Position numbers and translations under genes: made by a program | Shown here: in pieces, positions 1 through 64,000 of the stretch | How positions within the stretch are numbered: the stretch's first letter is position 1 | How the letters are laid out: every line of letters begins with the position of its first letter | Notes under the pieces: generated by a model | Seen by the model: the letters and a program-made list of their open reading frames with translations, nothing else | Databases searched by the model: none | Told to the model about the DNA's origin: nothing | NCBI GenBank assembly: GCA_919902675.1 | Contig: CAKKRH010000032.1 | Location: forward strand, 1,270 to 65,269 | Origin: Omnitrophica bacterium GWA2_41_15 | Lineage (GTDB): Bacteria > Omnitrophota > Gorgyraeia > Gygaellales > UBA12090 | Direction: 5' to 3' | DNA length: 64,000 nucleotides

Positions 1-1215
1 TAAGCCCACCGTCAGGGTAAGGGCAAACCCCCGGATAGGCCCGGTGCCGAATTGAAATAAAAAGAAGGCCGCGATTAAGGTAGTAACGTTGGAATCAAAG
101 ATCGCGCTAAAGGCCTTAGAGTAACCGTTGGTTATTGCCGCGTAGAGAGATTTGCCTATTTTTAACTCTTCTCTGATACGCTCATTAATCAGCACATTGG
201 CGTCAACCGCCATACCCAAAGTAAGCACTATACCGGCAATGCCGGGCAGGGTAAGAGTAGCCCCGAAATAAGCCATACAAGCCACTATTATCAAAAAATT
301 AAACGCCAGGGCAATGCAGGCGATAAAACCGGAAAACAAATAATAAAACAACATAAAAACAAAAACTAATCCCGTCCCGATAAGGCTGGCCCTGACCCCG
401 CTCTGAATAGAATCAGCTCCCAGAAGCGCTCCGATAGTGCGCTCCTCCTCTATCACCATCGGTGCCGGCAGGGCGCCTGAGCGCAGCACTATTCTTAGGT
501 CATTGGCTTCTTCAGGGCCAAATCCGCCGCCCCGGGTTATCTCGGCTTCACCCGAGTCAATCTTGGAACGAATTACCGGAGCCGAGTGGATTTTACCGTC
601 TAAAACTATAGCCAGCCTCTCATTGATATGCTCACCTGTAAGTCTGGCAAAGACGTCAATTCCTTTATCATTAAACTCCAGTTTTACCGAAGGCAGGCCA
701 TACTGATCCATACCCACCAAGGCGTTATTTACCGCGTCTCCGGTCAAGGAAGCGGTTTTGCTTAAAAGTATGGGCTTGTTATCTTCGTCTTTAAGATAAT
801 CAAAACCTTCGGGGATCTTGCCGGAGGCAGCCTCCTCTAAAACCCCGGGATCATCCTTTATTAATTTAAACTCTAAGAGGGCGGTCCGGCCCACCAATTC
901 TTTGGCCCGCTGGCTGTCGGTAACCCCGGGTAATTGGACCACAATCTGGTCAGAGCTCTGGCGCTGAATAAACGGCTCAGCCACTCCAAACTGGTCAACG
1001 CGGCTCCTGATAATCTCAACTGCCCGCTCTACGGCATCATTCTTATCAGCTTCCTTCAACTTGGAGGTATCCACCCTTAAAATAAGATGCATACCGCCGC
1101 TCAAATCCAAGCCTAGCTTTATCTTCTTATTTAAGGGAAAAGAGAGCCAAACCGAAAAACCCAACAATCCCAGGATAAAAAGAATTTTATATTTCAAATT
1201 TTTATTTGATGTCAT
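1..1215 (-). CDS. secD: Protein translocase subunit SecD (C-terminal end runs off window)
   Basis: Absent from the ORF track because it is open at the window edge. Minus-strand translation from ATG (1213-1215) reads MTSNKNLKYKILFILGLLGFSVWLSFPLNKKIKLGLDLSGGMHLILRVD... and continues to ...LTLPGIAGIVLTLGMAVDANVLINERIREE... with 405 codons in frame to position 1. It lies directly downstream of yajC. Confidence 0.85.
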   Translation of the reverse strand, partial: MTSNKNLKYKILFILGLLGFSVWLSFPLNKKIKLGLDLSGGMHLILRVDTSKLKEADKNDAVERAVEIIRSRVDQFGVAEPFIQRQSSDQIVVQLPGVTDSQRAKELVGRTALLEFKLIKDDPGVLEEAASGKIPEGFDYLKDEDNKPILLSKTASLTGDAVNNALVGMDQYGLPSVKLEFNDKGIDVFARLTGEHINERLAIVLDGKIHSAPVIRSKIDSGEAEITRGGGFGPEEANDLRIVLRSGALPAPMVIEEERTIGALLGADSIQSGVRASLIGTGLVFVFMLFYYLFSGFIACIALAFNFLIIVACMAYFGATLTLPGIAGIVLTLGMAVDANVLINERIREELKIGKSLYAAITNGYSKAFSAIFDSNVTTLIAAFFLFQFGTGPIRGFALTLTVGL

Positions 1216-1226
1216 GCAACACTCCT

Positions 1227-1505
1227 TTAAGCAATCTTTTCCACCCGCGTAATCGCGTCCTTATCCACTTCTATCTTAACATTATCGTCAACGCGCAAGG
1301 TAGCCGTTCTCTCTTTAACATTCAAGACTACCGCGTGTATCCCGCCGCTGGTTACCACCTCATCGTTCTTTTTGATATTTTTGAGCATATTCAAACGCTC
1401 TTTTTCTTTCTTCTGCTGAGGCCTGATCAGCATAAAATAAAAAATTATAAACACTAATAGTAACGGAAACATCTGTAACATCGGATTCACTGTCTGGGGC
1501 TGCAT
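1227..1505 (-). CDS. yajC: Preprotein translocase subunit YajC
   Basis: 92 aa with a single N-terminal TM (FPLLLVFIIFYFMLIRPQQKK) and a C-terminal VVTSGGIHAVV..V motif typical of YajC. It sits upstream of secD. Confidence 0.85.
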   Translation of the reverse strand: MQPQTVNPMLQMFPLLLVFIIFYFMLIRPQQKKEKERLNMLKNIKKNDEVVTSGGIHAVVLNVKERTATLRVDDNVKIEVDKDAITRVEKIA

Positions 1506-1526
1506 CTTAATCTCCTTTTCTTAAAG

Positions 1527-1575
1527 CCTTCAGCTATCAGCTATCGGCTGTCAGCTGAAAGCTGATAGCTGAAGG
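1527..1575. repeat. Hairpin with 15-bp perfect stem built from CAGCTAT/AGCTGA words, between rpsP and yajC
   Basis: ccttcagctatcagc (1527-1541) is the exact reverse complement of gctgatagctgaagg (1561-1575). The loop contains cagctg, and no T-run follows on either strand. Confidence 0.85.
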
Positions 1576-1593
1576 CTGATAGCTGTCAGTTGC

Positions 1594-1839
1594 TTATTTT
1601 CCCGCTTTTTTGATTAGGCTTTGTATGGTCTGGGATACCACCGCGCCTTTAGATTTCCAGTAATCAAAGCGCTCTCTTTTAATCTTGAAATTATCCTCTT
1701 TCTTAACCGGGTCATAACTGCCTAACTCCTCAATTATGGCGCCATCACGGCTTTTAGAATCATCTATCGCCGCGATCCTAAAATAAAATCTTTTCTTCCC
1801 GCCTTTACCGACTTTACGCATCCTAATTCCAACTGCCAT
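1594..1839 (-). CDS. rpsP: 30S ribosomal protein S16
   Basis: 81 aa, MAVGIRMRKVGKGGKKRFYFRIAAIDDSKSRDG..ELGSYDP, a typical S16 signature. Confidence 0.92.
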   Translation of the reverse strand: MAVGIRMRKVGKGGKKRFYFRIAAIDDSKSRDGAIIEELGSYDPVKKEDNFKIKRERFDYWKSKGAVVSQTIQSLIKKAGK

Positions 1840-1905
1840 CTCTTCCTCCCTTTGGTCGTCAGAGATTACAGATAACAGAGTACAAATTACAGTAGAAGAT
1901 AATTT

Positions 1906-1961
1906 TTCTCTGTTCTCTGTTTTCTGTTTTCTGTTCTCTGTTCTCTGTTTTCTGTTTTCGC
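1906..1961. repeat. Heptamer tandem array (TTCTCTG/TTTTCTG, about 8 units, 28-bp higher-order period)
   Basis: The sequence reads ttctctg ttctctg ttttctg ttttctg, repeated twice. It is flanked by the inverted pair cagataacagag (1871-1882) and ctctgttatctg (1961-1972). Confidence 0.85.
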
Positions 1962-1990
1962 TCTGTTATCTGTGAACTGTCAACTGTGAA

Positions 1991-3481
1991 CTAACCTATT
2001 GCCTCTAGCTGGGCCTTGGCTTTATTCAAGGTTTCCTGATATTCTCTTTGGGCTTTTGAATCTGCCACGATTCCGGCCCCGGCCTGGATATAAGCCGTAT
2101 CCTTATTAACCAGGATAGTGCGAATGGTAATACAGGTATCCAAATTTCCGGAAAAATCAAAATACCCCACTGCCCCGGCATAAGGGCCGCGGCGGTGATT
2201 CTCCAACTCGTCAATAATCTCCATTGCCCGGATTTTGGGACTGCCGCTGACCGTGCCGGCGGGAAAACAGGCCCTTAAAACATCATAGCTATCCATACTG
2301 TTTTTAAGCCTTCCCCGGACTTCACTGACTATATGCATAACATGGGAATATCTTTCAATACGCGTAAACTCGGTTATCTCAACCGAACCAAATCTACAAA
2401 CCCGGCCCAGGTCATTCCTGCCTAAATCAACCAACATTATATGCTCAGCCTTTTCCTTGGGATTATTCAGCAATTTCTTCTCTATCCGCCGGTCTTCTTC
2501 TTCAGTTTCACCGCGCGGCGAAGTTCCGGCTATAGGCCGGGTAGTAACCACGCCCTCTTCACAGCGCACCAGCATCTCCGGAGAAGAACCGGCCAAATGC
2601 AAGTCTTTAAACCTAAGATAAAACATATATGCCGAAGGATTGAGGCCGCGCAGTTTACGATAAATACCAAACGGACTCTGAACGGTTTTAGCGGATAAGA
2701 CCTGAGAAAGCACAACCTGGATTATATCACCGGAGCGGATATAATCCTTAGCCTTATTTACCATACCGGTAAAATCTTCTTTAGTAATAGCGAATTTTAT
2801 TTCTGCCCTGCGCCTATCCTTAGCCTCAGCCTTAACCTTAGCCTTCTCAATATTCGCGCCTAACTTAACCGCTATGGTTTCTATTTTTTTTAAAGCTTCC
2901 CGGTAAGCCTTAAGCGCGGTATTTTTTGAATTATTTTTAAGAAAGGCGCAGGAAACAATCTTAAGCTTACGGCTAAAATGATCAAACACAATCAGGGTAT
3001 CGCTGAGCATAAACAGGGCATCAGGAAAGCCCTTGTCGTCTAAATTCTTATCCGGGATATCCTCAAAAAAACGGATCATTCCGTAACCGAAATATCCCAC
3101 CAGGCCGCCGCAAAATCTTAAGCTTTTACAAGCGCCGCTCAAGCGGTATTTAGACATAAATTTCTTTAATTCCAAGAGCGGATCACCAAGATGAATAGTT
3201 TGAGTCAGCCCAAAACCGCCCGTGAAGTCAGCCTCGAATATCTCTAAAACCCTTCCTCCGATCTTCAACAGTGCCTGGGGCCGGCATCCGATAAAAGAAT
3301 ACCGGGCAATCTTCTCCTGGCCCTCCACGGATTCCAGAAGATATCCATAATCGCTTTCCCCACACACCTTCAAAAAAGCGGAAACCGGCGTCTCCAAATC
3401 CCCGTCTATCTCCCGATACACCGGTATCAGGTTGCCCTTTTTGGCAAATTTCAGAAAATCTTCTTTTGATGGAAAAAACAT
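1991..3481 (-). CDS. trpE: Anthranilate synthase component I (chorismate-binding enzyme)
   Basis: 496 aa with LVDLGRNDLGRV and GAGIVADS motifs, and an N-terminal IPVYREI..D.ETPVSAF region typical of TrpE. PabB cannot be fully excluded. Confidence 0.8.
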   Translation of the reverse strand: MFFPSKEDFLKFAKKGNLIPVYREIDGDLETPVSAFLKVCGESDYGYLLESVEGQEKIARYSFIGCRPQALLKIGGRVLEIFEADFTGGFGLTQTIHLGDPLLELKKFMSKYRLSGACKSLRFCGGLVGYFGYGMIRFFEDIPDKNLDDKGFPDALFMLSDTLIVFDHFSRKLKIVSCAFLKNNSKNTALKAYREALKKIETIAVKLGANIEKAKVKAEAKDRRRAEIKFAITKEDFTGMVNKAKDYIRSGDIIQVVLSQVLSAKTVQSPFGIYRKLRGLNPSAYMFYLRFKDLHLAGSSPEMLVRCEEGVVTTRPIAGTSPRGETEEEDRRIEKKLLNNPKEKAEHIMLVDLGRNDLGRVCRFGSVEITEFTRIERYSHVMHIVSEVRGRLKNSMDSYDVLRACFPAGTVSGSPKIRAMEIIDELENHRRGPYAGAVGYFDFSGNLDTCITIRTILVNKDTAYIQAGAGIVADSKAQREYQETLNKAKAQLEAIG

Positions 3482-3488
3482 CCGCCTC

Positions 3489-3812
3489 CTACACGCTGCG
3501 GTAAAAACAAGACCTGTTTCCGGTATGACACGCCGCGCCCACCTGCCTCACCTTAATCAAAATGGCGTCAGCGTCACAATCGTAACTTAAGTCTTTAACA
3601 AACTGATAATGCCCCGAGGTTTCGCCTTTTACCCAGTATTCCCGGCGCGAACGCGACCAAAAACAGGTTTTTTTAAGCTTAATCGTCCTCTTTAAAGACT
3701 CCGCGTTCATATATGCCAGCATTAAAACTTCGTTGGTTTTATAATCTTGAATTATTGCCGGAATAAGCCCATTTTTATCATATTTAAAACCGATTGACTT
3801 TAAATTTATCAT
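3489..3812 (-). CDS. hisI: Phosphoribosyl-AMP cyclohydrolase
   Basis: 107 aa containing PAIIQD...[17 protein letters not shown]...[21 protein letters not shown]. It has the cyclohydrolase domain only, with no HisE part. Confidence 0.9.
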
Positions 3813-4609
3813 CGCGCCGAAACTCCTTTTTTCCTTAAATAGCTTTTAACTTCTTTAATCGTCAGATCCTGATAGTGAAACAAAGACGCGGCCAGAGCCG
3901 CGTCCGCCATGCCTTCAGTCAAAACAGCGTAAAAATCTTCTTTTTTTCCGGCTCCTCCTGAAGCAATCACCGGAATACGGACCGCTCCGGTTATGGCTTT
4001 GGTCAAATCCAGGTCATAACCTTTCTTGGTGCCGTCAAAATCCATACTGGTTAACAGAATTTCACCCGCCCCGAGTTTTTCCGCTTTTTTCGCCCATTCA
4101 AACGCGTCTAACCCCGCGGCTGTTCTGCCGCCGTTGATATATACAGTCCACGGTCCACAGTCCACAGTCGACAGTCCTTTTCTGCGGACTATGGACCGTG
4201 GACTGTGGGCTAATTTCGCGTCAATTGCCACCACAATGCACTGGCTTCCGAACTTTAATGAGGCATCCCTAATCAGTTTAGGGTTTTTTACCGCGGCGGT
4301 ATTTATGGAAACCTTATCCGCTCCGGCATTAAGCAAATCCCTTATATCCCTCAAGCTGCTTATGCCGCCTCCCACCGTAAGTGGCATAAAGACATTTTCG
4401 GCAGTGCGCCTGACCACGTCTAAGATGATCTTTCTTTTTTCGGAACTGGCGGTAATATCCAGAAAAACCAGCTCATCCGCCCCTTCTTTCTCATATCTTT
4501 TGGCCGTCTCAACAGGATCACCGGCGTCTTTCAAGTTTAGAAAATTAACCCCTTTGACCACCCTGGCGTCCTTAACATCAAGGCAGGGGATAATTCTTTT
4601 GGTAAGCAT
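3809..4609 (-). CDS. hisF: Imidazole glycerol phosphate synthase cyclase subunit
   Basis: 266 aa: [18 protein letters not shown]...[13 protein letters not shown]...ASGGAG. It overlaps hisI by 4 nt. Confidence 0.92.
4144..4205. repeat. Imperfect inverted repeat of GTCCACA-type words inside the hisF CDS (in frame)
   Basis: cagtccacggtccacagtcc (4144-4163) pairs 19/20 with ggactatggaccgtggactg (4186-4205). It encodes ..[23 protein letters not shown].. in the variable segment after AIDAK. Confidence 0.8.
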
Positions 4610-4612
4610 TCC

Positions 4613-5167
4613 TTATTTTACCTTACGGTGCAGATAGATCCTTAGCTTCTCCCAAGTCGCCTTATCGATCTTGCCGGTAATTTCCAGGCCATTATCCTTC
4701 TGGAAATCACGGATTGCTTTTCTACTGCGGCTGCCCATCAGCCCATCAATGGCTCCGGGGTCATATCCTGCGTTCTGCAGGGCAATCTGAATCTGCTTAA
4801 TTGAGGAATTGGGAGTAGGCTTGTATTTTCCGGTTAAGACATCCAGGCGCTCAGCCAATTTTGCCCTCTCCTTGGCCTCTTTATCCAAAGCCTCCTGCAA
4901 GGAAGAGACCAAGCGCTCTTTTTCCTTAAGTTCAGCCTGGATTTTTTCATCAACTGATTTATCATTGAGTGACCTTTCTAAAGACGCGATCTGTTCATCT
5001 TTTTGCTTGGCCTGGGTAGAAAGTGAACTCATCTGCCGGCGTAAATCCTGAATTTCCTCATCCAGCTCTCTGCGAGAAACCGTAGCACAGCCAGCCAGCA
5101 ACAAAACCGCTTGAATTAATAACATAGTTTTATTTATCCGCATGTTTTTTTTCCTCCTTATTTTCAA
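4613..5167 (-). CDS. Coiled-coil lipoprotein with C-terminal peptidoglycan-binding (PG_binding_1-like) domain
   Basis: Lipobox LLLAGC after a signal peptide, then a charged coiled-coil middle. The C-terminus reads IQIALQNAGYDPGAIDGLMGSRSRKAIRDFQKDNGLEITGKIDKATWEKL. The gene is embedded between hisA and hisF, overlapping hisA by 4 nt. Confidence 0.7.
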   Translation of the reverse strand: MKIRRKKNMRINKTMLLIQAVLLLAGCATVSRRELDEEIQDLRRQMSSLSTQAKQKDEQIASLERSLNDKSVDEKIQAELKEKERLVSSLQEALDKEAKERAKLAERLDVLTGKYKPTPNSSIKQIQIALQNAGYDPGAIDGLMGSRSRKAIRDFQKDNGLEITGKIDKATWEKLRIYLHRKVK

Positions 5168-5886
5168 TTCTTAGTTAAAGCTACTGCCTCTTTCAGAGAA
5201 AATCTTTTTTCATACAAGGCCTTTCCCACAATTACCCCTTTAAGATTCAGACAATCCAGGCTTGCTAATTTTTTTATATCAGCCAGGGAAGAAACCCCGC
5301 CGGAGATAATAAAATCTATTCCTGACGAGCGCAAAACATTTTTTATCGCCGGGAGATTTATTCCGGAAAGGGTCCCGTCGCGGCTGATATCGGTATAGAT
5401 TACGGTCTTTAAATTAAGATTTTCCAGGCTTTTCAAATAATTTTTAAGGCTTATTTTAGCGGTCTTCCTCCAGCCGCGTAAACCCAGCTTCTGGCCAGAG
5501 GCATCCAAGCCTAAGGCGATTTTTTGGCCGAATTCCTCTATTGCCCGGCCTAAAAAATCAATGTCCTCAATCGCCCTGGTGCCCAGGATTACCCTCTTGA
5601 CACCACAATCAATTACTTTCTGAATGGCTGATAAATCCCTTATCCCGCCGCCTGCCTCAGCCGGGATATTGATTTTCTTTATAATCTTTTTGATGACCTT
5701 AAGGTTTTTCTGCCGGCCACAAATAGCTCCGTCTAAATCCACCAGATGCAAAAATTTCGCCCCCTGATCCTGCCAATCCAAGGCCACGCTCACCGGGTCA
5801 GAAGAATAAACCTTCTTATTTAGCCTGCCTTTGGTGTATCTGACCACCCGGCCTTCTTTTAAGTCAATCGCGGGAATGATAATCAT
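5164..5886 (-). CDS. hisA: ProFAR isomerase
   Basis: 240 aa: MIIIPAIDLKEGRVVR...HLVDLDGA...GGGIR...ISGGVSS. Confidence 0.9.
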   Translation of the reverse strand: MIIIPAIDLKEGRVVRYTKGRLNKKVYSSDPVSVALDWQDQGAKFLHLVDLDGAICGRQKNLKVIKKIIKKINIPAEAGGGIRDLSAIQKVIDCGVKRVILGTRAIEDIDFLGRAIEEFGQKIALGLDASGQKLGLRGWRKTAKISLKNYLKSLENLNLKTVIYTDISRDGTLSGINLPAIKNVLRSSGIDFIISGGVSSLADIKKLASLDCLNLKGVIVGKALYEKRFSLKEAVALTKN

Positions 5887-5916
5887 GCCACGTTAGGTTA
5901 GACATATTTTAAGAAA

Positions 5917-5962
5917 CTCTAAACACTAAACCATAAATCCTAAACAAACCCAAAAGCTAAAA
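5917..5962. repeat. CTCTAAACACTAAAC...AAACCCAAAA word element (copy 1)
   Basis: ctctaaacactaaac at 5917-5931 is identical to 8471-8485, and both are followed by ..taaacaaacccaaaa. Confidence 0.75.
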
Positions 5963-6589
5963 TCATTTCAATTCAACAAAGTTCTTTAACAGCCTAAGTC
6001 CTAAGTTCTGGCTTTTTTCCGGATGGAATTGACAGGCAAAGAGGTTATCCTTGCGTATTGCCGAGGCAAACTCCAGGCCGTAATCCGTAACCGCGGCAAT
6101 GATATTTTTATCTTCAGGATCAGCGTAATAAGAATGACAAAAATAAAAAAAAGAGTTGTCTGGGATATTTTTTAATATGCCGCGTTCCTTTGTTTTTCCT
6201 TTCGCGTTTTGCCTTTTGACTTTTATTTGGTTCCAGCCCATATGGGGTACCTTGAGCCTATCCGGAAAACGCCGGACCGTTCCTTTAAACACGCCCAGGC
6301 CGCGGGCACTGCCGCCTTCTTCACTTCGCTCAAAAAGAAGCTGTAGTCCCAAACATATCCCCAAAAACGGTTTTTTAAAAATATTTTCGTGTATAGTTTT
6401 AATCAAGTTTAATCTTTTGAGTTCTCGCATCGCCTCTTTTATCGCCCCTACCCCGGGTAAAACAATCTTATCCGCTCCCCGGATTATTCCGGCATCAGAG
6501 CTCACCCTGACCTCATTAGCGCCGGCTGACTCCAGGGCTTTAGCCACACTCCTTAAATTCCCCATACCGTAATCAATGACCGCGATCAT
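5963..6589 (-). CDS. hisH: Imidazole glycerol phosphate synthase glutaminase subunit
   Basis: 208 aa: MIAVIDYGMGNLRSV...LPGVGA...GICLGLQLL...HMGWN...FHPEKS. Confidence 0.9.
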   Translation of the reverse strand: MIAVIDYGMGNLRSVAKALESAGANEVRVSSDAGIIRGADKIVLPGVGAIKEAMRELKRLNLIKTIHENIFKKPFLGICLGLQLLFERSEEGGSARGLGVFKGTVRRFPDRLKVPHMGWNQIKVKRQNAKGKTKERGILKNIPDNSFFYFCHSYYADPEDKNIIAAVTDYGLEFASAIRKDNLFACQFHPEKSQNLGLRLLKNFVELK

Positions 6590-7185
6590 AAACTTCCCTT
6601 AGTAGATAATATTCCTTTTATCCGCGGGTCAATGCTCACTGCCTCCCTTAAAGCCCTGGCCAGGGCCTTAAAAACCGCCTCAATGATATGGTGTAAATCC
6701 TCACCTGAAATTATCTCAATATGCAAGGTTAGGCCCGCGTTAACCGCCAAAGCCCGCAAAAACTGTTTTAAATAATTTAGGCTGTATTCTTTACTATGGA
6801 CTATGGACTGTGGACTGTGGACTGTAAGCTTTGAGTACGGCCTACCGCTCAAATCCAGGCTTACCTCAACCAGGGCCTCATCAATGGGCACCGAGGCAAA
6901 ACCAAAACGGCGAATACCCTGTTTATCCGCCAAGGCTTTTTTTATGGCTAGACCCAAAACTATTCCCACATCTTCGTTGGTATGATGAATATCCACATCC
7001 AGATCACCCCGGGCTTTAAGCGTTAAATCAAACAAGCCGTGCCTGGCGAAAAGATTAAGCATATGGTTTAAGAAGCCTATCGGGGTGTGGATACTAAAAC
7101 TGCCTCTGCCGTCTAAATTTATCTTGAGGCTAATCCTGGTTTCCGTTGTCTTCCTCTCAATTACGGCTTTTCTTTTATTATTCAT
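6586..7185 (-). CDS. hisB: Imidazoleglycerol-phosphate dehydratase
   Basis: 199 aa: RKTTETRISLKINLDG...GDLDVDIHHTNEDVGIVLG...GEDLHHIIEAVFKALARAL. Confidence 0.9.
   Translation of the reverse strand: MNNKRKAVIERKTTETRISLKINLDGRGSFSIHTPIGFLNHMLNLFARHGLFDLTLKARGDLDVDIHHTNEDVGIVLGLAIKKALADKQGIRRFGFASVPIDEALVEVSLDLSGRPYSKLTVHSPQSIVHSKEYSLNYLKQFLRALAVNAGLTLHIEIISGEDLHHIIEAVFKALARALREAVSIDPRIKGILSTKGSL
6795..6825. repeat. Heptamer array (TATGGAC x2, TGTGGAC x2, TGT) inside the hisB CDS (in frame)
   Basis: Read directly from the sequence. It encodes TVHSPQSIVHS and uses the same word (GTCCACA/TGTGGAC) as the hisF element. Confidence 0.85.
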
Positions 7186-7220
7186 AAGTAAAATTTTTGC
7201 GTCTTTGCGGTTCTGCGGTT

Positions 7221-8441
7221 TTATTCAAACCTCGCCTGGACTGACTCCAGGTGTTTGTCTAATCCCTCGATACCGGCTATTTTTTCTAAAGGAGCTCGCG
7301 CGTTCTCCAGGGCTTTCTTAGAATAGCTGATGATATGGCTGGATTTAATGAAATCCGCCAAAGAGAGTCCGGAAAAAAACCTGGCTGTCCCGCCGGTGGG
7401 CAGGACATGGCTGGGCCCGGCAATATAATCCCCGATAGCTACCGGGCTATACTGGCCCAAGAATACCGCCCCGGCATTTCTTATTTTTTTAACAATCTTA
7501 CGGGGATTTTTAATCAATATCTCTAAGTGTTCAGGGGCTATCCTGTTAGCCACCTCAATAGCCTGCTCAAGATTTTTAACTAAAACCGCGTAGCCTGAAT
7601 TTATCTCCTGCCTGAAATATTTAGCTTGAGCCTTGGAGGTGGTAATCAAGACCGCCAGGCCGCCGCGATGCTCACCCTGGGCTAAAAGGTCAGCTTTAAC
7701 ATAAGAATTGTGGCTGTGGCGGTTGGCAATCACCACCAATTCCGTAGGCCCGGCCAGCATATCAATATCCACATAACCGTAAAGCTGGCGCTTGGCCTCG
7801 GTAACATAGGCATTGCCGGGCCCGACAATTTTATCTACCCGGCTAACCGTCTTTGTTCCAAAGGCCAGGGCGGAAATTGCCTGAGCTCCGCCTATCTTAT
7901 AAATTTCATCCACCTTAAGCAGGTCAGCCGCTGCCAGGATGTGAGGATTGATATTTCCGCTTTTATCCGGAGGCGTGGCCAAGGATATCCTTTTTACCCC
8001 GGCAATCTTAGCCGGCAAAACCGTCATATACACGGTAGAGACTAACGGGGCCTGTCCTCCCGGAACATATACGCCCACGGATTCAATAGGGCTAAACTGC
8101 TCACCCAAAAACACCCCGTCTTTATTTTTGATATTCCAATCCTTTTTTATCTGCCTTTTATAGAAATTAGACACATTCTCAATTATCTGCTTAAGGCTGG
8201 AAACGAAATCCGGACTGATATTCTGATAAGCCCCGCTGATTTCCGCCTGGGAAGAGCGGATCTGCTTTGGTAGGAGCTTAACCTTATCGTATTTTTTGGT
8301 ATAGCGTGTTAAGGCTTCGTCTCCGTATAAACGCACATCTTCAACAATCCTGGCTACCCGGGAAATAACCTTAGGCTTGCGGCAGAATGAGCGGTTATAA
8401 ATCTTATCTAATTCTTTTGAACCGTATTTTATGATCTTCAT
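7221..8441 (-). CDS. hisD: Histidinol dehydrogenase
   Basis: 406 aa: ...GVYVPGG.APL.STVYMTVLPAKIAGV...GPGNAYV..AK...DMLAGPTE...QGEH..., a typical HisD pattern. Confidence 0.9.
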   Translation of the reverse strand: MKIIKYGSKELDKIYNRSFCRKPKVISRVARIVEDVRLYGDEALTRYTKKYDKVKLLPKQIRSSQAEISGAYQNISPDFVSSLKQIIENVSNFYKRQIKKDWNIKNKDGVFLGEQFSPIESVGVYVPGGQAPLVSTVYMTVLPAKIAGVKRISLATPPDKSGNINPHILAAADLLKVDEIYKIGGAQAISALAFGTKTVSRVDKIVGPGNAYVTEAKRQLYGYVDIDMLAGPTELVVIANRHSHNSYVKADLLAQGEHRGGLAVLITTSKAQAKYFRQEINSGYAVLVKNLEQAIEVANRIAPEHLEILIKNPRKIVKKIRNAGAVFLGQYSPVAIGDYIAGPSHVLPTGGTARFFSGLSLADFIKSSHIISYSKKALENARAPLEKIAGIEGLDKHLESVQARFE

Positions 8442-8470
8442 CTAAGTTGGGTTAAATACCTTTTGTGAAG

Positions 8471-8562
8471 CTCTAAACACTAAACAAACCCAAAAACTAA
8501 AACCCAAAACATCTATTTTTGAGTTTTGTATTTATGGTTTTGAGTTTGTTTAGAATTTAGGG
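8471..8562. repeat. Long imperfect hairpin of CTAAAC/CCAAAA words (copy 2 of the 5917 family)
   Basis: Left arm ctctaaacactaaacaaacccaaaaactaaaacccaaaac, right arm gagttttgtatttatggttttgagtttgtttagaatttaggg, partially complementary. Located between alaS and hisD. Confidence 0.7.
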
Positions 8563-8583
8563 TTTCGGATTTAAGGTTTATGA

Positions 8584-11196
8584 TTATATCGCCTGACGGA
8601 TGATTTCCTTGAACTTCTCCAGGGCTTTATCCAGACCCGCGGGATTATCTCCTCCGGCCTGGGCCATGTTCGCCCGGCCTCCTCCGGAACCTTCAATTAA
8701 AAGGGCGGCTTCTTTAATTATTTTTGAAGCGTCCAGGCCCTTGTCTACTAAGTCAGCGGATAAGCTGACTGTCAGCCAGGCCTTTTGAGCTTGCGATGAA
8801 CCCAGGCAAAGGGCATAAGAAGAAACCCTGGATTTGATCAAATCGCTTAACTGGCGCAGTAGGCCTATATCCACATCCTGATACCGCGAGCAAATCAGGC
8901 TTGAACCTTTAATGACCTCAGACTTACCGGCCAATTCTACCGTATCGCGCTTAAACAGCTCCAGCCTTAAGCGGGAAAACTCCTTTTCTAAATTCCCTAA
9001 TTTTCTTAATTTATCCTCCAGTAAGGCTAAAACCTTATCCTCTGAAGATTGGGTTAAATCTATAAGCTTAGTAATAATTTCCTGGGCCTGCCTATAGGCC
9101 TCCCAGGCGGCCTTACCGGTTGAGGCCTCTATTCTACGCACCCCCTTAGCGATAGAACCTTCAGAAATTATCTTGAATAAACCGACCTGGGAGGAATTCT
9201 CCAGGTGGGTCCCTCCGCAAAGCTCTTTAGAAAAATCCTGAATATCCACCAGGCGCACTTTGTCCTCATATTTCTCATTAAACAAGGCAATAGCGCCTGA
9301 TTTCTTTGCCGTCTTCAGGCTCATCGCTCTTTGCGAAATTTCCAAACTTAACAAAATTTTCTCCTGGACTAAATCTTCAATCCGCTTCAGGTTTTGCGCG
9401 GATATTTTATCGGAATGAATAAAGTCGAAACGCAAACGATCAGGCTCAACTAAAGAGCCGGCCTGCTGGATATGAAAACCGAGAACCTGCCGAAGTGATG
9501 CCTGTAAAAGATGGGTCGCGGTATGGGCCCGGGCGATTGCCTTTCGCCTGGAGGAATCAACCTGACAATTAACCAAATCAGCGCTTTTTAGTTTCCCCGC
9601 GCTCAAGGTGCCGCGATGCAGATACACCTTTCCTTCTTTTTGGGTATCCTCTACCTCAAAAACGCTGTTTCCTTTTATGATTCTGCCTTGATCGCCGACC
9701 TGCCCTCCGGACTCCGCGTAAAAAGGGGTTTTATCCAAAACAATCTCGCAGGGTTCTCCCCGGCCAACCGACCGGACCACTTCACCATCCTTAATTATCT
9801 TTAAAATCCCGGCTTCTTTCAGAGAAAGCTTTTGATAGCCTGAAAATTTTGTTTCTTCCAATTTGGAAATCAAGGCGCTTGCGGTAAAAATCCCCCGGCT
9901 GATTTTACTGGATTTTTTGGAACGTTCTTTCTGTTTTTCTAAATCCTGATTAAATTCTGCTTCATTAATTTCAAAGCTATTCTCTTTTGCCCAGGCTTTG
10001 GTAATTTCAAAAGGTATGCCGTAAGTATCATAAAGCTTAAAAGCGGTATGCCCGCTAGACTCAAGGCCGGATGAAGCATCCTTAAATTCATTTTTCAAAA
10101 TCCTCGGGGCATCTTTTAAAACCGAGATAAAATTCTTCTCCTCAGTATTTATAACCTCGGCAATATTTTTTGCTTTAGCCTTTAACTCCGGATAAACCCC
10201 AAAGAAAATATCCGCCACAATCGGAGTTAGTTTATACAGAAACGGCTCTTTTATTCCCAGGGTATGTCCGTGAAACCCGGATTTACGGATAAGTTTACGG
10301 ACCACATATCCTCTTTCTTCATTAGAAGGAATGACCCCGTCGTAAATAGCGAAAACAATCGCTCGAATGTGGTCAGCGATGGCATTGATCAGCGGATAGC
10401 GGATAGCGGATAGCGGATAGCTAAGAATGGCTTTAATTATGGGCTTGAAGATATCAATTTCAAAGTTGCTTTTGACTCCCTGCAGGACTGAGGCCATTCG
10501 CTCTAAACCCATACCGGTATCTATGTTCTTATTGGGAAGCGGCTCTAGGACTCCTTTGGCAAGGCGGTTAAACTGGGTAAAGACCAGATTCCAAATCTCC
10601 ACAAACCGGCCGCAGGAGCAAGCCGGACCACAATCCGGCTTTCTACAGCCGGCATCAAGCCCATAATCGAAAAAAATCTCCGAGCACGGGCCGCACGGCC
10701 CGTTGGGGCCGTCTTCAATGGCATTAGCCGGCCAGAAATTATCTTTGGCTCCTAAGCGAACAATCCTCTCCTTGGGAAAATTGACCTTTTTGCTCCAAAT
10801 AGCGCGGGCCTCGGCATCATCCTGATACACCGAAACCCAGAGCACTTCAGGCTTAAGCTTTAACTCTTCGGTCAGAAATTCCCAGGCCCAGAGAATTGCC
10901 TCTTCTTTAAAGTAGGAGCCAAAAGAAAAATTACCCAGCATTTCAAAGAAAGTATGGTGACATGCGGTTACCCCCACCTTATCCAGGTCATCGGTTCTCA
11001 AACAACGTTGACAGCTGACTGCCCGGTTAAAATCTGAAACCTGCCCCATAAATTCATTCTTGAATTGGGCCATCCCAGCGGAAGTAAAAAGCACCGTAGG
11101 GTCATCCACGGGAACAAGCGAAGCTGAAGGTATAAGCTTATGCGCTCTTTTGGCGAAAAAATCAAGATATCTTTTACGTAATATATCCGTATTCAT
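8584..11196 (-). CDS. alaS: Alanine--tRNA ligase
   Basis: 870 aa with a class II core (FTSAGM, GNFSFGSYFK), an editing domain (HTATHLL...CGGTH) and a C-terminal DHHA1-like region (GGGRANMAQAGG). Confidence 0.95.
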   Translation of the reverse strand: MNTDILRKRYLDFFAKRAHKLIPSASLVPVDDPTVLFTSAGMAQFKNEFMGQVSDFNRAVSCQRCLRTDDLDKVGVTACHHTFFEMLGNFSFGSYFKEEAILWAWEFLTEELKLKPEVLWVSVYQDDAEARAIWSKKVNFPKERIVRLGAKDNFWPANAIEDGPNGPCGPCSEIFFDYGLDAGCRKPDCGPACSCGRFVEIWNLVFTQFNRLAKGVLEPLPNKNIDTGMGLERMASVLQGVKSNFEIDIFKPIIKAILSYPLSAIRYPLINAIADHIRAIVFAIYDGVIPSNEERGYVVRKLIRKSGFHGHTLGIKEPFLYKLTPIVADIFFGVYPELKAKAKNIAEVINTEEKNFISVLKDAPRILKNEFKDASSGLESSGHTAFKLYDTYGIPFEITKAWAKENSFEINEAEFNQDLEKQKERSKKSSKISRGIFTASALISKLEETKFSGYQKLSLKEAGILKIIKDGEVVRSVGRGEPCEIVLDKTPFYAESGGQVGDQGRIIKGNSVFEVEDTQKEGKVYLHRGTLSAGKLKSADLVNCQVDSSRRKAIARAHTATHLLQASLRQVLGFHIQQAGSLVEPDRLRFDFIHSDKISAQNLKRIEDLVQEKILLSLEISQRAMSLKTAKKSGAIALFNEKYEDKVRLVDIQDFSKELCGGTHLENSSQVGLFKIISEGSIAKGVRRIEASTGKAAWEAYRQAQEIITKLIDLTQSSEDKVLALLEDKLRKLGNLEKEFSRLRLELFKRDTVELAGKSEVIKGSSLICSRYQDVDIGLLRQLSDLIKSRVSSYALCLGSSQAQKAWLTVSLSADLVDKGLDASKIIKEAALLIEGSGGGRANMAQAGGDNPAGLDKALEKFKEIIRQAI
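10392..10421. repeat. Heptamer array (GCGGATA x4.3) inside the alaS CDS (in frame)
   Basis: The sequence reads gcggata gcggata gcggata gcggata gc. It encodes LSYPLSAIRYPLI just before the conserved IADHIR motif. Confidence 0.85.
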
Positions 11197-11317
11197 CTGT
11201 AATTAATGACCCCAGACTTTGTAAACGTCAAACAAGGAATTTTGGATCGCTATTCATTTATCTCTCTTAACCTAAACCTGAGCCTTAACCTTTACAATTA
11301 AAATAAGGGGCGTTTGA

Positions 11318-11836
11318 TTAAATCTCCGGCATATCCATCACCTTGGCTATGGTTTCGCGGGAAAAGCCGCGGCGGGTGAGATAGCCGTATAATTTGGGCT
11401 TAATTTTCTCAGCCGGCTCTTTTCTTTCTTTAAGTTTATTAAACTGCCTTTGGGTTAATTCCCGCGCCAGGCAGACCTCATTAACCTCTTTTTTCTTTAA
11501 ACTAATCAGCTCCCGAATAAGCTCGTCAGATACCCCTTTTAATTCAAGCTCCCGCTGAATTGCCTTGAAGCCCAACGGCTTACTCAGGCGGCCTTCTATC
11601 CAGAAATTAGCGAATTCCCGGTCATTAATATAGCCGTTTTCTTTAAAATATCTTACTAACTCATCAATCAGCGCGGCTTCAAAATTTTTAAACTTAAGCT
11701 TACCCCGAAGCTCCAATTCAGAGCGCGGCCTTAGCTTCAGCAGGCGCCAGACATAATTACGCCCGGATGATTTATCCCGCGCTTTCTTACCACAGCCCAC
11801 AGCAAACCGCTCCCTGGCGCAAACAGACCGAGTCAT
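11318..11836 (-). CDS. recX: RecA regulator RecX
   Basis: YVWRLLKLRPRSELELRGKL...ELVRYFKENGYINDREFA, three-helix-repeat style. It lies between htrA and alaS, near the usual recA-recX-alaS neighbourhood. The start codon is uncertain. Confidence 0.75.
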   Translation of the reverse strand: MTRSVCARERFAVGCGKKARDKSSGRNYVWRLLKLRPRSELELRGKLKFKNFEAALIDELVRYFKENGYINDREFANFWIEGRLSKPLGFKAIQRELELKGVSDELIRELISLKKKEVNEVCLARELTQRQFNKLKERKEPAEKIKPKLYGYLTRRGFSRETIAKVMDMPEI

Positions 11837-11964
11837 AATTGCTTTTTCTCTTACGGCTGAGGCGGGGTTTTCCAGCCACGCCTCGTCGAGAGCGAGACAA
11901 GAATGTCCCGCCTATCCGTAAAAAAATGCTCATTTGGCACAGTCTGAGAGTGCGGGATAAATCC

Positions 11965-13449
11965 CTATTCACTCTTAATCACAAAGAAACCCCGGACAGT
12001 GCGCACCAAACAATCGCCTTTGGCGGCCTGAATTACCTTTTTGTAGGTAATAATATTGTCAATATAAATCCGGTTAATTTCCAAAATCACATCTCCGGAG
12101 ACTATTCCTGCCTCTTCAGCCGGACTATCCGGCTGAACATCCACAACCGCTGCCCGGGCGTAATCGCCTAAGCGCGATTTCCCGGCTGAATCCGGAGTAA
12201 TCGCCTCAACCTTAATCCCTCTCCAATAATCTGACGACGTTTCGCGGGCGGCAGGTTTACCCGCCTCGTCAATATTTTCAGGCCGGCTGCCGATAACCGC
12301 GTTTAAAGATAAAGGTTTTTTGTCTCTGAGCATGTCCAGTTTAATTTTGTTTCCCGGCTCGCTGTTTCCCACTATTTTAAGCAGGACATTGGCATTATTT
12401 GTCTCTTTTGCGTCAAGCTTCAAGATGATATCGCCATTCTTTATTCCCGCCTTGGCGGCCGGACTGTCCTCTAAAACCTGAGAGACCAAAACCCCTTTTT
12501 TATCGGCCAAGCCAAAATAAGCGGCTAATTTATCGTCTAAATTCTGGATGCTGATTCCCAGCCACCCGTAAATAACCTTTTTCCCCTCAATAAGCCTCAA
12601 GACAATCCGCTTGGCGGAATTAGAAGGCACGGCAAAACCAACTCCCTGATATCCTCCGCTGGTAGAGAATATAGCCACATTTATTCCGACTATCTCGCCT
12701 TTTAGATTAACCAGCGGACCGCCGGAATTACCCGGATTTATCGCGGCATCGGTCTGGATCAGGTCGCCATAATCCCTGTCTGATGAAATCCTGCCTAAAG
12801 AGCGATGCAAAGCGCTGACCACGCCCGCGGTTACCGTGGGCTCGGGATTATGGATAGCAAAACCAAAAGGATTGCCTATGGCCACCACCCACTGCCCGAT
12901 CCTCAAGTTGTCAGAATCCCCTAATCTTACCGCGGGGAAATTACCGCCTTCAATCTTAATCACCGCTAAATCCGAGCGCTTGTCCACTCCCTTAATCTCA
13001 GCCTTAAATTCCCGGCCGTCAGGTAAAGTAACCGTGATTTTATCCGCTTCAGCCACCACGTGTTCATTGGTCAGGATATAACCTCGCGCGTCAATAATCA
13101 CCCCTGAGCCCAAACCCAGCTGTTTATATTCCCTCTGAGGAAGCTCACCGAAAAAATCTTCAAAAAATCTGCGGAAAAACTCATCTTCTAACTGACCTCC
13201 GTCTTGAGGACCGCCAAATTGATAGCGGCGCGCGGACGAAGCCCCAACCTTTTCCGTATGCTCAATGCTGATGGATACTACGGCCTTACCTACCGTCTCC
13301 GCCACCAGCTCCACCGCCTTCTCAAAGCTATCCGGATATCCCCCTTCTTGGGCATACGCGCTGTAAAACACGGGGCTCAAAATCCCACCCACAATCACAC
13401 CGGCAATCAAACCCGAAACGATAAGTAGATATCGTATTTTATTTCGCAT
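11965..13449 (-). CDS. htrA: HtrA/DegP-family periplasmic serine protease with two PDZ domains
   Basis: 494 aa with an N-terminal TM/signal, catalytic TNEHV..D..GNSGGPL, and two PDZ-like segments. Confidence 0.9.
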   Translation of the reverse strand: MRNKIRYLLIVSGLIAGVIVGGILSPVFYSAYAQEGGYPDSFEKAVELVAETVGKAVVSISIEHTEKVGASSARRYQFGGPQDGGQLEDEFFRRFFEDFFGELPQREYKQLGLGSGVIIDARGYILTNEHVVAEADKITVTLPDGREFKAEIKGVDKRSDLAVIKIEGGNFPAVRLGDSDNLRIGQWVVAIGNPFGFAIHNPEPTVTAGVVSALHRSLGRISSDRDYGDLIQTDAAINPGNSGGPLVNLKGEIVGINVAIFSTSGGYQGVGFAVPSNSAKRIVLRLIEGKKVIYGWLGISIQNLDDKLAAYFGLADKKGVLVSQVLEDSPAAKAGIKNGDIILKLDAKETNNANVLLKIVGNSEPGNKIKLDMLRDKKPLSLNAVIGSRPENIDEAGKPAARETSSDYWRGIKVEAITPDSAGKSRLGDYARAAVVDVQPDSPAEEAGIVSGDVILEINRIYIDNIITYKKVIQAAKGDCLVRTVRGFFVIKSE

Positions 13450-13515
13450 TTTTTGCTTCTGTTTTCAAAACCACCTCTTCACTCATAACTTATCACTTAT
13501 AACTTCTCCCCACAT

Positions 13516-14568
13516 CTATTCTTTAAGCTTAGCCGTAGCCTGCTTACGAACTTTATCTTCTAATTCATTAAGCATCTTAGGGCTGTTTTTGAGAAACTGG
13601 ATTGCCTGGTCTCTTCCCTGGCCTATTTTCTCGTTGTTGTAAGCAAACCAACTTCCGGACTTTTGCAAAATACCCATTTCCGAAGCGGTATCCACGATAC
13701 TTCCCGCCCGGGAAATACCTTCGGCAAAGAGAATTTCAAACTCCGCCTCCCTGAAAGGAGCGGCTACTTTATTTTTTACCACCTTCGCCTTAACCCGGTT
13801 ACCAATAATCGTTTCCCCGGATTTAATCTGTTCTTTCCTTCTTAAATCCAGGCGGACCGAAGAATAAAATTTCAAGGCCCTTCCTCCGGGAGTAGTTTCA
13901 GGATTACCAAACATAACCCCGATCTTTTCGCGCAGCTGATTAATAAAAATAATACAGGTCTTGGATTTACTGATAGCGCCGGTAAGCTTTCTTAAGGCCT
14001 GAGACATCAGCCTGGCCTGCAGGCCCATATGACTGTCTCCCATTTCCCCTTCAATCTCCGCCCGGGGGGTAAGGGCGGCTACTGAATCTATCACCACCAC
14101 ATCCACGGCATTGGAGCGCACCAGGGTCTCCGCGATCTCTAAAGCCTGTTCGCCGGTATCCGGTTGAGAGATAAGCAGCTCATCCAGGTTAACCCCAACC
14201 TTTTTGGCATAGGTAGAATCAAAGGCATGCTCGGCATCAATAAAAGCCGCCACCCCCTTAGTCTTCTGGACCTGGGCAATCACGCTTAAGGTAAGGGTGG
14301 TTTTACCGGATGATTCCGGGCCAAAAATCTCAACCACCCTTCCCCGGGGAAGCCCGCCTATACCCAAAGCCAAATCTAAAGAAAGCGCGCCTGTGGGGAT
14401 TGCCGCGACATCCACCTTTATATCGCTGGAAAGCTTCATAATTGAGCCCTTGCCAAACTGCTTTTCTATATGGGCCACGGCCAATTCTAGGGCCTTTTGA
14501 CGGTTAAGATCATCTTCTTTTTTAACTATTGGTGCTGTCTCCGCGACAGCCTTTTTATCCTGCGCCAT
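13516..14568 (-). CDS. recA: Recombinase RecA
   Basis: 350 aa: [37 protein letters not shown]. Confidence 0.97.
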
Positions 14569-14609
14569 AATAACGCCTCCTATTGTTAAATTTTTAAATG
14601 AAAAAGTTG

Positions 14610-14642
14610 AGGTTTAGGTTGAGACAAACTCAACCTAAACCT
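14610..14642. repeat. 14-bp perfect-stem hairpin (AGGTT words) within the predicted recA 5' UTR
   Basis: aggtttaggttgag (14610-14623) is the reverse complement of ctcaacctaaacct (14629-14642). It lies between the predicted recA promoter and the recA ATG. Confidence 0.8.
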
Positions 14643-14689
14643 TGACCTTAACCTTTATGATTAGTTTCCACTAAAAAAGTGTGGAAATT

Positions 14690-14718
14690 ATTATAACTTA
14701 GCAGACTGCTTAAGTCAA
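14690..14718 (-). promoter_or_regulatory. Predicted sigma70-type recA promoter (TTGACT-17 nt-TATAAT)
   Basis: On the minus strand, TTGACT (14718-14713) is followed by a 17-nt spacer taagcagtctgctaagt and TATAAT (14695-14690). This is about 120 nt upstream of the recA ATG. The spacer contains the palindrome AGCAG-N-CTGCT (14700-14710). Confidence 0.6.
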
Positions 14719-14727
14719 GCTTGACTT
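14712..14727. promoter_or_regulatory. Perfect 16-bp palindrome AAGTCAAGCTTGACTT forming back-to-back -35 boxes
   Basis: The sequence is self-complementary as read. It gives TTGACT on both strands, for recA on the minus strand and the GGDEF gene on the plus strand. Confidence 0.6.
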
Positions 14728-14749
14728 TTCCGGCGCTCTGTGTTAAATT
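14721..14749 (+). promoter_or_regulatory. Candidate promoter for the GAF-GGDEF gene (TTGACT-17 nt-TAAATT)
   Basis: TTGACT at 14721-14726, a 17-nt spacer, and TAAATT at 14744-14749. A hairpin gttgaaaaat/atttttcaac (14756-14778) follows in the 5' UTR. Confidence 0.4.
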
Positions 14750-14883
14750 GAAATTGTTGAAAAATCTTATTTTTCAACAATTTCATCCTGAGGAGGGACC
14801 TAAGTCCCGACGAAGGATCTCATACAGATATCTTTCAAGATAAGAGTTTTTAGGGATCTTATAACGGCCTCAAATTTCCTAAT

Positions 14884-16053
14884 ATGGATACGGACAAACC
14901 CAGGGATACCCAAGAGGAATTACAAAAGGTGCGCGGAGAGCTTTCCTTGCTTTATGAAATCTCCAATGCTATGCGCACTACCCTGAAATTAGATGAAATC
15001 CTCTATATTATCCTTACCGCGGTAACTGCCCATGTGGGCTTGGGCTTTAACCGGGCAATGCTTTTTTTAGTAAACGAAAAAGACGGTGTTTTAGAGGGAA
15101 AAATGGGTATCGGCCCGGATAGCGGCGAAGAGGCTAATCGCATCTGGACCTACCTAGAAAAGGAGAAAACAAATCTTGATAATTTAATCAGCAACTATAA
15201 AGTTTCGGGACATCTCGCTCACAGCCAATTTGACCAGATTGTGAAAGGCATCCGGCTTCCACTCAAAGAAGAAGAGGGCGGCATACTGGCAATGACCCTG
15301 CTTGACGGGATGCCCCTGCATATCACCCAGGAAACCATCCACACCCGTAAGCAAGACACCTTAATTAACATCCTCCGTCCAGAGGAATTCGTAACCGTTC
15401 CCCTCAAAGCCAAAGACAAGATTATCGGGGTCCTTTTCGCGGATAACCCCTATACCCATAAACCAATCACTAAAGACAATATCCGCATCCTGACTATGTT
15501 TGCCAACCAGGCCGGCCTGGCCATTGAAAATTCCAAGCTCTACGAACAAACCCTGATCAAAAGCCATACCGACTCCCTCACCTCGCTCTGGAATCACGGA
15601 TATTTTCAGTCCCGCCTGCAGGAAGAGATAAGCCTGGCTCAGAAAAATAAACAAAATTTAAGTATTATAATGGCTGATTTGGATAATTTTAAGGTCTACA
15701 ACGATACCTTGGGACACCAGGAAGGAGATCAGATACTTATTCAGATAGCCAGAATATTGAATGGCTCAGCGAGAAAACAAGATACGATTTACCGTTACGG
15801 AGGAGAAGAATTCGCGGTACTGCTACTTCAGACCACTAAACAGGAAGCCAGCGTTATTGCCGAGAAAATAAGGATATCTGTAGAGCAAAGCGATTTCCGC
15901 AGGCAAGAAATATTTCCCAACCGAAAACTTACCGTAAGCTTAGGAGTAGCCGCCTGCCCTGGAGACGGCGCGAGCAAAGATTCGCTTCTTGAATACGCCG
16001 ATAAAGCCCTCTACAGCGCTAAACACCAAGGCAAAAACCGCGTCTGCGGTTAA
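14884..16053 (+). CDS. GAF domain-containing diguanylate cyclase
   Basis: 389 aa with an N-terminal GAF-like region and a C-terminal GGDEF domain. It has an RKQD I-site five residues before the RYGGEEF active site. One of only two plus-strand genes. Confidence 0.88.
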   Translation: MDTDKPRDTQEELQKVRGELSLLYEISNAMRTTLKLDEILYIILTAVTAHVGLGFNRAMLFLVNEKDGVLEGKMGIGPDSGEEANRIWTYLEKEKTNLDNLISNYKVSGHLAHSQFDQIVKGIRLPLKEEEGGILAMTLLDGMPLHITQETIHTRKQDTLINILRPEEFVTVPLKAKDKIIGVLFADNPYTHKPITKDNIRILTMFANQAGLAIENSKLYEQTLIKSHTDSLTSLWNHGYFQSRLQEEISLAQKNKQNLSIIMADLDNFKVYNDTLGHQEGDQILIQIARILNGSARKQDTIYRYGGEEFAVLLLQTTKQEASVIAEKIRISVEQSDFRRQEIFPNRKLTVSLGVAACPGDGASKDSLLEYADKALYSAKHQGKNRVCG

Positions 16054-16103
16054 GACACAAAAAGCTCTTTTACCGCGTTATAGATTATTTTCTCGGGGAT
16101 ATT
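16050..16103. repeat. 54-bp direct repeat, left copy (duplicate of the aroB 3' end)
   Basis: ttaagacacaaaaagctcttttaccgcgttatagattattttctcggggatatt is identical to 18254-18307. It contains the GGDEF gene stop codon (16051-16053). Confidence 0.95.
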
Positions 16104-16228
16104 ATCAGCACAACCCAACACCCTTGTATCTGCGTATTATAAGCACTTGCCTTCGTCACCCCTGCGCTTCGCCCTGCCCGCCTACGGTGAGGTCTCGCCT
16201 TCGGCGGACGGGTTAACATAATACGACC

Positions 16229-16513
16229 TTAAACAAATTCAACCTTTAAATGCTTATTCAACGCCCGCGCCAGCTTTATTAATGTCCCTAAAGAATAACT
16301 TCTGTTGTGAATATCCTCTAACCGGGACACTGTTTGTTGGGTAGTGTGTAAGCGCTTAGCTAATTCCCGTTGAGTTAATCCTTCCTTTTGTCTAATCTTA
16401 GCGGTTTGAATAGCTAAAGAAGCGTAAGTCTCTTCTTCATCAAACGCTTTTTTAAATTCTGGGTTTTTCAGATCTTCCCTTAGCTTGTCTCTAAATTTTC
16501 TTAGGCCTCTCAT
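16229..16513 (-). CDS. XRE-family HTH antitoxin (HigA-like)
   Basis: 94 aa with HTH segment GLTQRELAKRLHTTQQTVSRLE. It overlaps the upstream toxin gene by 4 nt. Paralog at 63326-63619. Confidence 0.8.
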   Translation of the reverse strand: MRGLRKFRDKLREDLKNPEFKKAFDEEETYASLAIQTAKIRQKEGLTQRELAKRLHTTQQTVSRLEDIHNRSYSLGTLIKLARALNKHLKVEFV

Positions 16514-16869
16514 AACTCAATTTCACCCCCTTTATATCTTTGAAAAAAATCTCCCATTATTCGTTCTGCCCTTTCAATCTCTCCCGCGGGAACCTTATCG
16601 GTTTTTTTTAAAAAGCCGTGTGTGAGAATAATCTTCTTACCAAAGAAAAAATATAAAAACCGATAATGGTTTGAGCCAAAAACAACTCTAAGCTCCCGGA
16701 TCTTCCCCCTAACAACATCCGCGAATGGCCTGGTCAAATTCGGCCCTTCTTCCTCGAGTTTTTCTATCCACTTCTCTATCTTGGCGCGTATCTTAATGGG
16801 TAAATTATCTAAAAACTCGTCCGCGGGACAATTCCCTCTGCTATCTTCATAAGACAATACTTCATACAT
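16510..16869 (-). CDS. Gp49/HigB-like toxin (RelE/ParE superfamily)
   Basis: 119 aa: ...IRELRVVFGSNHYRFLYFFFGKKIILTHGFLKKTDKVPAGEIERA. The toxin-first gene order is typical of HigBA. Paralog at 63626-63988. Confidence 0.75.
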   Translation of the reverse strand: MYEVLSYEDSRGNCPADEFLDNLPIKIRAKIEKWIEKLEEEGPNLTRPFADVVRGKIRELRVVFGSNHYRFLYFFFGKKIILTHGFLKKTDKVPAGEIERAERIMGDFFQRYKGGEIEL

Positions 16870-16888
16870 ATATTAGTCCCTCATTTAT

Positions 16889-16917
16889 AATTTACACTAT
16901 TTTTAATGTATTGTCAA
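16889..16917 (-). promoter_or_regulatory. Predicted TA promoter (TTGACA-17 nt-TAAATT)
   Basis: On the minus strand, TTGACA (16917-16912) is followed by a 17-nt spacer and TAAATT (16894-16889). A GAGGGA RBS then precedes the toxin ATG at 16869. Confidence 0.6.
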
Positions 16918-17016
16918 GAAAATCTTTGAAATTATCTCGTTTTGTAATAAGCATGAATAGCGGCTTGGAGGAAATTATTTTGCTCTAAAGCATAAAGATT
17001 CTGCGTAATTTGGGCA

Positions 17017-17057
17017 TAAAAAATACTGCGTAGTACGCAATACATACTACGCAGTAT
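17017..17057 (-). terminator. Rho-independent terminator downstream of the lipoprotein pseudogene
   Basis: On the minus strand, a 13-bp stem atactgcgtagta/tactacgcagtat with a 9-nt loop is followed by TTTTTT. Coordinates are good to about +/-2 nt. Confidence 0.7.
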
Positions 17058-17174
17058 AGCACAATTAAATTTAGCTACAATATCCTTTGCTTATTTTACG
17101 CACTCCCGATACACACCCCTGTCGCTGTCAAAAAATAGAATCCTCCCCTTTTTTCTATCGGACTCCGGCAACTA

Positions 17175-17673
17175 TTAATTAATTTTAACTAAATATTTCC
17201 TAAGATGTTCGGGAACTTGACCCAATGTCATAATTTTCAATGTCGGTTGCTCTGTATTCAGGGCTAATTTTTGGGAAAGATTCGCGGTAACATCAGGTTG
17301 TAATTTATACATTTTACCTGATATTGGGTCAACGATTAGCAAACCAATCAGACCACCAAAAAGAATGTTACCAAAATACCAGCCGCTTAAAGTTGCTTTA
17401 ACTGTAGTATATTGTTCAGTATATCCAGGTTTTGAGAAAGTGATACTGTAGGTCTTTTGCGTGAAAATAAGACTGGCCGGCGGCCAACGAGACAGTAGTT
17501 GGCGTTGTTCCTGAAAACATCTTTTTCCCGCTTTCATCTACAATAACAATATTTGCTCCATCCGGATTACTATTAATCGTCAGCGGAAACACATCTTTAC
17601 CTACGATCGTGGCACATCCAGTCAAAAATAACACAGGCAACACTAAAGCTGGGATCATCAATTTTACTCTCAT
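17175..17673 (-). pseudogene. PEGA-like lipoprotein gene split by a frameshift
   Basis: ORF 17416-17673 has a signal peptide with lipobox LTGC and a PEGA-like PLTINSNPDGANIVIVDESGKKMFSGTTPTTVSL. ORF 17175-17537 continues KTYSITFSKPGYTEQYTTVKATLSGWYFGNILFGGLIGLLIVDP in another frame. The junction lies near 17452-17475. Confidence 0.65.
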
Positions 17674-17880
17674 TTTTCATATCCCCCTTTTCCTTTAAAT
17701 TAGAATTTTACTGCTAATATCTTTTTCGTCTCTTCCTCCCCTGGAGTTACAATTTTTGTTCGTCTTTGTTTTTAATTAACTACCCACCGCCTCCTTTCTC
17801 TATTTAAGAGACGTTTAGTTCTTATTAATTCGGTAATTTTTAACCTAAGGCTACAATCATTTGTTAACGCAAACAATGTA

Positions 17881-17900
17881 ACACCGTATATATGCGGTGT
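17881..17900. promoter_or_regulatory. Inverted repeat ACACCG-N8-CGGTGT upstream of the XRE regulator gene
   Basis: acaccgtatatatgcggtgt lies about 30 nt upstream of the 17928 start. It is a candidate operator in the divergent promoter region. Confidence 0.35.
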
Positions 17901-17927
17901 CAAGAGAAATAAAGATATGGGACAATA

Positions 17928-18155
17928 TTGCCTGTTATGAGTAAAAATATTAGGTTTGAACTTGGACTAAAGATAAGACAACTAAGGAAGAAATATAACT
18001 ACACGCAGGAAAAACTATCTGAATTAGCCGAAGTAGATTATAAACATATCCAATTATTAGAAAGCAGAAAACCTCCCGCTATAAAGATTGACACCTTAGA
18101 GAAAATAGCCAAAGCCTTTAATATATCTGCCTCTAAGCTTCTGGACTTCAGTTGA
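17928..18155 (+). CDS. XRE-family HTH transcriptional regulator
   Basis: 75 aa: YTQEKLSELAEVDYKHIQLLE. The start is TTG at 17928 or ATG at 17937. Confidence 0.75.
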   Translation: MPVMSKNIRFELGLKIRQLRKKYNYTQEKLSELAEVDYKHIQLLESRKPPAIKIDTLEKIAKAFNISASKLLDFS

Positions 18156-18253
18156 TTGGCTTAAATACCTTTTTGGTTAACGCATACCATCCAAGATATT
18201 ATTTCTATGCTTGAAATAGAGAACAAATAGAAATGCTGTATCTATCTTTTCAT

Positions 18254-18307
18254 TTAAGACACAAAAAGCTCTTTTACCGCGTTATAGATTATTTTCTCGG
18301 GGATATT
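18254..18307. repeat. 54-bp direct repeat, right copy (authentic aroB 3' end)
   Basis: Identical to 16050-16103. It encodes the last 17 codons plus the stop of aroB. Confidence 0.95.
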
Positions 18308-19345
18308 TTTAGAGATAACCGCCTTGCCTATTCCTTTAAGCAGAACAAAACGGTTTAATCTGCCGATAAACTTTTTATCCAGCCTGTAGGCCCGCAACAC
18401 ATCTTCTTCCCTGATTCCGCTTACCTCAAGGGGAAGCCCCAGACCGGCAACCAAAGCGGATATCCGCTGGCAAACTGACGCTGAAAGCAGGCCTAAATTC
18501 TCGCTCATTTGGGAAGCCGCCAACATGCCTAAGGCAATTGCCTCTCCGTGGTTATATCTGCTATAACCGCCTGCCGCCTCAATGGCGTGTCCGATAGTAT
18601 GTCCGAAATTTAAAATTGTCCTTAAACCCTTTTCTTCCTTTTCATCAAGCTCAACAATTTCAGCCTTGATTTTGGCGCACGCGTAGACTAAATGCTCCAG
18701 AGTCTGCCTGTCCCTGGAAAATACCGAGTGATAATTCTGCTCCAGAAAATTAAATAATCCCTCATCCTTGATTGCCGCGTACTTGATGGCCTCGGATAAA
18801 CCGGCGCGCGTCTGTCTCTTGTCTAAGGTTTCCAACACGCTTAAGTCGCAGAAAACCAGCTTGGGCTGATAAAACGTCCCGACCAGATTTTTGGCAATGC
18901 GCAAATCAATGGCCGTTTTTCCTCCAATGCTTGAGTCTATCTGGGCCAGAAGAGTGGTGGGAACCTGGACCAAGGGCACGCCGCGCTTGTATATGCTGGC
19001 AATAAAACCGGCCAAATCCCCAATCACCCCTCCCCCTAAAGCAAGAACAGTTATCTTTTTCTGTTTCGCGTAAAAAGCCAGGTTTTCGGCAATCCTTGCC
19101 GCGTTATTGATTGATTTGGCCTTTTCGCTGTCTATGGTGAGATAAAATTTGGTCGAAAATCCTCCTTGCTTAAGGCTCTGATTTAATTTTTTGGCATAGT
19201 ATTTTTGAACGCGATTATTGGTTATAATAAATATTTCCCGCGGCAGGTGTAATGACTTAAGATACCGCGGCAGAAACCTAAAAATATCATAACCGATAAC
19301 TATAGAATAGCTTTCTTTCCCCAAATTAACCGTTATCTTTTTCAT
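18254..19345 (-). CDS. aroB: 3-dehydroquinate synthase
   Basis: 363 aa: GGGVIGDLAGF, PTTLLAQIDSSIGGKT, NFGHTIGHAIE. Confidence 0.92.
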   Translation of the reverse strand: MKKITVNLGKESYSIVIGYDIFRFLPRYLKSLHLPREIFIITNNRVQKYYAKKLNQSLKQGGFSTKFYLTIDSEKAKSINNAARIAENLAFYAKQKKITVLALGGGVIGDLAGFIASIYKRGVPLVQVPTTLLAQIDSSIGGKTAIDLRIAKNLVGTFYQPKLVFCDLSVLETLDKRQTRAGLSEAIKYAAIKDEGLFNFLEQNYHSVFSRDRQTLEHLVYACAKIKAEIVELDEKEEKGLRTILNFGHTIGHAIEAAGGYSRYNHGEAIALGMLAASQMSENLGLLSASVCQRISALVAGLGLPLEVSGIREEDVLRAYRLDKKFIGRLNRFVLLKGIGKAVISKNIPEKIIYNAVKELFVS

Positions 19346-19417
19346 AGTAACCGCAGAAGTCTACGCGGAACTTTAGGCTGAACAACGCACAACCTTTATT
19401 GCGTAATTGCGCGCTTT

Positions 19418-20020
19418 TTAAGGAAGATTTATAAAATTAAGAATTATCTTAACTATAGGATAAATCGCGCGATCAAAGAAACCGAGATATAAAAGCACGA
19501 ATAAAATTATAAAACCGTGGCGCTCAATAGAGGCATATTTTCCGGCAACACTTGCCGGAAGCAGGCTGATTACTACGCGTGAACCGTCTAATGGCGGAAT
19601 AGGCGTAAGGTTAAATACTGCCAGGACCAGGTTCACTACTATTGCCTGTTTAAGCAAATATAGTAAAATTATAGGCAGGCTGATACTTTTTATTACCAGG
19701 CTCAGAATAAGAGCTATCGCTATGTTGGATAATGGGCCGGCCAGGCCCACCCAAAGAATATCTCTCTTAGGATTTCTTAGGCCCCAGTAATTTATCGGCA
19801 CCGGCTTGGCCCAGCCAAATACTACTGGCGATTTAGAAATAGTAAGAAGTATAGGCAAAAGCAGTGTCCCGAAAGGGTCTATATGGGCAAGAGGGTTTAA
19901 GGTGAGACGGCCGGCGTATTTAGCGGTTTTATCCCCCAGCCAAAAAGCTACCAGGCCGTGCGCGAACTCATGGATGACTACCGCGGAAAAAAAAACCGCC
20001 ATGGATAAAATAAAGGCCAC
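19418..20020 (-). CDS. Site-2 protease family (M50) membrane metalloprotease
   Basis: 200 aa, polytopic, with HEFAHG zinc motif and NLTPIPPLDG. Confidence 0.8.
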   Translation of the reverse strand: MAFILSMAVFFSAVVIHEFAHGLVAFWLGDKTAKYAGRLTLNPLAHIDPFGTLLLPILLTISKSPVVFGWAKPVPINYWGLRNPKRDILWVGLAGPLSNIAIALILSLVIKSISLPIILLYLLKQAIVVNLVLAVFNLTPIPPLDGSRVVISLLPASVAGKYASIERHGFIILFVLLYLGFFDRAIYPIVKIILNFINLP

Positions 20021-20226
20021 AATTGCTCTCTTTTCTTAGCGCAGCACAAAAACCAAATAACCAATTTCTAATAATCAAATAATAACCAATCACCAATTAT
20101 CAAACGTTCGGTTATTGATAATTCGGCCGCGTTCAAACCCCGCCCTTTAGAGCGGGGAAAAGTTACGCCGCTCTTTTGTTTATTTTGGTTATTGGTTATT
20201 AAATAGCTACCGCTTTTTAGTGGTAG
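20021..20226. repeat. Intergenic long hairpin built from AATAACC/GGTTATT words with inner GC hairpin
   Basis: The left side reads caaataaccaat...aataaccaatcaccaatt and the right side reads ttggttattggttatt. There is an inner ccccgc/gcgggg hairpin. The stem aatagctacc/ggtagctatt overlaps the stop of the next gene. Confidence 0.7.
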
Positions 20227-20514
20227 CTATTTGGTGGTTTTGGCCGCGGGACTTGCTGTCTTGGCGGATTTAGCGGTTTTAGCGGAAGCTGTCCCCGCGG
20301 CTGTACCCGCGGCTGCGGGGGCGGCAGCACCTTCAGCTTTTTCTTTCTTTACCACCTTTATCTTTAGAACCTTTATCTTGGGCAGGCCGAAAACAGAGCT
20401 CTCCTGGTTAAAAGAACCCTTATCCATAAAATACTTCATTCTCTCGACACGCTTTAAGACCGACCTTTGCTTTCTTCCTTTTAAAGATAAAGCTAATGAA
20501 GGGTGTATTGACAT
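20227..20514 (-). CDS. Small basic protein (conserved N-terminus, Ala/Lys-rich tail)
   Basis: 95 aa: MSIHPSLALSLKGRKQRSVLKRVERMKYFMDKG...GLPKIKV. From memory it resembles the 'small basic protein' family of PVC-group bacteria. Not verified. Confidence 0.45.
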   Translation of the reverse strand: MSIHPSLALSLKGRKQRSVLKRVERMKYFMDKGSFNQESSVFGLPKIKVLKIKVVKKEKAEGAAAPAAAGTAAGTASAKTAKSAKTASPAAKTTK

Positions 20515-20515
20515 T

Positions 20516-21178
20516 TTATAATCTCCTTATTTGACAATCGGGATAACTGTTTTTCATTTTAACAAGATTAATCTGGGCGTCTTCCCTGGCGTTAAACCTT
20601 CCCACGCAAATCACGGTATATTTTCCTTTAGTTAAGCTAAAAGCGGTATAACCTTTACTCCTTAATTTTGATAATTCTTTGCTTACATTTTTGCTCTTAG
20701 AAATACTGGCCACCTGGATAGTGAAATTTTTCTGGAGAAGTTCTTTACTATCCGGCTTGGCCTGAAGATTAACTTTTTCTCTGCTTTTGTCCAGCGAAAC
20801 AGACTTTCTTGTGGTGAGCGTAGTCGGACCACCTATCCCTTGAGGAAAGGTTGTATTTTTATTTACCAACAGGATCGGCCCTTGTTTGGAGGGAAACTGG
20901 CCAGCTTCCACGGTAAGAGATGTCGGCTCACCCTTAGGCAAAAAAGCCGGCTCCATCCCCATCGGCGTAATCCCGGCGAGGTGCTTCTTTCCTTTTTCAA
21001 CCCCGAAAGAAAATGAAACCAAAGAAACAAAAATAAATGCCACGAAGGTATATACGAACTTTTGATAACCGCGTATTTTATTAAGATGTAAAGGATTTCT
21101 CCCTGAGACGCCTTGACTTCCGGAGGCCTCCTCATCCGTCTTAAACATTTCCAATTGCTCAGAATTATTTTTCTGCAT
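20516..21178 (-). CDS. SPOR domain membrane protein
   Basis: 220 aa with one TM. The C-terminus FTIQVASISKSKNVSKELSKLRSKGYTAFSL.KGKYTVICVGRF..REDAQ is SPOR-like. Confidence 0.7.
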   Translation of the reverse strand: MQKNNSEQLEMFKTDEEASGSQGVSGRNPLHLNKIRGYQKFVYTFVAFIFVSLVSFSFGVEKGKKHLAGITPMGMEPAFLPKGEPTSLTVEAGQFPSKQGPILLVNKNTTFPQGIGGPTTLTTRKSVSLDKSREKVNLQAKPDSKELLQKNFTIQVASISKSKNVSKELSKLRSKGYTAFSLTKGKYTVICVGRFNAREDAQINLVKMKNSYPDCQIRRL

Positions 21179-21302
21179 ATTCCCCCTCTATATCAATATT
21201 AAAAAAACAAATACCACAAATGAATACCAAAATTAGCAGGCTTATATCCACTCCGCTTGCCGTTTACAGTTACTGGTCTTTTTATTTAATTTCGCGCTTT
21301 AT

Positions 21303-21460
21303 CCCGGAATTTGCAATAGTAATGGCATTCGCCGCCAAATAAGGGCGCATCTTCGTCAGAAAAAAGCGCTTACATACTAAAAGTATGCGCGCACTTTTTT
21401 CTGCCAAATCTGCATCCTTCTTTGGCGTCTCGGTGCCGCATTCCTATTGCAAAATCCGGG
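21303..21460. repeat. 158-bp hairpin element, copy 1
   Basis: About 98% identical to 33687-33844. The arms cccggaatttgcaatag... and ...ctattgcaaaatccggg fold into a long imperfect stem-loop around ttacatactaaaagtatg. Confidence 0.9.
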
Positions 21461-21513
21461 ATTAATCTGTAATTTTAGTTTTTGATATTTAATTTATTAT
21501 TATACCTCCAAAC

Positions 21514-22575
21514 TTATCCACTCCGCAAGTATTTTCTTAAATCAAACTTCTTTATCGCCCTTAAAAAAGCGTCAACCACGTTGGGGTCAAATTGCGTTCC
21601 GGATTTATGTTTTATCTCTTTGAGGGCATCACTTATTCCCACCCTTTCCCGATAAGGCCTGCCGTAGACTATGGCCTCAAAGGCATCAGCCACGGCCATA
21701 ATCCTTGCCCCTAAAGGAATCTGCCCCTTTTTAAGCCTGGAAGGATATCCTGTGCCGTTAAATTTTTCATGATGATGCAGAATTATCGGTATAGCCGGCC
21801 TAATGGCTTCAAGGTGCCTGAGAATTTTTACCCCTCTTACCGGATGGCCTCTGATAATAGAAAGCTCTTTCTCGGTAAGCTGGCTGGATTTGGTGAGAAT
21901 CTCTATAGGTATATCCACTTTTCCGGCGTCGTGAAGCAGGCTGGCGAATTTCAGGCTCTGAATTCCTTTCTCATCCAGATGCATCTCCCTTCCGATAGCG
22001 CACACCAAACGGCTGAAATACGGGCTATGGGTATAGGCGCAGGGCACCCGGGTGTCAAATAAAGTTACCAGGGATTTAATGCTGCCCAGAATTATCTTCT
22101 GTTGCTCTTCATAAAGCTGCAAGTTGCGGATACCGATGACTGCCTGCTCGCCTAAAGTCATTAATATTTCCTGGTCATAGGAATCAAACGGCTTATTATC
22201 TTTTCTATTATCCAAAATAATCATTCCTATTAAATCGTCGGCTATCAAAGGAACGGCTAATTTAAAACCGCTGCGGCAGGCCTGAGACTTACGGATGACC
22301 CGCCTCTCCAGCGAATTAAATACCTTCGAGTTTTTACTGACTACGCATTTGGCGTTGTGGCGGATAGCGCATTTCAGGATAACCTTCTTGTTGGCGGGAT
22401 CAAGAATAACAATCGCGCAATTACGCGCGGATAATGTCTGGCAGGTAAGCCTGGCTAAACGCAAAATCAGATTTTTCAGATCATACGTCGAATTTATCAG
22501 GCGGTATACCGTATGAATCGTGGAAAGTGCCGCTTTATACTTTTTCGTAAGGATCAAATAATTTTTTATACTCAT
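21514..22575 (-). CDS. GAF domain-containing HD-GYP c-di-GMP phosphodiesterase
   Basis: 353 aa: HDAGKV...HHHEKFNGTGYP. Confidence 0.85.
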   Translation of the reverse strand: MSIKNYLILTKKYKAALSTIHTVYRLINSTYDLKNLILRLARLTCQTLSARNCAIVILDPANKKVILKCAIRHNAKCVVSKNSKVFNSLERRVIRKSQACRSGFKLAVPLIADDLIGMIILDNRKDNKPFDSYDQEILMTLGEQAVIGIRNLQLYEEQQKIILGSIKSLVTLFDTRVPCAYTHSPYFSRLVCAIGREMHLDEKGIQSLKFASLLHDAGKVDIPIEILTKSSQLTEKELSIIRGHPVRGVKILRHLEAIRPAIPIILHHHEKFNGTGYPSRLKKGQIPLGARIMAVADAFEAIVYGRPYRERVGISDALKEIKHKSGTQFDPNVVDAFLRAIKKFDLRKYLRSG

Positions 22576-23713
22576 CTAAAGCGTACCTATCGGTCATCCC
22601 GGCGATATAATCACAGATGACCCTTTTTTTATCTTCACCGTATTTTCCTCCGGAGGCGGATCCGCCAGCGTCAGAAATCTTATCGGCCTGCTCCCGCGGC
22701 AGCTGCCGCGGGTTATTCAGATATACCTCAAAAAGTTCCCGGATAAAACGTTTGGCTTTAATAGACATCCGCACCACCCGGTAATGATGATACAAACTAT
22801 CCGTCAAATAATCCTTGAGGGGAAGCCTTACGGATTCCATCTCTTTACTAAAGGAGACCAGCTTATACTCAAGGCCGCGGCAGTCCTCTACGGATTTTAC
22901 CCCGGCCTTCTTTATTCTGCTCTTAGTTTCCTCTATCAGGTCAGTTACCTGCGTATCGATCATCGCGCGGATTATCTGATATTTTCTTATCTGGGATTTT
23001 AACTTTCCATAGCGGTGCCTCACACCGCGCTCAGCCAGTTTCCACAGTTTTTTACTTCTTAACCCGGATTCTTCAAGCAGGCCGGAAGTCAAACCATCGT
23101 CAAGGTCATGGTTATTATACGCTATTTCATCGGCAATGTCTACCACCTGAGTTTCCAGGCTGGGCATCTTATAATCAAAATCTCCCCCTTCAGGGCGCAA
23201 GTCATGAAAAGAGGAATGCTTAACTATGCCCTCTCTCACCTCCCAGCTTAAATTTAACCCGGAGAAGTCGGGATATCTCTCTTCTAAAACATCCACTATT
23301 CTTAAGCCCTGCAGATTATGATTAAACCCTCCCGAATCCGCCATCAGATCATCCAATACTTCCTCCCCGGAATGGCCGAAAGGGGCATGGCCTAAGTCAT
23401 GAGCCAAGGCAATCGCCTCAACCAAATCGGTATTTAAGCGCAATATTGAAGCGATGGTTCTGGCTATCTGGGAAACTTCCAGGGTGTGGGTAAGCCTGGT
23501 GCGGTAATAATCGCCTTCATAGTTTACGAATACCTGGGTCTTGTATTCTAATCTGCGAAAGGCCGCGGAATGTATTATCCTATCCCTATCCCGCTGATAA
23601 CAGCCGCGGTAAGGATGCTCTTTTTCTTTATGCGTCCTCCCCCGGGATAAACAGCTTTTCATGGCATAGCCTGCCAGATACTTATTCTCAAATTCTTTCG
23701 CGCAGATTGTCAT
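22535..23713 (-). CDS. dgt: dGTP triphosphohydrolase-like HD protein
   Basis: 392 aa: RTRLTHTLEVSQIAR...AHDLGHAPFGH...ADEIAYNNHDLDDG. Confidence 0.85.
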   Translation of the reverse strand: MTICAKEFENKYLAGYAMKSCLSRGRTHKEKEHPYRGCYQRDRDRIIHSAAFRRLEYKTQVFVNYEGDYYRTRLTHTLEVSQIARTIASILRLNTDLVEAIALAHDLGHAPFGHSGEEVLDDLMADSGGFNHNLQGLRIVDVLEERYPDFSGLNLSWEVREGIVKHSSFHDLRPEGGDFDYKMPSLETQVVDIADEIAYNNHDLDDGLTSGLLEESGLRSKKLWKLAERGVRHRYGKLKSQIRKYQIIRAMIDTQVTDLIEETKSRIKKAGVKSVEDCRGLEYKLVSFSKEMESVRLPLKDYLTDSLYHHYRVVRMSIKAKRFIRELFEVYLNNPRQLPREQADKISDAGGSASGGKYGEDKKRVICDYIAGMTDRYALDEYKKLFDPYEKV

Positions 23714-24164
23714 ATAGTTCTTCCAGAGATTGAGATATTACCTTGGTAGAAAATAATGCCGGCATAAAATTATTATCTTCCTTCCAGCGGGGAACGATAT
23801 GCAGGTGAAGATGATTGGGTATGCCCGCTCCGGAGACCCTGCCGATATTCATTCCTATATTAAAACCATCCGGCCTAAGCGCGCGTTTGAGCAAAAGCCG
23901 CATTTTGTTCAAGACAGCGAATAAATCCAATATTTCATCGGCATTAAGCTGACCCGGGTCCTTTATGTGCCTATAAGGACAAATCATTAGGTGTCCGTTA
24001 TTATAAGGGAATTTATTTAGGATGGAAAAGACATGCCTGGAGCGATAAATCACCAAATTCTTCTTATCTGTCTTCTTCTGAGAAACCCCGCAAAAAAGAC
24101 ATCCTTTTGTTTTCTTGGAATTGCTGATATAGCCTATGCGCCAGGGAGCCCAGAGTCTGTCCAT
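23688..24164 (-). CDS. HIT family hydrolase
   Basis: The HLHLHIVPRW histidine triad is present. I prefer ATG at 24164 (MDRLWAPWR...) over the TTG at 24182, which lies inside the repeat array. Confidence 0.8.
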   Translation of the reverse strand: MDRLWAPWRIGYISNSKKTKGCLFCGVSQKKTDKKNLVIYRSRHVFSILNKFPYNNGHLMICPYRHIKDPGQLNADEILDLFAVLNKMRLLLKRALRPDGFNIGMNIGRVSGAGIPNHLHLHIVPRWKEDNNFMPALFSTKVISQSLEELYDNLRERI

Positions 24165-24173
24165 ATCATTATT

Positions 24174-24328
24174 AATAACCAATAACCAAACATTTAGTAC
24201 TTGGTTATTGGTTATTATTTGGTTATTGGAAATTGGAAATTGGTGATTGGTTATTGGTTATTGGTTATTGGTTATTGGTTATTGGTTATTGGTTATTATT
24301 TGGTTATTGGAAATTGGTGATTGGTGAT
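24174..24328. repeat. 16-bp hairpin plus about 19-unit heptamer array (TGGTTAT/TGGAAAT/TGGTGAT)
   Basis: aataaccaataaccaa (24174-24189) pairs with ttggttattggttatt (24201-24216). The tandem 7-mers run 24202-24328, with seven perfect TGGTTAT units at 24248-24296. Confidence 0.9.
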
Positions 24329-24339
24329 TGTAATTCATT

Positions 24340-24825
24340 TTATACCTTCACTATCTTCGCCTCAAGGCTATCGCCGATAGTAATTATCCCGTAAGAATTA
24401 GTATCGCTGAAGATTTTATCCGTGGGACTGCCGGGATTAAAAAATAATATGTCGTCTTTGCGCATATTTAAAGGTTTATGGGAATGCCCGAAAACTATAA
24501 TGCTCGGTTTTTCTTTCAAAAATTCATTATGTACTTGTTCAGTAAGGTTGAAAGGGCTCCCCCGGCCATGGGTAAGGCATATCACGTATTTACCAATTTT
24601 GATAACTTCCCTTAAGGGCAACTTGTCCTTTAAAGCGGGTTCATCCATATTTCCCTGGACCGCTTTTATTTTACCGATTTTCTCTAATTTTTTTAAGAAA
24701 TCCAAAGAAATAATATCTCCAGCATGAAGTATGAGATCGGCATCCTTTAAATCATCATAGATCTGCTGCGGTAAATCTTGGGCTCTTTCCGGTATATGGG
24801 TATCAGCTAAAACTATGATTTTCAT
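24340..24825 (-). CDS. YfcE/MJ0936-family metallophosphoesterase
   Basis: 161 aa: MKIIVLADTHIP...HAGDI...LTHG...FGHSH. Confidence 0.8.
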   Translation of the reverse strand: MKIIVLADTHIPERAQDLPQQIYDDLKDADLILHAGDIISLDFLKKLEKIGKIKAVQGNMDEPALKDKLPLREVIKIGKYVICLTHGRGSPFNLTEQVHNEFLKEKPSIIVFGHSHKPLNMRKDDILFFNPGSPTDKIFSDTNSYGIITIGDSLEAKIVKV

Positions 24826-24854
24826 TATAGATTACACACTACCTAAAGCAGCAG

Positions 24855-26477
24855 CTATACAATCCTTGGCTTACCGTAAATATCAAATAAAGAATTAAGC
24901 AGGGCCGTATCCCAAGTAGAAATCTTTTCTTCCTTGGCAATCAGGCTGGCATTAGCGTCTATCTCATTAAGGGCGATAAATATCCTTTTTTGGCTTTGAG
25001 TTTTACCGTATTTAAATCTCTTACAGAAGTCGATGAACTCAATCATATCTTCTTCCCTGGCTCTATCCTCTTTAAAACCGGCTATCCAAACCGCTCCGGG
25101 GCACCTGGCGACTATTCCTTTGCCGGGCTGTTTAGCCGTGCCAAGATCCAACAGCTTTATTTCCTTAAAGAGATTCAGACGCAGGCGTTTTTTATGGACT
25201 TCAATTGATTCATTGTTAAACTTGCCGAATAATTCCACCAGCCGCTGGGAGATTTCCTTGGTCTGGGCATCACGAAAATCCGTAAACATAGACTCTAACT
25301 CATGCTTAAAAAGCTCTCTCTCTTTTTCAGGCTCCGTAGTAAAGACGCCTGTTTTCTTCGCGTACACGCGCCTAAGCCAAAGAGCGAATAAGGCGTCATC
25401 TAAAATATACACATCGGCATTCCTGGATATATAATCCTCCTCGTAAAGCTTATTCAAAATCGAAGAAACATGTTTTTTCGGCTTGGCGCATTTACGGGCG
25501 ATATCGGAAATACTATTTTTTCCAGAGGCAAGGGCGGTTAAGACGCTAAAGACAGCCGCGTCTGTAAACACCGCGTCCACTTGCTGGATCAGGCTTAAAA
25601 AACGCCTGTTCAAGATACCCCACTCGCCGATAAAAATGTCCTCCTGCGACCTGACGAAAAAGTCGAAGGTAAGCTTTGCCTCGCGCGCGCTTTTAAGATA
25701 ATAGCTCATAAGAGCATCACAAACGGCATTAAGATAAAAAGGTTTTCCCTCGCTCAAATTTACGATAAAAGATAGAATCTGCTCTGAAACGTTCAGGGAT
25801 TTAAGTTTGCCGCGGATAAAAGCACTACTTGTCTTATTATCAAACGGCTGCAAATCTATTTTCTCAAAATTCCCAAACAGGAGAGCCAGGTCCTCAGCCA
25901 AAATCTTCCGGGCGAGCTCTTTCTTTGAGCTGAGCAGGACATACATTGTATTTTTATTAAGCATGATATGCTTACGCCAGGAGGCGTAAATATCTTTAGG
26001 CGGCACTGAAGCCAAAAGATGAAATTCATCCAGGATTAAAACGCAGCATTTTCCGCTCTCAGCGTTAAATTGCTCTACCAGCTCAAGCAGTCGAGCGAAT
26101 ACTATATCAGTTCTCCCAACGTATCTCTCAGAAAGGATCTTTCTGGCAAAAGATGTCGTCTTAGGGATGTACTTAGCGCACCTTTCCAAAAGAAAAGCCA
26201 TATCATCCTTCAGTCCGCTATGGCTGTTTTTGAGAAAAGAGAAAAAAAGGTTCCCGATAAATCTCTCCCTGAAAGAATTTGCCTCTTCATGCCTGATCTC
26301 TATATACACCGTAACGACGCGCGTATCGCAGTATTGAGAAAGCCAATGCTTAAGCAGAGAGGTTTTTCCAATCAGCTCCGCGCCGATTATGGCCATATTC
26401 TGCCTATAACCCTTACTTAAGGCTTCAGAGCGCTTATTCAAAAGCTCTAACAAATCTTGGCGTCCGTAGAATTCCAT
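24855..26477 (-). CDS. AAA-type ATPase (Arch_ATPase/DUF234-like) with wHTH and C-terminal nuclease-like domain
   Basis: 540 aa: FYGRQDLLELL, Walker A GAELIGKTS, Walker B VLILDEF, wHTH ISDIARKCAKPKKHVSSILNKL. Confidence 0.65.
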   Translation of the reverse strand: MEFYGRQDLLELLNKRSEALSKGYRQNMAIIGAELIGKTSLLKHWLSQYCDTRVVTVYIEIRHEEANSFRERFIGNLFFSFLKNSHSGLKDDMAFLLERCAKYIPKTTSFARKILSERYVGRTDIVFARLLELVEQFNAESGKCCVLILDEFHLLASVPPKDIYASWRKHIMLNKNTMYVLLSSKKELARKILAEDLALLFGNFEKIDLQPFDNKTSSAFIRGKLKSLNVSEQILSFIVNLSEGKPFYLNAVCDALMSYYLKSAREAKLTFDFFVRSQEDIFIGEWGILNRRFLSLIQQVDAVFTDAAVFSVLTALASGKNSISDIARKCAKPKKHVSSILNKLYEEDYISRNADVYILDDALFALWLRRVYAKKTGVFTTEPEKERELFKHELESMFTDFRDAQTKEISQRLVELFGKFNNESIEVHKKRLRLNLFKEIKLLDLGTAKQPGKGIVARCPGAVWIAGFKEDRAREEDMIEFIDFCKRFKYGKTQSQKRIFIALNEIDANASLIAKEEKISTWDTALLNSLFDIYGKPRIV

Positions 26478-26489
26478 ATAATTGCGTAT

Positions 26490-27176
26490 CTAACGCGATA
26501 AATAATAATAAGGATTTTGCGAGATGCAGCCTTTCCTTATCTGAAAATGCATTAATCCGCCGCATTGAGCGATAGCCATCCCGCGGGTTATATAATCACC
26601 CGGCTTGACTAATATACGCGACAATAAAGCGTAAACACTCATCAGGCCCTCAGGATGAGAAATAATTATGGTCTTTCCATAACCGCTGAATTTATCTTGC
26701 GCGAAAACAACCCTTCCTGAAGCTGAAGCCACAATATCGGATTGCGCGTATAGGCGCAGGGTAAGGCCCTTGCTGGGTGAATTCCCGATTTTATCCCCAA
26801 AGCCATTGACAATTTTACCCTTCGCCGGCCAGATAAAATCTTCCGGCACACCGGTATTCAATGAATCCATGGAAAGCGCTCTATGTTTATCAGGGATAAG
26901 AATTGACTGTCCGCTGGCAATGAGAGTTGAATCAGCGATAGCATTAGCCTTGAGGATTTCCTCGATACTAACCCCGTAAATCCTGGCAATCCTCCACAAG
27001 GTCTGACCCTTTTGGACGCGGTGATACAGCACTTGCGACGGTTGTATTGTTTTTTGAGGCACGGACAACGCGGCCTGCCGGGGGGCTAACTCAACCGTGG
27101 CACAGCCTGATAAAACAGTTAACAAGGAGCAGATGACAGTCGAGAGAAAATATCTTTTAAATCTTTTATTGAGCAT
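26490..27176 (-). CDS. LysM + M23 peptidase lipoprotein
   Basis: Start trimmed to MLNKRFKRYF... (ATG 27176), with lipobox LSGC. LysM segment YHRVQKGQTLWRIARIYGVSIEEILKAN and an M23-like C-terminus. The longer ORF-track start overlaps the tRNA. Confidence 0.8.
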   Translation of the reverse strand: MLNKRFKRYFLSTVICSLLTVLSGCATVELAPRQAALSVPQKTIQPSQVLYHRVQKGQTLWRIARIYGVSIEEILKANAIADSTLIASGQSILIPDKHRALSMDSLNTGVPEDFIWPAKGKIVNGFGDKIGNSPSKGLTLRLYAQSDIVASASGRVVFAQDKFSGYGKTIIISHPEGLMSVYALLSRILVKPGDYITRGMAIAQCGGLMHFQIRKGCISQNPYYYLSR

Positions 27177-27203
27177 CTTGGCTAAATTTACAAACGGTAA
27201 AAG

Positions 27204-27274
27204 AGCGGGTGAGCGGAATCGAACCGCCATAAACAGCTTGGGAAGCTGCCATTCTACCACTGAATTACACCCGC
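27204..27274 (-). tRNA. tRNA-Gly (anticodon CCC)
   Basis: The minus strand reads GCGGGTGTAATTCAGTGGTAGAATGGCAGCTTCCCAAGCTGTTTATGGCGGTTCGATTCCGCTCACCCGCT. It folds as a cloverleaf with 7-bp acceptor, D arm ATTC/GAAT, anticodon loop TTCCCAA and T loop TTCGATT. CCA is not encoded. Confidence 0.9.
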
Positions 27275-28548
27275 ACACATTCCTCAACTAATTTTATCGA
27301 ACAAAACTCACTGCACATAGTGCAGACATCCTCGACTTTCGGTTTAGAGCTATGGCGATATTCCCGGGCTCTTTCCGGGTCAATTGACAAGGATATCTGT
27401 TTATCCCAATCCCTTTTTTTTCTGGCCAAAGACATTTCCCTGTCCCAGCTTAAGGCGCCCTTAACCCCTTTAACAATATCCGCGCTGTGAGCGGCAATCC
27501 TCGAGGCAATCACCCCTTCCCTCACATCATCCACCGAAGGATGCCTTAAATGTTCGGCCGGGCTGACCACGCATAGAAAATCCGCGCCCAGGCTTGCCGC
27601 TAACGCCCCTCCGATAGCCCCCGAGATGTGGTCCCGGGTTGAAGCGATATCAGTTACCAGCGGCCCTAAAACATAAAATGGGGCGTTGTCGCAAAGCTTT
27701 TTTTGGAGGTCTATGTTTTTTTGAATCTGATCCAAAGGCACATGTCCCGGCCCCTCAATCATCACTTGGACATTTCTTTTTCGTGAACGCCGGGCGAGTT
27801 TTCCCAAAAGCCTCAACTCCCCTATCTGGGCGCTATCAGTAGCATCCAATATTGAACCCGGCCTTAGTCCATCGCCCAAACTTAAGGTAACATCATACTC
27901 ATACGCGATATCCAGGATTTCATCGAAACACTCATAAAACGGGTTTTCTTTTTTATTGTTAAACATCCAGTTGGCTAATATCGCCCCTCCCCGGCTGACG
28001 ATATCCAAAACACGCGGACTTTTCTTAACCAACGCGGCTGTTTTTTGAGTAACTCCGGAGTGGATAGTCATAAAATCCACTCCGTCTTCGGCCTGAGAAC
28101 GAATAACCCCCAGGATATCCTCGGCAGTCATCTTAAGCAGAGAACCTTTATTTTTAGCCGCGCTTTGAGCCGCCTCATATATAGGAACGGTACCAAAAGG
28201 AATATCCGAATCCTTAATCAGAGTTTTTCTTATTTTAGGGATATCTCCGCCTACGCTTAAATCCATTACCGTATCCGCGCCGACTGAAACCGATACCTTT
28301 AACTTTTGAAGCTCATCGCCGACATCAATTTCATCGCCGGATGTCCCGATATTCACGTTTATTTTAGTAGACAAGCCTTTACCAATCGCGCATGGTTTCT
28401 TAATCCGACGTTTTTTATTATTAGGAATAACAATTATCCCCGAAGCGATACCCTTCTTCAAAAAAGAAATACTTACCCCTTCCTTTTTAGATACCGCTTC
28501 CATCAGTTCGGAGGATTTATTATTCAATGCTAATTCTAATTGAGTCAT
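27265..28548 (-). CDS. thiC: Phosphomethylpyrimidine synthase
   Basis: 427 aa, ThiC-like throughout, with the C-terminal CTMCSEFCSIK cluster motif. The last 10 nt overlap the tRNA-Gly 5' end. Confidence 0.9.
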   Translation of the reverse strand: MTQLELALNNKSSELMEAVSKKEGVSISFLKKGIASGIIVIPNNKKRRIKKPCAIGKGLSTKINVNIGTSGDEIDVGDELQKLKVSVSVGADTVMDLSVGGDIPKIRKTLIKDSDIPFGTVPIYEAAQSAAKNKGSLLKMTAEDILGVIRSQAEDGVDFMTIHSGVTQKTAALVKKSPRVLDIVSRGGAILANWMFNNKKENPFYECFDEILDIAYEYDVTLSLGDGLRPGSILDATDSAQIGELRLLGKLARRSRKRNVQVMIEGPGHVPLDQIQKNIDLQKKLCDNAPFYVLGPLVTDIASTRDHISGAIGGALAASLGADFLCVVSPAEHLRHPSVDDVREGVIASRIAAHSADIVKGVKGALSWDREMSLARKKRDWDKQISLSIDPERAREYRHSSKPKVEDVCTMCSEFCSIKLVEECVRV

Positions 28549-28553
28549 AGTTT

Positions 28554-28588
28554 TAGAGGTTAGAGGTTAGAGGTTGGGGGTTAGGTTT
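28554..28588. repeat. Heptamer array (TAGAGGT x3, TGGGGGT, TAGGTTT) spanning the thiE stop and the thiE-thiC spacer
   Basis: Read directly from the sequence. It encodes the thiE C-terminus ..LTPNL and the stop. The same word occurs at 62173-62190. Confidence 0.85.
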
Positions 28589-29241
28589 ATATTTATCATC
28601 TCGCTCTTTAAACCATCTATTGCTTTTTCAATATTTCCGGCTTCACAAATTGCCCGCACCACGGCGATATTTTTGGCTCCTGATCCTCTTACTAATCCTA
28701 TGTTATTTTTATCAATTCCCCCGATAGCCGTAACCGCGAGGCTAACCCTGGAAAGAACATTTTTCAATAGTTGTAAACCCACGGCCTGATAATCCGGCTT
28801 TGTGGGAGTTGAGAAAATCGGGCCCACGCTGATATAATCAACCTTTTCATTCTCGGCCGCGACTGCCTGCGCGAGGCTATGGCAGGATTTCCCGATGATT
28901 TTTCCCGGACCAAGCAATCCGCGGACAGCTTCTACCGGTAGATCATCCTGTCCGATATGCAGACCGTCGGCATTAACCAGCTTAGCGATATCCAAGCGGT
29001 CATTAATGATGAATAAAGCCTTTCCTTTTGTAGTCTTCCTGATCAAAATGGCATTCCGATAAAATCCCCGGACATCATCGGTTTTATCCCTAAGTTGAAT
29101 TATTTTAACTCCTGCCCGGACGCAGCTTTCGGCTATATTAATGAGCGATCTTTTTGTGCCGGCGGCGCGGTTTACACTGAGCAAGGTCGAAGTGTCGATT
29201 ACCGCGTATATTCCTAATTCTCTTATCTGAATCTTTTTCAA
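28567..29241 (-). CDS. thiE: Thiamine-phosphate synthase (catalytic domain)
   Basis: 224 aa: LGIYAVID...IIQLRDK...NDRLDIA...GLHIGQDD...ISVGPIFSTPTK. The listed start is TTG and lies inside the upstream ORF. Confidence 0.85.
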   Translation of the reverse strand: MKKIQIRELGIYAVIDTSTLLSVNRAAGTKRSLINIAESCVRAGVKIIQLRDKTDDVRGFYRNAILIRKTTKGKALFIINDRLDIAKLVNADGLHIGQDDLPVEAVRGLLGPGKIIGKSCHSLAQAVAAENEKVDYISVGPIFSTPTKPDYQAVGLQLLKNVLSRVSLAVTAIGGIDKNNIGLVRGSGAKNIAVVRAICEAGNIEKAIDGLKSEMININLTPNL

Positions 29242-29662
29242 TCTGATATAACCGGTAACGGATATCTTTAAAGCCCGCGGATATCTTTTTATCCCGCCCC
29301 TTCCCTACGTTGGATAAGGGGCGAGATTTATTTTCTAGCTTGGAAAATTCCTCTAAAACTCTGGCCGATTCTTTGGCCCTCTGAATATTCGCGAAGAATA
29401 TATCCTGAAAATTACGCCTCTTTAACTCTTCTTTAATTGAAGGTTTGCCTACATCTTTAAGGCTGTCGCGGGAATCTAAGAGCCGGACATCTTTAATCTT
29501 CCATTTCCCGCTCAAGCCCGCCACATTATGGCGCAGATTTTTAAAACGCGAAGTTAAATTCTTATCTAAAACTACAAAGCGGGTTATTTCCTCGCAAACC
29601 CGTAAACCCTCTAAAATCCGGTTCAAGTTGGCATCAATAATCCGTAATATACCCTTATCCAT
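29138..29662 (-). CDS. ThiE-associated N-terminal domain ORF (probably the 5' part of a split thiE)
   Basis: MDKGILRIIDANLNRILEGLRVCEEITRF...FKDIRYRLYQIEK matches, from memory, the N-terminal extension of long ThiE proteins. It overlaps thiE by 104 nt in another frame, with the shift at the T5/A5 run 29234-29238. Confidence 0.55.
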   Translation of the reverse strand: MDKGILRIIDANLNRILEGLRVCEEITRFVVLDKNLTSRFKNLRHNVAGLSGKWKIKDVRLLDSRDSLKDVGKPSIKEELKRRNFQDIFFANIQRAKESARVLEEFSKLENKSRPLSNVGKGRDKKISAGFKDIRYRLYQIEKDSDKRIRNIRGNRHFDLAQCKPRRRHKKIAH

Positions 29663-29716
29663 AGGAGGCGTCTAATTCGCCCCGCCATATCTCTCGCGCG
29701 GTAATACCACCTAATG

Positions 29717-30199
29717 CTAGAAAAGACGGGATGAATGTATTTTATTTATCAGTTTAGTTGTGGAATATCCCTTGATATAAGGTATGGCCAAAACCTTTCC
29801 TCCGCGCGCCTTTACAAAATCCGCCCCCACAATCTTTTCTGTCTGCCAATCTCCTCCCTTAACTAACACATCCGGCTGAATCAACCTTATCAATCCTAAC
29901 GGGGTATCCTCGGAAAAAATAGTCAGATAATCCACGCAGGATAAAGCGCTCAATACCCGGGCCCGGTCAAGCTGTTTGTTTATCGGCCGGGCCGGACCTT
30001 TGATCTTTTTTACCGAAGAATCACTATTTAAACCGAGAACTAACACATCTGCCAGGCCCTTAGCATCCTGAAGGTACTTTATATGTCCGTAATGCAGGAT
30101 ATCAAAACAACCGTTGGTAAAAACAATTCTTTTGCCTTGCTTATTCAGAGAAGAAATTATATCCTTAAGCTCTTTCTTAGTCTTTATCTTGCCTGGCAT
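29717..30199 (-). CDS. hldC: D-glycero-beta-D-manno-heptose 1-phosphate adenylyltransferase (RfaE domain II type)
   Basis: 160 aa: FTNGCFDILHYGHIKYL cytidylyltransferase motif. It is adjacent to gmhA. Confidence 0.85.
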   Translation of the reverse strand: MPGKIKTKKELKDIISSLNKQGKRIVFTNGCFDILHYGHIKYLQDAKGLADVLVLGLNSDSSVKKIKGPARPINKQLDRARVLSALSCVDYLTIFSEDTPLGLIRLIQPDVLVKGGDWQTEKIVGADFVKARGGKVLAIPYIKGYSTTKLINKIHSSRLF

Positions 30200-30243
30200 A
30201 TTCCATAAGTTATAAGCTATTAACCATAAACTATCAATTATTC

Positions 30244-30825
30244 TTATTTGCTGCTTACTCTAAAGAGCTCATCCTCAACTAACTCACAAATAATATGCCC
30301 TATGGTAATATGCGCTTCCTGTATCCTGGCGGTAACCAGAGAAGGAACAATAAAAGAAAGCTCAGCGGCCTTACTTAACTCTCCGCCTGTGGCTCCGGAA
30401 AAACACATCGTCTTAAGCCCCATCTCCCTGGCCTTTTTTATCCCCATAATCACATTCTTGGCCTTTCCGCTGGTAGATATGCCTATAGCCACATCGCCGC
30501 TTTCACCTAAGGCCTCTACCTGCCGGGCAAAAACTATCTCATATCCGTAGTCATTGCTCACCGCGGTAAGGATTGAGGTGTTGGTATTTAAGGCTATCGC
30601 CGCCAGGCCCGGCCTTTCCTTTTGGAATCGTCCCACAAATTCAGCCGCGATATGCTGGGCATCCGCGGCCGAGCCACCATTACCAAAAATCAAAACCTTA
30701 CCCTTGGCCTTGTAACAAGCGATAATCAACTTAGCGGCCTTAATGATATTTTCTATCTGATTATGCAGAATTTCTTCTTTGATGTGAATGGCGTCGTTAA
30801 TAATATCAATAATTTTATCGCGCAT
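30244..30825 (-). CDS. gmhA: Phosphoheptose isomerase (SIS domain)
   Basis: 193 aa: GNGGSAADAQHIAAEF...ISTSGKAKNV. Confidence 0.88.
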   Translation of the reverse strand: MRDKIIDIINDAIHIKEEILHNQIENIIKAAKLIIACYKAKGKVLIFGNGGSAADAQHIAAEFVGRFQKERPGLAAIALNTNTSILTAVSNDYGYEIVFARQVEALGESGDVAIGISTSGKAKNVIMGIKKAREMGLKTMCFSGATGGELSKAAELSFIVPSLVTARIQEAHITIGHIICELVEDELFRVSSK

Positions 30826-30837
30826 TTTTTAGACTCC

Positions 30838-30903
30838 TTAATGAGCACGCAACTTACGAAACGAGCTTTAGCTGAAGTGAACGTAAGTTGCTGTGCGAAT
30901 TAA
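30838..30903. repeat. About 60-nt hairpin element immediately upstream of the gmhA RBS (copy 1)
   Basis: The ends read ttaatgagcacgcaacttacg...cgtaagttgctgtgcgaattaa. The inner 10-bp stem gcaacttacg/cgtaagttgc is perfect. The termini are shared with 56586-56641. Confidence 0.8.
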
Positions 30904-30933
30904 CCAATTCACCCCACCAAGCATGACGGATTT

Positions 30934-31959
30934 TTATCCGAAAAAAACTCTGGCTATCTCGTAATATTCCGGATCAACCGTCTTAAGGGTTCCGGTCGCC
31001 TTTTCTAAAGGCACCGAGATAATCTTATTTCCCGACAAAGAGACCATCTGGCCGAATTTCTTTTCCTTGACCAGCTCAATGGCCTTAACACCGAAACGCG
31101 TTCCCAGGACCCGGTCAAACGCACTAGGAGACCCTCCTCTTTGAATATGGCCTAACACCGAAACCCGGGTCTCATAACCGGTGCGCTTTTCAATTTCCTT
31201 AGCCAGGATTTCCCCAATCCCGCCTAAACGCACATGGCCAAACTCATCTAACTTTTGCTCCTGTAAAACCATTGTCGCTTCTTTAAAACGCGCCCCCTCA
31301 GAGACCACTACAATACTAAAGGTCTTTCCCCGCTGATGCCTTTTTTTAATCAAATCGCAGACCTCCTCGATATCAATAGGAAATTCCGGAATCAACACCA
31401 CATCCGCTCCTCCGGCAATACCTGCCTCCAGAGCGATCCAGCCGGCATGCCTGCCCATCACCTCCGCTACCATAATCCGATGATGGCTTTCGGCAGTGGT
31501 ATGCAAACGGTCAATACATTCGGTGGCAATATTGAGGGCGGTATCAAAACCAAAGGTATAATCGGTGGCTGAAAGGTCGTTATCAATTGTCTTGGGCACC
31601 CCAACCACATTCAAGCCTTCTTTAGCCAGTTTAGTAGCTACCCCTAAAGTATCCTCTCCTCCCACGGCAATCAGGGCGTATAAGCCCAGAGCCTTAAAAT
31701 TAGCTTTTACATTCTCCAGTCCGCCTTCCTTTTTATAAGGATTAGTCCGGCTGGTGCCTAAAATCGTCCCCCCTTTAGGCAAAATTCCTGAGATTGAATC
31801 CAAATTTAAAGCTGTGGTATCATTTTCTATAAGGCCCTTCCAGCCATTTTTAATGCCGATAACCTCAAATCCGTCATTCATTGCTTTACGCACTACCGCC
31901 CGGATTACCGGATTCAATCCCGGACAATCCCCACCTCCGGTCAAAATTCCTATTCTCAT
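30934..31959 (-). CDS. pfkA: 6-phosphofructokinase
   Basis: 341 aa: MRIGILTGGGDCPGLN...GGEDTLG...PKTIDNDL...MGRHAG. Confidence 0.9.
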   Translation of the reverse strand: MRIGILTGGGDCPGLNPVIRAVVRKAMNDGFEVIGIKNGWKGLIENDTTALNLDSISGILPKGGTILGTSRTNPYKKEGGLENVKANFKALGLYALIAVGGEDTLGVATKLAKEGLNVVGVPKTIDNDLSATDYTFGFDTALNIATECIDRLHTTAESHHRIMVAEVMGRHAGWIALEAGIAGGADVVLIPEFPIDIEEVCDLIKKRHQRGKTFSIVVVSEGARFKEATMVLQEQKLDEFGHVRLGGIGEILAKEIEKRTGYETRVSVLGHIQRGGSPSAFDRVLGTRFGVKAIELVKEKKFGQMVSLSGNKIISVPLEKATGTLKTVDPEYYEIARVFFG

Positions 31960-32072
31960 TTTTTAATTACTCCTTTTTAAATTTATTTAGTCTATGAAAT
32001 AGCTTGTGCTGCTCAAACCTAACTCAATAAACTCAATGAACTCTATAAACTCAATAAACTCTATAGACTGAG
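31960..32072. repeat. Intergenic array of ACTCAATAA/ACTCTATAA 9-mers
   Basis: ctcaataaactcaatgaactctataaactcaataaactctatagac. The same word family occurs in 35736-35813. Confidence 0.7.
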
Positions 32073-32672
32073 TTATCTCCCGTAACCGTAAAACGGGATT
32101 GCCGGCTCCTTAGGCTCGGAATCGCTTTTCTTCTTTTCTTCCCCAGAAACAATCTTAGCCACGTGTATCTTTACCACAATCGGCTCGTCAATTCCCCTCA
32201 GGATTTCGCGGATTTTGTTTTTGACCAATTCCTGCAGACGCTCGGTAAGCTCAGGAATGCTGGTTTCCGAACGCAGGTCAAGCCGAAGGTTAACCGTAAA
32301 GCCTTTTTTACCTACCACCACATCCGGCCTTAAACTTTTAACCTCGGGGACCTGTAAAGCTATTCTCTTGATTAAATCTTCAAGGGCGGCCAAAGCAATG
32401 CTCACCTCGCCGCTAGGAGTAGTAAAAGCGATATTTTTTTCTCTCTGCATCTTACCGATGACGCTCTGGGTAAAAGAAACGCTGATTAGAATTATCAAAG
32501 CGCTGATTAAGCTTAAAATCAAAGCCGAATTGGGATTTCTGCTGATTTCAGTAAAGATATTAAAAACCATAAGCGGAGTAACAATATTAAAAGCCAGGCC
32601 AAGCAAGCCTAAGGCAAAGAATATAAAAAAAACCATGTTAAATACAAGTCCAAATAAAGTAAATGTCCTCAT
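32073..32672 (-). CDS. Membrane protein, possibly AmaP-like anchor for Asp23
   Basis: 199 aa with two or three N-terminal TM segments and a soluble C-terminal domain. It lies in the same gene string as an Asp23-family gene. The name is an inference only. Confidence 0.35.
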   Translation of the reverse strand: MRTFTLFGLVFNMVFFIFFALGLLGLAFNIVTPLMVFNIFTEISRNPNSALILSLISALIILISVSFTQSVIGKMQREKNIAFTTPSGEVSIALAALEDLIKRIALQVPEVKSLRPDVVVGKKGFTVNLRLDLRSETSIPELTERLQELVKNKIREILRGIDEPIVVKIHVAKIVSGEEKKKSDSEPKEPAIPFYGYGR

Positions 32673-32862
32673 TGTCGCGCCCTCGTTTTAAAATCACCAA
32701 TAACCAAAGGTTGAGGCTAAGGCTTAGGTTAAGCTTGTCTCAACCTTAACCTCATCCTCAACCTTTATAAATATTGGTTATTAATTAGTTAGTACTGAAA
32801 AAGTATCATTTTTATGATTACAAGTTCCTGATGGGTTTTTCAGCGGGAACTAATTATCATTG
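32673..32862. repeat. Intergenic compound hairpin (AATAACC plus AGGTTGAGG/AGGTTAAGC words)
   Basis: caccaataaccaaaggttgaggctaaggcttaggttaagc ... ctcaaccttaacctcatcctcaaccttt..attggttatt. It is followed by ttagttagtactgaaaaa..tttttatgattaca, which resembles 43601-43628. Confidence 0.75.
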
Positions 32863-33267
32863 TTACGACTTATGGTAGCCCAATTGAATAAGCTTGGTAA
32901 GCAAAATAAGCTCTAAATAAAATAAATCAAACGGCTTGATGATATAATCGTATACGCCTTCCCTGATTGCCTCCTTGGCCTTTTCTTCATCGGGATATCC
33001 GGTAATCATAATCACGCTGATATCCTTGTTTATAGCCTTGATTTTACGTAAAACCTCAACTCCGTTCATTCCCGGAAGCATCACATCAAGCAGGATCAAT
33101 TTTATATTTTCCTTCTCAACAATCTTAATGGCATCCTCGCCGTTTTCGGCTGAGACAACATTAGCAAACCCTTTGGTCTTTAAAAAAAGCTCTAAAAAGC
33201 CTCTTACCGTCTTATCGTCATCCACGACCAATATCTTACTTGAAGCGTTAATATTTACATCAGTCAT
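32863..33267 (-). CDS. Single-domain response regulator (REC)
   Basis: Start trimmed to MTDVNINASSKILVVDDDK, with AAGGAG 8 nt upstream. It has LLDVMLPGMNG and a conserved K. Confidence 0.8.
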   Translation of the reverse strand: MTDVNINASSKILVVDDDKTVRGFLELFLKTKGFANVVSAENGEDAIKIVEKENIKLILLDVMLPGMNGVEVLRKIKAINKDISVIMITGYPDEEKAKEAIREGVYDYIIKPFDLFYLELILLTKLIQLGYHKS

Positions 33268-33319
33268 CTTTATCTCCTTAATAATGAGCCCTGCCGGCGG
33301 CGGGGAGAGGCGAATAAAT

Positions 33320-33673
33320 TCATGCCTTCTCAATCGCCTGAATACTTATCCTGATATCTCTGGGAGTTTTATCAATCATCTTCTCAAGGGCCTGCCTGAT
33401 TTTTACCTCCGTGTTTTCAGCCATCTCGGATATGTTACACCCATACTTAATTGTCAAGGGGACGGTGAGGATTATTTCATCATTTTTACTGAACTCTACC
33501 TTTATCGCGCTTCTGAGGCTCTTTATGCCCAATAGCTCTATAATACTAAAATCTTTTCTCCCGCCGACTCGCTTTACCCCCTCTATTTCCAAGGCTGCTA
33601 TCTCGGCGATAGAAGCGATAACATCTTTATGGATTTTTACCGTGCCCACTTCCAGTTTTGAGTTTTTCTCCAT
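33320..33673 (-). CDS. Asp23/Gls24-family (alkaline shock) protein
   Basis: Start trimmed to MEKNSKLEVGTVKIHKDVIASIAEIAALEIEGV. The longer ORF-track start runs into the 158-bp repeat. Confidence 0.75.
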   Translation of the reverse strand: MEKNSKLEVGTVKIHKDVIASIAEIAALEIEGVKRVGGRKDFSIIELLGIKSLRSAIKVEFSKNDEIILTVPLTIKYGCNISEMAENTEVKIRQALEKMIDKTPRDIRISIQAIEKA

Positions 33674-33686
33674 CGAGAATATTAAA

Positions 33687-33844
33687 CCCGGAATTTGCAA
33701 TAGTAATGGCATTCGCCGCCAAATAAGGGCGCATCTTCGTCAGAAAAAAGCGCTTACATACTAAAAGTATGCGCGCACTTTTTTCTGCCAAATCTACACC
33801 CTTCTTTGGCGTCTCGGTGCCGCATTCCTATTGCAAACTCCGGG
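33687..33844. repeat. 158-bp hairpin element, copy 2
   Basis: It differs from 21303-21460 at about 3 positions and abuts the accC stop codon (33845-33847). Confidence 0.9.
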
Positions 33845-35203
33845 TTAAACCTTCGCGCCCTCAACCTTAAAGGTATCATTTATAAAATTGGTGGAAAACT
33901 CACCTTTAACAAAGAAAGGATTCTTCAAGACCTCCCGGTGAAAATCTATGGTAGTCTTTATCGGCTCAATAATAAATTCATCCAGGGCCCGGCGCATAAT
34001 CTGGATAGCTTCCTTTCTGTCTTTTCCCCGGACAATCAGCTTGGCCACCAGGGAATCATAATACTGGCTTATGGTGTACCCGGAATACACATGGCTGTCT
34101 ACCCTCACGCCCGGACCACCCGGAATGTTCAACATCTCTATCTTTCCCGGTGAAGGCATGAAATTGTTCTGATAATCCTCGGCATTAATGCGGCATTCTA
34201 TGGAAGAACCGTTCAGTCTGATATCATCCTGCTGAAGTTTTAACTTCTCGCCCCTGGCGATTTTGATCTGCTCTTTAACTATGTCTATCCCGGTAACCAT
34301 CTCGGTAACCGGATGCTCAACCTGAATCCTGGTATTCATTTCCATAAAATAGAAATTTTTCTTATCATCAAGCAAGAACTCAATAGTTCCGGCGCTCACA
34401 TATTTTACCTCTTTAGCCGCCCGTATCGCCGTTTCACCGAGGCGTTTACGCAATTTACTGTCCACAGCCGGCGAAGGAGATTCCTCTAAGAGCTTTTGAT
34501 GGCGCCTCTGGATTGAACAATCCCTTTCCCCTAAATGAAGAATCCGGCCGTATTTATCGCTCAGAATCTGGATCTCTATATGCCGCGGCCTCTCAATATA
34601 TTTCTCAATATACACATTGGAATTGCCGAAATTCGCCTCGGCCTCGGCCTGGGCGGTCATTAACCCTGAAGCCAAACTGATGTCGTTATGGCAGACCCGC
34701 ATACCTTTTCCGCCGCCTCCTGAGGCAGCCTTAATGATAACCGGATAGCTTATGCGCTTGGCTACTTTTATCGCTTCATCCTTGTCCTTTATGGCGGATA
34801 GGCTTCCGGGAACTATGGGTATGCCGCATTTACGCATGGTTTCGCGGGCATGCATCTTATCGCCCATAAGGCGGATATTTTCCGGGGTCGGCCCGATAAA
34901 GGTTATCCGGCAAGATTCGCAGATTTCGGCAAAATGGGGATTCTCAGACAAAAAACCGTAACCCGGATGTATGGCATCCACGTCGGTTATCTCGGCGGCT
35001 GAAATGATGGCGGGAATATTAAGATAGCTGTTGGCTGAGACTGCCGGCCCGATGCACACCGCTTCATCAGCCATGCGCACATGCAAAGAATCCCGATCGG
35101 CCTGAGAATACACGGCGACAGTGCGTATACCCAGCTCTTTACAGGCCCGGATAACACGCAAAGCAATCTCTCCGCGGTTGGCTATAAGTATTTTGGAAAA
35201 CAA
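33845..35203 (-). CDS. accC: Biotin carboxylase
   Basis: 452 aa: [20 protein letters not shown]...ATP-grasp...[14 protein letters not shown]. Confidence 0.95.
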
Positions 35204-35273
35204 TATAATGGAGTAACGGTTTACGGTTTATGGTTTAGAGCAAACCATAAACCATGCCTAATAAACGCGTTAA
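35204..35273. repeat. Intergenic hairpin of GGTTTA/AACCAT words
   Basis: ggtttatggttt agag caaaccataaacc lies between accB and accC. Confidence 0.75.
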
Positions 35274-35735
35274 TTAACGGGTTTCTATCAAAAAAAGGGC
35301 CTGGCCGAATTCTACCGGCTCGGTGTTATCCACGAGAATCTCTAAAACCTTGCCTCTAACCTCAGACTTAATTTCGTTCATTAACTTCATCGCTTCAATA
35401 ATACATACTACCTGTCCGGGCTCAATATCCTGATTAACCTGCGCGAACGGCGGAGCTTCGGGGCTGGGGGCGCGGTAAAAAGTCCCTACCATCGGAGACT
35501 TAACCTCTATCCGGTTAGAAGCTATTTTTGAAGAAGCCGCTTCCTGGGCCTTTGACTCAAGGACAGGCGCCAGGGCCCTTTCCCGCTCAATAAATATAGG
35601 CGCTCCTTGAGCCTCCGGAGCTTGAGCGGTATTCTTCTTAAGCTTTATACGCATCCCGTCCTTCTCAACCTCCAGCTCCAGAAGATTGTTCTCATTCATC
35701 AAAACCACCATTTCTTTAATCTCTTTTACATTCAT
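35274..35735 (-). CDS. accB: Biotin carboxyl carrier protein
   Basis: 153 aa with the EAMKLMNEI biotinylation motif. Confidence 0.92.
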   Translation of the reverse strand: MNVKEIKEMVVLMNENNLLELEVEKDGMRIKLKKNTAQAPEAQGAPIFIERERALAPVLESKAQEAASSKIASNRIEVKSPMVGTFYRAPSPEAPPFAQVNQDIEPGQVVCIIEAMKLMNEIKSEVRGKVLEILVDNTEPVEFGQALFLIETR

Positions 35736-35813
35736 CCCGCACCTTGATTAGTTCGTTGAGTCTTTTGAGTTTAAGAACTCAATAAACTCAAGCAACTCAA
35801 CAAACTCTATAAA
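35736..35813. repeat. Intergenic hairpin of ACTCAA words
   Basis: gttgagtcttttgagttt ... aaactcaagcaactcaac. Confidence 0.7.
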
Positions 35814-36377
35814 CTAATTAACCCGCTCCACATAGGCGGCGGTCCTGGTATCCACCTTAATTTTATCCCCGATATTGATAAATAAAGGAACTAAAATCGT
35901 GGCACCGGTTTCAACCTTTGCCGGCTTGTTCCCGCCTTTAGCCGTATCCCCTTTTATTCCGGGCTCGGTTTCCACGATTGCCAGCTCAATAAAATTAGGC
36001 ATTACAATATTTAAAACCTGATTCTTGTAAAAGAATCCTAATACCTCCAGATTATCCTTAAGAAACCTGGAATTCTCTCCCAGGACATCGAATGAGATTG
36101 CCAACTGGTCATAATTCTCCTGGTCCATAAAATGATACATCTCGCCTGAGGCATAAAGATACTGCAGTTTTCTCTGCTCCACAAAAGCTTCTTCTACCGT
36201 ATCCTGGCCCCTGAAGGTGCGCTCCAGCAAGCCTCCGGTGCGCATATTCTTTAGCCGGGTGCGCACAAAAGCCGAGCCCTTGGCCGGCTTGACATGCTCG
36301 GTCTCCGTGATCTGAAAAACCTGGCCGTCCATAAGAATAGTTACCCCAACCTTAAATTGATTTATCGAGAACGCCAC
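35814..36377 (-). CDS. efp: Elongation factor P
   Basis: 187 aa: ...[19 protein letters not shown]... Confidence 0.93.
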
Positions 36378-37410
36378 TTAACACCTCAAAGCCTTTCTTG
36401 GTTACCAATACCATATCCTCTATCCTGATCCCAAACTTACCCGGAAGGTATACTCCCGGCTCAACCGTAAAAACCATTCCCTCTCTGATTATAGCATTAT
36501 TTTTATTGGATATAGAGGGCTCTTCGTGAACCTCTAAACCTATCCCATGGCCTAAACTGTGGCCAAAAAAACTCCCGTATCCGAAGCCGGCAATATGCGC
36601 CCTAGCAATATCATCCACAACACTTATCGCCACCCCAGGGCGAATTGCCTCTATCGCCTTGACTTGGGCCTCCCGGACGATTCTGTAAACCTTACGCTGA
36701 ATAGTTGTTATTTTACCCAAGAAAAAAACCCTTGTCAAGTCAGATTTATAACCGTTTATCTCTGCCCCCATATCTACCAGCACCATATCATTCTTACATA
36801 GCCGTCTTTTGGTGATGCCGGCGTGTGGAAAACAAGAATTTGTGCCGCTGGAAACAATTATCTTAAAAGAGGCGGCCTCTGCCCCTTTCCGGCGGATAAA
36901 ACGTTCCAGCTCACCAACAATCTCCGGCTCGGTCAACCCGGGCCGGAGATAACCTTTAATAAACCTGAAAGCTGAAACCGCGATATTCACTGCCGCGCGG
37001 ATTTTCTTAAGCTCATCCCGGCTTTTAATTTGCCTTAAGGATTCAACTATATTAAAGGTATCTAAGAATTTAGTCTTTTTGCCAAGGCCATCCTTTATCT
37101 TGGCATACTCGGCATAAGTAAGGCCGCGAGCCTCAAACCCCAGACGTTTGATTTTTAATTCCTTGACCAAAGCACAAACATCTTTAAACAGATTCTTGTA
37201 CTGAAAAACCTCTATATTTTTGAGGTTTTTCCTGGCTTCTTCTAAATAGCGAAAATCAGTGATAAAATAAACCTTGGGTTTAGAAACCAAGAGATAAGAA
37301 TCATGAGCGCTAAAGCGGCTCAAATAAGAAACATTGGCCTCTTGAGAAACTAAAAAACCGTCCAAAGAACTGTTTTTCAGCTTTTCCCGGAAGGAATTCA
37401 GGCGGGACAT
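36352..37410 (-). CDS. pepP: M24-family Xaa-Pro aminopeptidase
   Basis: 352 aa: [16 protein letters not shown]...[13 protein letters not shown]...EPG.Y..G..GIRIED. Confidence 0.85.
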
Positions 37411-37854
37411 TTATTTTTGTGGGCCCAGGAGCTTAAGGATAGCCAAAAGCCCCAGAAGATAGCTATTCTCGCCAAAGCCGGAAATTTGGCCTTTAGCCAC
37501 CGGGGCAATCAGGGAGTTATGACGGAATTCCTCACGGCTGTAGATGTTAGAAAGATGGACCTCGACCGCGGGCAAACCGCAGGCTGAGATGGCATCGCGG
37601 ATGGCTACGCTGGTATGGGTATAGGCCGCGGGATTAATCAAGATAGCCTTAAATTTATCTTTACTTTTTCCGATTAAATCCACTATCCGGCCTTCGTGAT
37701 TAGATTGAACAATCTCTAATCCTACCTTTTTTTCCTTGGCCAGCTTAAGCAGTTTAGAATTTATTTCTTTGAGGGTAATCCGGCCGTAAATCCTGGGCTC
37801 ACGCGCGCCCAGAATGTTCAGATTCGGCCCATGGATGACTAAGATTTTAAGCAT
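37411..37854 (-). CDS. aroQ: Type II 3-dehydroquinate dehydratase
   Basis: 147 aa: [18 protein letters not shown]...[16 protein letters not shown]...EVHLSNI..RE.FRH. Confidence 0.93.
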
Positions 37855-37857
37855 TAT

Positions 37858-38034
37858 TTATTCTTTGGGTGTTTCGGCCTCATCAATCAGCATTATCGGG
37901 ATGCCGTCCTTTACCGGATACTTACGTTTACATTTGGTGCAGGCTATTTTTTCCTCACTACCGGCAGTTTCCAGAACTACATCCGCCTTACAGGCCGGGC
38001 AAGCCAGGATATCCAATAATTCCTTATCTATCAT
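37858..38034 (-). CDS. Trm112/YcaR-family small zinc-ribbon protein (58 aa, below the ORF-track cutoff)
   Basis: My translation reads MIDKELLDILACPACKADVVLETAGSEEKIACTKCKRKYPVKDGIPIMLIDEAETPKE, with CPxC...CxxC and the DGIP.ML motif. Confidence 0.8.
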   Translation of the reverse strand: MIDKELLDILACPACKADVVLETAGSEEKIACTKCKRKYPVKDGIPIMLIDEAETPKE

Positions 38035-38036
38035 TC

Positions 38037-38870
38037 TTATCCTCCTGATGTAACAATCATTCCGGCATAACCAACCACGCTTGAGGTATCGCCGGTTGCT
38101 TCAGCGCTGGTCTGATACTTGATTAATTCCGCCTTCTTCGCTCCCAGGTTTTTGGCCGCGCAAAGCATCGCGATCGCCGGGGCATAACCGCACATTGAGA
38201 TATTTAATTCCTTTACCCTGGAGTAAAGTTTACGCTCATCTAATTCCTGGATAGCCTCAATAGCCTGATGATCCTTATGCCGGGCGCTCTTGGCGTCTTC
38301 ATAATGGGTCATATCCGATGAGGCCGCGATCAAGGTTTCTTTTTCTAAGCCGGCTTCTTTTAAACCCGCGGCGATATCCAGGCCTAATTGCTGATAATTT
38401 TTAAAATCACCGCTCCCTACCGCGATAGGGACAAAGGTAAAGTCTTGGGAGAAATACTGAAAGAATGGGAGCTCAACCTCAATGGAATGTTCACATTTAT
38501 GCGCCTGAGTATCAGATTTCAGTAAAGCGGACTTACTTAATAACTTATCGGCTAAGTCCGGATTTATCTCAACTTTCCCCAAAGGCGTCTCCCAAGAGCC
38601 TTGAGCCATAATGCTGAAATTCGCGCCCATTCCGGTATGGTTCGGCCCTAAGATGATCAGGTTCTTTTTTATCTTAAGCTGAGAAACCACACTATAGGCA
38701 ACACTGCCGGAGTAGATATATCCGGCATGGGGAAGCAGGCAGGCAACAGCCTCTTTTTGAATAACCGCGCGTATTCGCGGGCCGGCAAATGATTTTATCT
38801 GTTCCCGCAATTCCCGCGGGCTTAGAGGATAAAACTGTCCGGCCACTGCCGGCGGTCTAATTTCAGCCAT
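38037..38870 (-). CDS. Memo-like protein (AmmeMemoRadiSam system protein B family)
   Basis: 277 aa: PPAVAGQFYP...PHAGYIYSG...GPNH.G. Confidence 0.8.
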   Translation of the reverse strand: MAEIRPPAVAGQFYPLSPRELREQIKSFAGPRIRAVIQKEAVACLLPHAGYIYSGSVAYSVVSQLKIKKNLIILGPNHTGMGANFSIMAQGSWETPLGKVEINPDLADKLLSKSALLKSDTQAHKCEHSIEVELPFFQYFSQDFTFVPIAVGSGDFKNYQQLGLDIAAGLKEAGLEKETLIAASSDMTHYEDAKSARHKDHQAIEAIQELDERKLYSRVKELNISMCGYAPAIAMLCAAKNLGAKKAELIKYQTSAEATGDTSSVVGYAGMIVTSGG

Positions 38871-39780
38871 AGAGGCCCTCTAACAATTCTTTGGCTCTAA
38901 CAATCTCTCGCGGGCTTGCCGGATAATGCGCCTCCAGGATTTTGATAGTATCTTTTTTAATATAAGGCTTAAGAATACTAAAATCAAAATCTCCCGCTCC
39001 GGGAGCCAGATGGTCATGAGTTCCTTTAATATCATGCAGATGCAGGCCCAATAAATACTGCTGATATCTCTCTAAATAATCCTGGTGCCTTAAGAAACCT
39101 AAATTCTCCCAAAGCTGGGCATGCCCGGTATCATGCCAATAAAAGACATTTGCTCCCTGAAAACGTTCTAAAATCTTAGCCGTTTCCTCAAAAGAAGGAA
39201 TTTCCCGGAAATAAAACCTGTTTTCTATTCCCAGTTTAACCTTTAACCCGGCGGAATAACCTGCCAATTCCTCCAGGCTCTTTAAGGCCGCGTCAAGGTG
39301 ACCGGATATCTTTTCTTCTCTTTCCTGGCACATCTCATCCTTAAGGCGCAGGGCCGAAACCGACGATAATCCGCTTTTATTATCGTAAAAAGCGAACAAT
39401 TCCCGGGTGCGATCAGGAATCTCCACCCTTCCGCAATGCAAAACCACAGCCTCTGCCTTCAGTCTGAATGCGGTATCAATACTGATTTTGGTGTACTTGA
39501 CTGCTTCCTGCCTTTGTTCCGGGTCAAGGGAAGACAAGGAATAACAATCCGGCAAAGCCTCCTCCCGGTTCAGCCCTTCAGGCACGGGACAGTAATTATG
39601 CAGAGAGCAAACCTTAATCTGCTCTTCTTCGGTTAAGCGGGTGATATCCCTGACAATTCTCTCGGTAAGATTAAAGCTCAATTCTACCGTCTTAAAACCT
39701 AAATCCTTTATTTCCCGGATAATCGCTTTACCGTCATTATAACGAAAAGCATTCCAGGAGGTAGAAAGAGAAACGCCCAT
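38863..39780 (-). CDS. Sugar phosphate isomerase/epimerase (xylose-isomerase-like TIM barrel)
   Basis: 305 aa: ...GIENRF...WHDTGHA...HLHD..G.. pattern. Confidence 0.7.
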   Translation of the reverse strand: MGVSLSTSWNAFRYNDGKAIIREIKDLGFKTVELSFNLTERIVRDITRLTEEEQIKVCSLHNYCPVPEGLNREEALPDCYSLSSLDPEQRQEAVKYTKISIDTAFRLKAEAVVLHCGRVEIPDRTRELFAFYDNKSGLSSVSALRLKDEMCQEREEKISGHLDAALKSLEELAGYSAGLKVKLGIENRFYFREIPSFEETAKILERFQGANVFYWHDTGHAQLWENLGFLRHQDYLERYQQYLLGLHLHDIKGTHDHLAPGAGDFDFSILKPYIKKDTIKILEAHYPASPREIVRAKELLEGLYG

Positions 39781-39941
39781 TACCTTGTGCTTTTAGATCT
39801 CTTACGCTTGCGTTCGCTGGGCTTTTCGTAATGCTTGCGATCGCGCACTTCTTTCAAGATGCCTTCCTTGTCGATTTTTTTCTTAAATCTGCGCAGGGCC
39901 GCTTCAAACGGCTCATCTTTTCTGATTACCACTTCTGACAT
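39780..39941 (-). CDS. rpsU: 30S ribosomal protein S21 (53 aa, below the ORF-track cutoff)
   Basis: My translation reads [53 protein letters not shown]. An AAGGAG RBS lies upstream. Its stop overlaps the next ATG as TAATG. Confidence 0.9.
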
Positions 39942-40026
39942 TTATCTCATCTCCTTTTGCCTAATCATATCACCTATGATTAGAACTGTCAAACACCTTT
40001 TTTAAACCGCAAAGGCACAAAAATGA

Positions 40027-40135
40027 TTTAAACCGCTAAAACGCAAAATGGTGCTTAATGAACCCAATTAATCAAAAAAACAAAAACTGAAAAACGAAAA
40101 AAGCACTTTTTTTTGCTTTTGAAGTTTTTCAGTTT
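40027..40135. repeat. About 105-bp A-rich repeat element, copy 1
   Basis: tttaaaccgctaaaacgcaaaatggtgcttaatgaac..attaatcaaaaaaacaaaaactgaaaaac...ttttgcttttgaagtttttcagttt is about 75-80% identical by eye to 56124-56226. It contains a hairpin aaaaactgaaaaac/gtttttcagttt. Confidence 0.75.
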
Positions 40136-40148
40136 AAGCGGTTTTGTA

Positions 40149-43100
40149 TCACAAGAGATAATTTACCAAGATCTTAATCTGTTCCGCATCGAATGGCTTA
40201 CCCACTACTGGTATGGCCTTCCTTTTAACATATTCCTTTAGCTTCTCAATTTCTTCCGCATATCCCGACATGATTAATATTGGCATATCTTTTGTCTGCG
40301 CGTTCTCCTTAAGCATACCAATTACTTCATAACCACTCATCGGCATTTTTATATCCAGCATTAACAAATCAGGAATAGCAGTTTTTATTTTTTCTAATGC
40401 TTCCTTTCCATCACCGGCTTCGCTAAAATTAGAATACCCGCTTGCCTGTAAAATTTTCCTTAAAACATTCCTCACTTCTGGCTCATCATCAACAATCATA
40501 ATGGACTTCTTTAATCTTGTTTCTCTTTCGCTAACACAAAAACCGTAGACCCGCTCCAATAAATCCTTACTATTACTTGCATCGCCAGGATAGGTAGCGT
40601 ATCCATATGAAAAACCCGTCCTAAGTTGTTCATCAATTTCAAAAACAGACACTTTTATAATCATCTTCAATCGTGTCATCATGTTGGATGCCTCTTGTTT
40701 GTTAACTTGTATAAAAACAATGATCTCATTTTCACTCCCTTTAATTACAAAATCCCTGCTTCGTATAACTTTTTCTAAAGCCGTCCCTATTGAAAGGAAA
40801 ACTTTTTGTACTCTATCTTTTCCGGACTCTTTCTCAACCTCTAAATAATTATCTAACCTGATAATAAATATTGAAAATTCCTTATTTTCTTTTTTAGCTT
40901 CTCTAATTCTCTCCTCTATCGTTTCGCGCAGGAACTCTTCTTTGTTATACTTCGGCAGGGTAAAGCTAAACTTGCTGCCCTTGCCAAGGCGGCTTTCCAC
41001 CCAAATCTTACCGTGATGCAGCTCAACCAGGGCTTTAGCTATAGAAAGGCCTAAACCCGTGCCTTTTTCGCCGAATCCGGGGACGCGGTCAAACTGCTGA
41101 AACTTGCTAAATACCTTAGGAAGGTCATCCCCTGAGATGCCCACACCAGTATCAGCTACGCCGCACTCTACTTCATTTTCTTTCTCTAAAACCGAAATCT
41201 CTATTGAGCCTTCTTTAGTGAATTTAAGAGCGTTGGCGATAAGGTTGGTCAAGACCTCGATTATCTTCTCCGTGTCAGCATAAATATACAGCTGTTTTTC
41301 AGGAAGGTTGACTTTCAATTCCAGCCCAGCATCTCTTGCGCGTTTAGAAAAAGAGGAGATAAGTCCACTAATTAAACTGTTAAGGTCAGCTGAGCCTCTT
41401 TTTAGCTCCACCTTTCCCGCCTCAATCTTGGAGATATCCAAGAGGCTGTTGATAATATTTGCCAATCTATCTATATTCTTCTTTGCGGTAGTAAGAATTT
41501 TTTCCTGCTTTTCATTTACCTTGCCGGCAAGTCCGTCTAAAACTAGAGCCAGGCCTTCTTTGGTAATAGAAAGCGGGGTCCTGAGTTCATGGGAGACTAT
41601 AGAGACAAATTCGGTCTTCATTCGATTCACTTCTTTCTCTTTGGTGATATCTCTAAGAATAATAACTATACCGATAGTTTCGTTCTTTGCGTTTCTCACC
41701 GGCGCTGTATCACAGTGTAAGGATACAGGCTCTCCCTGCACAGATACCGTTAGATCCTTAAAAACTAAACAGCTAATATCTGCACACTTTTTTAATACCT
41801 CCTCTAAACCAATGGCCTCGGCCTTTTCTTTCCATATTTTAGCCGTAACCTGCTCCTCGAACCTAAAACCCAACAACTGCCTGGCCCGCGGATTTATAAC
41901 CATCACCTCACCGCATTCATCCACCATCACCACGCCCTCAACCATGCTCTCTACCATACTCTCCATCTTTGACTTTTCAGCAGTGATCACTGCCCGCAGT
42001 CTTTCAATAGCATTAGAGGCCTGATTGGCAATGGTGCAGGTAAGCTCAATATCCTCTTCTGAAAAGGCATTCTCTTTACAGCTGGAGACATTAATCATCC
42101 CGACAGTTTTACCATGCGCTGTAAAAGGAACATTAAAGAAACTATGTAATTCCTTAAATTCCCTTTTTTCTTTATGGTTTTGGCTATCGGTAGCCAAACC
42201 ACGGCCTTCTGGCCTGGAGGTTACCTCTGTAGTGCTGGGAATAAGCATGGCGCTCAGGCGTTTCTTACGGATATTCTCTCCAGTTAAGATAGAGGTAGAG
42301 TCAATCAGGCCATCTTTTACCTCATCCGTAAATTTAGCACTTTCGGAATAGACGGGCTTTAGAGTAATGTTGGCGGTATGGGTATCAAATAAAAGCGAGG
42401 CGCAGATATCATAATTGATTGTCTTGAACAATGATTCCATGATAAACTTGAGTAACGTCTGATAATCCAAGGTATAAGAAATAGCATTGGAAATCTCATA
42501 TAAAACAGATAATTCCAAAGTCCTCTCTTTTACCTTCTTCTCGAGGTCTTTAGAATATGATTCAATCTCAGCCTTTGCTTTGGTAAGTTCGGCGGTTCGT
42601 TCTTCAATCATCCCTTCTAAACTTTTAGAATATTTTTCAATTTCTGCTTTTGCCCCTGCCAAATCCTCCATCATATTCAAGGTTGCTTCCTGGGTTTGGG
42701 CTAAATCTTTGGTGCGCTCCTTAGCCTTCTTCTCTAAAGTCTTGGCAAATTCCTCTAATTCTGCCTTAGACTTCTCTAAGTTAGCAATCAGCCCATTTAT
42801 CCGGCGCATATCGTGGGCTACGCCGACAATGCCGATTATTCGTCGTTCTTCAGGAGCTTTCAGCTTTCGGCTTTCAGCTTTCGGCTCTAGATCTTCTGCT
42901 GATAGCTGAGAGCTGATGGCTGATGGCTGACTCTCATACATTACTGAACCAGAGAAACTCATCGGTATCTTCCCGCCATTTTTAGTCACATAAATCAAAT
43001 CAAAATCGCGTACCGAACCTTCCTCAACCAGTTTCCTTAGGCGTGTTCCCTTAAGGAGAAGTTCTTCCTCAAAAATATTTTCCACCGGCTGACCGATCAG

Positions 43101-43589
43101 CTCTTCTTCGGTATATCCTAATAAATCTAAAGTGGCTTTATTTGCTGTCTTAATTACGCCTTCAGGGTCAACCACAATTAAGGTATCAATCATATTGGCG
43201 ATGATAGAGTCCACGTAGCCTTTATCCAGCAATTGCGCCCTCTGTCTTTTTAAATCCTGGAGCATTTGATTAAAGGCTTTAGCTAATTGGCCAATCTCAT
43301 CAAAGCTGGTGATTTTCACCTCTGCATCAAAATTGCCCTGCCGTACGGTAGAAATTGTTGAGAGGATTGATTTTAGCGGCTTATTTAAAAGAAAGTAAAA
43401 TACCACGATAATAAGGATGCTTAAACTTAAAGTATCTATGAACGCTTCCAGAATAGGATATTGCCTAATCGCCTCAAACTTAGCAAAGATAAACATAATT
43501 ATTAACTCAAATAACGCTACCATAGAAATGAGCTTAAAGGCAATACTAAATTTTAGGCGATGTTGTCTTTTCAAGCCGTTATCCTTCAT
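40149..43589 (-). CDS. Hybrid sensor histidine kinase (2TM-HAMP-PAS-coiled coil-GAF-PAS-HisKA-HATPase-degenerate GGDEF-REC)
   Basis: 1146 aa. H-box FVSIVSHELRTPL, G-box GTGLGLSIAK and a C-terminal REC (IMIVDDEP...LMLDIKMP). Between HATPase and REC lies a GGDEF-like fold with RSRD-FVIKG-SENEI in place of RxxD-x5-GGEEF. Confidence 0.85.
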   Translation of the reverse strand: MKDNGLKRQHRLKFSIAFKLISMVALFELIIMFIFAKFEAIRQYPILEAFIDTLSLSILIIVVFYFLLNKPLKSILSTISTVRQGNFDAEVKITSFDEIGQLAKAFNQMLQDLKRQRAQLLDKGYVDSIIANMIDTLIVVDPEGVIKTANKATLDLLGYTEEELIGQPVENIFEEELLLKGTRLRKLVEEGSVRDFDLIYVTKNGGKIPMSFSGSVMYESQPSAISSQLSAEDLEPKAESRKLKAPEERRIIGIVGVAHDMRRINGLIANLEKSKAELEEFAKTLEKKAKERTKDLAQTQEATLNMMEDLAGAKAEIEKYSKSLEGMIEERTAELTKAKAEIESYSKDLEKKVKERTLELSVLYEISNAISYTLDYQTLLKFIMESLFKTINYDICASLLFDTHTANITLKPVYSESAKFTDEVKDGLIDSTSILTGENIRKKRLSAMLIPSTTEVTSRPEGRGLATDSQNHKEKREFKELHSFFNVPFTAHGKTVGMINVSSCKENAFSEEDIELTCTIANQASNAIERLRAVITAEKSKMESMVESMVEGVVMVDECGEVMVINPRARQLLGFRFEEQVTAKIWKEKAEAIGLEEVLKKCADISCLVFKDLTVSVQGEPVSLHCDTAPVRNAKNETIGIVIILRDITKEKEVNRMKTEFVSIVSHELRTPLSITKEGLALVLDGLAGKVNEKQEKILTTAKKNIDRLANIINSLLDISKIEAGKVELKRGSADLNSLISGLISSFSKRARDAGLELKVNLPEKQLYIYADTEKIIEVLTNLIANALKFTKEGSIEISVLEKENEVECGVADTGVGISGDDLPKVFSKFQQFDRVPGFGEKGTGLGLSIAKALVELHHGKIWVESRLGKGSKFSFTLPKYNKEEFLRETIEERIREAKKENKEFSIFIIRLDNYLEVEKESGKDRVQKVFLSIGTALEKVIRSRDFVIKGSENEIIVFIQVNKQEASNMMTRLKMIIKVSVFEIDEQLRTGFSYGYATYPGDASNSKDLLERVYGFCVSERETRLKKSIMIVDDEPEVRNVLRKILQASGYSNFSEAGDGKEALEKIKTAIPDLLMLDIKMPMSGYEVIGMLKENAQTKDMPILIMSGYAEEIEKLKEYVKRKAIPVVGKPFDAEQIKILVNYLL
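42192..42216. repeat. 25-nt element inside the kinase CDS, identical to one in cheW
   Basis: agccaaaccacggccttctggcctg is identical to 50477-50501. On the coding strand it gives RPEGRGLA. A flanking tggYtttggct inverted partner is present in both copies. Confidence 0.9.
42854..42931. repeat. In-frame heptamer inverted array (CAGCTTT/CGGCTTT versus GCTGATA/GCTGATG) inside the kinase CDS
   Basis: Five units lie at 42854-42888 and five complementary-type units at 42898-42931. It encodes QPSAISSQLSAEDLEPKAESRKLKAPEE. The word family is the same as the 1527-1575 intergenic hairpin. Confidence 0.8.
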
Positions 43590-43621
43590 ATTTAGTTAAT
43601 ACTGAAAAATCCTCTTTTTAT

Positions 43622-43706
43622 GATTACACCGATTGAAAATCCGATTACGCAGATTAAAGTCTCGTCGAACAAACTCTGTGTAATCATTCTTATAATCTGT
43701 GTAATC
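43622..43706. repeat. GATTACRCMGAT box array (2 forward, 2 reverse)
   Basis: gattacaccgat at 43622-33, gattacgcagat at 43643-54, ctctgtgtaatc at 43674-85 and atctgtgtaatc at 43695-706. Located between the HAMP gene stop and the kinase start. Confidence 0.85.
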
Positions 43707-43738
43707 AAGTTTCTGTCAGCTTTTTCAGCAGAAACTAT

Positions 43739-44374
43739 TTAACTTTTTTCTTTCAATTTTTGTTCCAGCTGACTAATCACTTCCTTCAGCTCCTTCATTT
43801 TAAGTTCTCTATCAACGGATAATTTATTGAATCGCTCAAGGTCAGCTGCTTTTTTCTCCAGCACTTGTTTGGCCTCGGTTATCTCTCGTGTGCGTTCTTC
43901 CACCTTTTTCTCCAGGCCTTCGTTAAGGACATTTAGCTCCTTATCCGCCTGCCTGAGTTCTTCGTTGGCTGCCTCAAGCTTTTCATTGGATGCGTTAATT
44001 TCCTTGGTTCGCGCCTGAATTTCTTGTTCTAAATCCGTACCCCAATTTTTAAGTTTTTCGGCCATCTTATTGAAATGGACAGCGATGAAACCAAACTCAT
44101 CCTTTCTTTCTTCGTTAGCTTTTACGGAGAAGTCTCTCTTTTCTACCGCGTTCATAACCTTAAGAAATTCATCCAGGGGCTTTTTTAACAACCTAAGGTA
44201 AATGATAGTAATAATCAGAATTAAAATAGAGATATCTATTATCGGCCCCAAAAAGGCGTATTTTTCTATTAAACTCCTTAGTGGGGCAAAATATTCGTAG
44301 ATAAGCATTATAAAAAGCTCTACAAGAGCAACTAAAAAGATAAGTTTCATTAAAATACTGTTACGGATTCTCAT
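43739..44374 (-). CDS. Membrane HAMP + coiled-coil protein without output domain
   Basis: 211 aa. It has 2 TM with a short loop, a HAMP (KKPLDEFLKVMNAVEKRDFS...FNKMAEKL), then coiled coil containing LEKKVEERTREI. The N-terminal module is paralogous to that of the kinase. Confidence 0.7.
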   Translation of the reverse strand: MRIRNSILMKLIFLVALVELFIMLIYEYFAPLRSLIEKYAFLGPIIDISILILIITIIYLRLLKKPLDEFLKVMNAVEKRDFSVKANEERKDEFGFIAVHFNKMAEKLKNWGTDLEQEIQARTKEINASNEKLEAANEELRQADKELNVLNEGLEKKVEERTREITEAKQVLEKKAADLERFNKLSVDRELKMKELKEVISQLEQKLKEKS

Positions 44375-44408
44375 GTTGATTTTCCTCCCGGTTGCGCTCT
44401 ATTGCATT

Positions 44409-44550
44409 CAGACTGTGTCACAATAGCCTTTTGTGTCATTGCGAGGTCGCCAAAGGCGACCGTGGCAATCTTTATTCCGACGATGTCTGAGTTAAAGATT
44501 GCTTCGCTGCGCTCGCAATGACACATGTTTTACCATTATGACACAGCCTG
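44409..44550. repeat. 142-bp compound inverted-repeat element (outer 37-nt arms, two inner hairpins)
   Basis: The arms are cagactgtgtcacaatagccttttgtgtcattgcgag (44409-44445) and ctcgcaatgacacatgttttaccattatgacacagcctg (44512-44550). The inner hairpins are gtcgcc/ggcgac and gcaatcttt/aaagattgc. Confidence 0.8.
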
Positions 44551-44592
44551 ATTGCGATATGTAATCAGCCGTAAATCCATCTTTGTATCGCG

Positions 44593-45396
44593 CTACTTGC
44601 GCTCCTGGTCCCAGCGCTCAATGAGGATATCTGAAGTCAAGATGCGCATCAGATGCATAAAGGCATAGATATAGTCCCTGAAGGCAAAACTGAGCAGCCG
44701 AACTTCTACAGTCTTGGAGGCGCTGTCTACGGCTTCCAGGGAAATATGCCCCTCTGAATATTTTATCTGCTGTAAATAGGGATACTGTTGGCCAAACGTG
44801 TCTTTAAGCCGCGTAATAATGGCTTCCAGCACCGGCCCTCCAACCACCGGCTTGAGATTAGCTAAAAGTAGTTGATTAAGAATAGTTGAAACTAAGAGAA
44901 AAAAATCCTCACGGCTGGCATAGCCGCAAAGCTGGATTAAGTAATTGATGAGATTTAAATTTACCAACCTTTTTTTTACTGAAGCCTGACCAGGCCTGCT
45001 TAAGAGCTCTTTTAAACCCTTAAGAAATTGGTCTTTGTTCGCGCCTTCAGTTAAAACATTATCTACGCCGGCATTGATTGCCGAGGCGATTATCTTAGCC
45101 GCCTTTTGAGAGGTGATTAAAATAGCGGTTGTTTGCCGCGTTGGCGCGGATGTTTTTAGGGTACGCAGCAAGGCTAAAGCACTCTCAATAGCCGGATCTA
45201 CACACAAAGACGAATCTATGCCTTGGTGCAGGCTTAAGAGCAAACAATCAAACTTTTCTTTTAACAAAGCAGCTTCTAATTTTTTTAGCTCGCCTTCTAT
45301 CACAAAATCTAAGTTTAGCTCTTTAAGCCAGTTCTCAAGGGTCTTGGCGGCAGATGGCTCTGGTTCGAAAATAATTAGCTTTTTAATCTCCTCCAT
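44593..45396 (-). CDS. Pseudo-receiver domain protein with uncharacterized C-terminal domain
   Basis: 267 aa with an N-terminal CheY-like fold pattern (KKLIIFEPEP...FDCLLLSLHQ). Ser replaces the phospho-acceptor Asp position. The C-terminal roughly 140 aa has no motif I recognise. Confidence 0.5.
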   Translation of the reverse strand: MEEIKKLIIFEPEPSAAKTLENWLKELNLDFVIEGELKKLEAALLKEKFDCLLLSLHQGIDSSLCVDPAIESALALLRTLKTSAPTRQTTAILITSQKAAKIIASAINAGVDNVLTEGANKDQFLKGLKELLSRPGQASVKKRLVNLNLINYLIQLCGYASREDFFLLVSTILNQLLLANLKPVVGGPVLEAIITRLKDTFGQQYPYLQQIKYSEGHISLEAVDSASKTVEVRLLSFAFRDYIYAFMHLMRILTSDILIERWDQERK

Positions 45397-45466
45397 TACG
45401 CGCCTCCGGTATAATCTTCAGGTATAATCAAAGGATTATACCTGATTACACAGATTAATTTCATAA

Positions 45467-45946
45467 TTAAAAGCTTATTTTCACCGTGACAATACCGGTA
45501 GCTACCGAGAATTCCACAGACCTGCCTACTGAACCGCCAATAGATTCCCCGATTAGTTTTATGCCTTCGTGTTTTAACTTCTTTTTAGCGCTTAAAACAT
45601 TTTCCTTACCGATATCTGAGTTAGAAAGGCCAAACATATTTGCCCCGCCCACCAGCTTGGCCTCTAAATCTTTTCTGTCAGCGCCAAGCGCCTGTATCTT
45701 TTCTAAGGCTGAATCTACGGCGGTGTCCACGTATTTGGCATCTGGCTGCCTGAGGGAAGCCGAAGGGTCGTGCGTTACAGACAAAGGCAACATCGCATGG
45801 ATCATTCCGCCAATTTTAAGTTTAGGCTCATATAGGGTAATCATAAGACAGGAGCCCACTGCACGGGAGTAAAGGTTACCCTCTTCTTTACTTACCACTA
45901 ATTCTCCCATTGGCACTTCAATTTCCATTATTTGCTCACAAGGCAT
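45467..45946 (-). CDS. cheD: Chemoreceptor glutamine deamidase CheD
   Basis: 159 aa: ...LYSRAVGSCLMITLYEPKLKIGGMIHAMLP... Confidence 0.85.
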   Translation of the reverse strand: MPCEQIMEIEVPMGELVVSKEEGNLYSRAVGSCLMITLYEPKLKIGGMIHAMLPLSVTHDPSASLRQPDAKYVDTAVDSALEKIQALGADRKDLEAKLVGGANMFGLSNSDIGKENVLSAKKKLKHEGIKLIGESIGGSVGRSVEFSVATGIVTVKISF

Positions 45947-46514
45947 TCAACAAGACCTTAACCTCTTCGGGCTTAAATATAAGCAGGAGATACCCTTTCA
46001 TACTCATGGCCTTGACCATTAGTTCAATTCTTACCACCAGCGCCTCAGCGCTATCCTTGGCAAAACCTGCGATGACCTCTTCTAATATCGCGCCAAACAT
46101 ACCGGAAGATAATTTAGGCATACCCTCGGTTATCTCTCCTTTAAGGCTGTTGGAGAGGACGGCTAAATAATTGCCTAAGAGGATATTCCCTACTTCTTTA
46201 AGTACCATTTCGTCAAAAGGAATTAATTTTTTGATTGTTCTTGGTTTTTTTTTCATCAGCAGATCACATAAATGAAATGAAGTTTCTTTAGGAAATAAGA
46301 AAAGGCTTGAACCTGTAACTCCTCCGGCAACGGGTAAAAAGACTCCTACTCCCAGCTCCTGAGAACCGATAAGGGGAGAAACCTTTCTGACATTGGTTAT
46401 TACGGGTTGAGAGAATACCACCCCTGTCTCCGCGCCGATGAGCTTAGACAAGGCGGCAGTGCAACGTTGACTGGCTGTTTCGTTAATCTTGTTTAATTTC
46501 TCCTCATTCGCCAT
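45936..46514 (-). CDS. cheC: CheY-P phosphatase CheC
   Basis: 192 aa with the CheC-type motif EVGNILLGNYLAVLSN. It is adjacent to cheD. Confidence 0.8.
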   Translation of the reverse strand: MANEEKLNKINETASQRCTAALSKLIGAETGVVFSQPVITNVRKVSPLIGSQELGVGVFLPVAGGVTGSSLFLFPKETSFHLCDLLMKKKPRTIKKLIPFDEMVLKEVGNILLGNYLAVLSNSLKGEITEGMPKLSSGMFGAILEEVIAGFAKDSAEALVVRIELMVKAMSMKGYLLLIFKPEEVKVLLNAL

Positions 46515-46538
46515 GATTTTATTCCTCCTTTTTAAAAT

Positions 46539-46615
46539 GATTACACAGATTTTTGAATAAGATTACACAGATACACTTTTAATCTGTGTAATCTGCTTTT
46601 ATAATCTGTGTAATC
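46539..46615. repeat. GATTACACAGAT box array (2 forward, 2 reverse), second locus
   Basis: gattacacagat at 46539-50 and 46561-72, atctgtgtaatc at 46582-93 and 46604-15. The last box overlaps the cheA stop. A single box also occurs at 45444-45455. Confidence 0.9.
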
Positions 46616-48242
46616 ATCGTATGTCTTTTTTTAACGCCAATTTCCTCTTAGAAAGTATGAGGTTAGCTGCATCTAAAATAAGCGCGACCTCGCCAGAGCC
46701 AAGAATAGTGCAGCCGGTAAAATATTTGCCCTCCTTGGCTAACCTTAACGGCTTATGCACAATCTCCTGGGTCTGGCCTAACTCGTCTACCGCCAGACCT
46801 AATCGGTCTTCATCCTTTCGGACAATGACGATAGGCTGTGAATTTTGGTCTAAGCGGGGCAGATTAAACAACTCATTTAAACGGGTGATAGGGATATCCT
46901 CGCCTTCAAAGACAATGGCCTCATAATTCAACATCCCCTTTATATCTTCTTTTTTTACATGAATTAACCTCTCCACATTGGCTAAAGAAATGGCGTATGC
47001 TTTAGGGCCTACCTTGACGAATAAGACCTTAAACACTGCCAGGGTTAAAGGTATCTCTAAGATAAATTTTGTGCCTTTTAAGGGAAGCGACTCTACTTTC
47101 ACTGAGCCGCCCAAAGATTCAATCCTTTGCTTGACGATATTCAGGCCAAAGCCTCTGCCTGAAATTTGGGTAACCTCTTTGGTAGTGCTCACTCCGGAAA
47201 AGAGCGCGTTAACCAATTCTTCCTGAGCTGGATGGCTGGAAATTAGCTTGAGCCTTGAGGCATACCTTTTTACTTCTTCCCAATCAATGCCTCTTCCATC
47301 ATCGCTAACCTCTATAACCGCAAATCCACGCGCTCTTTTAGCAGAGAGTTTTAAGGTGGCTTGAGAAGGTTTTTTCAGGCCCTCTCTTTCTTTGGGGATT
47401 TCTATGCCATGGTCAATGGCATTTCTGACTAAATGCACCAGGGGCTCAGCCAAGGCCTCCACAATTGAGCGGTCTAATTCTATGTCGCCGCCAACCATCT
47501 CTAAATTAACCTCTTTTTTCTCTTGCTTAGCTAAGTCTCTTACTAAGCGTGGAAAACGGTTAAAGACGAAATCTAAAGGCACGGTGCGCGACTGCATAAT
47601 ATTAAACTGCAGGTCAGAGACTAATCTGGTTAAGGTATCTACGAAACCGGAAAGCTCGGGGTTTTGCAAAGTTTCCTTAATCCGCTCTAATCCCAGTTTA
47701 TTAATCAACAGCTCTTCGGATAAGCGCATCAATAAATCCAGCCTTTCTACCTTAACCTCGATGCTCTTGATCTTCTCAAGAGAGGCAGGCTCTTCCAGGG
47801 ATCCCTCGGAAGCCGCGGTTTCGTCGTGCCTGCCTGCCGGCAAGGCAGGCGTCGTGCGTATTGCGTCGCACGTAGCCAGAGCCTGTAATTTTTTGACTAA
47901 ACCCGCGGTGTCCAGTTCTTCTTTATCCTTGGAAACTGCTTTTAGGCTTGCTTCTAAGGCATCAAAACATTCAAATAATAAATCGGCGCAAGCGCCAACC
48001 TTTAATTCCTTCTTTTTTGTCCTGACTAAGACATCCTCTATGGCATGGCATAGGGCAGAGGTCTTGAAATAACGCGCGATTCCGGATATGCTCTTGTAGG
48101 TATGGCAGGCGTGCAGCATAGGGCCAAACAGGATCAGATTACCCGGGGTCTTCTCTAATTTAATCAGAGAACTATTCAGGGTATTCAGGTATTGCCTTGC
48201 CTCTCTTAGGTAAGTGTCTTTGTATTTGTCTATAATCTGCAT
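46614..48242 (-). CDS. cheA: Chemotaxis histidine kinase CheA (no recognisable P2 domain)
   Basis: 542 aa. It has Hpt (ACHTYKSISG), dimerisation and HATPase domains (DHGIE...GRGFGLNIV) and a C-terminal CheW-like domain. The P1-P3 linker carries a palindromic low-complexity insert (47822-47872). Confidence 0.9.
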   Translation of the reverse strand: MQIIDKYKDTYLREARQYLNTLNSSLIKLEKTPGNLILFGPMLHACHTYKSISGIARYFKTSALCHAIEDVLVRTKKKELKVGACADLLFECFDALEASLKAVSKDKEELDTAGLVKKLQALATCDAIRTTPALPAGRHDETAASEGSLEEPASLEKIKSIEVKVERLDLLMRLSEELLINKLGLERIKETLQNPELSGFVDTLTRLVSDLQFNIMQSRTVPLDFVFNRFPRLVRDLAKQEKKEVNLEMVGGDIELDRSIVEALAEPLVHLVRNAIDHGIEIPKEREGLKKPSQATLKLSAKRARGFAVIEVSDDGRGIDWEEVKRYASRLKLISSHPAQEELVNALFSGVSTTKEVTQISGRGFGLNIVKQRIESLGGSVKVESLPLKGTKFILEIPLTLAVFKVLFVKVGPKAYAISLANVERLIHVKKEDIKGMLNYEAIVFEGEDIPITRLNELFNLPRLDQNSQPIVIVRKDEDRLGLAVDELGQTQEIVHKPLRLAKEGKYFTGCTILGSGEVALILDAANLILSKRKLALKKDIR

Positions 48243-48261
48243 TCTCTCTGCTCGATAGTCT

Positions 48262-49335
48262 CTACCTGCTCAACAGGCAGGCTTCTTCTAATATCGCCCT
48301 GGCTATCTCTTGCGCAGGAAGCACTTTATCCGCCAATCCCGCGTCAATCACGGCCTTGGGCATACCAAAGATTAACGCGGATTTATCCTGCGCGATGGTC
48401 CTGCCGCCTGCCTCTTTAATAGAACGCATACCTTCTAAGCCATCGTTGCCAATACCGCTTAAGATAATGCCGATAGAATTTTGCTGATAAATACGGCTTG
48501 CGGATTTCATCGCTATATCAATAGAGGGGCTTAAGGTATCGGGTGAAACCTCTTCTAAAGTAGTAAAATTATTCTCTCTGCTTTCTACTCTTTCTTCTCT
48601 GCTCTTTATTTTTAAATTAAAACCGCCGGGAGCAAGATATGCGGCTGGGGAGAAAATAGTTTCTCCGTCGCAAGCTACCCTGGTCTTAAGTGAGCAATTT
48701 TTGTTTAAATGCCCGGATAAACTTTCGCTAAAAAACCTGTTTGGCATATGTTGAGCTATCAAGATCGGAAGAGAAAAATCAGCAGGCAAAGAGGGCAAAA
48801 TCATTTCCAGTGTTTGCGGCCCGCCGGTAGAGGCGCCTATAACAATAATTTTATCTTCTGCTAATAACTTAGGTGAAGGATGAAACGGCTTAAGCCTAAA
48901 AGCTTTAAATCTTTTCAAATTAACCTTAGAGGCGGCTTTTACTTCTTGAGTAAGCCTTTCTTTTATCTTTTCTATATCTAAAGATAGCTCTCCTGATGGC
49001 TTAAGTACAAAACTTACTGCGCCCAGCTCCAGGCATTCTAAAGCAATACCTGCCTCTTCCTGGCTATAGGCAGAAAGTATCACTACCGGAGTGGGAAAAT
49101 CACGCATTATATGTTTTAAGGTAGTTAAGCCATCCCATCCCGGCATTGCCAAATCCAGGATTATGCAATCGGGTTCAACAGAAGGGATTTTTCTTAACGC
49201 CTCTTGGCCGCTGGAGGCTGTCCCTACTACCTTAATCTGGGGGTCTTTATTCAGGAAATCCGAGACTAAGCTGCGGATAAAGAGGGAATCATCTATGATC
49301 AGGACTTTTATGGGGAGAAGACCTGGGGTATTCAT
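48262..49335 (-). CDS. cheB: Chemotaxis methylesterase CheB
   Basis: 357 aa: REC (VLIIDDS...IILDLAMP) plus a methylesterase domain (GASTGGP...). Confidence 0.9.
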   Translation of the reverse strand: MNTPGLLPIKVLIIDDSLFIRSLVSDFLNKDPQIKVVGTASSGQEALRKIPSVEPDCIILDLAMPGWDGLTTLKHIMRDFPTPVVILSAYSQEEAGIALECLELGAVSFVLKPSGELSLDIEKIKERLTQEVKAASKVNLKRFKAFRLKPFHPSPKLLAEDKIIVIGASTGGPQTLEMILPSLPADFSLPILIAQHMPNRFFSESLSGHLNKNCSLKTRVACDGETIFSPAAYLAPGGFNLKIKSREERVESRENNFTTLEEVSPDTLSPSIDIAMKSASRIYQQNSIGIILSGIGNDGLEGMRSIKEAGGRTIAQDKSALIFGMPKAVIDAGLADKVLPAQEIARAILEEACLLSR

Positions 49336-49377
49336 ACATTTTAGCTTAAAAATTAGGAATCAATCATTTCTACTTTT

Positions 49378-49752
49378 TTACTCTCTCTTGATATACTTGT
49401 TTAGCACTTGTTCAATCTGCGCGTCATCGAAGGGTTTAACAATATAGTCCTCGACGCCTAATTCCTTACAGCGATTAATCATCGCATCATGCCCCACAGC
49501 AGTAATCATAATTATCTTGGCCTCGGGCACGGCATCCTTTATCCGCTTAAGGACATCCACTCCCTCATTTTCGCCTTCAGGCATAATGATATCTAAGAGC
49601 ACCAAATCCGGTATTGCCTTCTTAAATTGTTTAAGGGCGGTTGTGCCTGAATCCGCTTCGATTACTTGCGAGTCTGGGATAGTCTTTTCCACAATATTTT
49701 TAAGCACCATGCGAATAAATGGCGAATCGTCCACAATGAGAATCTTTTTCAT
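49378..49752 (-). CDS. cheY: Chemotaxis response regulator CheY
   Basis: 124 aa: MKKILIVDDSPFIR...VLLDIIMP...K. Confidence 0.88.
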   Translation of the reverse strand: MKKILIVDDSPFIRMVLKNIVEKTIPDSQVIEADSGTTALKQFKKAIPDLVLLDIIMPEGENEGVDVLKRIKDAVPEAKIIMITAVGHDAMINRCKELGVEDYIVKPFDDAQIEQVLNKYIKRE

Positions 49753-49804
49753 CCTTCGGCTCCTTTCATTCGCTCAGAATGAACCCTGAGCTTGTCGAAT
49801 GGGT

Positions 49805-50554
49805 TCATTTGCGCCTCCCACTTTCTTTTGCTTTTGCCGGCTTACTTTGCGTTTTTTGGCTTTGGCTATGGATGCGGCTATTTGGTTGCCCACCATCGCC
49901 CTCTGGCTTATGGCTGCGGCTATTGGAAGCCGCACCATCGCCCTCTGGCTTATCGGAGGCAAAACCACCGCCCTCTGGCTTATGAGCTAAGGTTATGCGC
50001 GCTAACTTGCTGAGATCCTCTTCAGAAAGCACCTTCTTTAAGTCCAACAGCATAATCAGGCGCTCATCCAAGGTGAGCACTCCGCTGATATAGGCGCGGT
50101 CAATTTTGGTAATCAGATGGGGCGTGGCCTTTATCCCTGTGCGGGGAATCCTTAAGACCTCAGTAACCTCATCTACCAAAACGCCGTAGAGGTTCCCCTC
50201 CTGTCCGGTAATAACGATATGCTTACTTTCCACTGGCTTTTTTACCGGCAGAAAGAAACGCTCTTTGAGGTCAATGACAATAATGATTTCGCCCCTGATA
50301 TTAGTTACCCCTTTGATGAAATTAGGCGAATCCGGTATGGGTGTAACCGCTCCGACACGGACAATCTCTCGGACTTCATTAATATCTACGCCAAAGGACT
50401 CGTCTTCTAAACTAAAGACGACTAATTGGATGAGCTCTGCCTCCGGGGTGATGGGTTTGTGGCTTTGGCTAAAGGAAGCCAAACCACGGCCTTCTGGCCT
50501 GTGCCTTTCCTGAGCGGCTTGGATATTGCTGGTATCTTTAATTTCAGTCGGCAT
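49805..50554 (-). CDS. cheW: CheW coupling protein with repeat-derived N- and C-terminal extensions
   Basis: 249 aa with core LVVFSLEDESFGVDINEVREI...PNFIKGVTNIRGEII. The N-terminal extension contains HRPEGRGLASFSQSHKP. The C-terminal tail has HKPEGGG/DKPEGDG/HKPEGDG repeats. Confidence 0.85.
   Translation of the reverse strand: MPTEIKDTSNIQAAQERHRPEGRGLASFSQSHKPITPEAELIQLVVFSLEDESFGVDINEVREIVRVGAVTPIPDSPNFIKGVTNIRGEIIIVIDLKERFFLPVKKPVESKHIVITGQEGNLYGVLVDEVTEVLRIPRTGIKATPHLITKIDRAYISGVLTLDERLIMLLDLKKVLSEEDLSKLARITLAHKPEGGGFASDKPEGDGAASNSRSHKPEGDGGQPNSRIHSQSQKTQSKPAKAKESGRRK
50477..50501. repeat. 25-nt element inside cheW, identical to the one in the kinase gene
   Basis: agccaaaccacggccttctggcctg is identical to 42192-42216. 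Confidence 0.9.
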
Positions 50555-50555
50555 T

Positions 50556-53500
50556 TTATTTATCCTCCCCTTCCTCTTCCACTACCTCCTGAGCAGAAAC
50601 CTTAAACCTGCGCAAAGCGGTGCGCAATTGCTCGGCTAAGCCGGACAAGTTTTGCGCGGATGAGGTCATCTGCTGCATCGCTTGAGTCTGCTGTTGAATG
50701 GAAGTAGACATCTCGGATGAGCCTGTAGCTGCCTGCTCAGCAGTCAAAGCGATTTCCTCAATAGTCTTGGCTACCTGTTGCGCGCCTCCTGCCTGCGCGG
50801 TAGTGGCAGCGGAAACTTCCTGGGCTTTAGAAGTAATTTCCTGAGTGCCTACGCCAATCTGGCCTAAGATAGCCAGCGCCTGATTAACGATATCAATACT
50901 CTCGGAAACCTGCTGGGTTCCGGCAGTCATACCCGTAACCACCTCAGCGGTAGAATCAGTTATCGTGCTCACCATACCTTCAATTTGCACCGCGGCTTTT
51001 TTGGTCCCTTCAGCTAATTTTCTGATTTCATCAGCAACTACGGCAAAACCCCGGCCTGCCTCTCCGGCATGGGCGGCTTCAATAGCGGCGTTTAAGGCCA
51101 AAAGATTAGTCTGGTCAGCAATATCTTTGGTCGTACCGACGATTACCGCGATTTCCTTGGCGCGCTTATCTAAGTCTTTAACTGTAGTAGTATTGGCTTT
51201 AACAATATCATCTATGGTCTTCAATCTTCCGGCTGCCTGCTTGCCTGATTCCGTGCCTTTCTCTGCCAGTTTGGCTGCTTCCTGAGTAGCCTCAGCCGCT
51301 GCCTTGGAATTAGCCGCGCCTTGTTGTATAGACTTAGAAAGCTCAGCTACTACTTTGGTAGAGGTCTCTAATTTCTTAGACTGCTCCCTTGAGCCGGCAG
51401 CTATTTCTTGGGTGGTCTTGGCAACTTGGCCTAAGGCAGTATTTACCTGCCGGGAGGCATTAGATAATTGATTGGAAGAGCTAGCAACCTTGGTAGAGCT
51501 TTCCATAGCCAAGCGAATAGTTTTTCCTAAGTCATCAAAGGATTTGTTTAAGGCATCAGTCAAGGTCTTGATATCTCCTCTTGCCTCCAAGGCATATCTT
51601 TGTGAAATGTCTCCTTTGGAGAGGGCAAGGCTAAGCCGGATTACTTCCTGAACCGGTTTGGCGATAGAATCAATCAAGGTGTTCAAGGTGTCCACGATAT
51701 TTTTCCAACTGCCGCCAACGCCTTCCACTTTTGCCCGTTCGCTAAGCTTTCCTTCCACACCAGCTACCTGAGCCACTCGGGAAACTTCATTGGCTAAGCG
51801 GTTTAAATTATCCACCATGCTATTTAGTGTATCTTTTAACTGTAGAATCTCCCCTGCTGCTTCTACAGTTATCTTTTGAGTTAAGTCTCCCATAGCAATA
51901 GCTGTGCCAACCTTAGCAATGTTTCTCACCTGAGCAGTAAGGTTAGCCGCCATAGCATTGACCCTGTCAGTAAGGTCCTTCCATGTCCCGGCTACGCCCG
52001 GCACTGCTGCCTGTCCGCCGAGTTTTCCTTCCGTGCCTACTTCTTTGGCTACGCGGGTAACTTCTGCGGCAAAAGTATTTAATGAATCCACCATAGCATT
52101 GATCGTATTCTTAAGCTCTAAGATTTCACCCATTGCCTCTACGGTAATCTTCTGAGCCAGGTCCCCCTTGGCAACTGCGGTGGTTACTAAAGCAATGTTA
52201 CGCACCTGCGAGGTAAGGTTAGCCGCCATAGCATTAACCCTGTCAGTAAGGTCCTTCCATGTCCCGGCTACGCCCGGCACTGCTGCCTGTCCGCCGAGTT
52301 TTCCTTCCGTGCCTACTTCTTTGGCTACGCGGGTAACTTCTGCGGCAAAAGTATTTAGTGAATCCACCATTTTATTGATGGTATCTTTTAAGGCTAACAT
52401 CTCTCCCTTAACCTCTACAGTGATTTTTTGCGCCAGATCTCCGTTAGCAACTGCGGTAGTAACCTGAGCAATGTTACGCACCTGAGCAGTAAGATTTCCC
52501 GCCATAGCATTGACGTTATCCGTAAGGTCTTTCCATGTCCCGCCAACACCCGGCACTGCTGCCTGTCCGCCGAGTTTTCCTTCCGTGCCTACTTCCTTGG
52601 CCACGCGGGTAACTTCTGCGGCAAAAGTATTTAGTGAATCCACCATTTTATTGATGGTATCTTTTAAGGCTAACATCTCTCCCTTAACCTCTACAGTGAT
52701 TTTTTGCGCCAGATCTCCGTTAGCAACTGCGGTAGTAACCTGAGCAATGTTACGCACCTGAGCAGTAAGATTTCCCGCCATAGCATTGACGTTATCCGTA
52801 AGGTCTTTCCATGTCCCGCCAACACCCGGCACTGCTGCCTGTCCGCCGAGTTTTCCTTCCGTGCCTACTTCCTTGGCCACGCGGGTAACTTCTGCGGCAA
52901 AAGTATTTAGTGAATCCACCATTTTATTGATGGTATCTTTTAACTGTAGCACCTCTCCGGCAGCCTCAATGGTAATCTTTTGCGCCAGGTCTCCTTTGGC
53001 AACTGCGGTGGTTACTAGAGCAATGTTACGCACCTGCGAGGTAAGGTTAGCCGCCATAGCATTGACTCTATCGGTTAAATCTTTCCATAGACCGCCAACA
53101 CCCGGCACTGTTGCCTGGCCGCCTAACTTTCCATCCGTGCCTACTTCTTTGGCTACGCGGGTAACTTCTGCGCCAAAGGTGTTAAGTGAATCTACCATTT
53201 TATTAATCGTATTCTTCAACTCCAAGATTTCACCTTTCGCCTCAACCGTAATCTTCTGCGCCATATCTCCGTTAGCAACTGCGGTAGTAACCTGAGCGAT
53301 GTTACGCACCTGACTGGTTAAGTTTCCCGCCATAGCATTGACGTTATCCGTAAGGTCTTTCCATGTCCCGCCAACACCCGGCACTGCTGCCTGTCCGCCG
53401 AGTTTTCCTTCCGTGCCTACTTCCTTGGCCACGCGGGTAACTTCTGCGGCAAATAGGTTTAAACTATCCACCATCTTATTGATGGTCTCTTTTAACTGTA

Positions 53501-54524
53501 GCACCTCTCCGGCAGCCTCGATGGTAATCTTTTGCGCCAGGTCTCCCTTGGCAACTGCGGTAGTAACTAAAGCAATGTTGCGCACCTGTGCAGTAAGGTT
53601 AGCTGCCATAGCATTAACCCGGTCAGTAAGGTCCTTCCATGTCCCGGCTACGCCCGGCACTGCTGCCTGTCCGCCGAGTTTTCCTTCCGTGCCTACTTCC
53701 TTGGCCACGCGGGTAACCTCTGCGCCAAAAAGAGTAAGATTATCTACCATTTTATTGATTGTATTCTTTAGCTCCAGAATTTCACCTTTCGCCTCAACCG
53801 TAATCTTCTGCGCCAGATCTCCGTTAGCAACTGCGGTAGTAACCTGAGCGATGTTACGTACCTGACTGGTTAAGTTTGCTGCCATAGCATTAACGTTATC
53901 TGTAAGGTCCTTCCAAAGACCGGCTACTCTTTCTACCTTTGCCTGGCCGCCTAATTTTCCTTCTGTGCCTACCTCTTTGGCAATACGGGTAACTTCTGCG
54001 CCAAAAGTATTTAGTGAATCCACCATAGCATTAATGGTATTTTTAAGTTCAAGTATCTCGCCTCTTGCTTCCACGGTAATCTTCTGAGATAAATCTCCTT
54101 TGGCTACTGCAGTAGTAACCTGAGCGATATTACGCACCTGAGCGGTAAGGTTTGAAGCCATGGCATTGACGTTGTCAGTAAGATCCTTCCATGTCCCGGC
54201 CACACCCTGAACTGCTGCCTGGCCGCCGAGTTTACCTTCCGTGCCTACTTCTTTGGCCACGCGGGTAACCTCACCGCTAAAAGCTGTTAAGAGATCAACC
54301 ATACTGTTATAGGAATCCGCTAATTCGCCAAAGATATCTTCTCTTCCTGATTTTAACTTTTTAGTGAGATCGCCTTTTCTCACAGCTTCTAAGGCCTCTA
54401 ATAAATCTCTTAACTGTTTTTCTGACCCCTCGCTAAAGCCCTCTTCTCTTTCCAATGTTGCAACATCAGCCTCTGATTCGCCAAATAAAGCCTTCTTTGC
54501 CGCTTGTCTAATTGGCTTTGCCAT
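50556..54524 (-). CDS. Soluble methyl-accepting chemotaxis protein with poly-HAMP array
   Basis: 1322 aa with no hydrophobic TM segment. It has an N-terminal HAMP, ten tandem 92-aa units and a C-terminal MCP signalling domain ([24 protein letters not shown]). Confidence 0.9.
51525..54284. repeat. Ten tandem 276-bp (92-codon) units encoding paired HAMP domains
   Basis: The unit is [84 protein letters not shown]. Units 1-9 are highly similar and unit 10 is diverged. Confidence 0.9.
52327..52943. repeat. Perfect period-276 tandem duplication (2.2 units, 100% identity)
   Basis: 52327-52667 is identical to 52603-52943 base for base. The identical shadow ORFs 52428-52634 and 52704-52910 in the track confirm the 276-nt offset. 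Confidence 0.95.
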
Positions 54525-54559
54525 TTTTTTCCTCCTCCATTTAGTAGCGTTTAGTTTTT

Positions 54560-55378
54560 CTATCCGCTATTAACTATTTCCTTCGCAATCCTTCTATACG
54601 TCCTTCCTGCATCACTAAAAGGCGCATAATGAGAAATGGGCATTCCCTTCATCTGCGCTCTACAGATTTTTCGCGAAAACGGTATGGTGAAAATTTTAAC
54701 TTGCGGCATATTATTTTCGCTTAAGAATTCCTTTAATAGCTTTTTAATTTCCCATGCCTGGTATTTATCCAAGACTGATATGGAGGTTTCCCTTAAAAGC
54801 ATCATTAACAGATTGATTTCTACCCCCAGTTCTTTATTCAGCTCTATAACTAGGCTCTTCAGGGTCGCCAGCGTCTCATAGGCAAATATCCCTGAATCTA
54901 AGGGAATGATAATATTTTCTGAAGCAACAATTCCATTAATCATAAGCAGTGTTGAGCCCGGAGGAACATCTATCAACACATAATCGAAATGCCCCGTTAT
55001 GCCAGCTAAATTTTGTCTCAATAAAGCTGTATTATTGGCTTGACCAGCCATATGGGTTTCCGCGGCCAGAAGATCTAAAGAGGAAGGCGCAAGATATATC
55101 TTTGAGCTTGTTTCCAATATTGTTTCCTCTATATTCTTTTGCCCAAAGAGGACATCATAAATTGAGAAATCAACGGTTTTTCTATCAATGCCCAAACCAG
55201 AGGTGGCATTACCTTGTGGATCTAAATCTATAACCAATACTTTCTTATTCATCTTGGTAAACCACCCGGCGATGTTTAGACAAGATGTTGTTTTTCCTGT
55301 ACCTCCTTTATGGTGGACAAAGGCGATACTCATTGGTTTTTTCGTATCAGTTGATGTTTTTGTGAACATATTTTTCAC
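54560..55378 (-). CDS. ParA/MinD-family ATPase at the head of the che cluster (PpfA/ParC-like position)
   Basis: 272 aa with deviant Walker [11 protein letters not shown] and DLDPQGN. It lies immediately upstream of the soluble MCP. Confidence 0.8.
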
Positions 55379-55447
55379 TTAATGGATCCTCAAATAAAAA
55401 AACCCAAGCTCTAATTATTTAGAAACTTGGGTTTAACCTTATATTTT

Positions 55448-55546
55448 CCCGTTTTTCCCGTAAAAAACGGGATCCCGACTTTGTCGGGAAAATCCCTCCG
55501 CTTTAATAATAAAGCGGAATGTTTTACTCTCTCTCTCTCTCTCTCT
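55448..55546. repeat. Three consecutive small hairpins followed by a (CT)10 microsatellite
   Basis: cccgttttt/aaaaacggg (55448-55471), tcccgac/gtcggga (55473-55489), tccgcttta/taaagcgga (55497-55518), then ctctctctctctctctctct (55527-55546). Confidence 0.85.
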
Positions 55547-55608
55547 GCTAAAGCCATTAGAATTATGGCATCTTCTTTCACTTATTGTTCCCCATTTTTA
55601 TGTATGGC

Positions 55609-55833
55609 CTATTTACCCGACAACTTACTACGAATCAGACGCAAGGTATAACCTTCAAGCATCATTGCTTCTATCTTCTTTAACGTCTCGGAAACCACCG
55701 CCTCATCGTACAACCTGACACCACCACCCTTTTTAACCACTGTAAGCAACCCAATAGTAGTATAGTAGTTTAACGTATGATAAGCAAGATTAAATTTTTT
55801 AACTATGTTTTTTGCGGAAATAGGTTTTCCCAT
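55609..55833 (-). CDS. Small MerR-type HTH protein
   Basis: 74 aa: ISAKNIVKKFNLAYHTLNYYTTIGLL...GGGVRLYDE. Confidence 0.55.
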   Translation of the reverse strand: MGKPISAKNIVKKFNLAYHTLNYYTTIGLLTVVKKGGGVRLYDEAVVSETLKKIEAMMLEGYTLRLIRSKLSGK

Positions 55834-56123
55834 TCTATAGAGTCTTTTTATCTAACTACCGCGCACTTGACCTTTCGACTGCCTAAAGTTAGAGTAATTA
55901 CTACAATTGTCTAATTTGTATTATTTATATCACATTTTAAATATTTGTCAAGAATATTTTCCTTTGTTGTTTTTTTAAACCGCAAAAACGTAAAATAGCC
56001 GTTAGAAGTAAATGTTCCGCGGAGACGCAGAAAAAAACTTATTGAATTTCCGCGCTTCAGCGGAGAGTATTTATCTTGATTCAACGTTTCGGCGGTTGCA
56101 AAACCGTAGAGGCGTAAAAAGAA

Positions 56124-56226
56124 TTTAAACCGCAAAAACGCAAAATGGAGCTTGATGAACGCGATTAATCAAAAAAATAAAAACCGAAAAACAAGCGTTT
56201 TATTTGCTTTTAGGTTTTTCGGTATT
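56124..56226. repeat. About 105-bp A-rich repeat element, copy 2
   Basis: tttaaaccgcaaaaacgcaaaatggagcttgatgaac..attaatcaaaaaaataaaaaccgaaaaac...tttgcttttaggtttttcggt. It aligns with 40027-40135. An extra half-site aaaccgcaaaaacgtaaaat occurs at about 55978. Confidence 0.75.
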
Positions 56227-56266
56227 TCGGTTTTTAGTTTTTCGATTCTATCTGATACTTCCTTAT

Positions 56267-56584
56267 TTACACTACCGCCCGGAGTTGAATCCTTAAGGAG
56301 TTGATGAAAGATACTAAACACAGCCTGTTTTCAAAGGAAAAATACATACTTCCTTTTATCCGGCAGTAAAATATCTCCATCCGGTTCTTTTTATCCTGCT
56401 TCTTAAAGACATAAAGGTTAGGCTGGGGCAGGGCTTTATTCTCGCCTTTGGCCTCAAAAACCCGGCAGACCAAATGACGGTTAACCGTGGTCCGGATGCC
56501 TTCCTGCTCAGACAATTCCGAGCAGGCTAACACCCTCTGGCCTTTGGCTAGTGAGGTAATATTCCTGAATTGCAGGTCTCGCAT
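56267..56584 (-). CDS. Hypothetical protein (no recognisable motif; weak gene call)
   Basis: 105 aa from ATG 56584 (MRDLQFRNITSLAKGQRV...). There is no SD sequence. The ORF-track GTG start lies inside the hairpin element. Confidence 0.35.
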   Translation of the reverse strand: MRDLQFRNITSLAKGQRVLACSELSEQEGIRTTVNRHLVCRVFEAKGENKALPQPNLYVFKKQDKKNRMEIFYCRIKGSMYFSFENRLCLVSFINSLRIQLRAVV

Positions 56585-56585
56585 T

Positions 56586-56641
56586 TTAATGAGCACGTAA
56601 CTTATAGAACGATAGTGTTCATAAATTACTGTGCGAATTAA
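56586..56641. repeat. About 60-nt hairpin element (copy 2 of the 30838 family)
   Basis: ttaatgagcacgtaacttat...ctgtgcgaattaa. The termini ttaatgagcacg and ctgtgcgaattaa are shared with 30838-30903. Confidence 0.75.
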
Positions 56642-56921
56642 TCCCGCCGAATGAGGCGGGATAAGCTCCTTTAAGGTAAAACAGATGCAAATGTTAACTA
56701 TACTTTTTAAAAGTGCTTAAGAATAGCTCAAAAAAAAGGTTTTTCTGCTTTTGCTTGTCTACTTCTTCTCTCCTGCTACTCAAAGTATACCATTAATATA
56801 TATGGTTTTCAACCCCATATTTGGCTTTTCGAGAAAGCGCTTTCTTTAAAAACACGGATACACACGGATTAAAATGCGCGGATACGCACAGATAAAAAAC
56901 ATAGATGAGCGCGAATAAAAA

Positions 56922-57560
56922 TTAGATTTTCTTTTTTTTGTTAAGGGTTAGGCGAGGTTCTTGATTTTTTAATAATCTGGAGATGTTAGATTTGTGGCGG
57001 GCAATTATAAAAACGGATAAACCCAGGCTCATCAGGATAAGCGGCCAGGGTTGCCTGAGGACGATAAAAAACACGGGAAAAATAACCGCGCTGACCAGGG
57101 AAGCCAGAGAAACTATCCGACTGGATAAAAAAACCATAAGCCAAATCAAGATTTCACTGAGTAGGATAATTTTAAGGACGGAAAACTTCAGGCTGAGGCC
57201 GATCAAAACTCCTAAAGTAGCGGCCATGCCTTTGCCGCCTTTGAAATTCAGGAATACGGTAAAACTGTGGCCTAAAACCGCGATAACTCCGCACAAAACC
57301 CTGATCAACAATTCATTAATTGCCTGCTGTTTAAGAATAAAATCCGCGACCGGGACAACGCCTATCACTCCCTTAAGGGCATCCAAAACCAAAACCGCTG
57401 CCCCCATACCCGGACCCAGAACCCGGAAGGCATTAGTAGCCCCGACATTCCCCGAACCGTGCCTGCGAATATCAATTCCTTTAAATATCCTGCCAAAGAT
57501 ATAGGCGGTGGGAATTGAGCCGATAAGATAACTCAGCAGCAAACCTGAAATCAGGATCAA
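56922..57560 (-). CDS. plsY: Glycerol-3-phosphate acyltransferase PlsY
   Basis: 212 aa: GSIPTAYIFGR...DIRRHGSGNVGATNAFRVLG...FKGGKG. Confidence 0.9.
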   Translation of the reverse strand: MILISGLLLSYLIGSIPTAYIFGRIFKGIDIRRHGSGNVGATNAFRVLGPGMGAAVLVLDALKGVIGVVPVADFILKQQAINELLIRVLCGVIAVLGHSFTVFLNFKGGKGMAATLGVLIGLSLKFSVLKIILLSEILIWLMVFLSSRIVSLASLVSAVIFPVFFIVLRQPWPLILMSLGLSVFIIARHKSNISRLLKNQEPRLTLNKKKKI

Positions 57561-58117
57561 AACAGCACCTTCAATCCTTTTCTTAAATAATCTATTCCGG
57601 AAAGAACAGTAAATGCCGCGGTAAGGGCCGCGATTATTTTTAGGTCCGGGAATTTTAACAGAACCGCGATAATGGTGAGCATCTGAAAGAAGGTAGTGTA
57701 TTTACCCCATTTACTGGGGGTAAGAATAAGCTCGTCTTTGATTACATAAATCACTGCCGAGCCCAATAGTATAATCAGGTCGCGGCTTAAGACGATTATC
57801 ACCAGCCACAAGGGGATATTTATGCCGGGAAGGTTATCTTTAAGGTAGATAAAAATAAAGGAGCAAGAAAGCATAACCTTATCCGCCAGAGGGTCTAATA
57901 TCGCCCCGGCCTTGGTCTTCTGTTGCATAATCCTGGCCAGGAATCCATCCAGGGCATCAGATATCACCCCTAAGAAAAATATCCCCAGGGCCAAAAACCT
58001 TAAATAATCCTTGGCCGGCTGATAGTATAAAATCGTGGTAACAAAAAAAGGGACCGAAACAATCCTGAAAATAGAAACCTTATTGGCAAAGCTCATTCCT
58101 TTGGTTTTTTTATCCAT
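57557..58117 (-). CDS. pgsA: CDP-alcohol phosphatidyltransferase (PgsA-like)
   Basis: DALDGFLARIMQQKTKAGAILDPLADK motif. Start trimmed to MDKKTKGMSFANK (ATG 58117) because the longer ORF reads through the 28-bp palindrome. Confidence 0.8.
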   Translation of the reverse strand: MDKKTKGMSFANKVSIFRIVSVPFFVTTILYYQPAKDYLRFLALGIFFLGVISDALDGFLARIMQQKTKAGAILDPLADKVMLSCSFIFIYLKDNLPGINIPLWLVIIVLSRDLIILLGSAVIYVIKDELILTPSKWGKYTTFFQMLTIIAVLLKFPDLKIIAALTAAFTVLSGIDYLRKGLKVLF

Positions 58118-58125
58118 GGCACTTT

Positions 58126-58153
58126 GTAGGGGCTGTTCGCGAACAGCCCCTAC
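58126..58153. repeat. Perfect 28-bp palindrome GTAGGGGCTGTTCGCGAACAGCCCCTAC between lepB and pgsA
   Basis: The sequence is self-complementary as read and has no flanking T-run. Confidence 0.9.
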
Positions 58154-58167
58154 CCGCGAACCTTCCT

Positions 58168-58848
58168 TCATTTTATTATTTTTATCCTGTTGGGCGGCCA
58201 ATAAACTACCATTGCCTTGCCTAAAACATTCTTTTTAGGCACAAACCCCCAATAACGGCTGTCCCGGGAAGATGAAGAATTGTCCCCCAGAACATAAAAA
58301 GAACTCTCCGGCACCTTAATTATCTGCCCTTCTTTACCGAAGTCGCTCTCCGGGCGGTTATAATAGTAGCGGTTATGAATAAACTGGTCTTTATTCAAGA
58401 TGCCGTTAATATAGATACTGCCGTTACGGATTTCCAGCGTCTCTCCCGGCAAGGCCACCAAGCGCTTGATAAAATCCTTTTTGGGGTCTTCGGGGTATCT
58501 AAAAACAACCACATCCCCTCTCTGAGGCTGTCTGAGCGCCGGGAGCCTGATTCCGACGAAAGGCACTTCAGCTCCGTAGATAAACTTATTCACCAAAATC
58601 CTGTCCCCCTCTATCAAGGTCATGCGCATTGAACCGGTAGGTATTTTAAAAGCCTGGACAATAAACTGGCGGATAACCAAAGCCAGGATTAGGGCGATAA
58701 TGATTGACTCGGTCCACTCCCGGATCTCGGATTTTATTTTATTTTTCCGTGTTCCCTGTCTGTTTATCCCGCTATCGGCGGAGCCGGCAGACAAGTATTC
58801 CTTAACCCTGCGCCTGAGCCGGAAGCGGGGGGGATTTATCGCTTTCAT
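58168..58848 (-). CDS. lepB: Signal peptidase I
   Basis: 226 aa: IPTGSMRMTL...GDRILVNK...GDNSSSSRDSRYWG. Confidence 0.92.
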   Translation of the reverse strand: MKAINPPRFRLRRRVKEYLSAGSADSGINRQGTRKNKIKSEIREWTESIIIALILALVIRQFIVQAFKIPTGSMRMTLIEGDRILVNKFIYGAEVPFVGIRLPALRQPQRGDVVVFRYPEDPKKDFIKRLVALPGETLEIRNGSIYINGILNKDQFIHNRYYYNRPESDFGKEGQIIKVPESSFYVLGDNSSSSRDSRYWGFVPKKNVLGKAMVVYWPPNRIKIIK

Positions 58849-60644
58849 ATCTTAAGCACCTCCAAAAATGCCTCTTGAGGAATCTCCACTTTGCCGAACT
58901 GCTTCATCCTGGCTTTGCCTTTTTTCTGTTTCTCCCATAATTTGCGTTTGCGGGTGATATCCCCGCCGTAACACTTTGCGGTTACATTTTTACCGGCGGC
59001 CCGGATTTTCTCCGAAGCGATGATCTGACTGCCGATAGCCGCCTGAATGCTTACCTCAAACAACTGTTTAGGAATAACATCTTTTAACCGGCTCACCAGG
59101 TTTCTTCCTTTTTCATAAGCCATTTCTTTATGAATAATACAGGAAAAGGCGTCGCAGGCTTCCCCGTTTATAATAATTTCTAATTTTACCAATTTAGCCG
59201 GAAAATAACCGATAAACTCATAATCCAATGAACCGTAACCCCGGGTTGACGATTTTAAGCGGTCATAAAAATCAACTAAGATTTCTGCCAGGGGCATATC
59301 ATACACCACCTTGACCCGGTCAGCACCCAAAAACTCCGTGGCATTATAAATCCCCCTCTTTCCCCGGGATAGCTCATGCACCGCGTCTAAGTTCTCCGTT
59401 GGCACCAGCATAGTTACCGAAACATACGGCTCTTCACACTCGTCAATATCCTGAGACGATGGAAATTTAGCCGGGTTATCCACATCCACGATCTCACCGC
59501 CGCGCTTCTTTATCCTGTAGCCGGCGCTGGGAACGGTCAATATCAAATTCAACCCGTATTCTCTTTCCAGCCGCTCCTGGATTATCTCCATATGCAAAAG
59601 CCCAAGAAACCCGCAGCGAAAGCCAAAACCAAACGAAGGAGAGCTCTCCGGCTCGTGAATAAAAGAGGCATCAGTAAGCCTAAGTTTCTCAATCGAAGCC
59701 CGCAGTTCGTCAAAATCCGACGCGTTCACCGGATACAAACCGCAAAAAACCAAAGGCTTCAGCTTCCTAAATCCGGGCAAGGGCGCGCTTACGGCATCCT
59801 TGGCGTTAACCACAGTATCCCCCACGGCCACATCCGAGGCGCTTCTAATATTAGAAATAAAATATCCTACCTCACCACAGCTTAAAGTTTCCACCTTAGT
59901 CATCTTTAAATTCTTTAAAACCCCCAACTCTTCTATCTTATAGGCCCGGCCCGGGAGCGAGAGCATCTTCAGGGCGTCATTTGCCTTAATCATCCCCTCA
60001 ACTATTTTTAAAAAAACTATCACTCCCCGGTAGACATCAAATACCGAATCAAAGATCAGGGATTTTAAAGGCTGATCCGGGTTACCGGAGGGAGGCGGCA
60101 GGACCTCAATGATCCTCTCCAAAATTTCCTCCACCCCTTTGCCTTCTTTGGCCGAAGCTAATATTAGTTCATTCTCATCAAAGCCGAAAGCGTCAACCAA
60201 CTGCGATTTTACCCTTTCCACATCCGCGCTCTGCAGGTCAATCTTATTGATCACCGGAATGATTTTTAATTTCAGCTCTTTAGCCAGGTTGAAATTGGCT
60301 ACAGTCTGGGCCTCAACGCCCTGGGTAGCGTCTACCACTAAAATCGCGCCTTCGCAGGCGGCCAGGGCCTTAGAGACTTCATAGGTAAAATCCACGTGCC
60401 CAGGGGTATCAATCAAGTTAAGAATATAGGACTTAGAGTCTTTAGCCTTATATTCCACCCTGACTGCCGAGGCCTTAATAGTAATACCCCGCTCGCGCTC
60501 TAACTCCATATCATCGAGCATCTGCGCGTGGAAATCACGTTTGTCAATCGCGCCCACAAACTCCAGCATTCTATCCGCCAGGGTGGATTTACCATGGTCA
60601 ATATGGGCGATGATGCTAAAGTTACGAATCAGGGATTTATCCAT
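58845..60644 (-). CDS. lepA: Elongation factor 4 (LepA)
   Basis: 599 aa: IRNFSIIAHIDHGKSTLADR...DTPGHVDF...NKIDL, plus a LepA C-terminal region. Confidence 0.96.
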   Translation of the reverse strand: MDKSLIRNFSIIAHIDHGKSTLADRMLEFVGAIDKRDFHAQMLDDMELERERGITIKASAVRVEYKAKDSKSYILNLIDTPGHVDFTYEVSKALAACEGAILVVDATQGVEAQTVANFNLAKELKLKIIPVINKIDLQSADVERVKSQLVDAFGFDENELILASAKEGKGVEEILERIIEVLPPPSGNPDQPLKSLIFDSVFDVYRGVIVFLKIVEGMIKANDALKMLSLPGRAYKIEELGVLKNLKMTKVETLSCGEVGYFISNIRSASDVAVGDTVVNAKDAVSAPLPGFRKLKPLVFCGLYPVNASDFDELRASIEKLRLTDASFIHEPESSPSFGFGFRCGFLGLLHMEIIQERLEREYGLNLILTVPSAGYRIKKRGGEIVDVDNPAKFPSSQDIDECEEPYVSVTMLVPTENLDAVHELSRGKRGIYNATEFLGADRVKVVYDMPLAEILVDFYDRLKSSTRGYGSLDYEFIGYFPAKLVKLEIIINGEACDAFSCIIHKEMAYEKGRNLVSRLKDVIPKQLFEVSIQAAIGSQIIASEKIRAAGKNVTAKCYGGDITRKRKLWEKQKKGKARMKQFGKVEIPQEAFLEVLKI

Positions 60645-61342
60645 TTATATAAAATGTCAACGGTTCCTTCAATAGTCATCTTGGTGGTGTCTATGTAAAT
60701 CGCGTCTTTTGCCTGTTTCAGGGGGGCGCATTTGCGGCTGGAATCAATGGTGTCCCGGTTTTGCAGGTCTTTTCGCACATCCTCCCAGGAAATATCCTGG
60801 CCGTTTTCTTTTAACTCTTTATGCCGCCGGCGCACGCGCTCTTTGAAATCAGCATCTAAAAAAAATTTCTTATCCGCGTTAGGAAATACCGCGGTTCCGA
60901 TATCCCTTCCGTCTAAAACGCAAGAAGCCTTGGAACCCAGTTCCCGCTGGCGGATAAGCATCTCTTTTCTCACCCCCGGCACTTTGGCGGTATCTGAAAC
61001 AAAACTGCTGATATTCGGTTTTCTAATGTCCAAGGAAACATCCTCTCCGTCTAACAAAACCCGAATCGCGCCGTCAGATTTATTTTCTAAATCAATCCTG
61101 GTCTTTTTAGCCAGCCCGGTCAATTGCCGGCCTTGAGCAAAATCTAATCCCTGCCTGATTGCCTTTAGGGTTAAGGCCCGATACATTGCCCCGGTATCAA
61201 TATAAAGAAACCTCATCCGCTTGGCTAAAAGCTTAGCCACAGTTGACTTTCCCGCTCCAGCCGGTCCGTCAATAGCTATAATTATTTTCTTAGCCTTAAC
61301 TTTAATCTTAGAGGCCATTTCTTTTATCCCTGGATTTTTCAA
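60629..61342 (-). CDS. cmk: Cytidylate kinase
   Basis: IIAIDGPAGAGKST...YIDTGAMYRA. An alternative start is MASKIK at 61318. Confidence 0.9.
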   Translation of the reverse strand: MKNPGIKEMASKIKVKAKKIIIAIDGPAGAGKSTVAKLLAKRMRFLYIDTGAMYRALTLKAIRQGLDFAQGRQLTGLAKKTRIDLENKSDGAIRVLLDGEDVSLDIRKPNISSFVSDTAKVPGVRKEMLIRQRELGSKASCVLDGRDIGTAVFPNADKKFFLDADFKERVRRRHKELKENGQDISWEDVRKDLQNRDTIDSSRKCAPLKQAKDAIYIDTTKMTIEGTVDILYKWINP

Positions 61343-62138
61343 GATAGGCCTTTAAGGCGCCGTCATCGTTGTTTTTAATCAAAAGCTTCAACCCGCGGAG
61401 CGATTTTTCAAAGGTATTTATTGCCGCCAGCAGCTCCTTGCGGTTAGTCAGAAAGATATCCTTCCACAATAAGGGGTCGGATAAACCTATACGGGTGGTA
61501 TCTTTCAGCCCGCCGGCGCCGAATTTAAGATACTCGCTTTTTAAACAATCAATCAGGCTAAAAACAACAGCGTGGGGAAGATGGCTGGTAAAGGCCAAAA
61601 TACGGTCGTGGAGCGCGGAATTTAAAATCAGCGTCCTGGCGCCTAAAGCCTCCCAAAGCTTTCTCGCCCGGCTTAAATCCTGGGAATTATATTTCTTAGG
61701 CGGCACTAAAAGGCAAAGGGAATTCATAAAAAGGTCTGCCCGGGCATTCTCAGGGCCCTTCTTCTCCATTCCGGCTAAAGGATGACAGCCGATAAACCTG
61801 AGTTTGTGTTTCTCGGCGATTTTAATAATCGCGGACTTGGTTGAACCGGCATCAATTATTAAGCAATCTTCACCGGTGAGATTCTTTAGCTTGGGCAGGA
61901 TGTTGATTATCTCTTTAACCGGAGCGGATAAAACCACCAAATCCGCTTCCTTGAGATGGTCTAACCCTAAATATCCCTGATCAATAGCACCGGCTTTTAA
62001 AGCCTGGTTAATTGATTTTTGGCGATGGCCGATGCCGATTATTTCTTTGGCCAGGGACTTTTTCTTTAAAGCCAGCCCGAAAGAACCGCCGATTAAACCC
62101 ACGCCAATAATCGCGACTTTATTAAATAAACGCATCAC
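61308..62138 (-). CDS. tyrA: Prephenate dehydrogenase
   Basis: 276 aa: VAIIGVGLIGGSFGLALKK...D.GS.K...GCHPLAG. Confidence 0.85.
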   Translation of the reverse strand: MMRLFNKVAIIGVGLIGGSFGLALKKKSLAKEIIGIGHRQKSINQALKAGAIDQGYLGLDHLKEADLVVLSAPVKEIINILPKLKNLTGEDCLIIDAGSTKSAIIKIAEKHKLRFIGCHPLAGMEKKGPENARADLFMNSLCLLVPPKKYNSQDLSRARKLWEALGARTLILNSALHDRILAFTSHLPHAVVFSLIDCLKSEYLKFGAGGLKDTTRIGLSDPLLWKDIFLTNRKELLAAINTFEKSLRGLKLLIKNNDDGALKAYLEKSRDKRNGL

Positions 62139-62172
62139 TTATATCCGAATTTGGACAGCAACAACCAATTAC

Positions 62173-62190
62173 TAACCTCTAACCTCTAAC
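62173..62190. repeat. TAACCTC x2.5 word array between aroF and tyrA
   Basis: taacctc taacctc taac is the reverse complement of the GAGGTTA word in the 28554-28588 array. Confidence 0.75.
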
Positions 62191-63206
62191 TACAGCCTTC
62201 TTTCCACCGCCTGGGCCACTGCCCTCAAAGAAGGAACCATCTTTCCAAAGCCTTCAGGAGTCAAAGACTGGGCCCCGTCAGAAAGGGCATCTTCGGGATG
62301 GATATGCACCTCAATTATCAAGCCGTCCGAGCCGACGGCAAGGGCGGCCTTAGCCAGAGGTTCAACCAAATCCCTGCGGCCTGAGGCATGCGAAGGGTCA
62401 ATTATTATCGGTAAGTGGCTTAGGGCCTTGACCACCGGCACAGCGCTGATATCTAAGGTATTGCGGGTAGAATCCTCAAAGGTGCGGATACCCCGCTCGC
62501 ACAAAATCACATTCATATTCCCTCCGGCCAGGATATATTCCGCGGACATCAGCCACTCTTTGACCGTTGCCGAAAGCCCGCGCTTTAAAATTACCGGTTT
62601 TTTGGTTAAGCCCACTTCTTTTAGGAGGTTAAAATTTTGCATATTGCGCGCGCCTATCTGCAGGACATCGGCATAGCGAACCACCAGCTCCACATCCCGG
62701 GTATCCATTACCTCAGTTACCGTAGGCAGACCGAATTTATCTCCCGCCTCTTTCAGGTATTTTAACCCTTCTTCGCCTAAGCCTTGAAAATTATAGGGTG
62801 AGGTCCGGGGCTTAAAGGCCCCGCCTCTTAAGGCCTTGGCCCCGTGGGATTTGACTATTTTCGCGGTTTCATAAAGGCTGTTGTAGTTTTCCACAGCGCA
62901 AGGCCCGGCAATAATCACCAGCTCCGTGCCTCCGATTTTGACCCCTTTGCCTAAATCAATAACCGAATTTTCTTTTTTGAATTCCCGGGAAACTAACTTA
63001 TAGGGGGCCAAGACCGGAATTACTTTTTCTACTCCCGGAAAGGCCTCCAGCGGGGTTGAACGCAGGATATCCTCCGGCCCGATTACCCCGATGATAGTGC
63101 GCTCGGTCCCCTTAGACACATGCGGCTTAAGCCCCAGCTTAGTTACCCGCTCAACTATATGCTCAATCTCTTTTTCCGTGGTTTCTGGACGCAGAACTAT
63201 AATCAT
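62190..63206 (-). CDS. aroF: DAHP synthase (type I-beta, with N-terminal ferredoxin-like regulatory domain)
   Basis: 338 aa: ...IIAGPCAVE...LRGGAFKPRTSPY.FQGLG...IIDPSHA.G.R. Confidence 0.88.
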   Translation of the reverse strand: MIIVLRPETTEKEIEHIVERVTKLGLKPHVSKGTERTIIGVIGPEDILRSTPLEAFPGVEKVIPVLAPYKLVSREFKKENSVIDLGKGVKIGGTELVIIAGPCAVENYNSLYETAKIVKSHGAKALRGGAFKPRTSPYNFQGLGEEGLKYLKEAGDKFGLPTVTEVMDTRDVELVVRYADVLQIGARNMQNFNLLKEVGLTKKPVILKRGLSATVKEWLMSAEYILAGGNMNVILCERGIRTFEDSTRNTLDISAVPVVKALSHLPIIIDPSHASGRRDLVEPLAKAALAVGSDGLIIEVHIHPEDALSDGAQSLTPEGFGKMVPSLRAVAQAVERRL

Positions 63207-63325
63207 TTTCCCCTCGCTATATTTTGATCAAATACTAAGTGGTCAAAAACATAAAAATAGAAATAAATCTACTTTCTTCAATCCTTCAACTTCGCTCAGG
63301 ATTAATGGTGAGCGCGGTCGAACCA

Positions 63326-63619
63326 TCAACGAAACTGAACCTCTAAATGGGTCCCAGTAGCTAAAGCTACCTTCTCTAATGTCCGAAGGCTATAGCCCAG
63401 GTAATTGCCTCCCTCTAACCTGGCAACGGTGGCTTGACTGGTGTGAATCTCTTTAGCCAGCTCTTTTTGAGTCAATCCTCGTTTCTGTCTAATCTTGGCA
63501 ATCTTATACCCCAAAGCTAATCTTCGGCCTTCTTCCTCGTATAATTTCTTGAACTCTTTGTCTTTGAGTTCTTTTTTTAAGACATCTTGAAAATCTAAAA
63601 GCTTCTTAGCCATTTTCAA
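63326..63619 (-). CDS. XRE-family HTH antitoxin (HigA-like), second copy
   Basis: 97 aa: GLTQKELAKEIHTSQATVARLE. Its architecture is similar to 16229-16513. Confidence 0.8.
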   Translation of the reverse strand: MKMAKKLLDFQDVLKKELKDKEFKKLYEEEGRRLALGYKIAKIRQKRGLTQKELAKEIHTSQATVARLEGGNYLGYSLRTLEKVALATGTHLEVQFR

Positions 63620-63625
63620 CGCCTC

Positions 63626-63988
63626 CTACATTTCAAATTCACCTTGATGATATCGTAGAATAAAATCCTCCATATTTTTCTTTGCCTGCTCAATTTCCTT
63701 TTCAGGTAATTCTTGCGTCTTCTTCTTAAAAGCATGGAGCAATATAATATTGCCTTGCAGAAAAAAGAAATAAAAAATACGCGCGTTACCCGCTTGGAGA
63801 CTTACCCTTAACTCTCTGATTTTATCTTTTACGGAATCAGCATAAGGCCGCAATAAGTTTGGGCCGTGTTCTTCTAAAAGCGCGACATAGCGCCAAACTT
63901 TTGCCCGGGATTTTTTATCCATCCGTTGAATGAAATCTTTTACCGGATAATCTCCCCTATGCGTGGGATAAAATTTAATTTTATACAT
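63626..63988 (-). CDS. Gp49/HigB-like toxin, second copy
   Basis: 120 aa: EEHGPNLLRPYADSVKDKIRELRV....IFYFFF..NIILLHAFKKKT. About 40-45% identical by eye to 16510-16869. Confidence 0.75.
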   Translation of the reverse strand: MYKIKFYPTHRGDYPVKDFIQRMDKKSRAKVWRYVALLEEHGPNLLRPYADSVKDKIRELRVSLQAGNARIFYFFFLQGNIILLHAFKKKTQELPEKEIEQAKKNMEDFILRYHQGEFEM

Positions 63989-64000
63989 TTATTACTTTCA

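Follow-up and report, generated by a model that had tools for sequence, protein, structure and literature searches.

A 42-nt palindromic repeat dispersed among unrelated genes of Omnitrophota as the probable source of a peptide shared by a sensor kinase and CheW

The stretch of DNA analysed here, in the following called the window, comprises 64,000 nucleotides of Omnitrophica bacterium GWA2_41_15 (GCA_919902675.1 CAKKRH010000032.1:1270-65269). Two of its genes, both on the − strand, are of concern: one for a hybrid sensor kinase with the domain order HAMP-PAS-GAF-PAS-HisKA-HATPase-GGDEF-REC (40149..43589) and one for CheW (49805..50554), which is part of a che operon (ParA-like, MCP, CheW, CheY, CheB, CheA and others). 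An earlier note on this DNA had pointed out that a 25-mer is identical in the two genes. Indeed, AGCCAAACCACGGCCTTCTGGCCTG is present exactly at 42192-42216 and 50477-50501 and has no other match in the window, even when three mismatches are allowed; by chance none is expected, and none was found in 100 dinucleotide-preserving shuffles. The likeness between kinase and CheW outreaches the 25-mer: a repeat search (family D9) found 46 nt (42171-42216 versus 50456-50501) that are 89% identical, and the full repeat unit has a length of 42 nt (14 codons), the 25-mer being its core.

An nhmmer profile of the unit finds exactly five copies in the window and no others: one in the GAF domain of the kinase, one at the N-terminus of CheW and a nested cluster in the C-terminal tail of CheW, all on the − strand. 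Copy K (42174..42215; nhmmer 51 bits) is a complete 42-nt unit, AGGCCAGAAGGCCGTGGTTTGGCTACCGATAGCCAAAACCAT, encoding the peptide RPEGRGLATDSQNH as kinase residues 459-472; it lies within the Pfam GAF match (residues 375-528), in what an AF2 model of low confidence predicts to be a coil (pLDDT <50) between strands. Copy W1 (50459..50500; nhmmer 55 bits) is likewise complete, AGGCCAGAAGGCCGTGGTTTGGCTTCCTTTAGCCAAAGCCAC, and encodes RPEGRGLASFSQSH as residues 19-32 in the N-terminal extension of CheW. In the CheW tail, two inner copies split an outer copy in its loop. The 5′ part of the outer copy (30 nt, to the loop; 49952..49981; nhmmer model positions 1-34, 25.8 bits) has the sequence AAGCCAGAGGGCGGTGGTTTTGCCTCCGAT and reads KPEGGGFASD; it is followed by a complete inner copy of the "GC-stem" subfamily (49910..49951; AAGCCAGAGGGCGATGGTGCGGCTTCCAATAGCCGCAGCCAT, read as KPEGDGAASNSRSH; nhmmer 53.9 bits), a second, degenerate inner copy (49868..49909; AAGCCAGAGGGCGATGGTGGGCAACCAAATAGCCGCATCCAT, read as KPEGDGGQPNSRIH; nhmmer 24.7 bits) and the 3′ remainder of the outer copy (49856..49867; AGCCAAAGCCAA, read as SQSQ), which fits the 3′ arm consensus AGCCAAAGCCAY. 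The three degenerate tail copies reported in the earlier note are thus real, the repeat search and nhmmer placing them at 49867-49911, 49908-49953 and 49951-49984, and the peptides in kinase, CheW N-terminus and tail read as had been claimed. A nested architecture like that of the CheW tail is also found in six other settings (L037, L012, L015/L061, L029, L049 and L057), and remainders ending in SQSH, analogous to SQSQ, follow nested copies in L037 and L083. Since the identical CheW protein, all copies included, is encoded on at least six contigs from at least three samples, the repeat copies are not an artefact.

The consensus of the repeat, ARGCCAGARGGC-SRT-GGTKBGGCT-loop(6)-AGCCVMA-N-CCAY, holds two hairpins per unit, one of 3-4 bp and then a bulged one of 11 bp, of which the tggYtttggct partner seen earlier is the other arm. 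The bulged hairpin lies inside the unit, whose termini (ARGCCAGA... and ...AGCCAY) do not complement each other. Calculated as single-stranded DNA, copies K and W1 fold with about −13 kcal/mol (z = −3.9 to −6.1). The stem covaries among four types (TT/AA, GC/GC, TC/GA and TG/CA): 88.5% of the stem cells are paired versus 23-45% in slid controls, and 58 double-change cells are observed versus 24 in shuffles, a value of 58 being attained in 0 of 500. For example, the stem of the inner CheW-tail copy, TGCGGCT/AGCCGCA, is compensatory to the TTTGGCT/AGCCAAA of copies K and W1. The covariation yields swaps between biochemically unrelated residues (L/Q, A/R, W/P, S/R).

The earlier note had proposed a comparison with orthologs, and the closest relatives of both proteins are found to be without the unit. 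Of the 19 closest CheW orthologs (P0001-P0017, P0020 and P0021; 68-89% identical), 15 have no N-terminal copy, and their empty site reads QER-HK-PITPE (with RK in P0013 and HR in P0021). P0001 and P0003 do have the copy, and P0004 has three in tandem. The copies in the C-tail differ in number and position among orthologs. Copy K has no counterpart in P0124 (77% identical) and P0121, the closest kinase relatives. In the DNA the difference is exact: a clean 42-nt indel at GAAAGG CAC|AAACC in cheW and, relative to the empty site ...ACTCCC|AAAGAA... of L153, a clean 42-nt insertion with no target duplication in the kinase gene. These indels could in principle also be precise deletions. The junction is 5′-Y|AAA-3′ at all four resolved sites; the unit is directly preceded by Y in 76 of 76 copies, with A one position further 5′ in 53 of them, and the left flank (N-A-Y) mirrors the unit's own 3′ end (C-A-Y). 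At His-codon sites the boundary can be placed only to within 3-4 nt. Pairs of Asd genes that are 84-89% identical also differ in their filled or empty state.

The family was surveyed with a degenerate 24-nt exact pattern, which gave 79 matches, namely those in the window and 76 further copies spread over 69 loci of 40 species-level MAGs, the copies being partly non-independent (orthologs, tandem copies) and the ORFs crudely called. By our own estimate only about 0.4 matches would be expected, as against the 69 loci found. Thirty-three of the 40 species-representative MAGs are labelled Omnitrophota or Omnitrophica; IMG/VR and the phage and plasmid collections contained no match to the repeat. 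The hosts are more than 40 unrelated proteins from about 40 Omnitrophota MAGs, among them Asd, UvrA, RNR, GltB, TopA, enolase, a class-I aaRS (tRNA synthetase), a radical-SAM enzyme, a glycosyltransferase and an AddB-like nuclease, in which the unit occupies loops, linkers and termini and has no common place in the transcript. In this sample, which is not a whole-genome census, 66 of the 79 pattern copies fall within a frame that stays open over 100 codons or more, and of 139 nhmmer matches 116 lie in ORFs and 23 outside. Tandem arrays occur between genes, one between rplP and rpmC (identities read from the flanking translations) and another adjoining a stretch read as a putative tRNA gene.

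Five reading frames are used by the 66 open-frame copies (s0 51, s1 4, a0 5, a1 2, a2 4), and the stop-containing frame is used by none. The hydrophilic KPEG frame s0 accounts for 77%, whereas the target motif by itself would lead one to expect 31% (p = 8e-15; p ~2e-9 at about 48 independent sites). The hosts of the other frames are genuine proteins (TopA, enolase, class-I aaRS and others), and the hydrophobic a0 frame (MAAAIGSRTIALWL) falls in membrane or signal-like segments. Intact copies within ORFs measure 42 nt (51 copies) or 45 nt (one copy), those outside 42 nt (three), 43 nt (three) or 44 nt (one); lengths that are not a multiple of three thus occur outside ORFs only.

It is therefore probable that the 25-mer is the core of a new, dispersed 42-nt palindromic repeat of the uncultured phylum Omnitrophota, a selfish non-autonomous DNA of the REP/RPE kind. 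The copies would be spread by a strand-specific, hairpin-recognising, single-strand process resembling the "peel and paste" transposition of IS200/IS605 type that has been outlined (PMC3116915), provided in trans, with an HUH/Y1 transposase as a possible source. Copies that break a protein would then be purged by selection. The survivors in ORFs would have lengths divisible by three, would be situated in interdomain linkers, at termini or in loops, and would for the most part be read in the single frame whose product, [KR]PEGxG.AS.S.SH, is hydrophilic and rich in Gly, Ser and Pro. Copies are also inserted in the loops of existing ones and form head-to-tail arrays. Kinase and CheW would share a peptide because the same element subfamily struck each of them independently. 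With approximate queries for the TnpA of IS200 and IS608, tblastn gave no match in about 800 kb, a small and biased sample in which this is a weak negative, and no RAYT/IS200/IS608-like gene was found there; the arrays in L068 are flanked by non-coding DNA only. Of the earlier idea that an element is spreading in frame through signalling genes, the spread is supported by the unrelated hosts, the intergenic arrays and the clean indels, and the restriction to signalling genes is not.

The site in Asd shows how strongly the unit is conserved. In 10 Asd genes the units are 94.9% identical versus 76-82% for the neighbouring 36-nt segments, the synonymous third positions are 97% identical versus 42-57% in the flanks, and the variation is concentrated in the loop codons. 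The earlier note had asked whether conservation is at the codon or at the nucleotide level; stem covariation and synonymous-site conservation together argue for constraint on the DNA. A simple one-off insertion fails to explain this site, where the unit is always accompanied by a second, co-inserted 27-nt piece (itself among the 76-82% identical adjacent DNA) and where filled and empty genes are interleaved in the tree. The near-invariance of the unit across species exceeds what pure "junk" would predict and may reflect function, gene conversion or repeated replacement. It is thus conceivable, if rather unlikely, that nucleotide-level purifying selection keeps the unit near-invariant as a functional cis-acting element, for example an mRNA hairpin with a stabilising or pausing effect on transcripts or translation, or the target of a hairpin-binding protein peculiar to the lineage; this would be compatible with a mobile origin. 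Besides the conservation in Asd and the stem covariation, such a role would be in line with the bias of the copies toward the sense orientation, both within ORFs (98 sense, 18 antisense) and between genes, where 7 loci point the same way as both neighbours and 3 the opposite way, with the slight excess of G-U (20) over A-C (9) among the non-Watson-Crick stem cells, with the array within a ribosomal-protein operon and with the presumed action of REPs as RNA elements after transcription (PMC3733652). It should be noted, however, that close orthologs fare well without the unit at all sites examined, that its placement tracks the tolerance of the protein rather than a shared position in the transcript, that the antisense copies are real, that coding, as well as gene-strand bias, confounds the G-U/A-C and intergenic-orientation signals, both of them weak, and that Rfam has no family matching the 42-nt unit.

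Much less probable is that the unit is immobile, its copies arising and changing only through local slippage during replication, through gene conversion and through recombination among minisatellite-like loci that existed beforehand. There are tandem arrays with periods of 42-45 nt, and at one site in CheW and in Asd the copy number varies between 1, 2 and 3. Subfamilies are genome specific (the GC-stem type makes up 9 of 9 copies in MAG MHGN01 versus 20 of 76 overall); this also accords with the reading as a selfish element, but the homogeneity suggests conversion, and the interleaving of filled and empty Asd genes could stem from short-patch recombination. But slippage cannot explain how identical 42-nt blocks came to lie at dozens of unrelated loci, or how complete copies came to sit within the loops of others, where the nested ones follow GAT|; the Y|AAA junction is common to the new sites, and in the Asd flanks no recombination tract was detected, filled-filled identity being 0.80 and filled-empty identity 0.78.

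Still less can be said for the docking site between kinase and CheW that the earlier note had envisaged, in which RPEGRGLA..SQ.HK would be a short linear motif under protein-level selection. It is true that both hosts in the window are signalling proteins, that the peptide is situated in regions that are exposed or not conserved and that the hydrophilic frame is strongly favoured. The nearest CheW and kinase orthologs, however, do without the unit and hence show no conservation of the peptide, and many copies are found in dozens of unrelated hosts (Asd, UvrA, RNR, GltB, TopA, enolase and aaRS, for example), in five frames and in intergenic DNA, the kind of distribution that the earlier note had itself named as speaking against docking. 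Moreover, the residue changes (L/Q, A/R, W/P) obey base pairing rather than chemistry, and synonymous sites are conserved far above the flanks. The docking motif was therefore rejected; with the unit dispersed and in frame in unrelated and essential genes, the shared peptide appears to be a by-product of selfish DNA.

Translational bypassing is known from T4 gene 60 and the mitochondrial "byps", and many copies begin with a hairpin and lie between matching codons (CAY ... CAY), yet that the ribosome skips the hairpin and the peptide is not made is hardly credible, since copies in ORFs are strictly multiples of three (intergenic ones can be of 43-44 nt), the stop-containing frame is never used, the kinase copy has no matching take-off codon and the choice of frame follows peptide hydropathy and context, all of which implies translation.

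The reading as selfish, mobile DNA invites comparison with known systems. IS200/IS605 elements have hairpin-bearing ends, transpose strand-specifically without target-site duplication, excise precisely and insert 3′ of a short specific sequence. The hairpin, the clean 42-nt indel and the Y|AAA junctions of our unit are resemblances only; unlike these elements, our unit has no gene for a transposase, and in length it falls far short of any IS. From MITEs it differs in being without terminal inverted repeats and, at the kinase site, without target-site duplication. Elhai and colleagues, in a study of 2008 that is cited in PMC2884548 and PMC3116915, are said to have described small dispersed repeats of about 20 nt in cyanobacteria, suspected to be mobile and occurring in tandem and nested; they belong to another phylum and have another sequence, and the likeness is a lead only. 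REPINs are hairpin repeats without autonomy, and RAYT, a single-copy HUH/Y1 transposase, is believed to mobilise them in trans (Bertels and Rainey, 2011; PMC3116915). Genome-specific families and insertion in or beside existing copies are shared with our unit, whereas REPINs are inverted doublets and adjacent copies of our unit are head-to-tail in 40 of 40 cases and inverted in none.

REPs are palindromes of 20-40 bp with high copy number that are often transcribed (Di Nocera et al., 2013; PMC3733652), and the unit, a short imperfect palindrome in many dispersed copies, is of this description. Intragenic REPs tagged with GTAG/CGTC encode 20-30 residues; many of them reside in genes for replication and repair (UvrABC, RecBCD and others), and one of the species that have them is the PVC bacterium Opitutus terrae (PMC3733652). 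The hosts of our unit similarly include UvrA, an AddB-like nuclease, TopA and RNR. A conserved GTAG/CGTC tag is, however, lacking: the 76 copies contain GTAG 6 times, CTAC 5 times, CGTC once and GACG never, that is in at most 6 of 76 copies, at inconsistent positions created by loop variation. In addition, the sampled copies are mostly intragenic and REPs mostly extragenic. The RPEs (Ogata et al., 2000, 2002), as summarised in PMC10969869, are palindromic elements of about 100-150 bp that are confined to Rickettsia. They have inserted, in frame, into many genes without relation to one another, often ones with housekeeping roles, and also lie between genes; they encode a family-specific peptide compatible with host folding and are viewed as selfish DNA. 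The 42-nt unit, also palindromic and in frame in many unrelated ORFs with a conserved peptide, is set apart from them by description rather than by sequence: it is much shorter, belongs to a different lineage, is read in five frames, is arrayed head-to-tail and can be nested within the loop of another copy.

The 25-mer AGCCAAACCACGGCCTTCTGGCCTG, which the earlier note had described in a kinase and a cheW gene, is indeed exact at 42192-42216 and 50477-50501, and no further match with up to three mismatches is found elsewhere in the window (0/100 shuffles). The host genes, both on the minus strand, encode a hybrid sensor kinase (40149-43589; 1146 aa; HAMP-PAS-GAF-PAS-HisKA-HATPase-GGDEF-REC) and CheW (49805-50554; 249 aa), and their similarity exceeds the 25-mer (46 nt, 89% identity). 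The 25-mer is the core of a 42-nt (14-codon) repeat, here called the unit: in coding sense ARG CCA GAR GGC SRT GGT KBG GCT NCC NNT AGC CVM ANC CAY, encoding [KR]PEG[RDGH]G[LASW]A[ST]xS[QRP]SH. The unit folds as two hairpins, a small one of 3–4 bp (GCC/GGCC-AGAR-GGC/GGCC) and a second one with an 11-bp stem, a one-base bulge and a six-base loop; as single-stranded DNA it has a folding energy of −10 to −13 kcal/mol (z = −3 to −6). The "tggYtttggct partner" noticed earlier is the 5' arm of the second stem. An nhmmer profile of the unit finds exactly five copies in the 64 kb: one in the kinase (42174-42215), one at the N-terminus of CheW (50459-50500) and the three in the CheW C-terminal tail that had been reported as degenerate copies and that a repeat search also recovers. 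In this tail the loop of an outer copy (49952-49981 and 49856-49867) is interrupted, and the two inner copies (49910-49951 and 49868-49909) are nested there. The copies are not an assembly artefact because the identical CheW protein with all of them recurs on at least six contigs, mostly from Hainich groundwater assemblies, the three shown being from three samples. An AlphaFold2 model of the GAF domain (pLDDT 52.8) weakly supports a loop position of the unit; the CheW model (pLDDT 42.8) was discarded. No Rfam family matches the unit in a scan of 40-51 kb. A CRISPR repeat was rejected: spacers are absent, and 42-nt units lie head to tail inside open reading frames (ORFs).

Both host genes carry lineage-specific insertions of the unit. 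As the earlier note had proposed, CheW and kinase orthologs without the unit were sought; they exist, and in the DNA the differences are clean 42-nt ones. Among the 19 closest CheW orthologs (P0001-P0017, P0020 and P0021; 68–89% identical), 15 are without the N-terminal unit. The empty orthologs read QER-HK-PITPE, with RK in P0013 and HR in P0021 in place of HK. Fourteen extra residues are found here in the window (QERH[RPEGRGLASFSQSH]KPITPE), in P0001 and in P0003, and P0004 has three tandem copies at this site. In DNA it is a clean 42-nt block at GAAAGG CAC|AAACC. The copies in the C-terminal tail vary in number and position among orthologs, for example in P0005 with an independent insertion ACTTTACATCGC[42 nt]AAAGAGGCA. 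The kinase unit is missing from the closest relatives P0124 (77%) and P0121: the empty site ...ACTCCC|AAAGAAAAA... corresponds to ...ACCTCC[42 nt]AAAGAAAAA... in the window, without duplication. At sites with a His codon the insertion boundary is ambiguous by 3–4 nt; the resolved junctions, those in the host gene family Asd included, are all Y|AAA (4/4). On its 5' side the unit is directly preceded by a pyrimidine in 76/76 copies, and this in turn by A in 53/76; this left flank mirrors the unit's own 3' end, CAY. Second copies often lie inside the loop of a first one, after GAT|A (loci L037 and L083 and the CheW tail of the window). State and copy number of the unit vary between genes that are 84–93% identical, which could make it a strain marker in groundwater metagenomes.

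A scan of one genome per GTDB species (596 Gb) with the pattern ARGCCAGARGGCSRTGGTKBGGCT gave 69 loci in 40 assemblies, with ~0.4 chance matches expected by our arithmetic. Omnitrophota or Omnitrophica is the label of 33 of these assemblies; the other seven are labelled "bacterium" or "uncultured Planctomycetia", and their Asd, where encoded, groups with that of Omnitrophota. IMG/VR contains no match to the pattern, phage and plasmid collections gave no blastn match, and a literature search found no paper on repeats in Omnitrophota and none describing the unit. A search of a 5.8-billion protein set with the consensus peptide, by an overly restrictive word index, matched only six short proteins, and phmmer with the CheW tail against 1.84 billion representatives gave eight matches at E ≤ 1e-3, the 14-residue unit itself being too short to score; neither count is a measure of how widespread the unit is.

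Is it the codons or the nucleotides that are conserved? Stem covariation and third positions both answer that it is the nucleotides. In a 76-copy alignment 88.5% of the stem cells pair, as compared to 23–45% with slid partners, and 58 stem cells are changed on both sides versus 24 in shuffles (observed value reached by 0/500), counts that overstate the number of independent events because the subfamilies of the unit are related lineages. The covariation is not circular because the 3' arm lies outside the search pattern. The variable stem positions occur in four compensatory forms, TT/AA, GC/GC, TC/GA and TG/CA, which translate to GLAS..SQS, GAAS..SRS, GSAS..SRS and GWAS..SPS, respectively: the variants make sense as base pairing and not as peptide. 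The excess of G-U over A-C (20 vs 9), determined as an asymmetry test for the folding strand, is a weak difference. Among seven Asd orthologs the unit has 96% identity, and 97% at its synonymous third positions, versus 42–57% at third positions of flanking codons; in ten Asd genes of simple architecture it is 94.9% pairwise identical versus 76–82% in adjacent 36-nt segments. The subfamilies are genome-specific; for example, the GC-stem type is found in 9/9 copies of the MAG MHGN01 versus 20/76 overall.

When 79 pattern matches were placed in frames open for at least 100 codons, 51 copies were in the KPEG frame (s0), four in the sense frame s1, five, two and four in the antisense frames a0, a1 and a2, respectively, none in the stop-containing sense frame s2, and 13 in no long frame. 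The s0 hosts are mutually unrelated proteins: Asd (between its two domains), an AddB-like PD-(D/E)XK nuclease, ribonucleotide reductase, glutamate synthase (interdomain), a ResIII helicase, UvrA, a radical-SAM enzyme and a family-9 glycosyltransferase. The hosts using other frames are equally genuine proteins: topoisomerase I (s1), enolase and a class-I tRNA synthetase (a1, both between domains), an AAA_14/DUF4143 ATPase, a DHOD-B-like subunit, a tRNA U5-methyltransferase and a DDE transposase fragment (a2), and a PilZ membrane protein and the N-terminus of a LysM-M23 peptidase (a0). The a2 copy in the DDE_Tnp_1 ORF fragment (locus L006, 781-1308) means that the unit lands in other mobile elements, too. 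Between genes the unit forms head-to-tail arrays, one of which adjoins a stretch read as a tRNA gene. At locus L024 the space separating two genes read as rplP and rpmC is taken up by three copies in tandem (449-576; period 43 nt), which must therefore be transcribed in the ribosomal-protein operon. Intact copies inside ORFs measure 42 nt (51 copies) or 45 nt (one copy) and those outside 42 nt (three), 43 nt (three) or 44 nt (one).

A docking motif between kinase and CheW, one of two readings in the earlier note, is refuted because the unit has many copies, in several frames and in intergenic DNA. The other reading, a small element spreading in frame, is supported, but not its limitation to signalling genes: the unit is found in unrelated genes of many Omnitrophota MAGs. 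Identical peptides in unrelated Omnitrophota proteins should accordingly be read as repeat-derived; they should not be taken for shared domains or motifs or for a sign of interaction. What is observed is a dispersed family of hairpin repeats with exact 42-nt presence/absence and with filters for frame and length.

If insertion only followed AY|AAR motifs, the genes of the window predict an s0 share of 31%, and 77% is observed (p = 8e-15; about 2e-9 for roughly 35/48 independent sites). Target preference therefore contributes but is insufficient alone; in addition, insertions must be filtered by the peptide that they encode or be biased in orientation. Orientation in ORFs is 98 sense versus 18 antisense, and at intergenic sites there is a weak bias (7 vs 3 loci). 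The s0 translation is the most hydrophilic of the unit's frames (Kyte-Doolittle −1.6) and the a0 translation MAAAIGSRTIALWL the most hydrophobic (+1.3), the a0 contexts being hydrophobic, membrane-like or signal-like. Frame choice follows the local protein environment, and the unit, like the Rickettsia RPEs, offers a natural test of how insertions are tolerated: a probably selfish unit of 14 codons is accepted in loops and interdomain linkers of the essential enzymes Asd, UvrA, TopA, enolase, RNR and an aaRS.

A metagenome search with an Asd profile stripped of the unit gave 80 loci, of which 79 could be scored by peptide pattern: 13 were called filled and 66 were not. One of the 66, L096 (about 1880-1920), has a degenerate copy with its central part replaced (CACAGGCCACCCCGCCATAGGCGGGGCAATAGCCAAAGCCAT, RPPRHRRGNSQSH), which shows decay or rearrangement in place. 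Filled Asd genes always carry an adjacent in-frame 27-nt piece, AAYCCCGTTAGAAAYTGGTT..., encoding NPxRNWFLL (L073, L078, L089, L090, L001 and others). In L106/L107 (1860-1915) this piece extends to a hairpin CCCGTTAGAAAC...GTTTCTAGCGGG, and L120 and L146, both among the 66, have the 27-nt piece with a similarly extended peptide and no 42-nt unit. In the Asd tree filled and empty genes are interleaved, and pairs 84–89% identical differ in state. The pattern may reflect repeated joint gain, repeated precise loss or short-patch recombination; a recombination tract was not seen at Asd, near-flank identity being 0.80 between filled genes and 0.78 between filled and empty ones.

In Asd the 27-nt piece diverges as fast as the gene, unlike the 42-nt unit. 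No other observation hints as strongly at something beyond neutrality, for which constraint, gene conversion or replacement are candidates. That the unit is more than tolerated junk, namely a long-lived, lineage-wide cis-element kept almost invariant in its nucleotides in essential genes because the cell reads it, we consider rather unlikely. Its reader could be a protein dedicated to it, either hairpin-binding or of the HUH type, in a partnership like that of REPIN and RAYT, or the unit could act as a pause signal in mRNA or during translation. If true, Omnitrophota would have an unrecognised layer of DNA- or RNA-level marking running through coding sequence.

The window contains other repeats. 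A second repeat-derived in-frame insert is located in the kinase at 42854-42931 (minus strand; residues about 222-247) and encodes QPSAISSQLSAEDLEPKAESRKLKA. It consists of the heptamers CAGCCAT CAGCCAT CAGCTCT CAGCTAT CAGC, a spacer, and GCCGAAA GCTGAAA GCCGAAA GCTGAAA, forming an imperfect hairpin to which Rfam gave only weak miRNA-like matches. Its heptamer motif CAGCTNTCAGC, with six matches vs 0.11 expected, recurs at 1531-1585, and a run of the related GCGGATAGCGG is found at 10392-10416, pointing to another family of small repeats in the genome. A 16-kb block with the kinase and the che operon lies between the copies of a 92-nt direct repeat (40004-40095 and 56101-56192; 86% identical) in which the 23-nt motif TTTAAACCGCAAAAACGCAAAAT occurs, and a 171-nt direct repeat (21298-21468 and 33682-33852; 95% identical) has its copies 12.4 kb apart. 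Short tandem arrays at 24194-24337, 32012-32087 and 35758-35824 are composed of the 7-mer TTGGTTA/TTGGAAA or the 9-mer AACTCAATA, the latter at two places 3.7 kb apart. The MCP gene (50556-54524, minus strand) encodes a 1322-aa chemoreceptor with nine tandem 276-nt (92-aa) repeats (51700-54210; 68–77% identical); on other contigs, HAMP/HAMP_2 matches are precomputed for the corresponding gene.

An uncharacterised mobilisation system that depends on the hairpin is suggested by the Y|AAA junctions, the lack of duplication, the loop nesting and the near-invariance of the hairpin; complete genomes could allow its identification. Judged by resemblance, a system of the IS200/IS605/RAYT type, recognising hairpins and specific for one strand, would mobilise the unit in trans. 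With systems of this type, insertion 3' of a short sequence leaves no duplication and excision is precise (see also PMC3116915); the unit, too, sits 3' of a short sequence, at the kinase site without duplication. A tblastn search for an IS200/IS608 TnpA-like gene found none in ~800 kb, a small and biased sample searched with approximate queries, and no transposase was seen in the DNA flanked by unit arrays in locus L068.

The principle behind the unit is already known. What is unusual and apparently unreported is a mostly intragenic hairpin unit of 14 codons, its use of frames in dependence on the local protein context, and its near-invariance over ~40 species-level MAGs of an uncultured phylum, essential enzymes included. 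Rickettsia RPEs are likewise in-frame palindromes in unrelated genes, but are about 100–150 bp long (PMC10969869) rather than 42 nt. Intragenic REPs, which encode 20–30 residues, many of them in repair and replication genes, and which occur also in the PVC bacterium Opitutus terrae (PMC3733652), are similar in kind; the GTAG/CGTC tag that defines REPs is, however, absent from the unit. MITEs share with the unit that they are small and non-autonomous, but the unit has neither terminal inverted repeats nor target duplication. REPINs are hairpin repeats moved in trans, as is proposed for the unit, but the unit lacks inverted doublets, and REPIN identity is rejected by the orientation of adjacent copies, which is the same in 40/40 pairs. 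The unit is thus REP/RPE-like and outside every named family.

Follow-up and report, generated by a model that had tools for sequence, protein, structure and literature searches.

A chromosomal chemosensory operon of a groundwater Candidatus Omnitrophota bacterium, recognised by its gene content and order, encodes a ParA-like ATPase directly before a soluble poly-HAMP chemoreceptor (MCP). The ATPase family appears to be a dedicated partner of this receptor; both parts are of known kinds, and it is their combination that appears to be undescribed, as does the kinase-type origin of the HAMP stack. No paper connecting poly-HAMP proteins with ParA turned up in a literature search. With moderate confidence, we propose that the dedicated ParA binds a peptide of the MCP, and positions and partitions arrays of the soluble receptor.

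Operon organization and conservation of the ParA-MCP pair

In the window (the whole 64-kb stretch of DNA that was analysed), Pfam profile search and ORF calls gave the order parA-mcp-cheW-cheY-cheB-cheA-cheC-cheD, with every gene on the minus strand. The domain calls bear out the initial annotation, in which parA preceded an MCP and then cheW-Y-B-A-C-D. The 272-aa ParA/MinD-family ATPase (54560..55378; AAA_31 1.7e-45, CbiA 3.4e-18) is separated by a 35-nt spacer, which holds a GGAGG site, from the 1322-aa MCP (50556..54524; Pfam HAMP, HAMP_2 and MCPsignal, no hydrophobic segment), the sole receptor encoded within the che cluster. The cheW start overlaps the mcp stop, and the operon genes are closely spaced. 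They encode a 249-aa CheW whose tails are low-complexity HKPEG(D/G)G sequence and whose C-terminus is basic (49805..50554; Pfam CheW 1.2e-36), a CheY-like single-domain response regulator (49378..49752; Response_reg 1.5e-26), a CheB methylesterase (48262..49335; REC and CheB_methylest), a CheA histidine kinase (46614..48242; Hpt, H-kinase_dim, HATPase_c and CheW-like P5), a CheC-like phosphatase (45936..46514) and CheD (45467..45946; Pfam CheD 6e-27). The Pfam CheC match is weak (3.8e-4), and the orthologues of this gene in L098, L100 and L005 (33–45% identity) are clear CheC proteins by Pfam. Judged from gene content alone, CheC, CheD and a 44H-like receptor fit an F1-type chemosensory system. 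CheR was not found in the scanned ORFs of the window and related clusters, and the scanned ORFs of the window contain no flagellar or pilus gene.

The surroundings in the window are a housekeeping chromosomal region with alaS, recA, lepA and efp, and a tRNA-Gly was the sole result of Rfam and tRNA scans. Some neighbouring genes were considered as parts of the system and rejected. A small MerR_1 ORF upstream of parA (55609-55833), a candidate ParB-like adaptor, is absent in L001–L006, and the MerR adjoining parA in L007 has no detectable relation to it; two genes that follow cheD (267 aa and 211 aa) are conserved in no related locus.

ParA homologues have been reported in che operons of 37% of surveyed species (PMC2829493). 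Our neighbourhood survey indicates that the ParA-MCP pairing first noticed in the window is real and conserved: parA lies directly before a poly-HAMP MCP in at least 14 loci, followed by cheW-Y-B-A-C-D where the contig allows, and none of these has ParB. The pairing loci (the window, L003–L007, L009–L013 and L098–L102) are labelled Omnitrophota, Scalindua, Pirellulales, Planctomycetota and Elusimicrobia. Three poly-HAMP MCP loci (L014, L016 and L017) are ParA-less.

Receptor architecture and the HAMP array

From N- to C-terminus the MCP comprises a tail of 36 aa, then 21 HAMPs and finally a 44H-like signalling domain, and Pfam finds HAMP in 10 stretches, HAMP_2 in 10 stretches and MCPsignal at residues 1091–1259. 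As had been claimed from the start, it lacks a transmembrane segment: Kyte-Doolittle means over 19 residues peak at 1.1, and none exceeds 1.6. Nor does it have a sensor domain recognisable by Pfam. The signalling (methyl-accepting) domain, residues 1003–1322 (50559..51518, minus strand), has its hairpin tip at Glu1155 and an N-arm of 153 residues, about 22 heptads. Among solved structures, T. maritima TM1143 (2CH7) resembles it most closely; we take this protein to belong to class 44H, and the alignment (query 10–306 against chain 13–309) involves no net length change. Judged by arm length and by this alignment, the domain appears to fit class 44H. Extra Pfam matches of the MCP (ATG17_like, SpoIIID, HTH_6 and others) pass in no single stretch and were discarded as by-products of the repeats; AskA and AskB gave the same pseudo-hits (PMC7643160).

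The poly-HAMP array spans residues 37–1002 (51519..54416, minus strand). An N-terminal canonical HAMP is followed by ten pairs of a non-canonical and a canonical HAMP, giving 21 HAMPs of 46 aa; in terms of repeats, residues 37–956 are ten 92-aa di-HAMP units and residues 957–1002 are one further canonical HAMP. Ten copies of the motif EV[TS]R[VI]A follow one another, each exactly 92 residues from the next, and Tandem Repeats Finder reported a 276-bp period with 8.6 copies. The initial annotation had counted about 21 HAMPs, and this agrees with the 92-residue periodicity in the window, but the number itself is soft (19–21), since other contigs have 19. Contigs of the same population hold a 1230-aa MCP, exactly one 92-aa unit shorter. 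For L101, which carries this shorter version, all 5,965 compared flanking bases are identical to the window, and L102 (a 2.155-Mb contig) has the sequence of the window less one 276-bp unit. The junction falls inside a 341-bp exact direct repeat with a 276-bp offset (52327..52943, minus strand), which marks the site of the copy-number ambiguity. Because the flank-identical contigs lack one unit within an exact repeat, the HAMP count is taken as 19–21, with either polymorphism or ambiguous assembly behind the difference.

Among the MCP relatives, the HAMP counts are 7, 9, 11, 13, 17, 19, 21 and 23, always odd; the largest arrays in the family have 23 HAMPs (L013 and L098), and a 2120-aa relative also exists. 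Such a range among close relatives argues against a fixed-length ruler and weakens the earlier suggestion that the array serves as a molecular ruler. The suggested role as a temperature or osmolarity sensor could be drawn only by distant analogy to fungal group III kinases.

By the proxies used here (Trp residues, and matches to AskA and Aer2), the array is of the AskA (kinase) type and not of the type published for chemoreceptors. Over query residues 3–273 its match to PDB 9TRK (AskA) reaches E=2.3e-85, with 55% identity overall and 75% over HAMP4–6; AskA matches range from E=2.3e-85 to 9e-83, against E=0.011 for Aer2. Trp is found in all non-canonical HAMPs of the array (10 of 10), and GAF-HisKA kinases make up 107 of its best 120 homologues. 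Chemoreceptor arrays (types A and B) were described as distinct, with Phe replacing the Trp of kinase arrays, and type A includes HAMP2 of Aer2 (Coles et al. 2026). The array studied here lies upstream of a methyl-accepting domain, which is the placement of types A/B, yet it lacks the A/B-type Phe; the domain downstream of it is MCPsignal, not GAF, DHp/CA and a receiver as in kinase arrays. A very long soluble HAMP receptor had been thought unusual, a view that can no longer be held, as 5501 long soluble poly-HAMP proteins are already described, 723 of them chemoreceptors, with 21 HAMPs in AskA and 31 in AskB (PMC13446029, 2026). AlphaFold2, run on MCP residues 1–220 as a single chain without alignment, gave an unusable model (mean pLDDT 55), and the solved AskA structure (9TRK), a continuous dimeric four-helix rod, is the better guide to the HAMP rod.

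The ATPase, the basic peptide and their possible roles

By its Walker A, A' and B motifs and its AAA_31 and CbiA domains, the ATPase is a ParA/MinD deviant Walker A ATPase. The deviant Walker A motif carries the signature Lys24 and Lys29, and all 22 aligned members of the family share K24, K29, D51/D53 and D137.

ATPase-activating partners of ParA/MinD proteins, TlpT being named among them, use short positively charged N-terminal peptides (PMC7993993). In the MCP, residues 1–15 (54480..54524, minus strand) form a conserved basic peptide, R6-x3-[RK][KR]-A-[LI]-F14, and an acidic linker (residues 16–36; 54417..54479, minus strand) of about 20 residues, itself conserved, leads from it to HAMP1. 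Of 14 ParA-linked MCPs, 13 have the motif at one constant position and L013 has a divergent variant; the motif is absent from the ParA-less poly-HAMP MCPs (3 of 3) and from poly-HAMP kinases (107 of 107). Among 149 representatives at the 50% identity level, 11 contain it, and no kinase is among those 11. A related basic motif, +GLG+GLxAL[LIF], occurs at the N-terminus of ParB in 45 of 58 generic ParAB loci. A search with the N-terminal 128 residues of the MCP was uninformative and returned only fragments of about 220 aa that match HAMP repeats. From these sequence comparisons, the basic peptide is proposed as a ParA-binding or ParA-activating peptide. Together with the lack of ParB, its co-variation with ParA fits a PpfA/TlpT-like positioning system; this co-variation may partly reflect phylogeny, since the ParA-less MCPs form their own clade with different cluster content.

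In the mechanism that we favour, the receptor would be a soluble dimeric rod composed of the 36-residue tail, about 19–21 stacked AskA-type HAMP four-helix bundles and the 44H hairpin, and the hairpin is expected to form a cytoplasmic array together with CheA and CheW. The most likely role of the free basic peptide (R6...K10-K11-A-L-F14) is to bind the ParA dimer in its ATP-bound form and to stimulate ATP hydrolysis, as chromosomal ParB, PomX, McdB and the N-terminus of TlpT do. At division, ParA would position and partition the arrays through a diffusion-ratchet like that of PpfA/TlpT, running on a matrix within the cell, probably the nucleoid; PpfA itself positions cytoplasmic arrays (PMC3964821, PMC11407121). 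The HAMP stack would act as relay and spacer, its length shifting by one di-HAMP unit per step, and the output sign would therefore be preserved.

The non-specific DNA-binding patch of HpSoj consists of K199, K227, K230 and K247 (PMC6393308), of which this ParA family keeps only the K230 equivalent. When signature columns were compared with 40 ParB-linked ParAs, the K227 equivalent was Arg in 39 of the 40, but 20 of this family's 21 members have Phe there, and the K247 equivalent is aromatic here. With these two positions replaced, the canonical signature gives nucleoid binding no support. Helix alpha9 of the family gains other basic residues (R236, K/R240 and K244).

Aromatic residues at the K227 and K247 equivalents across the family would also suit an ATPase like ParC of Vibrio, which would target the arrays to the cell pole or another landmark and not via the nucleoid. 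ParC-type ATPases are likewise encoded in che clusters (PMC11407121), and type IV pilus clusters lie divergent beside parA in L009 and L098. We consider this unlikely: the cluster has no ParP-like adaptor, its CheW-domain proteins being CheW and CheA only; the receptor is soluble, with the ParA-associated peptide on the MCP itself, as with TlpT; and helix alpha9 is more basic than in Soj.

It also seems improbable that ParA engagement is itself the signal, with ParA-ATP or nucleoid-bound ParA on the peptide changing HAMP1 and the change being relayed through di-HAMP toggles to CheA, in which case the output of the array would reflect nucleoid, cell-cycle or ATP status. For the N-terminal tail of FrzCD, DNA binding has been proposed to feed into the di-HAMP (PMC13446029, PMC12077210), the peptide lies about 20 residues upstream of HAMP1 with a linker that is conserved too, and the odd HAMP counts would preserve the output sign. 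However, a flexible acidic linker transmits mechanical change poorly, ParA partners in other systems are cargo adaptors without signalling, and a passive spacer would tolerate variable array length equally. Rather speculative, and in our judgement quite unlikely, is the idea that the peptide supplies, through ParA (and thereby the nucleoid or the ATP state of the cell), the input that is missing from an AskA-type relay transplanted onto a chemoreceptor, with the length in di-HAMP steps setting distance and gain from a ParA-coated matrix to the CheA baseplate. If this were true, the array would sense its own positioning machinery, not a chemical.

The best solved relatives of the ATPase are Soj proteins (E=1e-33), and the family has the signature IPFSRK in place of the IPRNVR of Soj-type ParAs. 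Its identity to ParB-linked ParAs is 29–35%, and to plasmid ParAs at most 34.5%, compared with 56–91% within its own family. A search for the ParB box II motif came up empty in the window and in 16 related loci; among generic ParA loci, 60 of 80 have it. A metagenome scan with the ParA alignment and generic Walker patterns retrieved only distant Soj-like ParAs, which served as a control set. None of the findings that would have told against the initial annotation was seen: the MCP has neither a transmembrane helix nor a recognisable ligand-binding domain, and the ATPase neither groups by identity with partition ParAs nor has a ParB or parS partner in these loci. That it is an ordinary chromosome or plasmid partition ATPase adjoining the che operon by chance is highly improbable: the closest solved structures are chromosomal Soj proteins and several sources annotate relatives as 'chromosome partitioning protein', but identity is far higher within the family, whose members always adjoin a poly-HAMP MCP, than to ParB-linked ParAs, ParB is missing in 17 of 17 loci, the family has its own signature residues, and the window is a housekeeping chromosomal region.

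Significance and comparison with known systems

According to a 2026 structural study, poly-HAMP arrays lack an input domain and their role 'remains unclear'; for this input question, the family offers a defined conserved N-terminal peptide and a genetically linked partner. The same study regarded the arrays of kinases and those of chemoreceptors as having been invented independently. In several uncultivated phyla, an AskA-type array (75% identical over the repeat units) is here joined to an MCP output; the array module is therefore portable between outputs, and any signalling model must suit both. With this locus, ParA-based positioning of cytoplasmic arrays, known until now from work in Rhodobacter, would reach Omnitrophota, anammox Planctomycetota and Elusimicrobia. 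Should all these readings fail, the locus is another member of two known families.

AskA and AskB, hybrid histidine kinases of Myxococcus xanthus (9TRJ, 9TRK), are soluble like this MCP, and AskA shares its layout of one N-terminal canonical HAMP and ten non-canonical/canonical pairs, 21 in both. Their output is GAF-HisKA-HATPase-REC, whereas here a 44H methyl-accepting domain would feed CheA, and the ParA-associated N-terminal peptide is absent in 107 of 107 kinase homologues. Types A/B arrays and Aer2 are likewise soluble MCPs with an alternating chain of canonical and non-canonical HAMPs and no upstream sensor, but this MCP carries Trp throughout and matches AskA far better.

As for array placement, ParC/ParP of Vibrio also involves a ParA-like ATPase in a chemotaxis cluster, but ParC acts on membrane arrays at the pole via ParP and HubP, and no ParP-like gene is present here. 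FrzCD of Myxococcus xanthus is a soluble MCP in which a basic N-terminal tail leads to a di-HAMP and an MA domain, and the nucleoid is the scaffold of its arrays; it binds DNA directly, has two HAMPs and no ParA partner, whereas the tail motif here tracks with parA. The PpfA-TlpT system of Rhodobacter sphaeroides belongs to a distant organism, TlpT (567 aa) has no poly-HAMP array, and the canonical Soj-type DNA-binding residues are altered in the ParA studied here; the two are likened by gene context, not by sequence. In both, a gene for a ParA-like ATPase adjoins that of a soluble MCP in a che operon without ParB, and TlpT too has a positively charged N-terminal extension, a proposed ATPase activator.

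The che operon and its genomic setting

The operon opens with a ParA/MinD ATPase of 272 aa (ParA; 54560-55378, minus strand; Pfam AAA_31 1.7e-45, CbiA), which contains a Walker A motif. The poly-HAMP chemoreceptor (MCP; 1322 aa, 50556-54524, minus strand) lies 35 nt after parA with a GGAGG site in the spacer, and its stop is overlapped by the start of CheW. CheW, CheY, CheB, CheA, a CheC-like protein and CheD run downstream of the MCP to 45467, all on the minus strand like parA and the MCP, and the gene order given in the initial annotation (ParA, then MCP, then cheW-Y-B-A-C-D) is confirmed. Otherwise the window carries chromosomal housekeeping genes (alaS, recA, hisD, trpE, thiC, pfk, accC, efp, lepA, lepB, pgsA, plsY), and no ParB, CheR, flagellar or pilus genes were found among its scanned ORFs. 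By an exact protein match, the source is a Candidatus Omnitrophota MAG. Contigs of the same population originate from Hainich groundwater metagenomes, one of them with a length of 2.155 Mb (ERZ1286166 contig_28).

CheR is also missing from related clusters (L010-L013, L098, L100), though CheB and CheD are present, and the methyltransferase must be encoded elsewhere or absent; the methyl-accepting (MA) domain contains two methylation-consensus-like sites only (residues 1231 and 1294). CheW (49805-50554, minus strand) has a long low-complexity tail with HKPEG(D/G)G repeats, and CheW proteins of L003, L013, L002, L100 and L017 have long low-complexity tails too. Many CheW tails of these clusters terminate in a Lys/Arg cluster (KKSKKRKRN, RRRKNK, KKKKTKN) whether ParA is nearby or not, and could act as a second element that binds the nucleoid or a partner. 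In two Planctomycetota-like loci (L009, 1-8433; L098, 1-7851), a divergent type IV pilus cluster (secretin, PilB-like, PilC-like, pilins, PilM/N/O) lies directly upstream of parA, and a REC-T2SSE gene lies downstream in L013; the pathway output in some lineages may be pili rather than flagella.

Three signalling genes 3' of cheD (43739-45396 and 40149-43589, minus strand) are not conserved in relatives. The first encodes 267 aa with no Pfam or NCBIfam match, its N-terminus being receiver-like by eye with Ser at the position of the phospho-accepting Asp; the second encodes a HAMP coiled-coil protein of 211 aa with two TM segments, and the third a 1146-aa hybrid kinase (HAMP-PAS-GAF-PAS-HisKA-HATPase-GGDEF-REC). 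At the window edge there is a 120-aa Gp49/HigB-like toxin-family ORF (63626-63988, minus strand; Pfam 2.4e-25).

Between plsY and parA lies a 74-aa MerR_1 helix-turn-helix ORF (55609-55833, minus strand; Pfam 5.9e-9), which is retained in L101 and L102, contigs of the same population, and has no equivalent in L001-L006 by tblastn; in L007, an unrelated 81-aa MerR protein is directly upstream of parA. The spacer upstream of parA (55400-55560) is hairpin-dense, with overlapping palindromes at 55453-55492, hairpins at 55490-55525, a stem and T-run about 20 nt 5' of the parA GTG start and an (AG)9 run near 55530-55550, and five terminator-like sites were observed in 54400-56700 against 1.8 expected. 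Further upstream, an intergenic 23-nt direct repeat, TTTAAACCGCAAAAACG(T/C)AAAAT, occurs twice 150 bp apart (55974-55996 and 56124-56146), next to an imperfect inverted repeat of 26-31 nt (56162-56247).

ParA, its receptor partner and the N-terminal peptide

Among ParA relatives with 56-91% identity, a poly-HAMP MCP is the immediately next gene in every locus with enough sequence, followed by cheW-Y-B-A-C-D wherever the contig extends. These ParA-linked loci (L003-L007, L009, L010-L012, L013, L098-L102 and the window) come from records labelled Omnitrophota, Scalindua, Pirellulales, Planctomycetota and Elusimicrobia, and the ParB box II motif is absent from all of them. As a control, we used 80 generic ParA loci, 29-35% identical to the window ParA, in which ParB was found in 60 and an MCP in none. 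Plasmid ParAs have at most 34.5% identity with the window ParA, and the closest solved protein is Soj (E=1e-33). The ParA-MCP link is real, and the outcome named beforehand as speaking against it, a ParA that groups with partition ParAs and has parB/parS nearby, was not found.

All ParA-linked MCPs have a common N-terminus, M-x4-R-x3-[RK][KR]-A-[LI]-F. Residue 6 is the first of the motif in 12 sequences and residue 7 in one, and L013 has a diverged form (R6...R11-P-F-F14). When a library clustered at 50% identity was searched with the tail and first HAMP, 11 of the best 149 hits carried the motif, all 11 being MCPs or N-terminal fragments, and it was found in 0 of 107 poly-HAMP kinases. The motif is also absent from the MCPs of L014, L016 and L017, which have no ParA gene upstream; their tails are nonetheless basic, long and without KALF, and might bind DNA directly in a FrzCD-like manner. 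These sister MCPs contain 19 HAMPs and share about 78% identity with the window MCP, and their clusters (MCP-CheW-CheY-CheA-CheC-histidine kinase) lack ParA, CheB and CheD.

Short positively charged N-terminal peptides are common to the activators of ParA/MinD ATPases, as shown for ParB, MinE, ParG and PomX and proposed for TlpT and McdB (PMC7993993). A related basic motif, +GLG+GLxAL[LIF], is present in 45 of 58 ParB N-termini of the control loci. From sequence and by this analogy, we infer that the MCP tail is a ParA-interacting, ATPase-activating element. For comparison, the peptides of ParB and MinE make contact close to the ATPase dimer interface.

The DNA contact residues of HpSoj are K199, K227, K230 and K247 (PMC6393308), and we aligned 21 members of the window ParA family with 40 ParB-linked ParAs at these positions. 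K227 corresponds to Arg in 39/40 ParB-linked ParAs and Phe in 20/21 family members, and K247 to Lys in 14/40 (other residues in the rest) and mostly aromatic residues, respectively; at K230, Arg/Lys is found in 39/40 and Lys is retained in 16/21. The canonical Soj-type DNA-binding signature is thus not seen in the window family. The helix of these positions gains R236, K/R240 and K244 in this family, and the invariant Glu of Soj in the same helix is Lys/Arg in 17/21. A rearranged basic surface is nonetheless possible, which would make nucleoid binding by ParA plausible. A ParC-like mechanism, in which the ATPase uses a landmark, is a live rival to nucleoid binding.

Receptor architecture and variation in HAMP number

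Neither a transmembrane helix (Kyte-Doolittle mean at most 1.1 in every 19-residue window) nor a recognisable ligand-binding domain, two features named beforehand as speaking against the proposed receptor, was found in the MCP, and its description as soluble stands. Residues 1-36 form the tail, residues 37-1002 the HAMP domains of 46 residues each, and residues 1003-1322 the signalling hairpin, with an N-arm of 153 residues, or about 22 heptads, and the tip at Glu1155. Ten copies of the motif EV[TS]R[VI]A lie exactly 92 residues apart, and the array consists of one canonical HAMP and ten (non-canonical, canonical) pairs, 21 HAMPs in the window gene. The hairpin aligned with that of the Thermotoga soluble receptor TM1143 (2CH7) with a net length change of zero, and fits class 44H, the class of TM1143.

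The di-HAMP DNA units of the window MCP have 60-94% mutual identity, and an exact repeat of 341 bp, offset by 276 bp, is common to units 7 and 8. A version of 1230 aa is encoded on four other contigs. L101 and the window are identical at all 5,965 flanking bases that were compared, and the gene in L102 (2.155 Mb) is the window gene less one 276-bp unit, with the junction within the 341-bp repeat. The count of about 21 HAMPs in the initial annotation holds for the window gene, but with the 1230-aa versions the number in the population is 19-21. The 90%-identity protein cluster of the window MCP also includes full-length 9-HAMP versions. Between L010 and L011, 9807 of 9812 flank bases match while the arrays contain 11 and 7 HAMPs, two di-HAMP units apart.

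Counts among relatives are 7, 9, 11, 13, 17, 19, 21 and 23, odd in all cases, with 9-19 HAMPs in the homologues of Candidatus Scalindua. The steps are whole di-HAMP units, so that the proposed rotational toggle keeps its parity. Such variation argues against a ruler of fixed length, and the suggestion of a molecular ruler was overstated. Array length variation in poly-HAMP proteins has been noted before (2026 paper, PMC13446029).

The MCP of L002 (1213-2480; Omnitrophota MAG) has no intact reading frame: a stop follows the N-terminal peptide MTRPERAPGRKAY, and the last di-HAMP unit and MA domain resume in a different frame. The repeat array seems to have collapsed in assembly, and caution is needed with poly-HAMP lengths taken from short-read MAGs. 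L015 (264-6626) encodes a HAMP/MCPsignal protein (P0123) of 2120 aa, much longer than the window MCP, which begins with MDLKKSRKPGKSVFFG, a variant of the ParA-linked motif shifted by one residue; the contig starts 263 bp upstream of it, short of any ParA position.

A kinase-type array on a chemoreceptor

Soluble poly-HAMP proteins were divided into two families of independent origins (Coles et al. 2026, PMC13446029): chemoreceptor arrays consist of types A and B, while kinase arrays consist of types C and D, in which a Trp is conserved and the D1 HAMP is confined to the start. In AskA, a hybrid kinase of Myxococcus xanthus, D1 and ten C-D2 pairs make 21 HAMPs (PMC13446029). Against the AskA crystal construct (9TRK) the MCP scores E=2.3e-85, with 55% identity across six HAMPs and 75% across HAMP4-6, and one and a half MCP units give E=9e-83 against AskA and just 0.011 against Aer2. 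The Trp (G-x-W-K-D) is present in all ten non-canonical HAMPs, and 107 of the best 120 database matches to the MCP array are GAF-HisKA hybrid kinases. By these proxies, the MCP is a hybrid of an AskA-type array fused to a 44H methyl-accepting output, and its array type would conflict with the two-family scheme.

In what is most likely its way of working, the MCP dimer would form a continuous four-helix rod like 9TRK, with about 50 nm of HAMPs and a signalling hairpin of about 23 nm as estimated from helix geometry. Together with CheW and CheA, the hairpin tips would build a cytoplasmic array, while adaptation and phosphatase roles would fall to CheB, CheD and CheC. At the opposite end of the rod, the N-terminal peptides would engage ATP-bound ParA, and ParA would then position and partition the arrays in the manner of PpfA and TlpT in Rhodobacter sphaeroides. 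Speculatively, engagement of ParA or the matrix could itself be the input, relayed through HAMP toggles.

The occurrence of ParA homologues in che operons, linked to cytoplasmic receptors, has been on record since 2006-2012; long soluble poly-HAMP proteins go back to 2010 and received an in-depth treatment in 2026. Calling the rod unusual was an overstatement. No paper connecting ParA in che operons with poly-HAMP proteins was found in the incomplete literature searched, and their combination appears undescribed. Two points stand out, the N-terminal peptide that goes with ParA and the chemoreceptor's kinase-type array: AskA has the 1 + 10x2 layout in common with the MCP, whereas the output of the MCP is 44H methyl-accepting.

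Follow-up and report, generated by a model that had tools for sequence, protein, structure and literature searches.

A soluble chemoreceptor with a kinase-type poly-HAMP array in a che gene cluster of a Candidatus Omnitrophota bacterium

The receptor gene and its che cluster

The 64-kb stretch of DNA analysed here (referred to as the window) encodes on its minus strand a large methyl-accepting chemotaxis protein (MCP) that contains a tandem array of HAMP domains, together with a ParA-like gene directly upstream of it and a set of che genes. The features of this region, with the evidence on which each was called, are as follows.

54560–55378, minus strand: ParA/MinD-family ATPase gene, 272 aa, with the deviant Walker A motif KGGTGKT (Pfam AAA_31, CbiA, ParA and MipZ)
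50556–54524, minus strand: whole receptor ORF, a soluble poly-HAMP MCP of 1322 aa (ORF call; ten HAMP, ten HAMP_2 and one MCPsignal match in a Pfam scan)
54483–54524, minus strand: basic N-terminal peptide of 14 residues, four of them K/R and none D/E (composition)
54273–54419, minus strand: N-terminal capping canonical HAMP, aa 36–84 (match to the canonical half of the unit HMM)
51789–54272, minus strand: units 1–9, near-identical 92-aa di-HAMPs, aa 85–912 (Tandem Repeats Finder, unit identities and E-value to AskA)
52341–52892, minus strand: units 6 and 7, a 276-nt sequence repeated exactly in tandem (100% DNA identity)
51513–51788, minus strand: unit 10, a divergent di-HAMP, aa 913–1004 (about 36% identical to units 1–9)
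50559–51512, minus strand: methyl-accepting signalling domain, aa 1005–1322 (Pfam MCPsignal, 126 bits)
49805–50554, minus strand: CheW (Pfam CheW; position conserved in orthologous loci)
49378–49752, minus strand: CheY (Pfam Response_reg; conserved position)
48262–49335, minus strand: CheB methylesterase (Pfam CheB_methylest and Response_reg)
46614–48242, minus strand: CheA histidine kinase (Pfam Hpt, H-kinase_dim, HATPase_c and CheW)
45936–46514, minus strand: CheC-like phosphatase (NCBIfam CheC_Thtogales, E = 1.9e-20, below the cut-off; conserved position)
45467–45946, minus strand: CheD (Pfam CheD)

From its N-terminus, the receptor consists of a basic tail, a capping HAMP, ten 92-aa di-HAMP units and a methyl-accepting domain, the last of which scored far above its Pfam cut-off of 34.6 bits. 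The Pfam scan found no GAF, HisKA, HATPase or receiver domain in the protein, and the domain content bears out the original prediction that an MCP output stands here in place of a kinase. An acidic linker directly follows the basic N-terminal peptide. In the signalling domain, the hairpin tip AGEAGRGF lies at aa 1153–1160 between arms of about 21–22 heptads each, which corresponds roughly to class 44H, and two weak methylation-like motifs are present. A crude hydrophobicity count over 20-aa windows revealed no membrane-spanning segment; the most hydrophobic of these had V/L/I/F/M/W/A at 13 of 20 positions and lies inside a HAMP helix. The chemoreceptor of this Candidatus Omnitrophota bacterium is soluble and forms a dimeric rod.

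The repeats are highly regular, with the anchor EV[TS]R[VI]A recurring ten times at a spacing of exactly 92 residues over aa 85–1004 (nt 54272–51513). The array had originally been placed at 51525–54284, only 12 nt from the position found here, and the consensus unit proposed for it matches our recomputed 92-aa consensus. At the DNA level, Tandem Repeats Finder reported a repeat at 51909–54269 with a period of 276 nt, 8.6 copies, 82% matches and a score of 2856. Units 1–9, in each of which a non-canonical HAMP precedes a canonical one, are 76–100% identical to each other. Unit 10 retains the Trp found in the others and has a Pro in its canonical first helix, and it is the adaptor that joins the array to the signalling domain. 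The capping HAMP is only 36% identical to the canonical HAMPs of the array; judged by description, it corresponds to the distinct first HAMP, “D1”, that the main text of a 2026 classification gives for kinase-type arrays (PMC13446029). Nucleotide differences among units 1–9 total 1924. Third codon positions account for 1220 of them, and 67% of the differing codons are synonymous. This predominance of third-position and synonymous changes marks the repeats as old and under selection rather than an artefact. The only DNA-identical pair is units 6 and 7, and on a Hainich groundwater contig, apparently from the same organism, the receptor is called at 1230 aa, exactly one unit shorter. The copy number at units 6/7 is uncertain, with nine or ten units depending on the assembly.

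Among 47 loci taken from species-representative genomes, the cluster [ParA-like]-MCP-CheW-CheY-[CheB]-CheA-CheC-[CheD] was conserved in 43, and the matched gene carried repeats of the same kind (C/D units, see below) in 43 of the 47. Its carriers include Omnitrophota (the window), Scalindua, Legionella, Hymenobacter and archaea, and an exact protein look-up returned the same gene order in three further contigs. A look-up of the exact receptor sequence itself found no entry. Identity within the orthologous group ranges from 93% (L004) down to 57% at the Bathyarchaeia loci, and the signalling domain from Hymenobacter is 38–39% identical. Unit 10 together with the signalling domain is 76–78% identical to orthologues of other phyla; between Legionella, anammox Planctomycetota, Elusimicrobia and Omnitrophota the same region is 73–79% identical, falling to 57% against Bathyarchaeia. 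The arrays in ANME-1 and Halobacteria MAGs are truncated yet clearly related.

A kinase-type array on a chemoreceptor

The 2026 classification distinguishes, in its main text, one type of poly-HAMP array on kinases from another on chemoreceptors, argues that the two behave differently, and takes a Trp at the interface to be diagnostic of kinase arrays, chemoreceptor arrays having Phe there (PMC13446029). In the window, Trp occupies unit position 28 in all ten units (GTWKD, GLWKD or GSWKN), and it is kept in every strong unit of every relative that we examined. The array matched the crystal constructs of the AskA poly-HAMP region (9TRK/9TRJ) with E = 3.7e-120, and the consensus unit is 77–87% identical to 18 bacterial poly-HAMP kinases (82% to AskA), with a mean of 82.6% as against 70–74% for fungi. 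Chemoreceptor-type arrays are only 21–28% identical to the window unit, have a 91-aa period and carry Phe/Tyr where the interface Trp would be. Mean scores per protein on the unit HMM were bimodal, at 65–166 bits for this array type and 14–52 bits (mostly below 30) for other long MCP arrays. The AskA match, the identity to kinases, Trp 28 and the bimodal scores together lead us to assign the window array to the kinase type (C/D).

The receptor has much in common with the bacterial poly-HAMP kinases AskA/AskB of M. xanthus and Amb07 of S. cellulosum, namely the 92-aa di-HAMP, the interface Trp, a distinct first HAMP, and a soluble protein with no upstream input domain. The difference lies in what follows the array, which is GAF-DHp-CA-receiver in these kinases, and in the receptor an adaptor unit of diverged sequence and then the methyl-accepting hairpin, with the gene lying in a che operon. 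Comparison with known poly-HAMP chemoreceptors gives the reverse picture. The chemoreceptor-type A/B MCPs (among them P0381, P0383, P0384, P0398 and P0415), going by the main text of Coles et al. 2026, and Aer2 are soluble MCPs like the receptor, and in them too a long run of HAMPs, canonical alternating with non-canonical, leads directly into a methyl-accepting domain. However, the A/B arrays score only 14–28 bits per unit on our unit HMM, and Aer2 matches the window array at only E = 0.011. The main text of the classification makes no mention of a kinase-type array on an MCP output (PMC13446029), and the location of such an array on a chemoreceptor, which is an exception to that text, is a mildly new observation.

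Fungal relatives and the origin of the receptor family

Fludioxonil, iprodione and ambruticin are agents that target the fungal group III hybrid histidine kinases. The original prediction was that the repeat unit closely resembles the 92-aa HAMP repeats of these kinases (Nik1/Os-1). Fungal sequences for comparison were recruited with kinase sequences that served as baits only. With a HAMP-region bait, long bacterial arrays dominated the matches and no more than three Mucoromycota proteins came up, while the top matches to a kinase-receiver bait were 93–96% identical to it and many carried a JGI NIK1 label. All of the fungal sequences came from prokaryote-style gene calling and are fragmentary, lacking the first fungal units. 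In ungapped comparisons, our consensus unit is 61–72% identical to the central units of NIK1-type Dikarya arrays, about 50% to their last unit and 68–76% to Mucoromycota units. The window array aligned with one fungal fragment (P0326) at 62–64% identity over 418–441 aa (BLASTP, E = 2e-171). The motifs VAREVGTEG.LGGQA, WKDLT.NVN and VTTAVA.GDL occur in NIK1-annotated fungal fragments and in the window units; a literature search with the repeat motifs of the receptor returned no match. The homology proposed for the two repeats therefore holds, with the same period, register and motifs and with 61–76% identity at central units, far exceeding the level of about 30% that had been set as its lower limit. 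Two other HAMPs of the window reach only 22–32% identity to the canonical half of the unit, a value typical here of generic HAMPs, and the proteins that contain them were rejected as the source of the array.

The resemblance to fungal Nik1/Os-1 reflects common descent within one array family. Fungal group III kinases (Nik1, Os-1, TcsC, Bos1 and Drk1) share the 92-aa di-HAMP repeats, the register and the Trp with the receptor, and the 92-aa spacing is common to fungal and bacterial kinase arrays. They differ in having HisKA-HATPase-receiver after the array and in feeding the HOG pathway of eukaryotes, an output that the receptor, with its MCP domain in a bacterial che operon, does not possess, and also in having fewer units in the fragments compared and a diverged last unit. 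Poly-HAMP homology between bacteria and fungi has already been published (PMC13446029, PMC7643160), and for this reason the window locus provides no new evidence on fungal origins; it adds nothing specific to the question, and the fungal resemblance restates a known homology. The further suggestion that the receptor bears on the origin of the fungal sensor module was not upheld, as the window array lies nearer to bacterial poly-HAMP kinases than to fungi, and the phylogeny of units across bacteria and fungi that had been proposed as a check recovered a group of MCP arrays plus fungi at only 4% bootstrap (neighbour-joining).

Because the nearest relatives of the array are bacterial kinases, we infer that the MCP family arose by a swap of output domains, from kinase to MCP, with the direction drawn from abundance and distribution. 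The nearest outside signalling domains are those of generic MCPs, at about 36–39% identity, so that no donor of the output domain could be named. The neighbour-joining tree, built on 92 columns, resolves deep branching poorly, with 20% for the MCP clade and 42% for fungi plus P0001.

Other explanations of the fusion and of its resemblance to fungal arrays need to be weighed against this one. The joining of array and MCP could be an assembly chimera, produced by repeat collapse or mis-joining in a MAG. The identity of units 6 and 7 would fit such an origin, as would the other assemblies that break within the array or give one unit fewer, the split ORF of the nearest relative (L004) and the seeming absence of a protein record for the receptor gene in the NCBI MAG. 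However, the junction between unit 10 and the signalling domain recurs with its gene order in 43 loci from independent genomes, the carriers include cultured Legionella and Hymenobacter isolates with contigs of 0.1–2.5 Mb, and the ORF is continuous with repeats that bear a signature of purifying selection, which makes a chimera highly improbable. Convergence, or a compositional bias of coiled coils rather than homology, might be invoked for the similarity between arrays, and the 2026 paper does argue in its main text that features common to the two poly-HAMP families arose by convergence (PMC13446029). Against this, the alignment with the fungal fragment is essentially gapless over more than 400 aa, the 92-aa period and register are identical between the window and fungal arrays, and the truly independent family reaches only 21–28% identity with a 91-aa period. 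These results refute the convergence reading, to which we give practically no credence.

A special and direct link between the MCP array and the fungal module, in which the former gave rise to the latter or was itself acquired from fungi, would be in keeping with the 61–76% identity to fungal units and with one neighbour-joining topology in which the MCP cluster lies beside the fungal cluster, but this is the grouping with 4% bootstrap. Fungi are closer to bacterial kinases (69% for Dikarya, 76% for Mucoromycota) than to the MCP family (67% and 72%, respectively). At most of the 18 columns that are diagnostic of MCP versus kinase arrays, fungi have the kinase residue or neither, and the MCP residue is found in them at no more than two or three columns (e.g., position 68). 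The kinase-receiver output, moreover, is common to fungi and the bacterial poly-HAMP kinases and is not shared by the receptor. We therefore regard a direct link as very unlikely, and favour the swap of output domains within a bacterial kinase-type lineage.

ParA-like neighbour, signalling and possible output

All NCBIfam ParA/MinD-like matches of the ATPase encoded directly upstream of the receptor gene fell below their cut-offs. A ParA-like orthologue adjoins the receptor in 14 of 50 loci screened (with one Elusimicrobia contig counted twice), including those of ANME-1 and Halobacteria MAGs. Orthologues with an adjacent ParA-like gene, from both bacteria and archaea, conserve the motif [KR]..RK.G[RK]KALF (RKxGRKALF). 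At one locus (L006), a related tail is present and no ParA-like gene was found nearby, while several orthologues from Legionella and Coxiellaceae have neither the motif nor the gene. Positively charged N-terminal peptides are known to activate ParA/MinD ATPases, with a precedent among chemoreceptors in TlpT/PpfA (PMC7993993, PMC11407121). The chemoreceptors TlpT of R. sphaeroides and FrzCD of M. xanthus resemble the receptor in being cytoplasmic and in extending at the N-terminus into a positively charged tail (PMC7993993, PMC5716589). TlpT is encoded beside the ParA-like PpfA, which positions the receptor cluster on the nucleoid (PMC7993993, PMC11407121), and FrzCD, which has two HAMPs, binds DNA through its basic tail (PMC5716589, PMC12077210). 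Neither of them contains a long kinase-type poly-HAMP array, unlike the receptor, and the likeness of our gene pair to TlpT/PpfA is one of gene layout and tail charge, drawn from published descriptions. By analogy with TlpT/PpfA and FrzCD (PMC7993993, PMC5716589), the basic N-terminal peptide is a candidate activator of the ParA-like ATPase and/or a DNA-binding tail. Gene adjacency and the motif suggest that the receptor cluster is probably joined to the ParA-like ATPase, and perhaps to the nucleoid. That an MCP with a kinase-type array travels with a ParA-like positioning ATPase is also a mildly new point.

These features suggest how the receptor might work. As it has no separate input domain, the input site is likely to be the array itself or the N-terminal tail. 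The alternating canonical and non-canonical HAMPs would relay a conformational signal down the rod to the methyl-accepting hairpin, either as a helix rotation or as altered bundle stability, in line with the structures of AskA and with either the gearbox or the dynamic-bundle model. The hairpin would then control how active the CheA-CheW complex of the operon is, and with it the phosphorylation of CheY, while CheB and CheD would tune adaptation and CheC would dephosphorylate CheY. The basic peptide, for its part, would probably couple the receptor cluster to the ParA-like ATPase for positioning and inheritance. In engineered Aer2-Tar chimeras, poly-HAMP segments placed on an MCP kinase-control module do set CheA output (PMC3570549). 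Taken as a whole, we consider it likely that a kinase-type array has been mounted on an MCP through unit 10, that it couples to CheA, and that the N-terminal peptide provides the link to the ParA-like ATPase.

The output of this pathway may not be motility, as no flagellar or pilus genes were found in the 64-kb window and the cluster is carried by Hymenobacter and Legionella. Motif and Pfam scans also found no CheR in the window. A pathway that acts instead on, for example, neighbouring two-component or c-di-GMP proteins would agree with the HAMP-only protein and the GGDEF hybrid kinase that follow the cluster in the window, with the histidine kinase and several receivers that follow it at other loci, and with its presence in Legionella clades where Che genes are weakly associated with flagella. 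However, CheY here consists of a single domain that stands alone, the cluster has the pairing of CheC with CheD that typifies flagellar systems, and the 64 kb are the only part of the genome covered here. On balance, we treat a non-motility output as a serious possibility that falls somewhat short of even chances.

It is tempting to consider a broader reading in which a horizontally moved sensing cassette, composed of a kinase-type poly-HAMP MCP and its che cluster and previously unremarked, would use the rod to sense a fungal-type cue, for example osmotic stress, water-activity stress or a small molecule of the ambruticin or phenylpyrrole kind, with the ParA-like ATPase recruited by RKxGRKALF. 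We think this combination rather unlikely. How the fungicide-target array senses is a long-standing question, and if the combined reading were true, it would be open to study through a simple read-out of CheA activity. The receptor family is in any case a natural chimera, which suggests that an array of the kinase type is able to drive output through a methyl-accepting domain or CheA. Its array, about 70% identical to a fungicide target, could become accessible to experiment in Legionella and Hymenobacter cultures or, as chimeras, in E. coli. The motif found alongside the ParA-like gene points to a candidate system for ParA-driven positioning of a protein cargo, common to bacteria and archaea.

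Kinase-type repeat array of the receptor

Two features define the gene:

50556-54524, minus strand: poly-HAMP MCP receptor, a single ORF of 1322 aa
54483-54524: receptor N-terminus, carrying the motif [KR]..RK.G[RK]KALF

The coordinates, consensus and MCP output given in the original prediction are correct. The anchor EV[TS]R[VI]A occurs ten times in the receptor at a spacing of exactly 92 residues (aa 85-1004, nucleotides 54272-51513), and a Pfam MCPsignal domain follows the array. Tandem Repeats Finder reported a period of 276 nt across 51909-54269 (8.6 copies, 82% matches, score 2856), while Pfam assigned ten canonical HAMP domains, ten non-canonical ones (HAMP_2) and one MCPsignal. On its N-terminal side the array is preceded by a basic peptide, an acidic linker and one extra HAMP domain (aa 36-84), and on its C-terminal side it is followed by a methyl-accepting hairpin (tip, aa 1153-1160). 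Because each hairpin arm spans ~21-22 heptads, the signalling domain is of roughly class 44H. No membrane-spanning segment is evident in the receptor protein sequence.

Units 1-9 are mutually 76-100% identical, and unit 10 is ~36% identical to the rest. Within units 1-9, third codon positions account for 1220 of the 1924 nucleotide differences, and 67% of the differing codons are synonymous. Judged from their sequences, the repeats are old and evolve under purifying selection, with the exception of units 6 and 7 (52341-52892), an exact 276-nt tandem duplicate that is identical at the DNA level. Two unit subtypes (DNVN...IAQV...ANGD and DRVN...IALV...AKGD) alternate across 51789-54272, producing a partial super-repeat of 184 aa (552 nt), and a comparable two-unit alternation is visible in two Mortierellomycota arrays (P0145 and P0199). 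Two antisense ORFs of 169 aa each (52786-53295 and 53338-53847, plus strand) lie 552 nt apart; they result from the repeat and are not genes.

The number of units is 9 or 10, and is uncertain or variable, because the receptor called on a Hainich groundwater contig (L051) has 1230 aa, exactly one unit less than that of the window. This contig apparently represents the same organism, as its CheY is identical and its gene order the same. Two further contigs end within the receptor array. An exact look-up of the window receptor protein found no record. The receptor also seems to lack a protein record in the NCBI annotation of the groundwater Candidatus Omnitrophota MAG to which the window belongs, since accessions MEK6564813 (CheA) to MEK6564817 (ParA-like), which cover window positions 46614-55378, leave only three numbers between them, enough for CheB, CheY and CheW.

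The closest solved structure to the window array is the poly-HAMP array of the Myxococcus xanthus histidine kinase AskA (9TRK/9TRJ, E = 3.7e-120), from Coles et al. (Protein Sci 2026, PMC13446029). The main text of that paper describes two poly-HAMP families, said to have independent origins: HAMP types A and B precede methyl-accepting domains, and types C and D precede GAF-kinase-receiver modules, including those of fungal group III kinases. One diagnostic residue separates them there, Trp in kinase arrays and Phe in chemoreceptor arrays. All ten window units have Trp at this position, and the window consensus is 77-87% identical to those of 18 bacterial poly-HAMP kinases (82% to AskA). We also used unit 10 together with the signalling domain to query 1.84 billion representative proteins, and scored the best 150 matches with an HMM of the window unit. 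Mean scores per protein split cleanly among these matches, with 65-166 bits for arrays of the window type and 14-52 bits (mostly < 30) for the other long MCPs. The low-scoring arrays have a 91-aa period and the consensus ..AAVEGKLDTRADASKHNGDFRAIVQGVNDTLDAVIGPLNVAAEYVDRISKGDIPPKITDNYNGDFNEIKNNLN.., in which Phe or Tyr replaces Trp, and they fit the chemoreceptor type as described in the main text of PMC13446029. The Trp, the identity to kinases and the split in HMM scores together indicate that the window protein is a kinase-type array joined to a chemoreceptor output, a combination that the main text of PMC13446029 does not mention.

Relation to fungal group III kinases

An unverified OS-1/Nik1 sequence served as search bait only, and all identities come from real retrieved sequences. 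The kinase-receiver bait recovered proteins 93-96% identical to itself, along with many fragments bearing JGI's NIK1 label and NCBI "histidine kinase osmosensor" records, and the HAMP-region bait recovered three Mucoromycota proteins, from Gamsiella, Linnemannia and Rhizopus. In these retrieved sequences the fungal units have a 92-aa spacing, and their alignment with the window unit needs no gaps.

Identity between the window unit (for P0326, the window array) and further HAMP sequences
Dikarya, central units: 61-72%
Dikarya, last unit before the kinase: about 50%
Mucoromycota units: 68-76%
Fungal fragment P0326: 62-64% (BLASTP, 418-441 aa, E = 2e-171)
Two other HAMP domains of the window: 22-32%
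Chemoreceptor-type poly-HAMP arrays: 21-28%

The P0326 alignment continues into the fungal H-box, which confirms this fragment as a kinase. The predicted resemblance to fungal repeats therefore holds, all fungal values lying above about 30%, and it reflects homology. Fungal-bacterial poly-HAMP homology is already known, and the relation has been discussed previously (main text of PMC13446029; PMC7643160).

Mean identities between consensus units
Window and orthologous MCPs: 84%
Window and bacterial kinases: 82.6%
Window and Mucoromycota: 74%
Window and Dikarya: 70%
Dikarya and bacterial kinases: 69%
Dikarya and MCP family: 67%
Mucoromycota and bacterial kinases: 76%
Mucoromycota and MCP family: 72%

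It had further been proposed that the locus bears on the origin of the fungal module. Fungal units are nearer to those of bacterial kinases than to those of the MCP family, and the downstream architecture is common to bacterial kinases and fungi. At most of the 18 columns that distinguish the MCP from the kinase consensus, fungi have the kinase residue or neither (e.g., R7, T53, S62 and A91), and the MCP residue occurs in fungi at no more than two or three (e.g., position 68). A neighbour-joining tree of consensus units was poorly resolved: an MCP clade received 20% bootstrap support, a group of fungi and one kinase 42%, and a group of MCP and fungi 4%. The homology to fungal repeats and the MCP output stand, but the window locus contributes nothing specific on fungal origins.

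A conserved che cluster and its ParA-like neighbour

The best 120 matches of the first homologue search were mostly kinases, and six contained MCPsignal (P0003, P0014, P0016, P0018, P0024 and P0084); in five of these six, the divergent unit 10 and the signalling domain are shared and match those of the window at 76-78% identity. Scanning one genome for each prokaryotic species gave 47 loci, which were screened for ORFs and with HMMs together with three further contigs identified by exact protein look-up. C/D (kinase-type) units were present in the matched gene at 43 of the 47 loci. The cluster order is conserved as [ParA-like]-[poly-HAMP MCP]-CheW-CheY-[CheB]-CheA-CheC-[CheD], where bracketed genes are not always present, and gene contexts from independently obtained contigs agree with it. 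Carriers include an unclassified MAG (L004, 93% identity in the query region), Candidatus Scalindua, Pirellulales and other Planctomycetota, Omnitrophota, Elusimicrobia, Desulfobacteraceae, Syntrophales, Coxiellaceae, three cultured Legionella species (L021-L023) and ten Hymenobacter or Solirubrum isolates (ten units each, signalling domain 38-39%). Among archaea, carriers include two Bathyarchaeia MAGs (contigs of 197 and 723 kb), as well as ANME-1 and Halobacteria MAGs in which the gene is truncated by contig ends. These comparisons indicate that the receptor is a member of a family, neither a one-off nor an artefact, and the archaeal carriers point to transfer of the cassette between domains. 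In the Bathyarchaeia (L030 and L031) the receptor is accompanied by CheW, CheB and CheA, and in a Halobacteria MAG (L044) and ANME-1 (L046, L047 and L049) by the ParA-like gene. One JGI metagenome protein (P0003, 2120 aa) has 17 strong kinase-type units, a different, unrelated-looking methyl-accepting domain and basic tails at both ends; because it joins the same array to a different signalling domain, the array-MCP fusion probably arose more than once.

The ParA-like gene of the window occupies 54560-55378. The N-terminal motif is found wherever the ParA-like gene adjoins, in the window, L004, L005, L012, L015, L025 and L026 and at the four archaeal loci with that gene. Where the ParA-like gene is absent, receptors carry basic tails of other kinds (for example in Legionella, Coxiellaceae, L002 and L003). 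L013 has the motif on a contig that ends just upstream of the receptor gene. The receptor tail at L006 is related, and no ParA-like gene was found near it. Short positively charged N-terminal peptides are known to activate ParA/MinD ATPases, with a chemoreceptor precedent in TlpT/PpfA (PMC7993993; PMC11407121). FrzCD uses a similar tail for nucleoid binding (PMC5716589). The motif is therefore a candidate ParA-activating peptide, and coupling of the receptor to the ParA-like ATPase is a reasonable inference.

Proposed signalling and wider meaning

The domain order, the kinase-type identity of the array, the conserved adaptor unit and the che operon are established. According to the main text of PMC13446029, HAMP arrays form parallel bundles of four helices, along which canonical domains alternate with non-canonical ones in the opposite rotational state, an arrangement able to relay a conformational signal along the rod. 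Engineered poly-HAMP-Tar chimeras have also been found to set CheA output (PMC3570549). By analogy with both, the CheA-CheW complex of the operon and the phosphorylation of CheY would be expected to be under the control of the rod's state, and CheB, CheD and CheC would modulate the response. No sensor domain precedes the receptor array, as is also the case in AskA and other bacterial poly-HAMP kinases, and the array or the N-terminal tail is a candidate input site. In fungi, the array has been implicated in osmotic and fungicide responses (PMC13452588).

No CheR, flagellar or pilus genes were found within the 64-kb window, and some carriers belong to lineages in which Che genes and flagella correlate poorly. 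A kinase-GGDEF hybrid and other c-di-GMP enzymes occur near the che cluster. Features noted along the window are:

40149-43589, minus strand: 1146-aa hybrid sensor just downstream of the che cluster (HAMP-PAS-GAF-PAS-HisKA-HATPase, then GGDEF inserted before the receiver)
43739-44374: 211-aa HAMP-only protein, between the che cluster and the hybrid sensor
14884-16053 (plus), 21514-22575 (minus) and 22535-23713 (minus): GAF-GGDEF cyclase and GAF-HD/HD-domain proteins
27204-27274: one tRNA

The cyclase and HD genes sit among housekeeping genes (RecA, AlaRS, HisD, LepA and aromatic amino-acid biosynthesis). A 267-aa ORF that follows CheD (44593-45396, minus strand) matched neither Pfam nor NCBIfam; in L025, CheD is likewise followed by a weak homologue. 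CheW (49805-50554) has a C-terminal tail of low-complexity KPEG(G/D)G...S(R/Q)SH repeats (49863-49953, 42-nt period, 2.2 copies), to which an N-terminal HRPEGRG...SQSHKP segment is related.

Taken together, the kinase-type array on an MCP, the conserved cluster and the ParA-linked peptide represent a modest new variation on known systems, one that has been present yet unremarked in public genomes.
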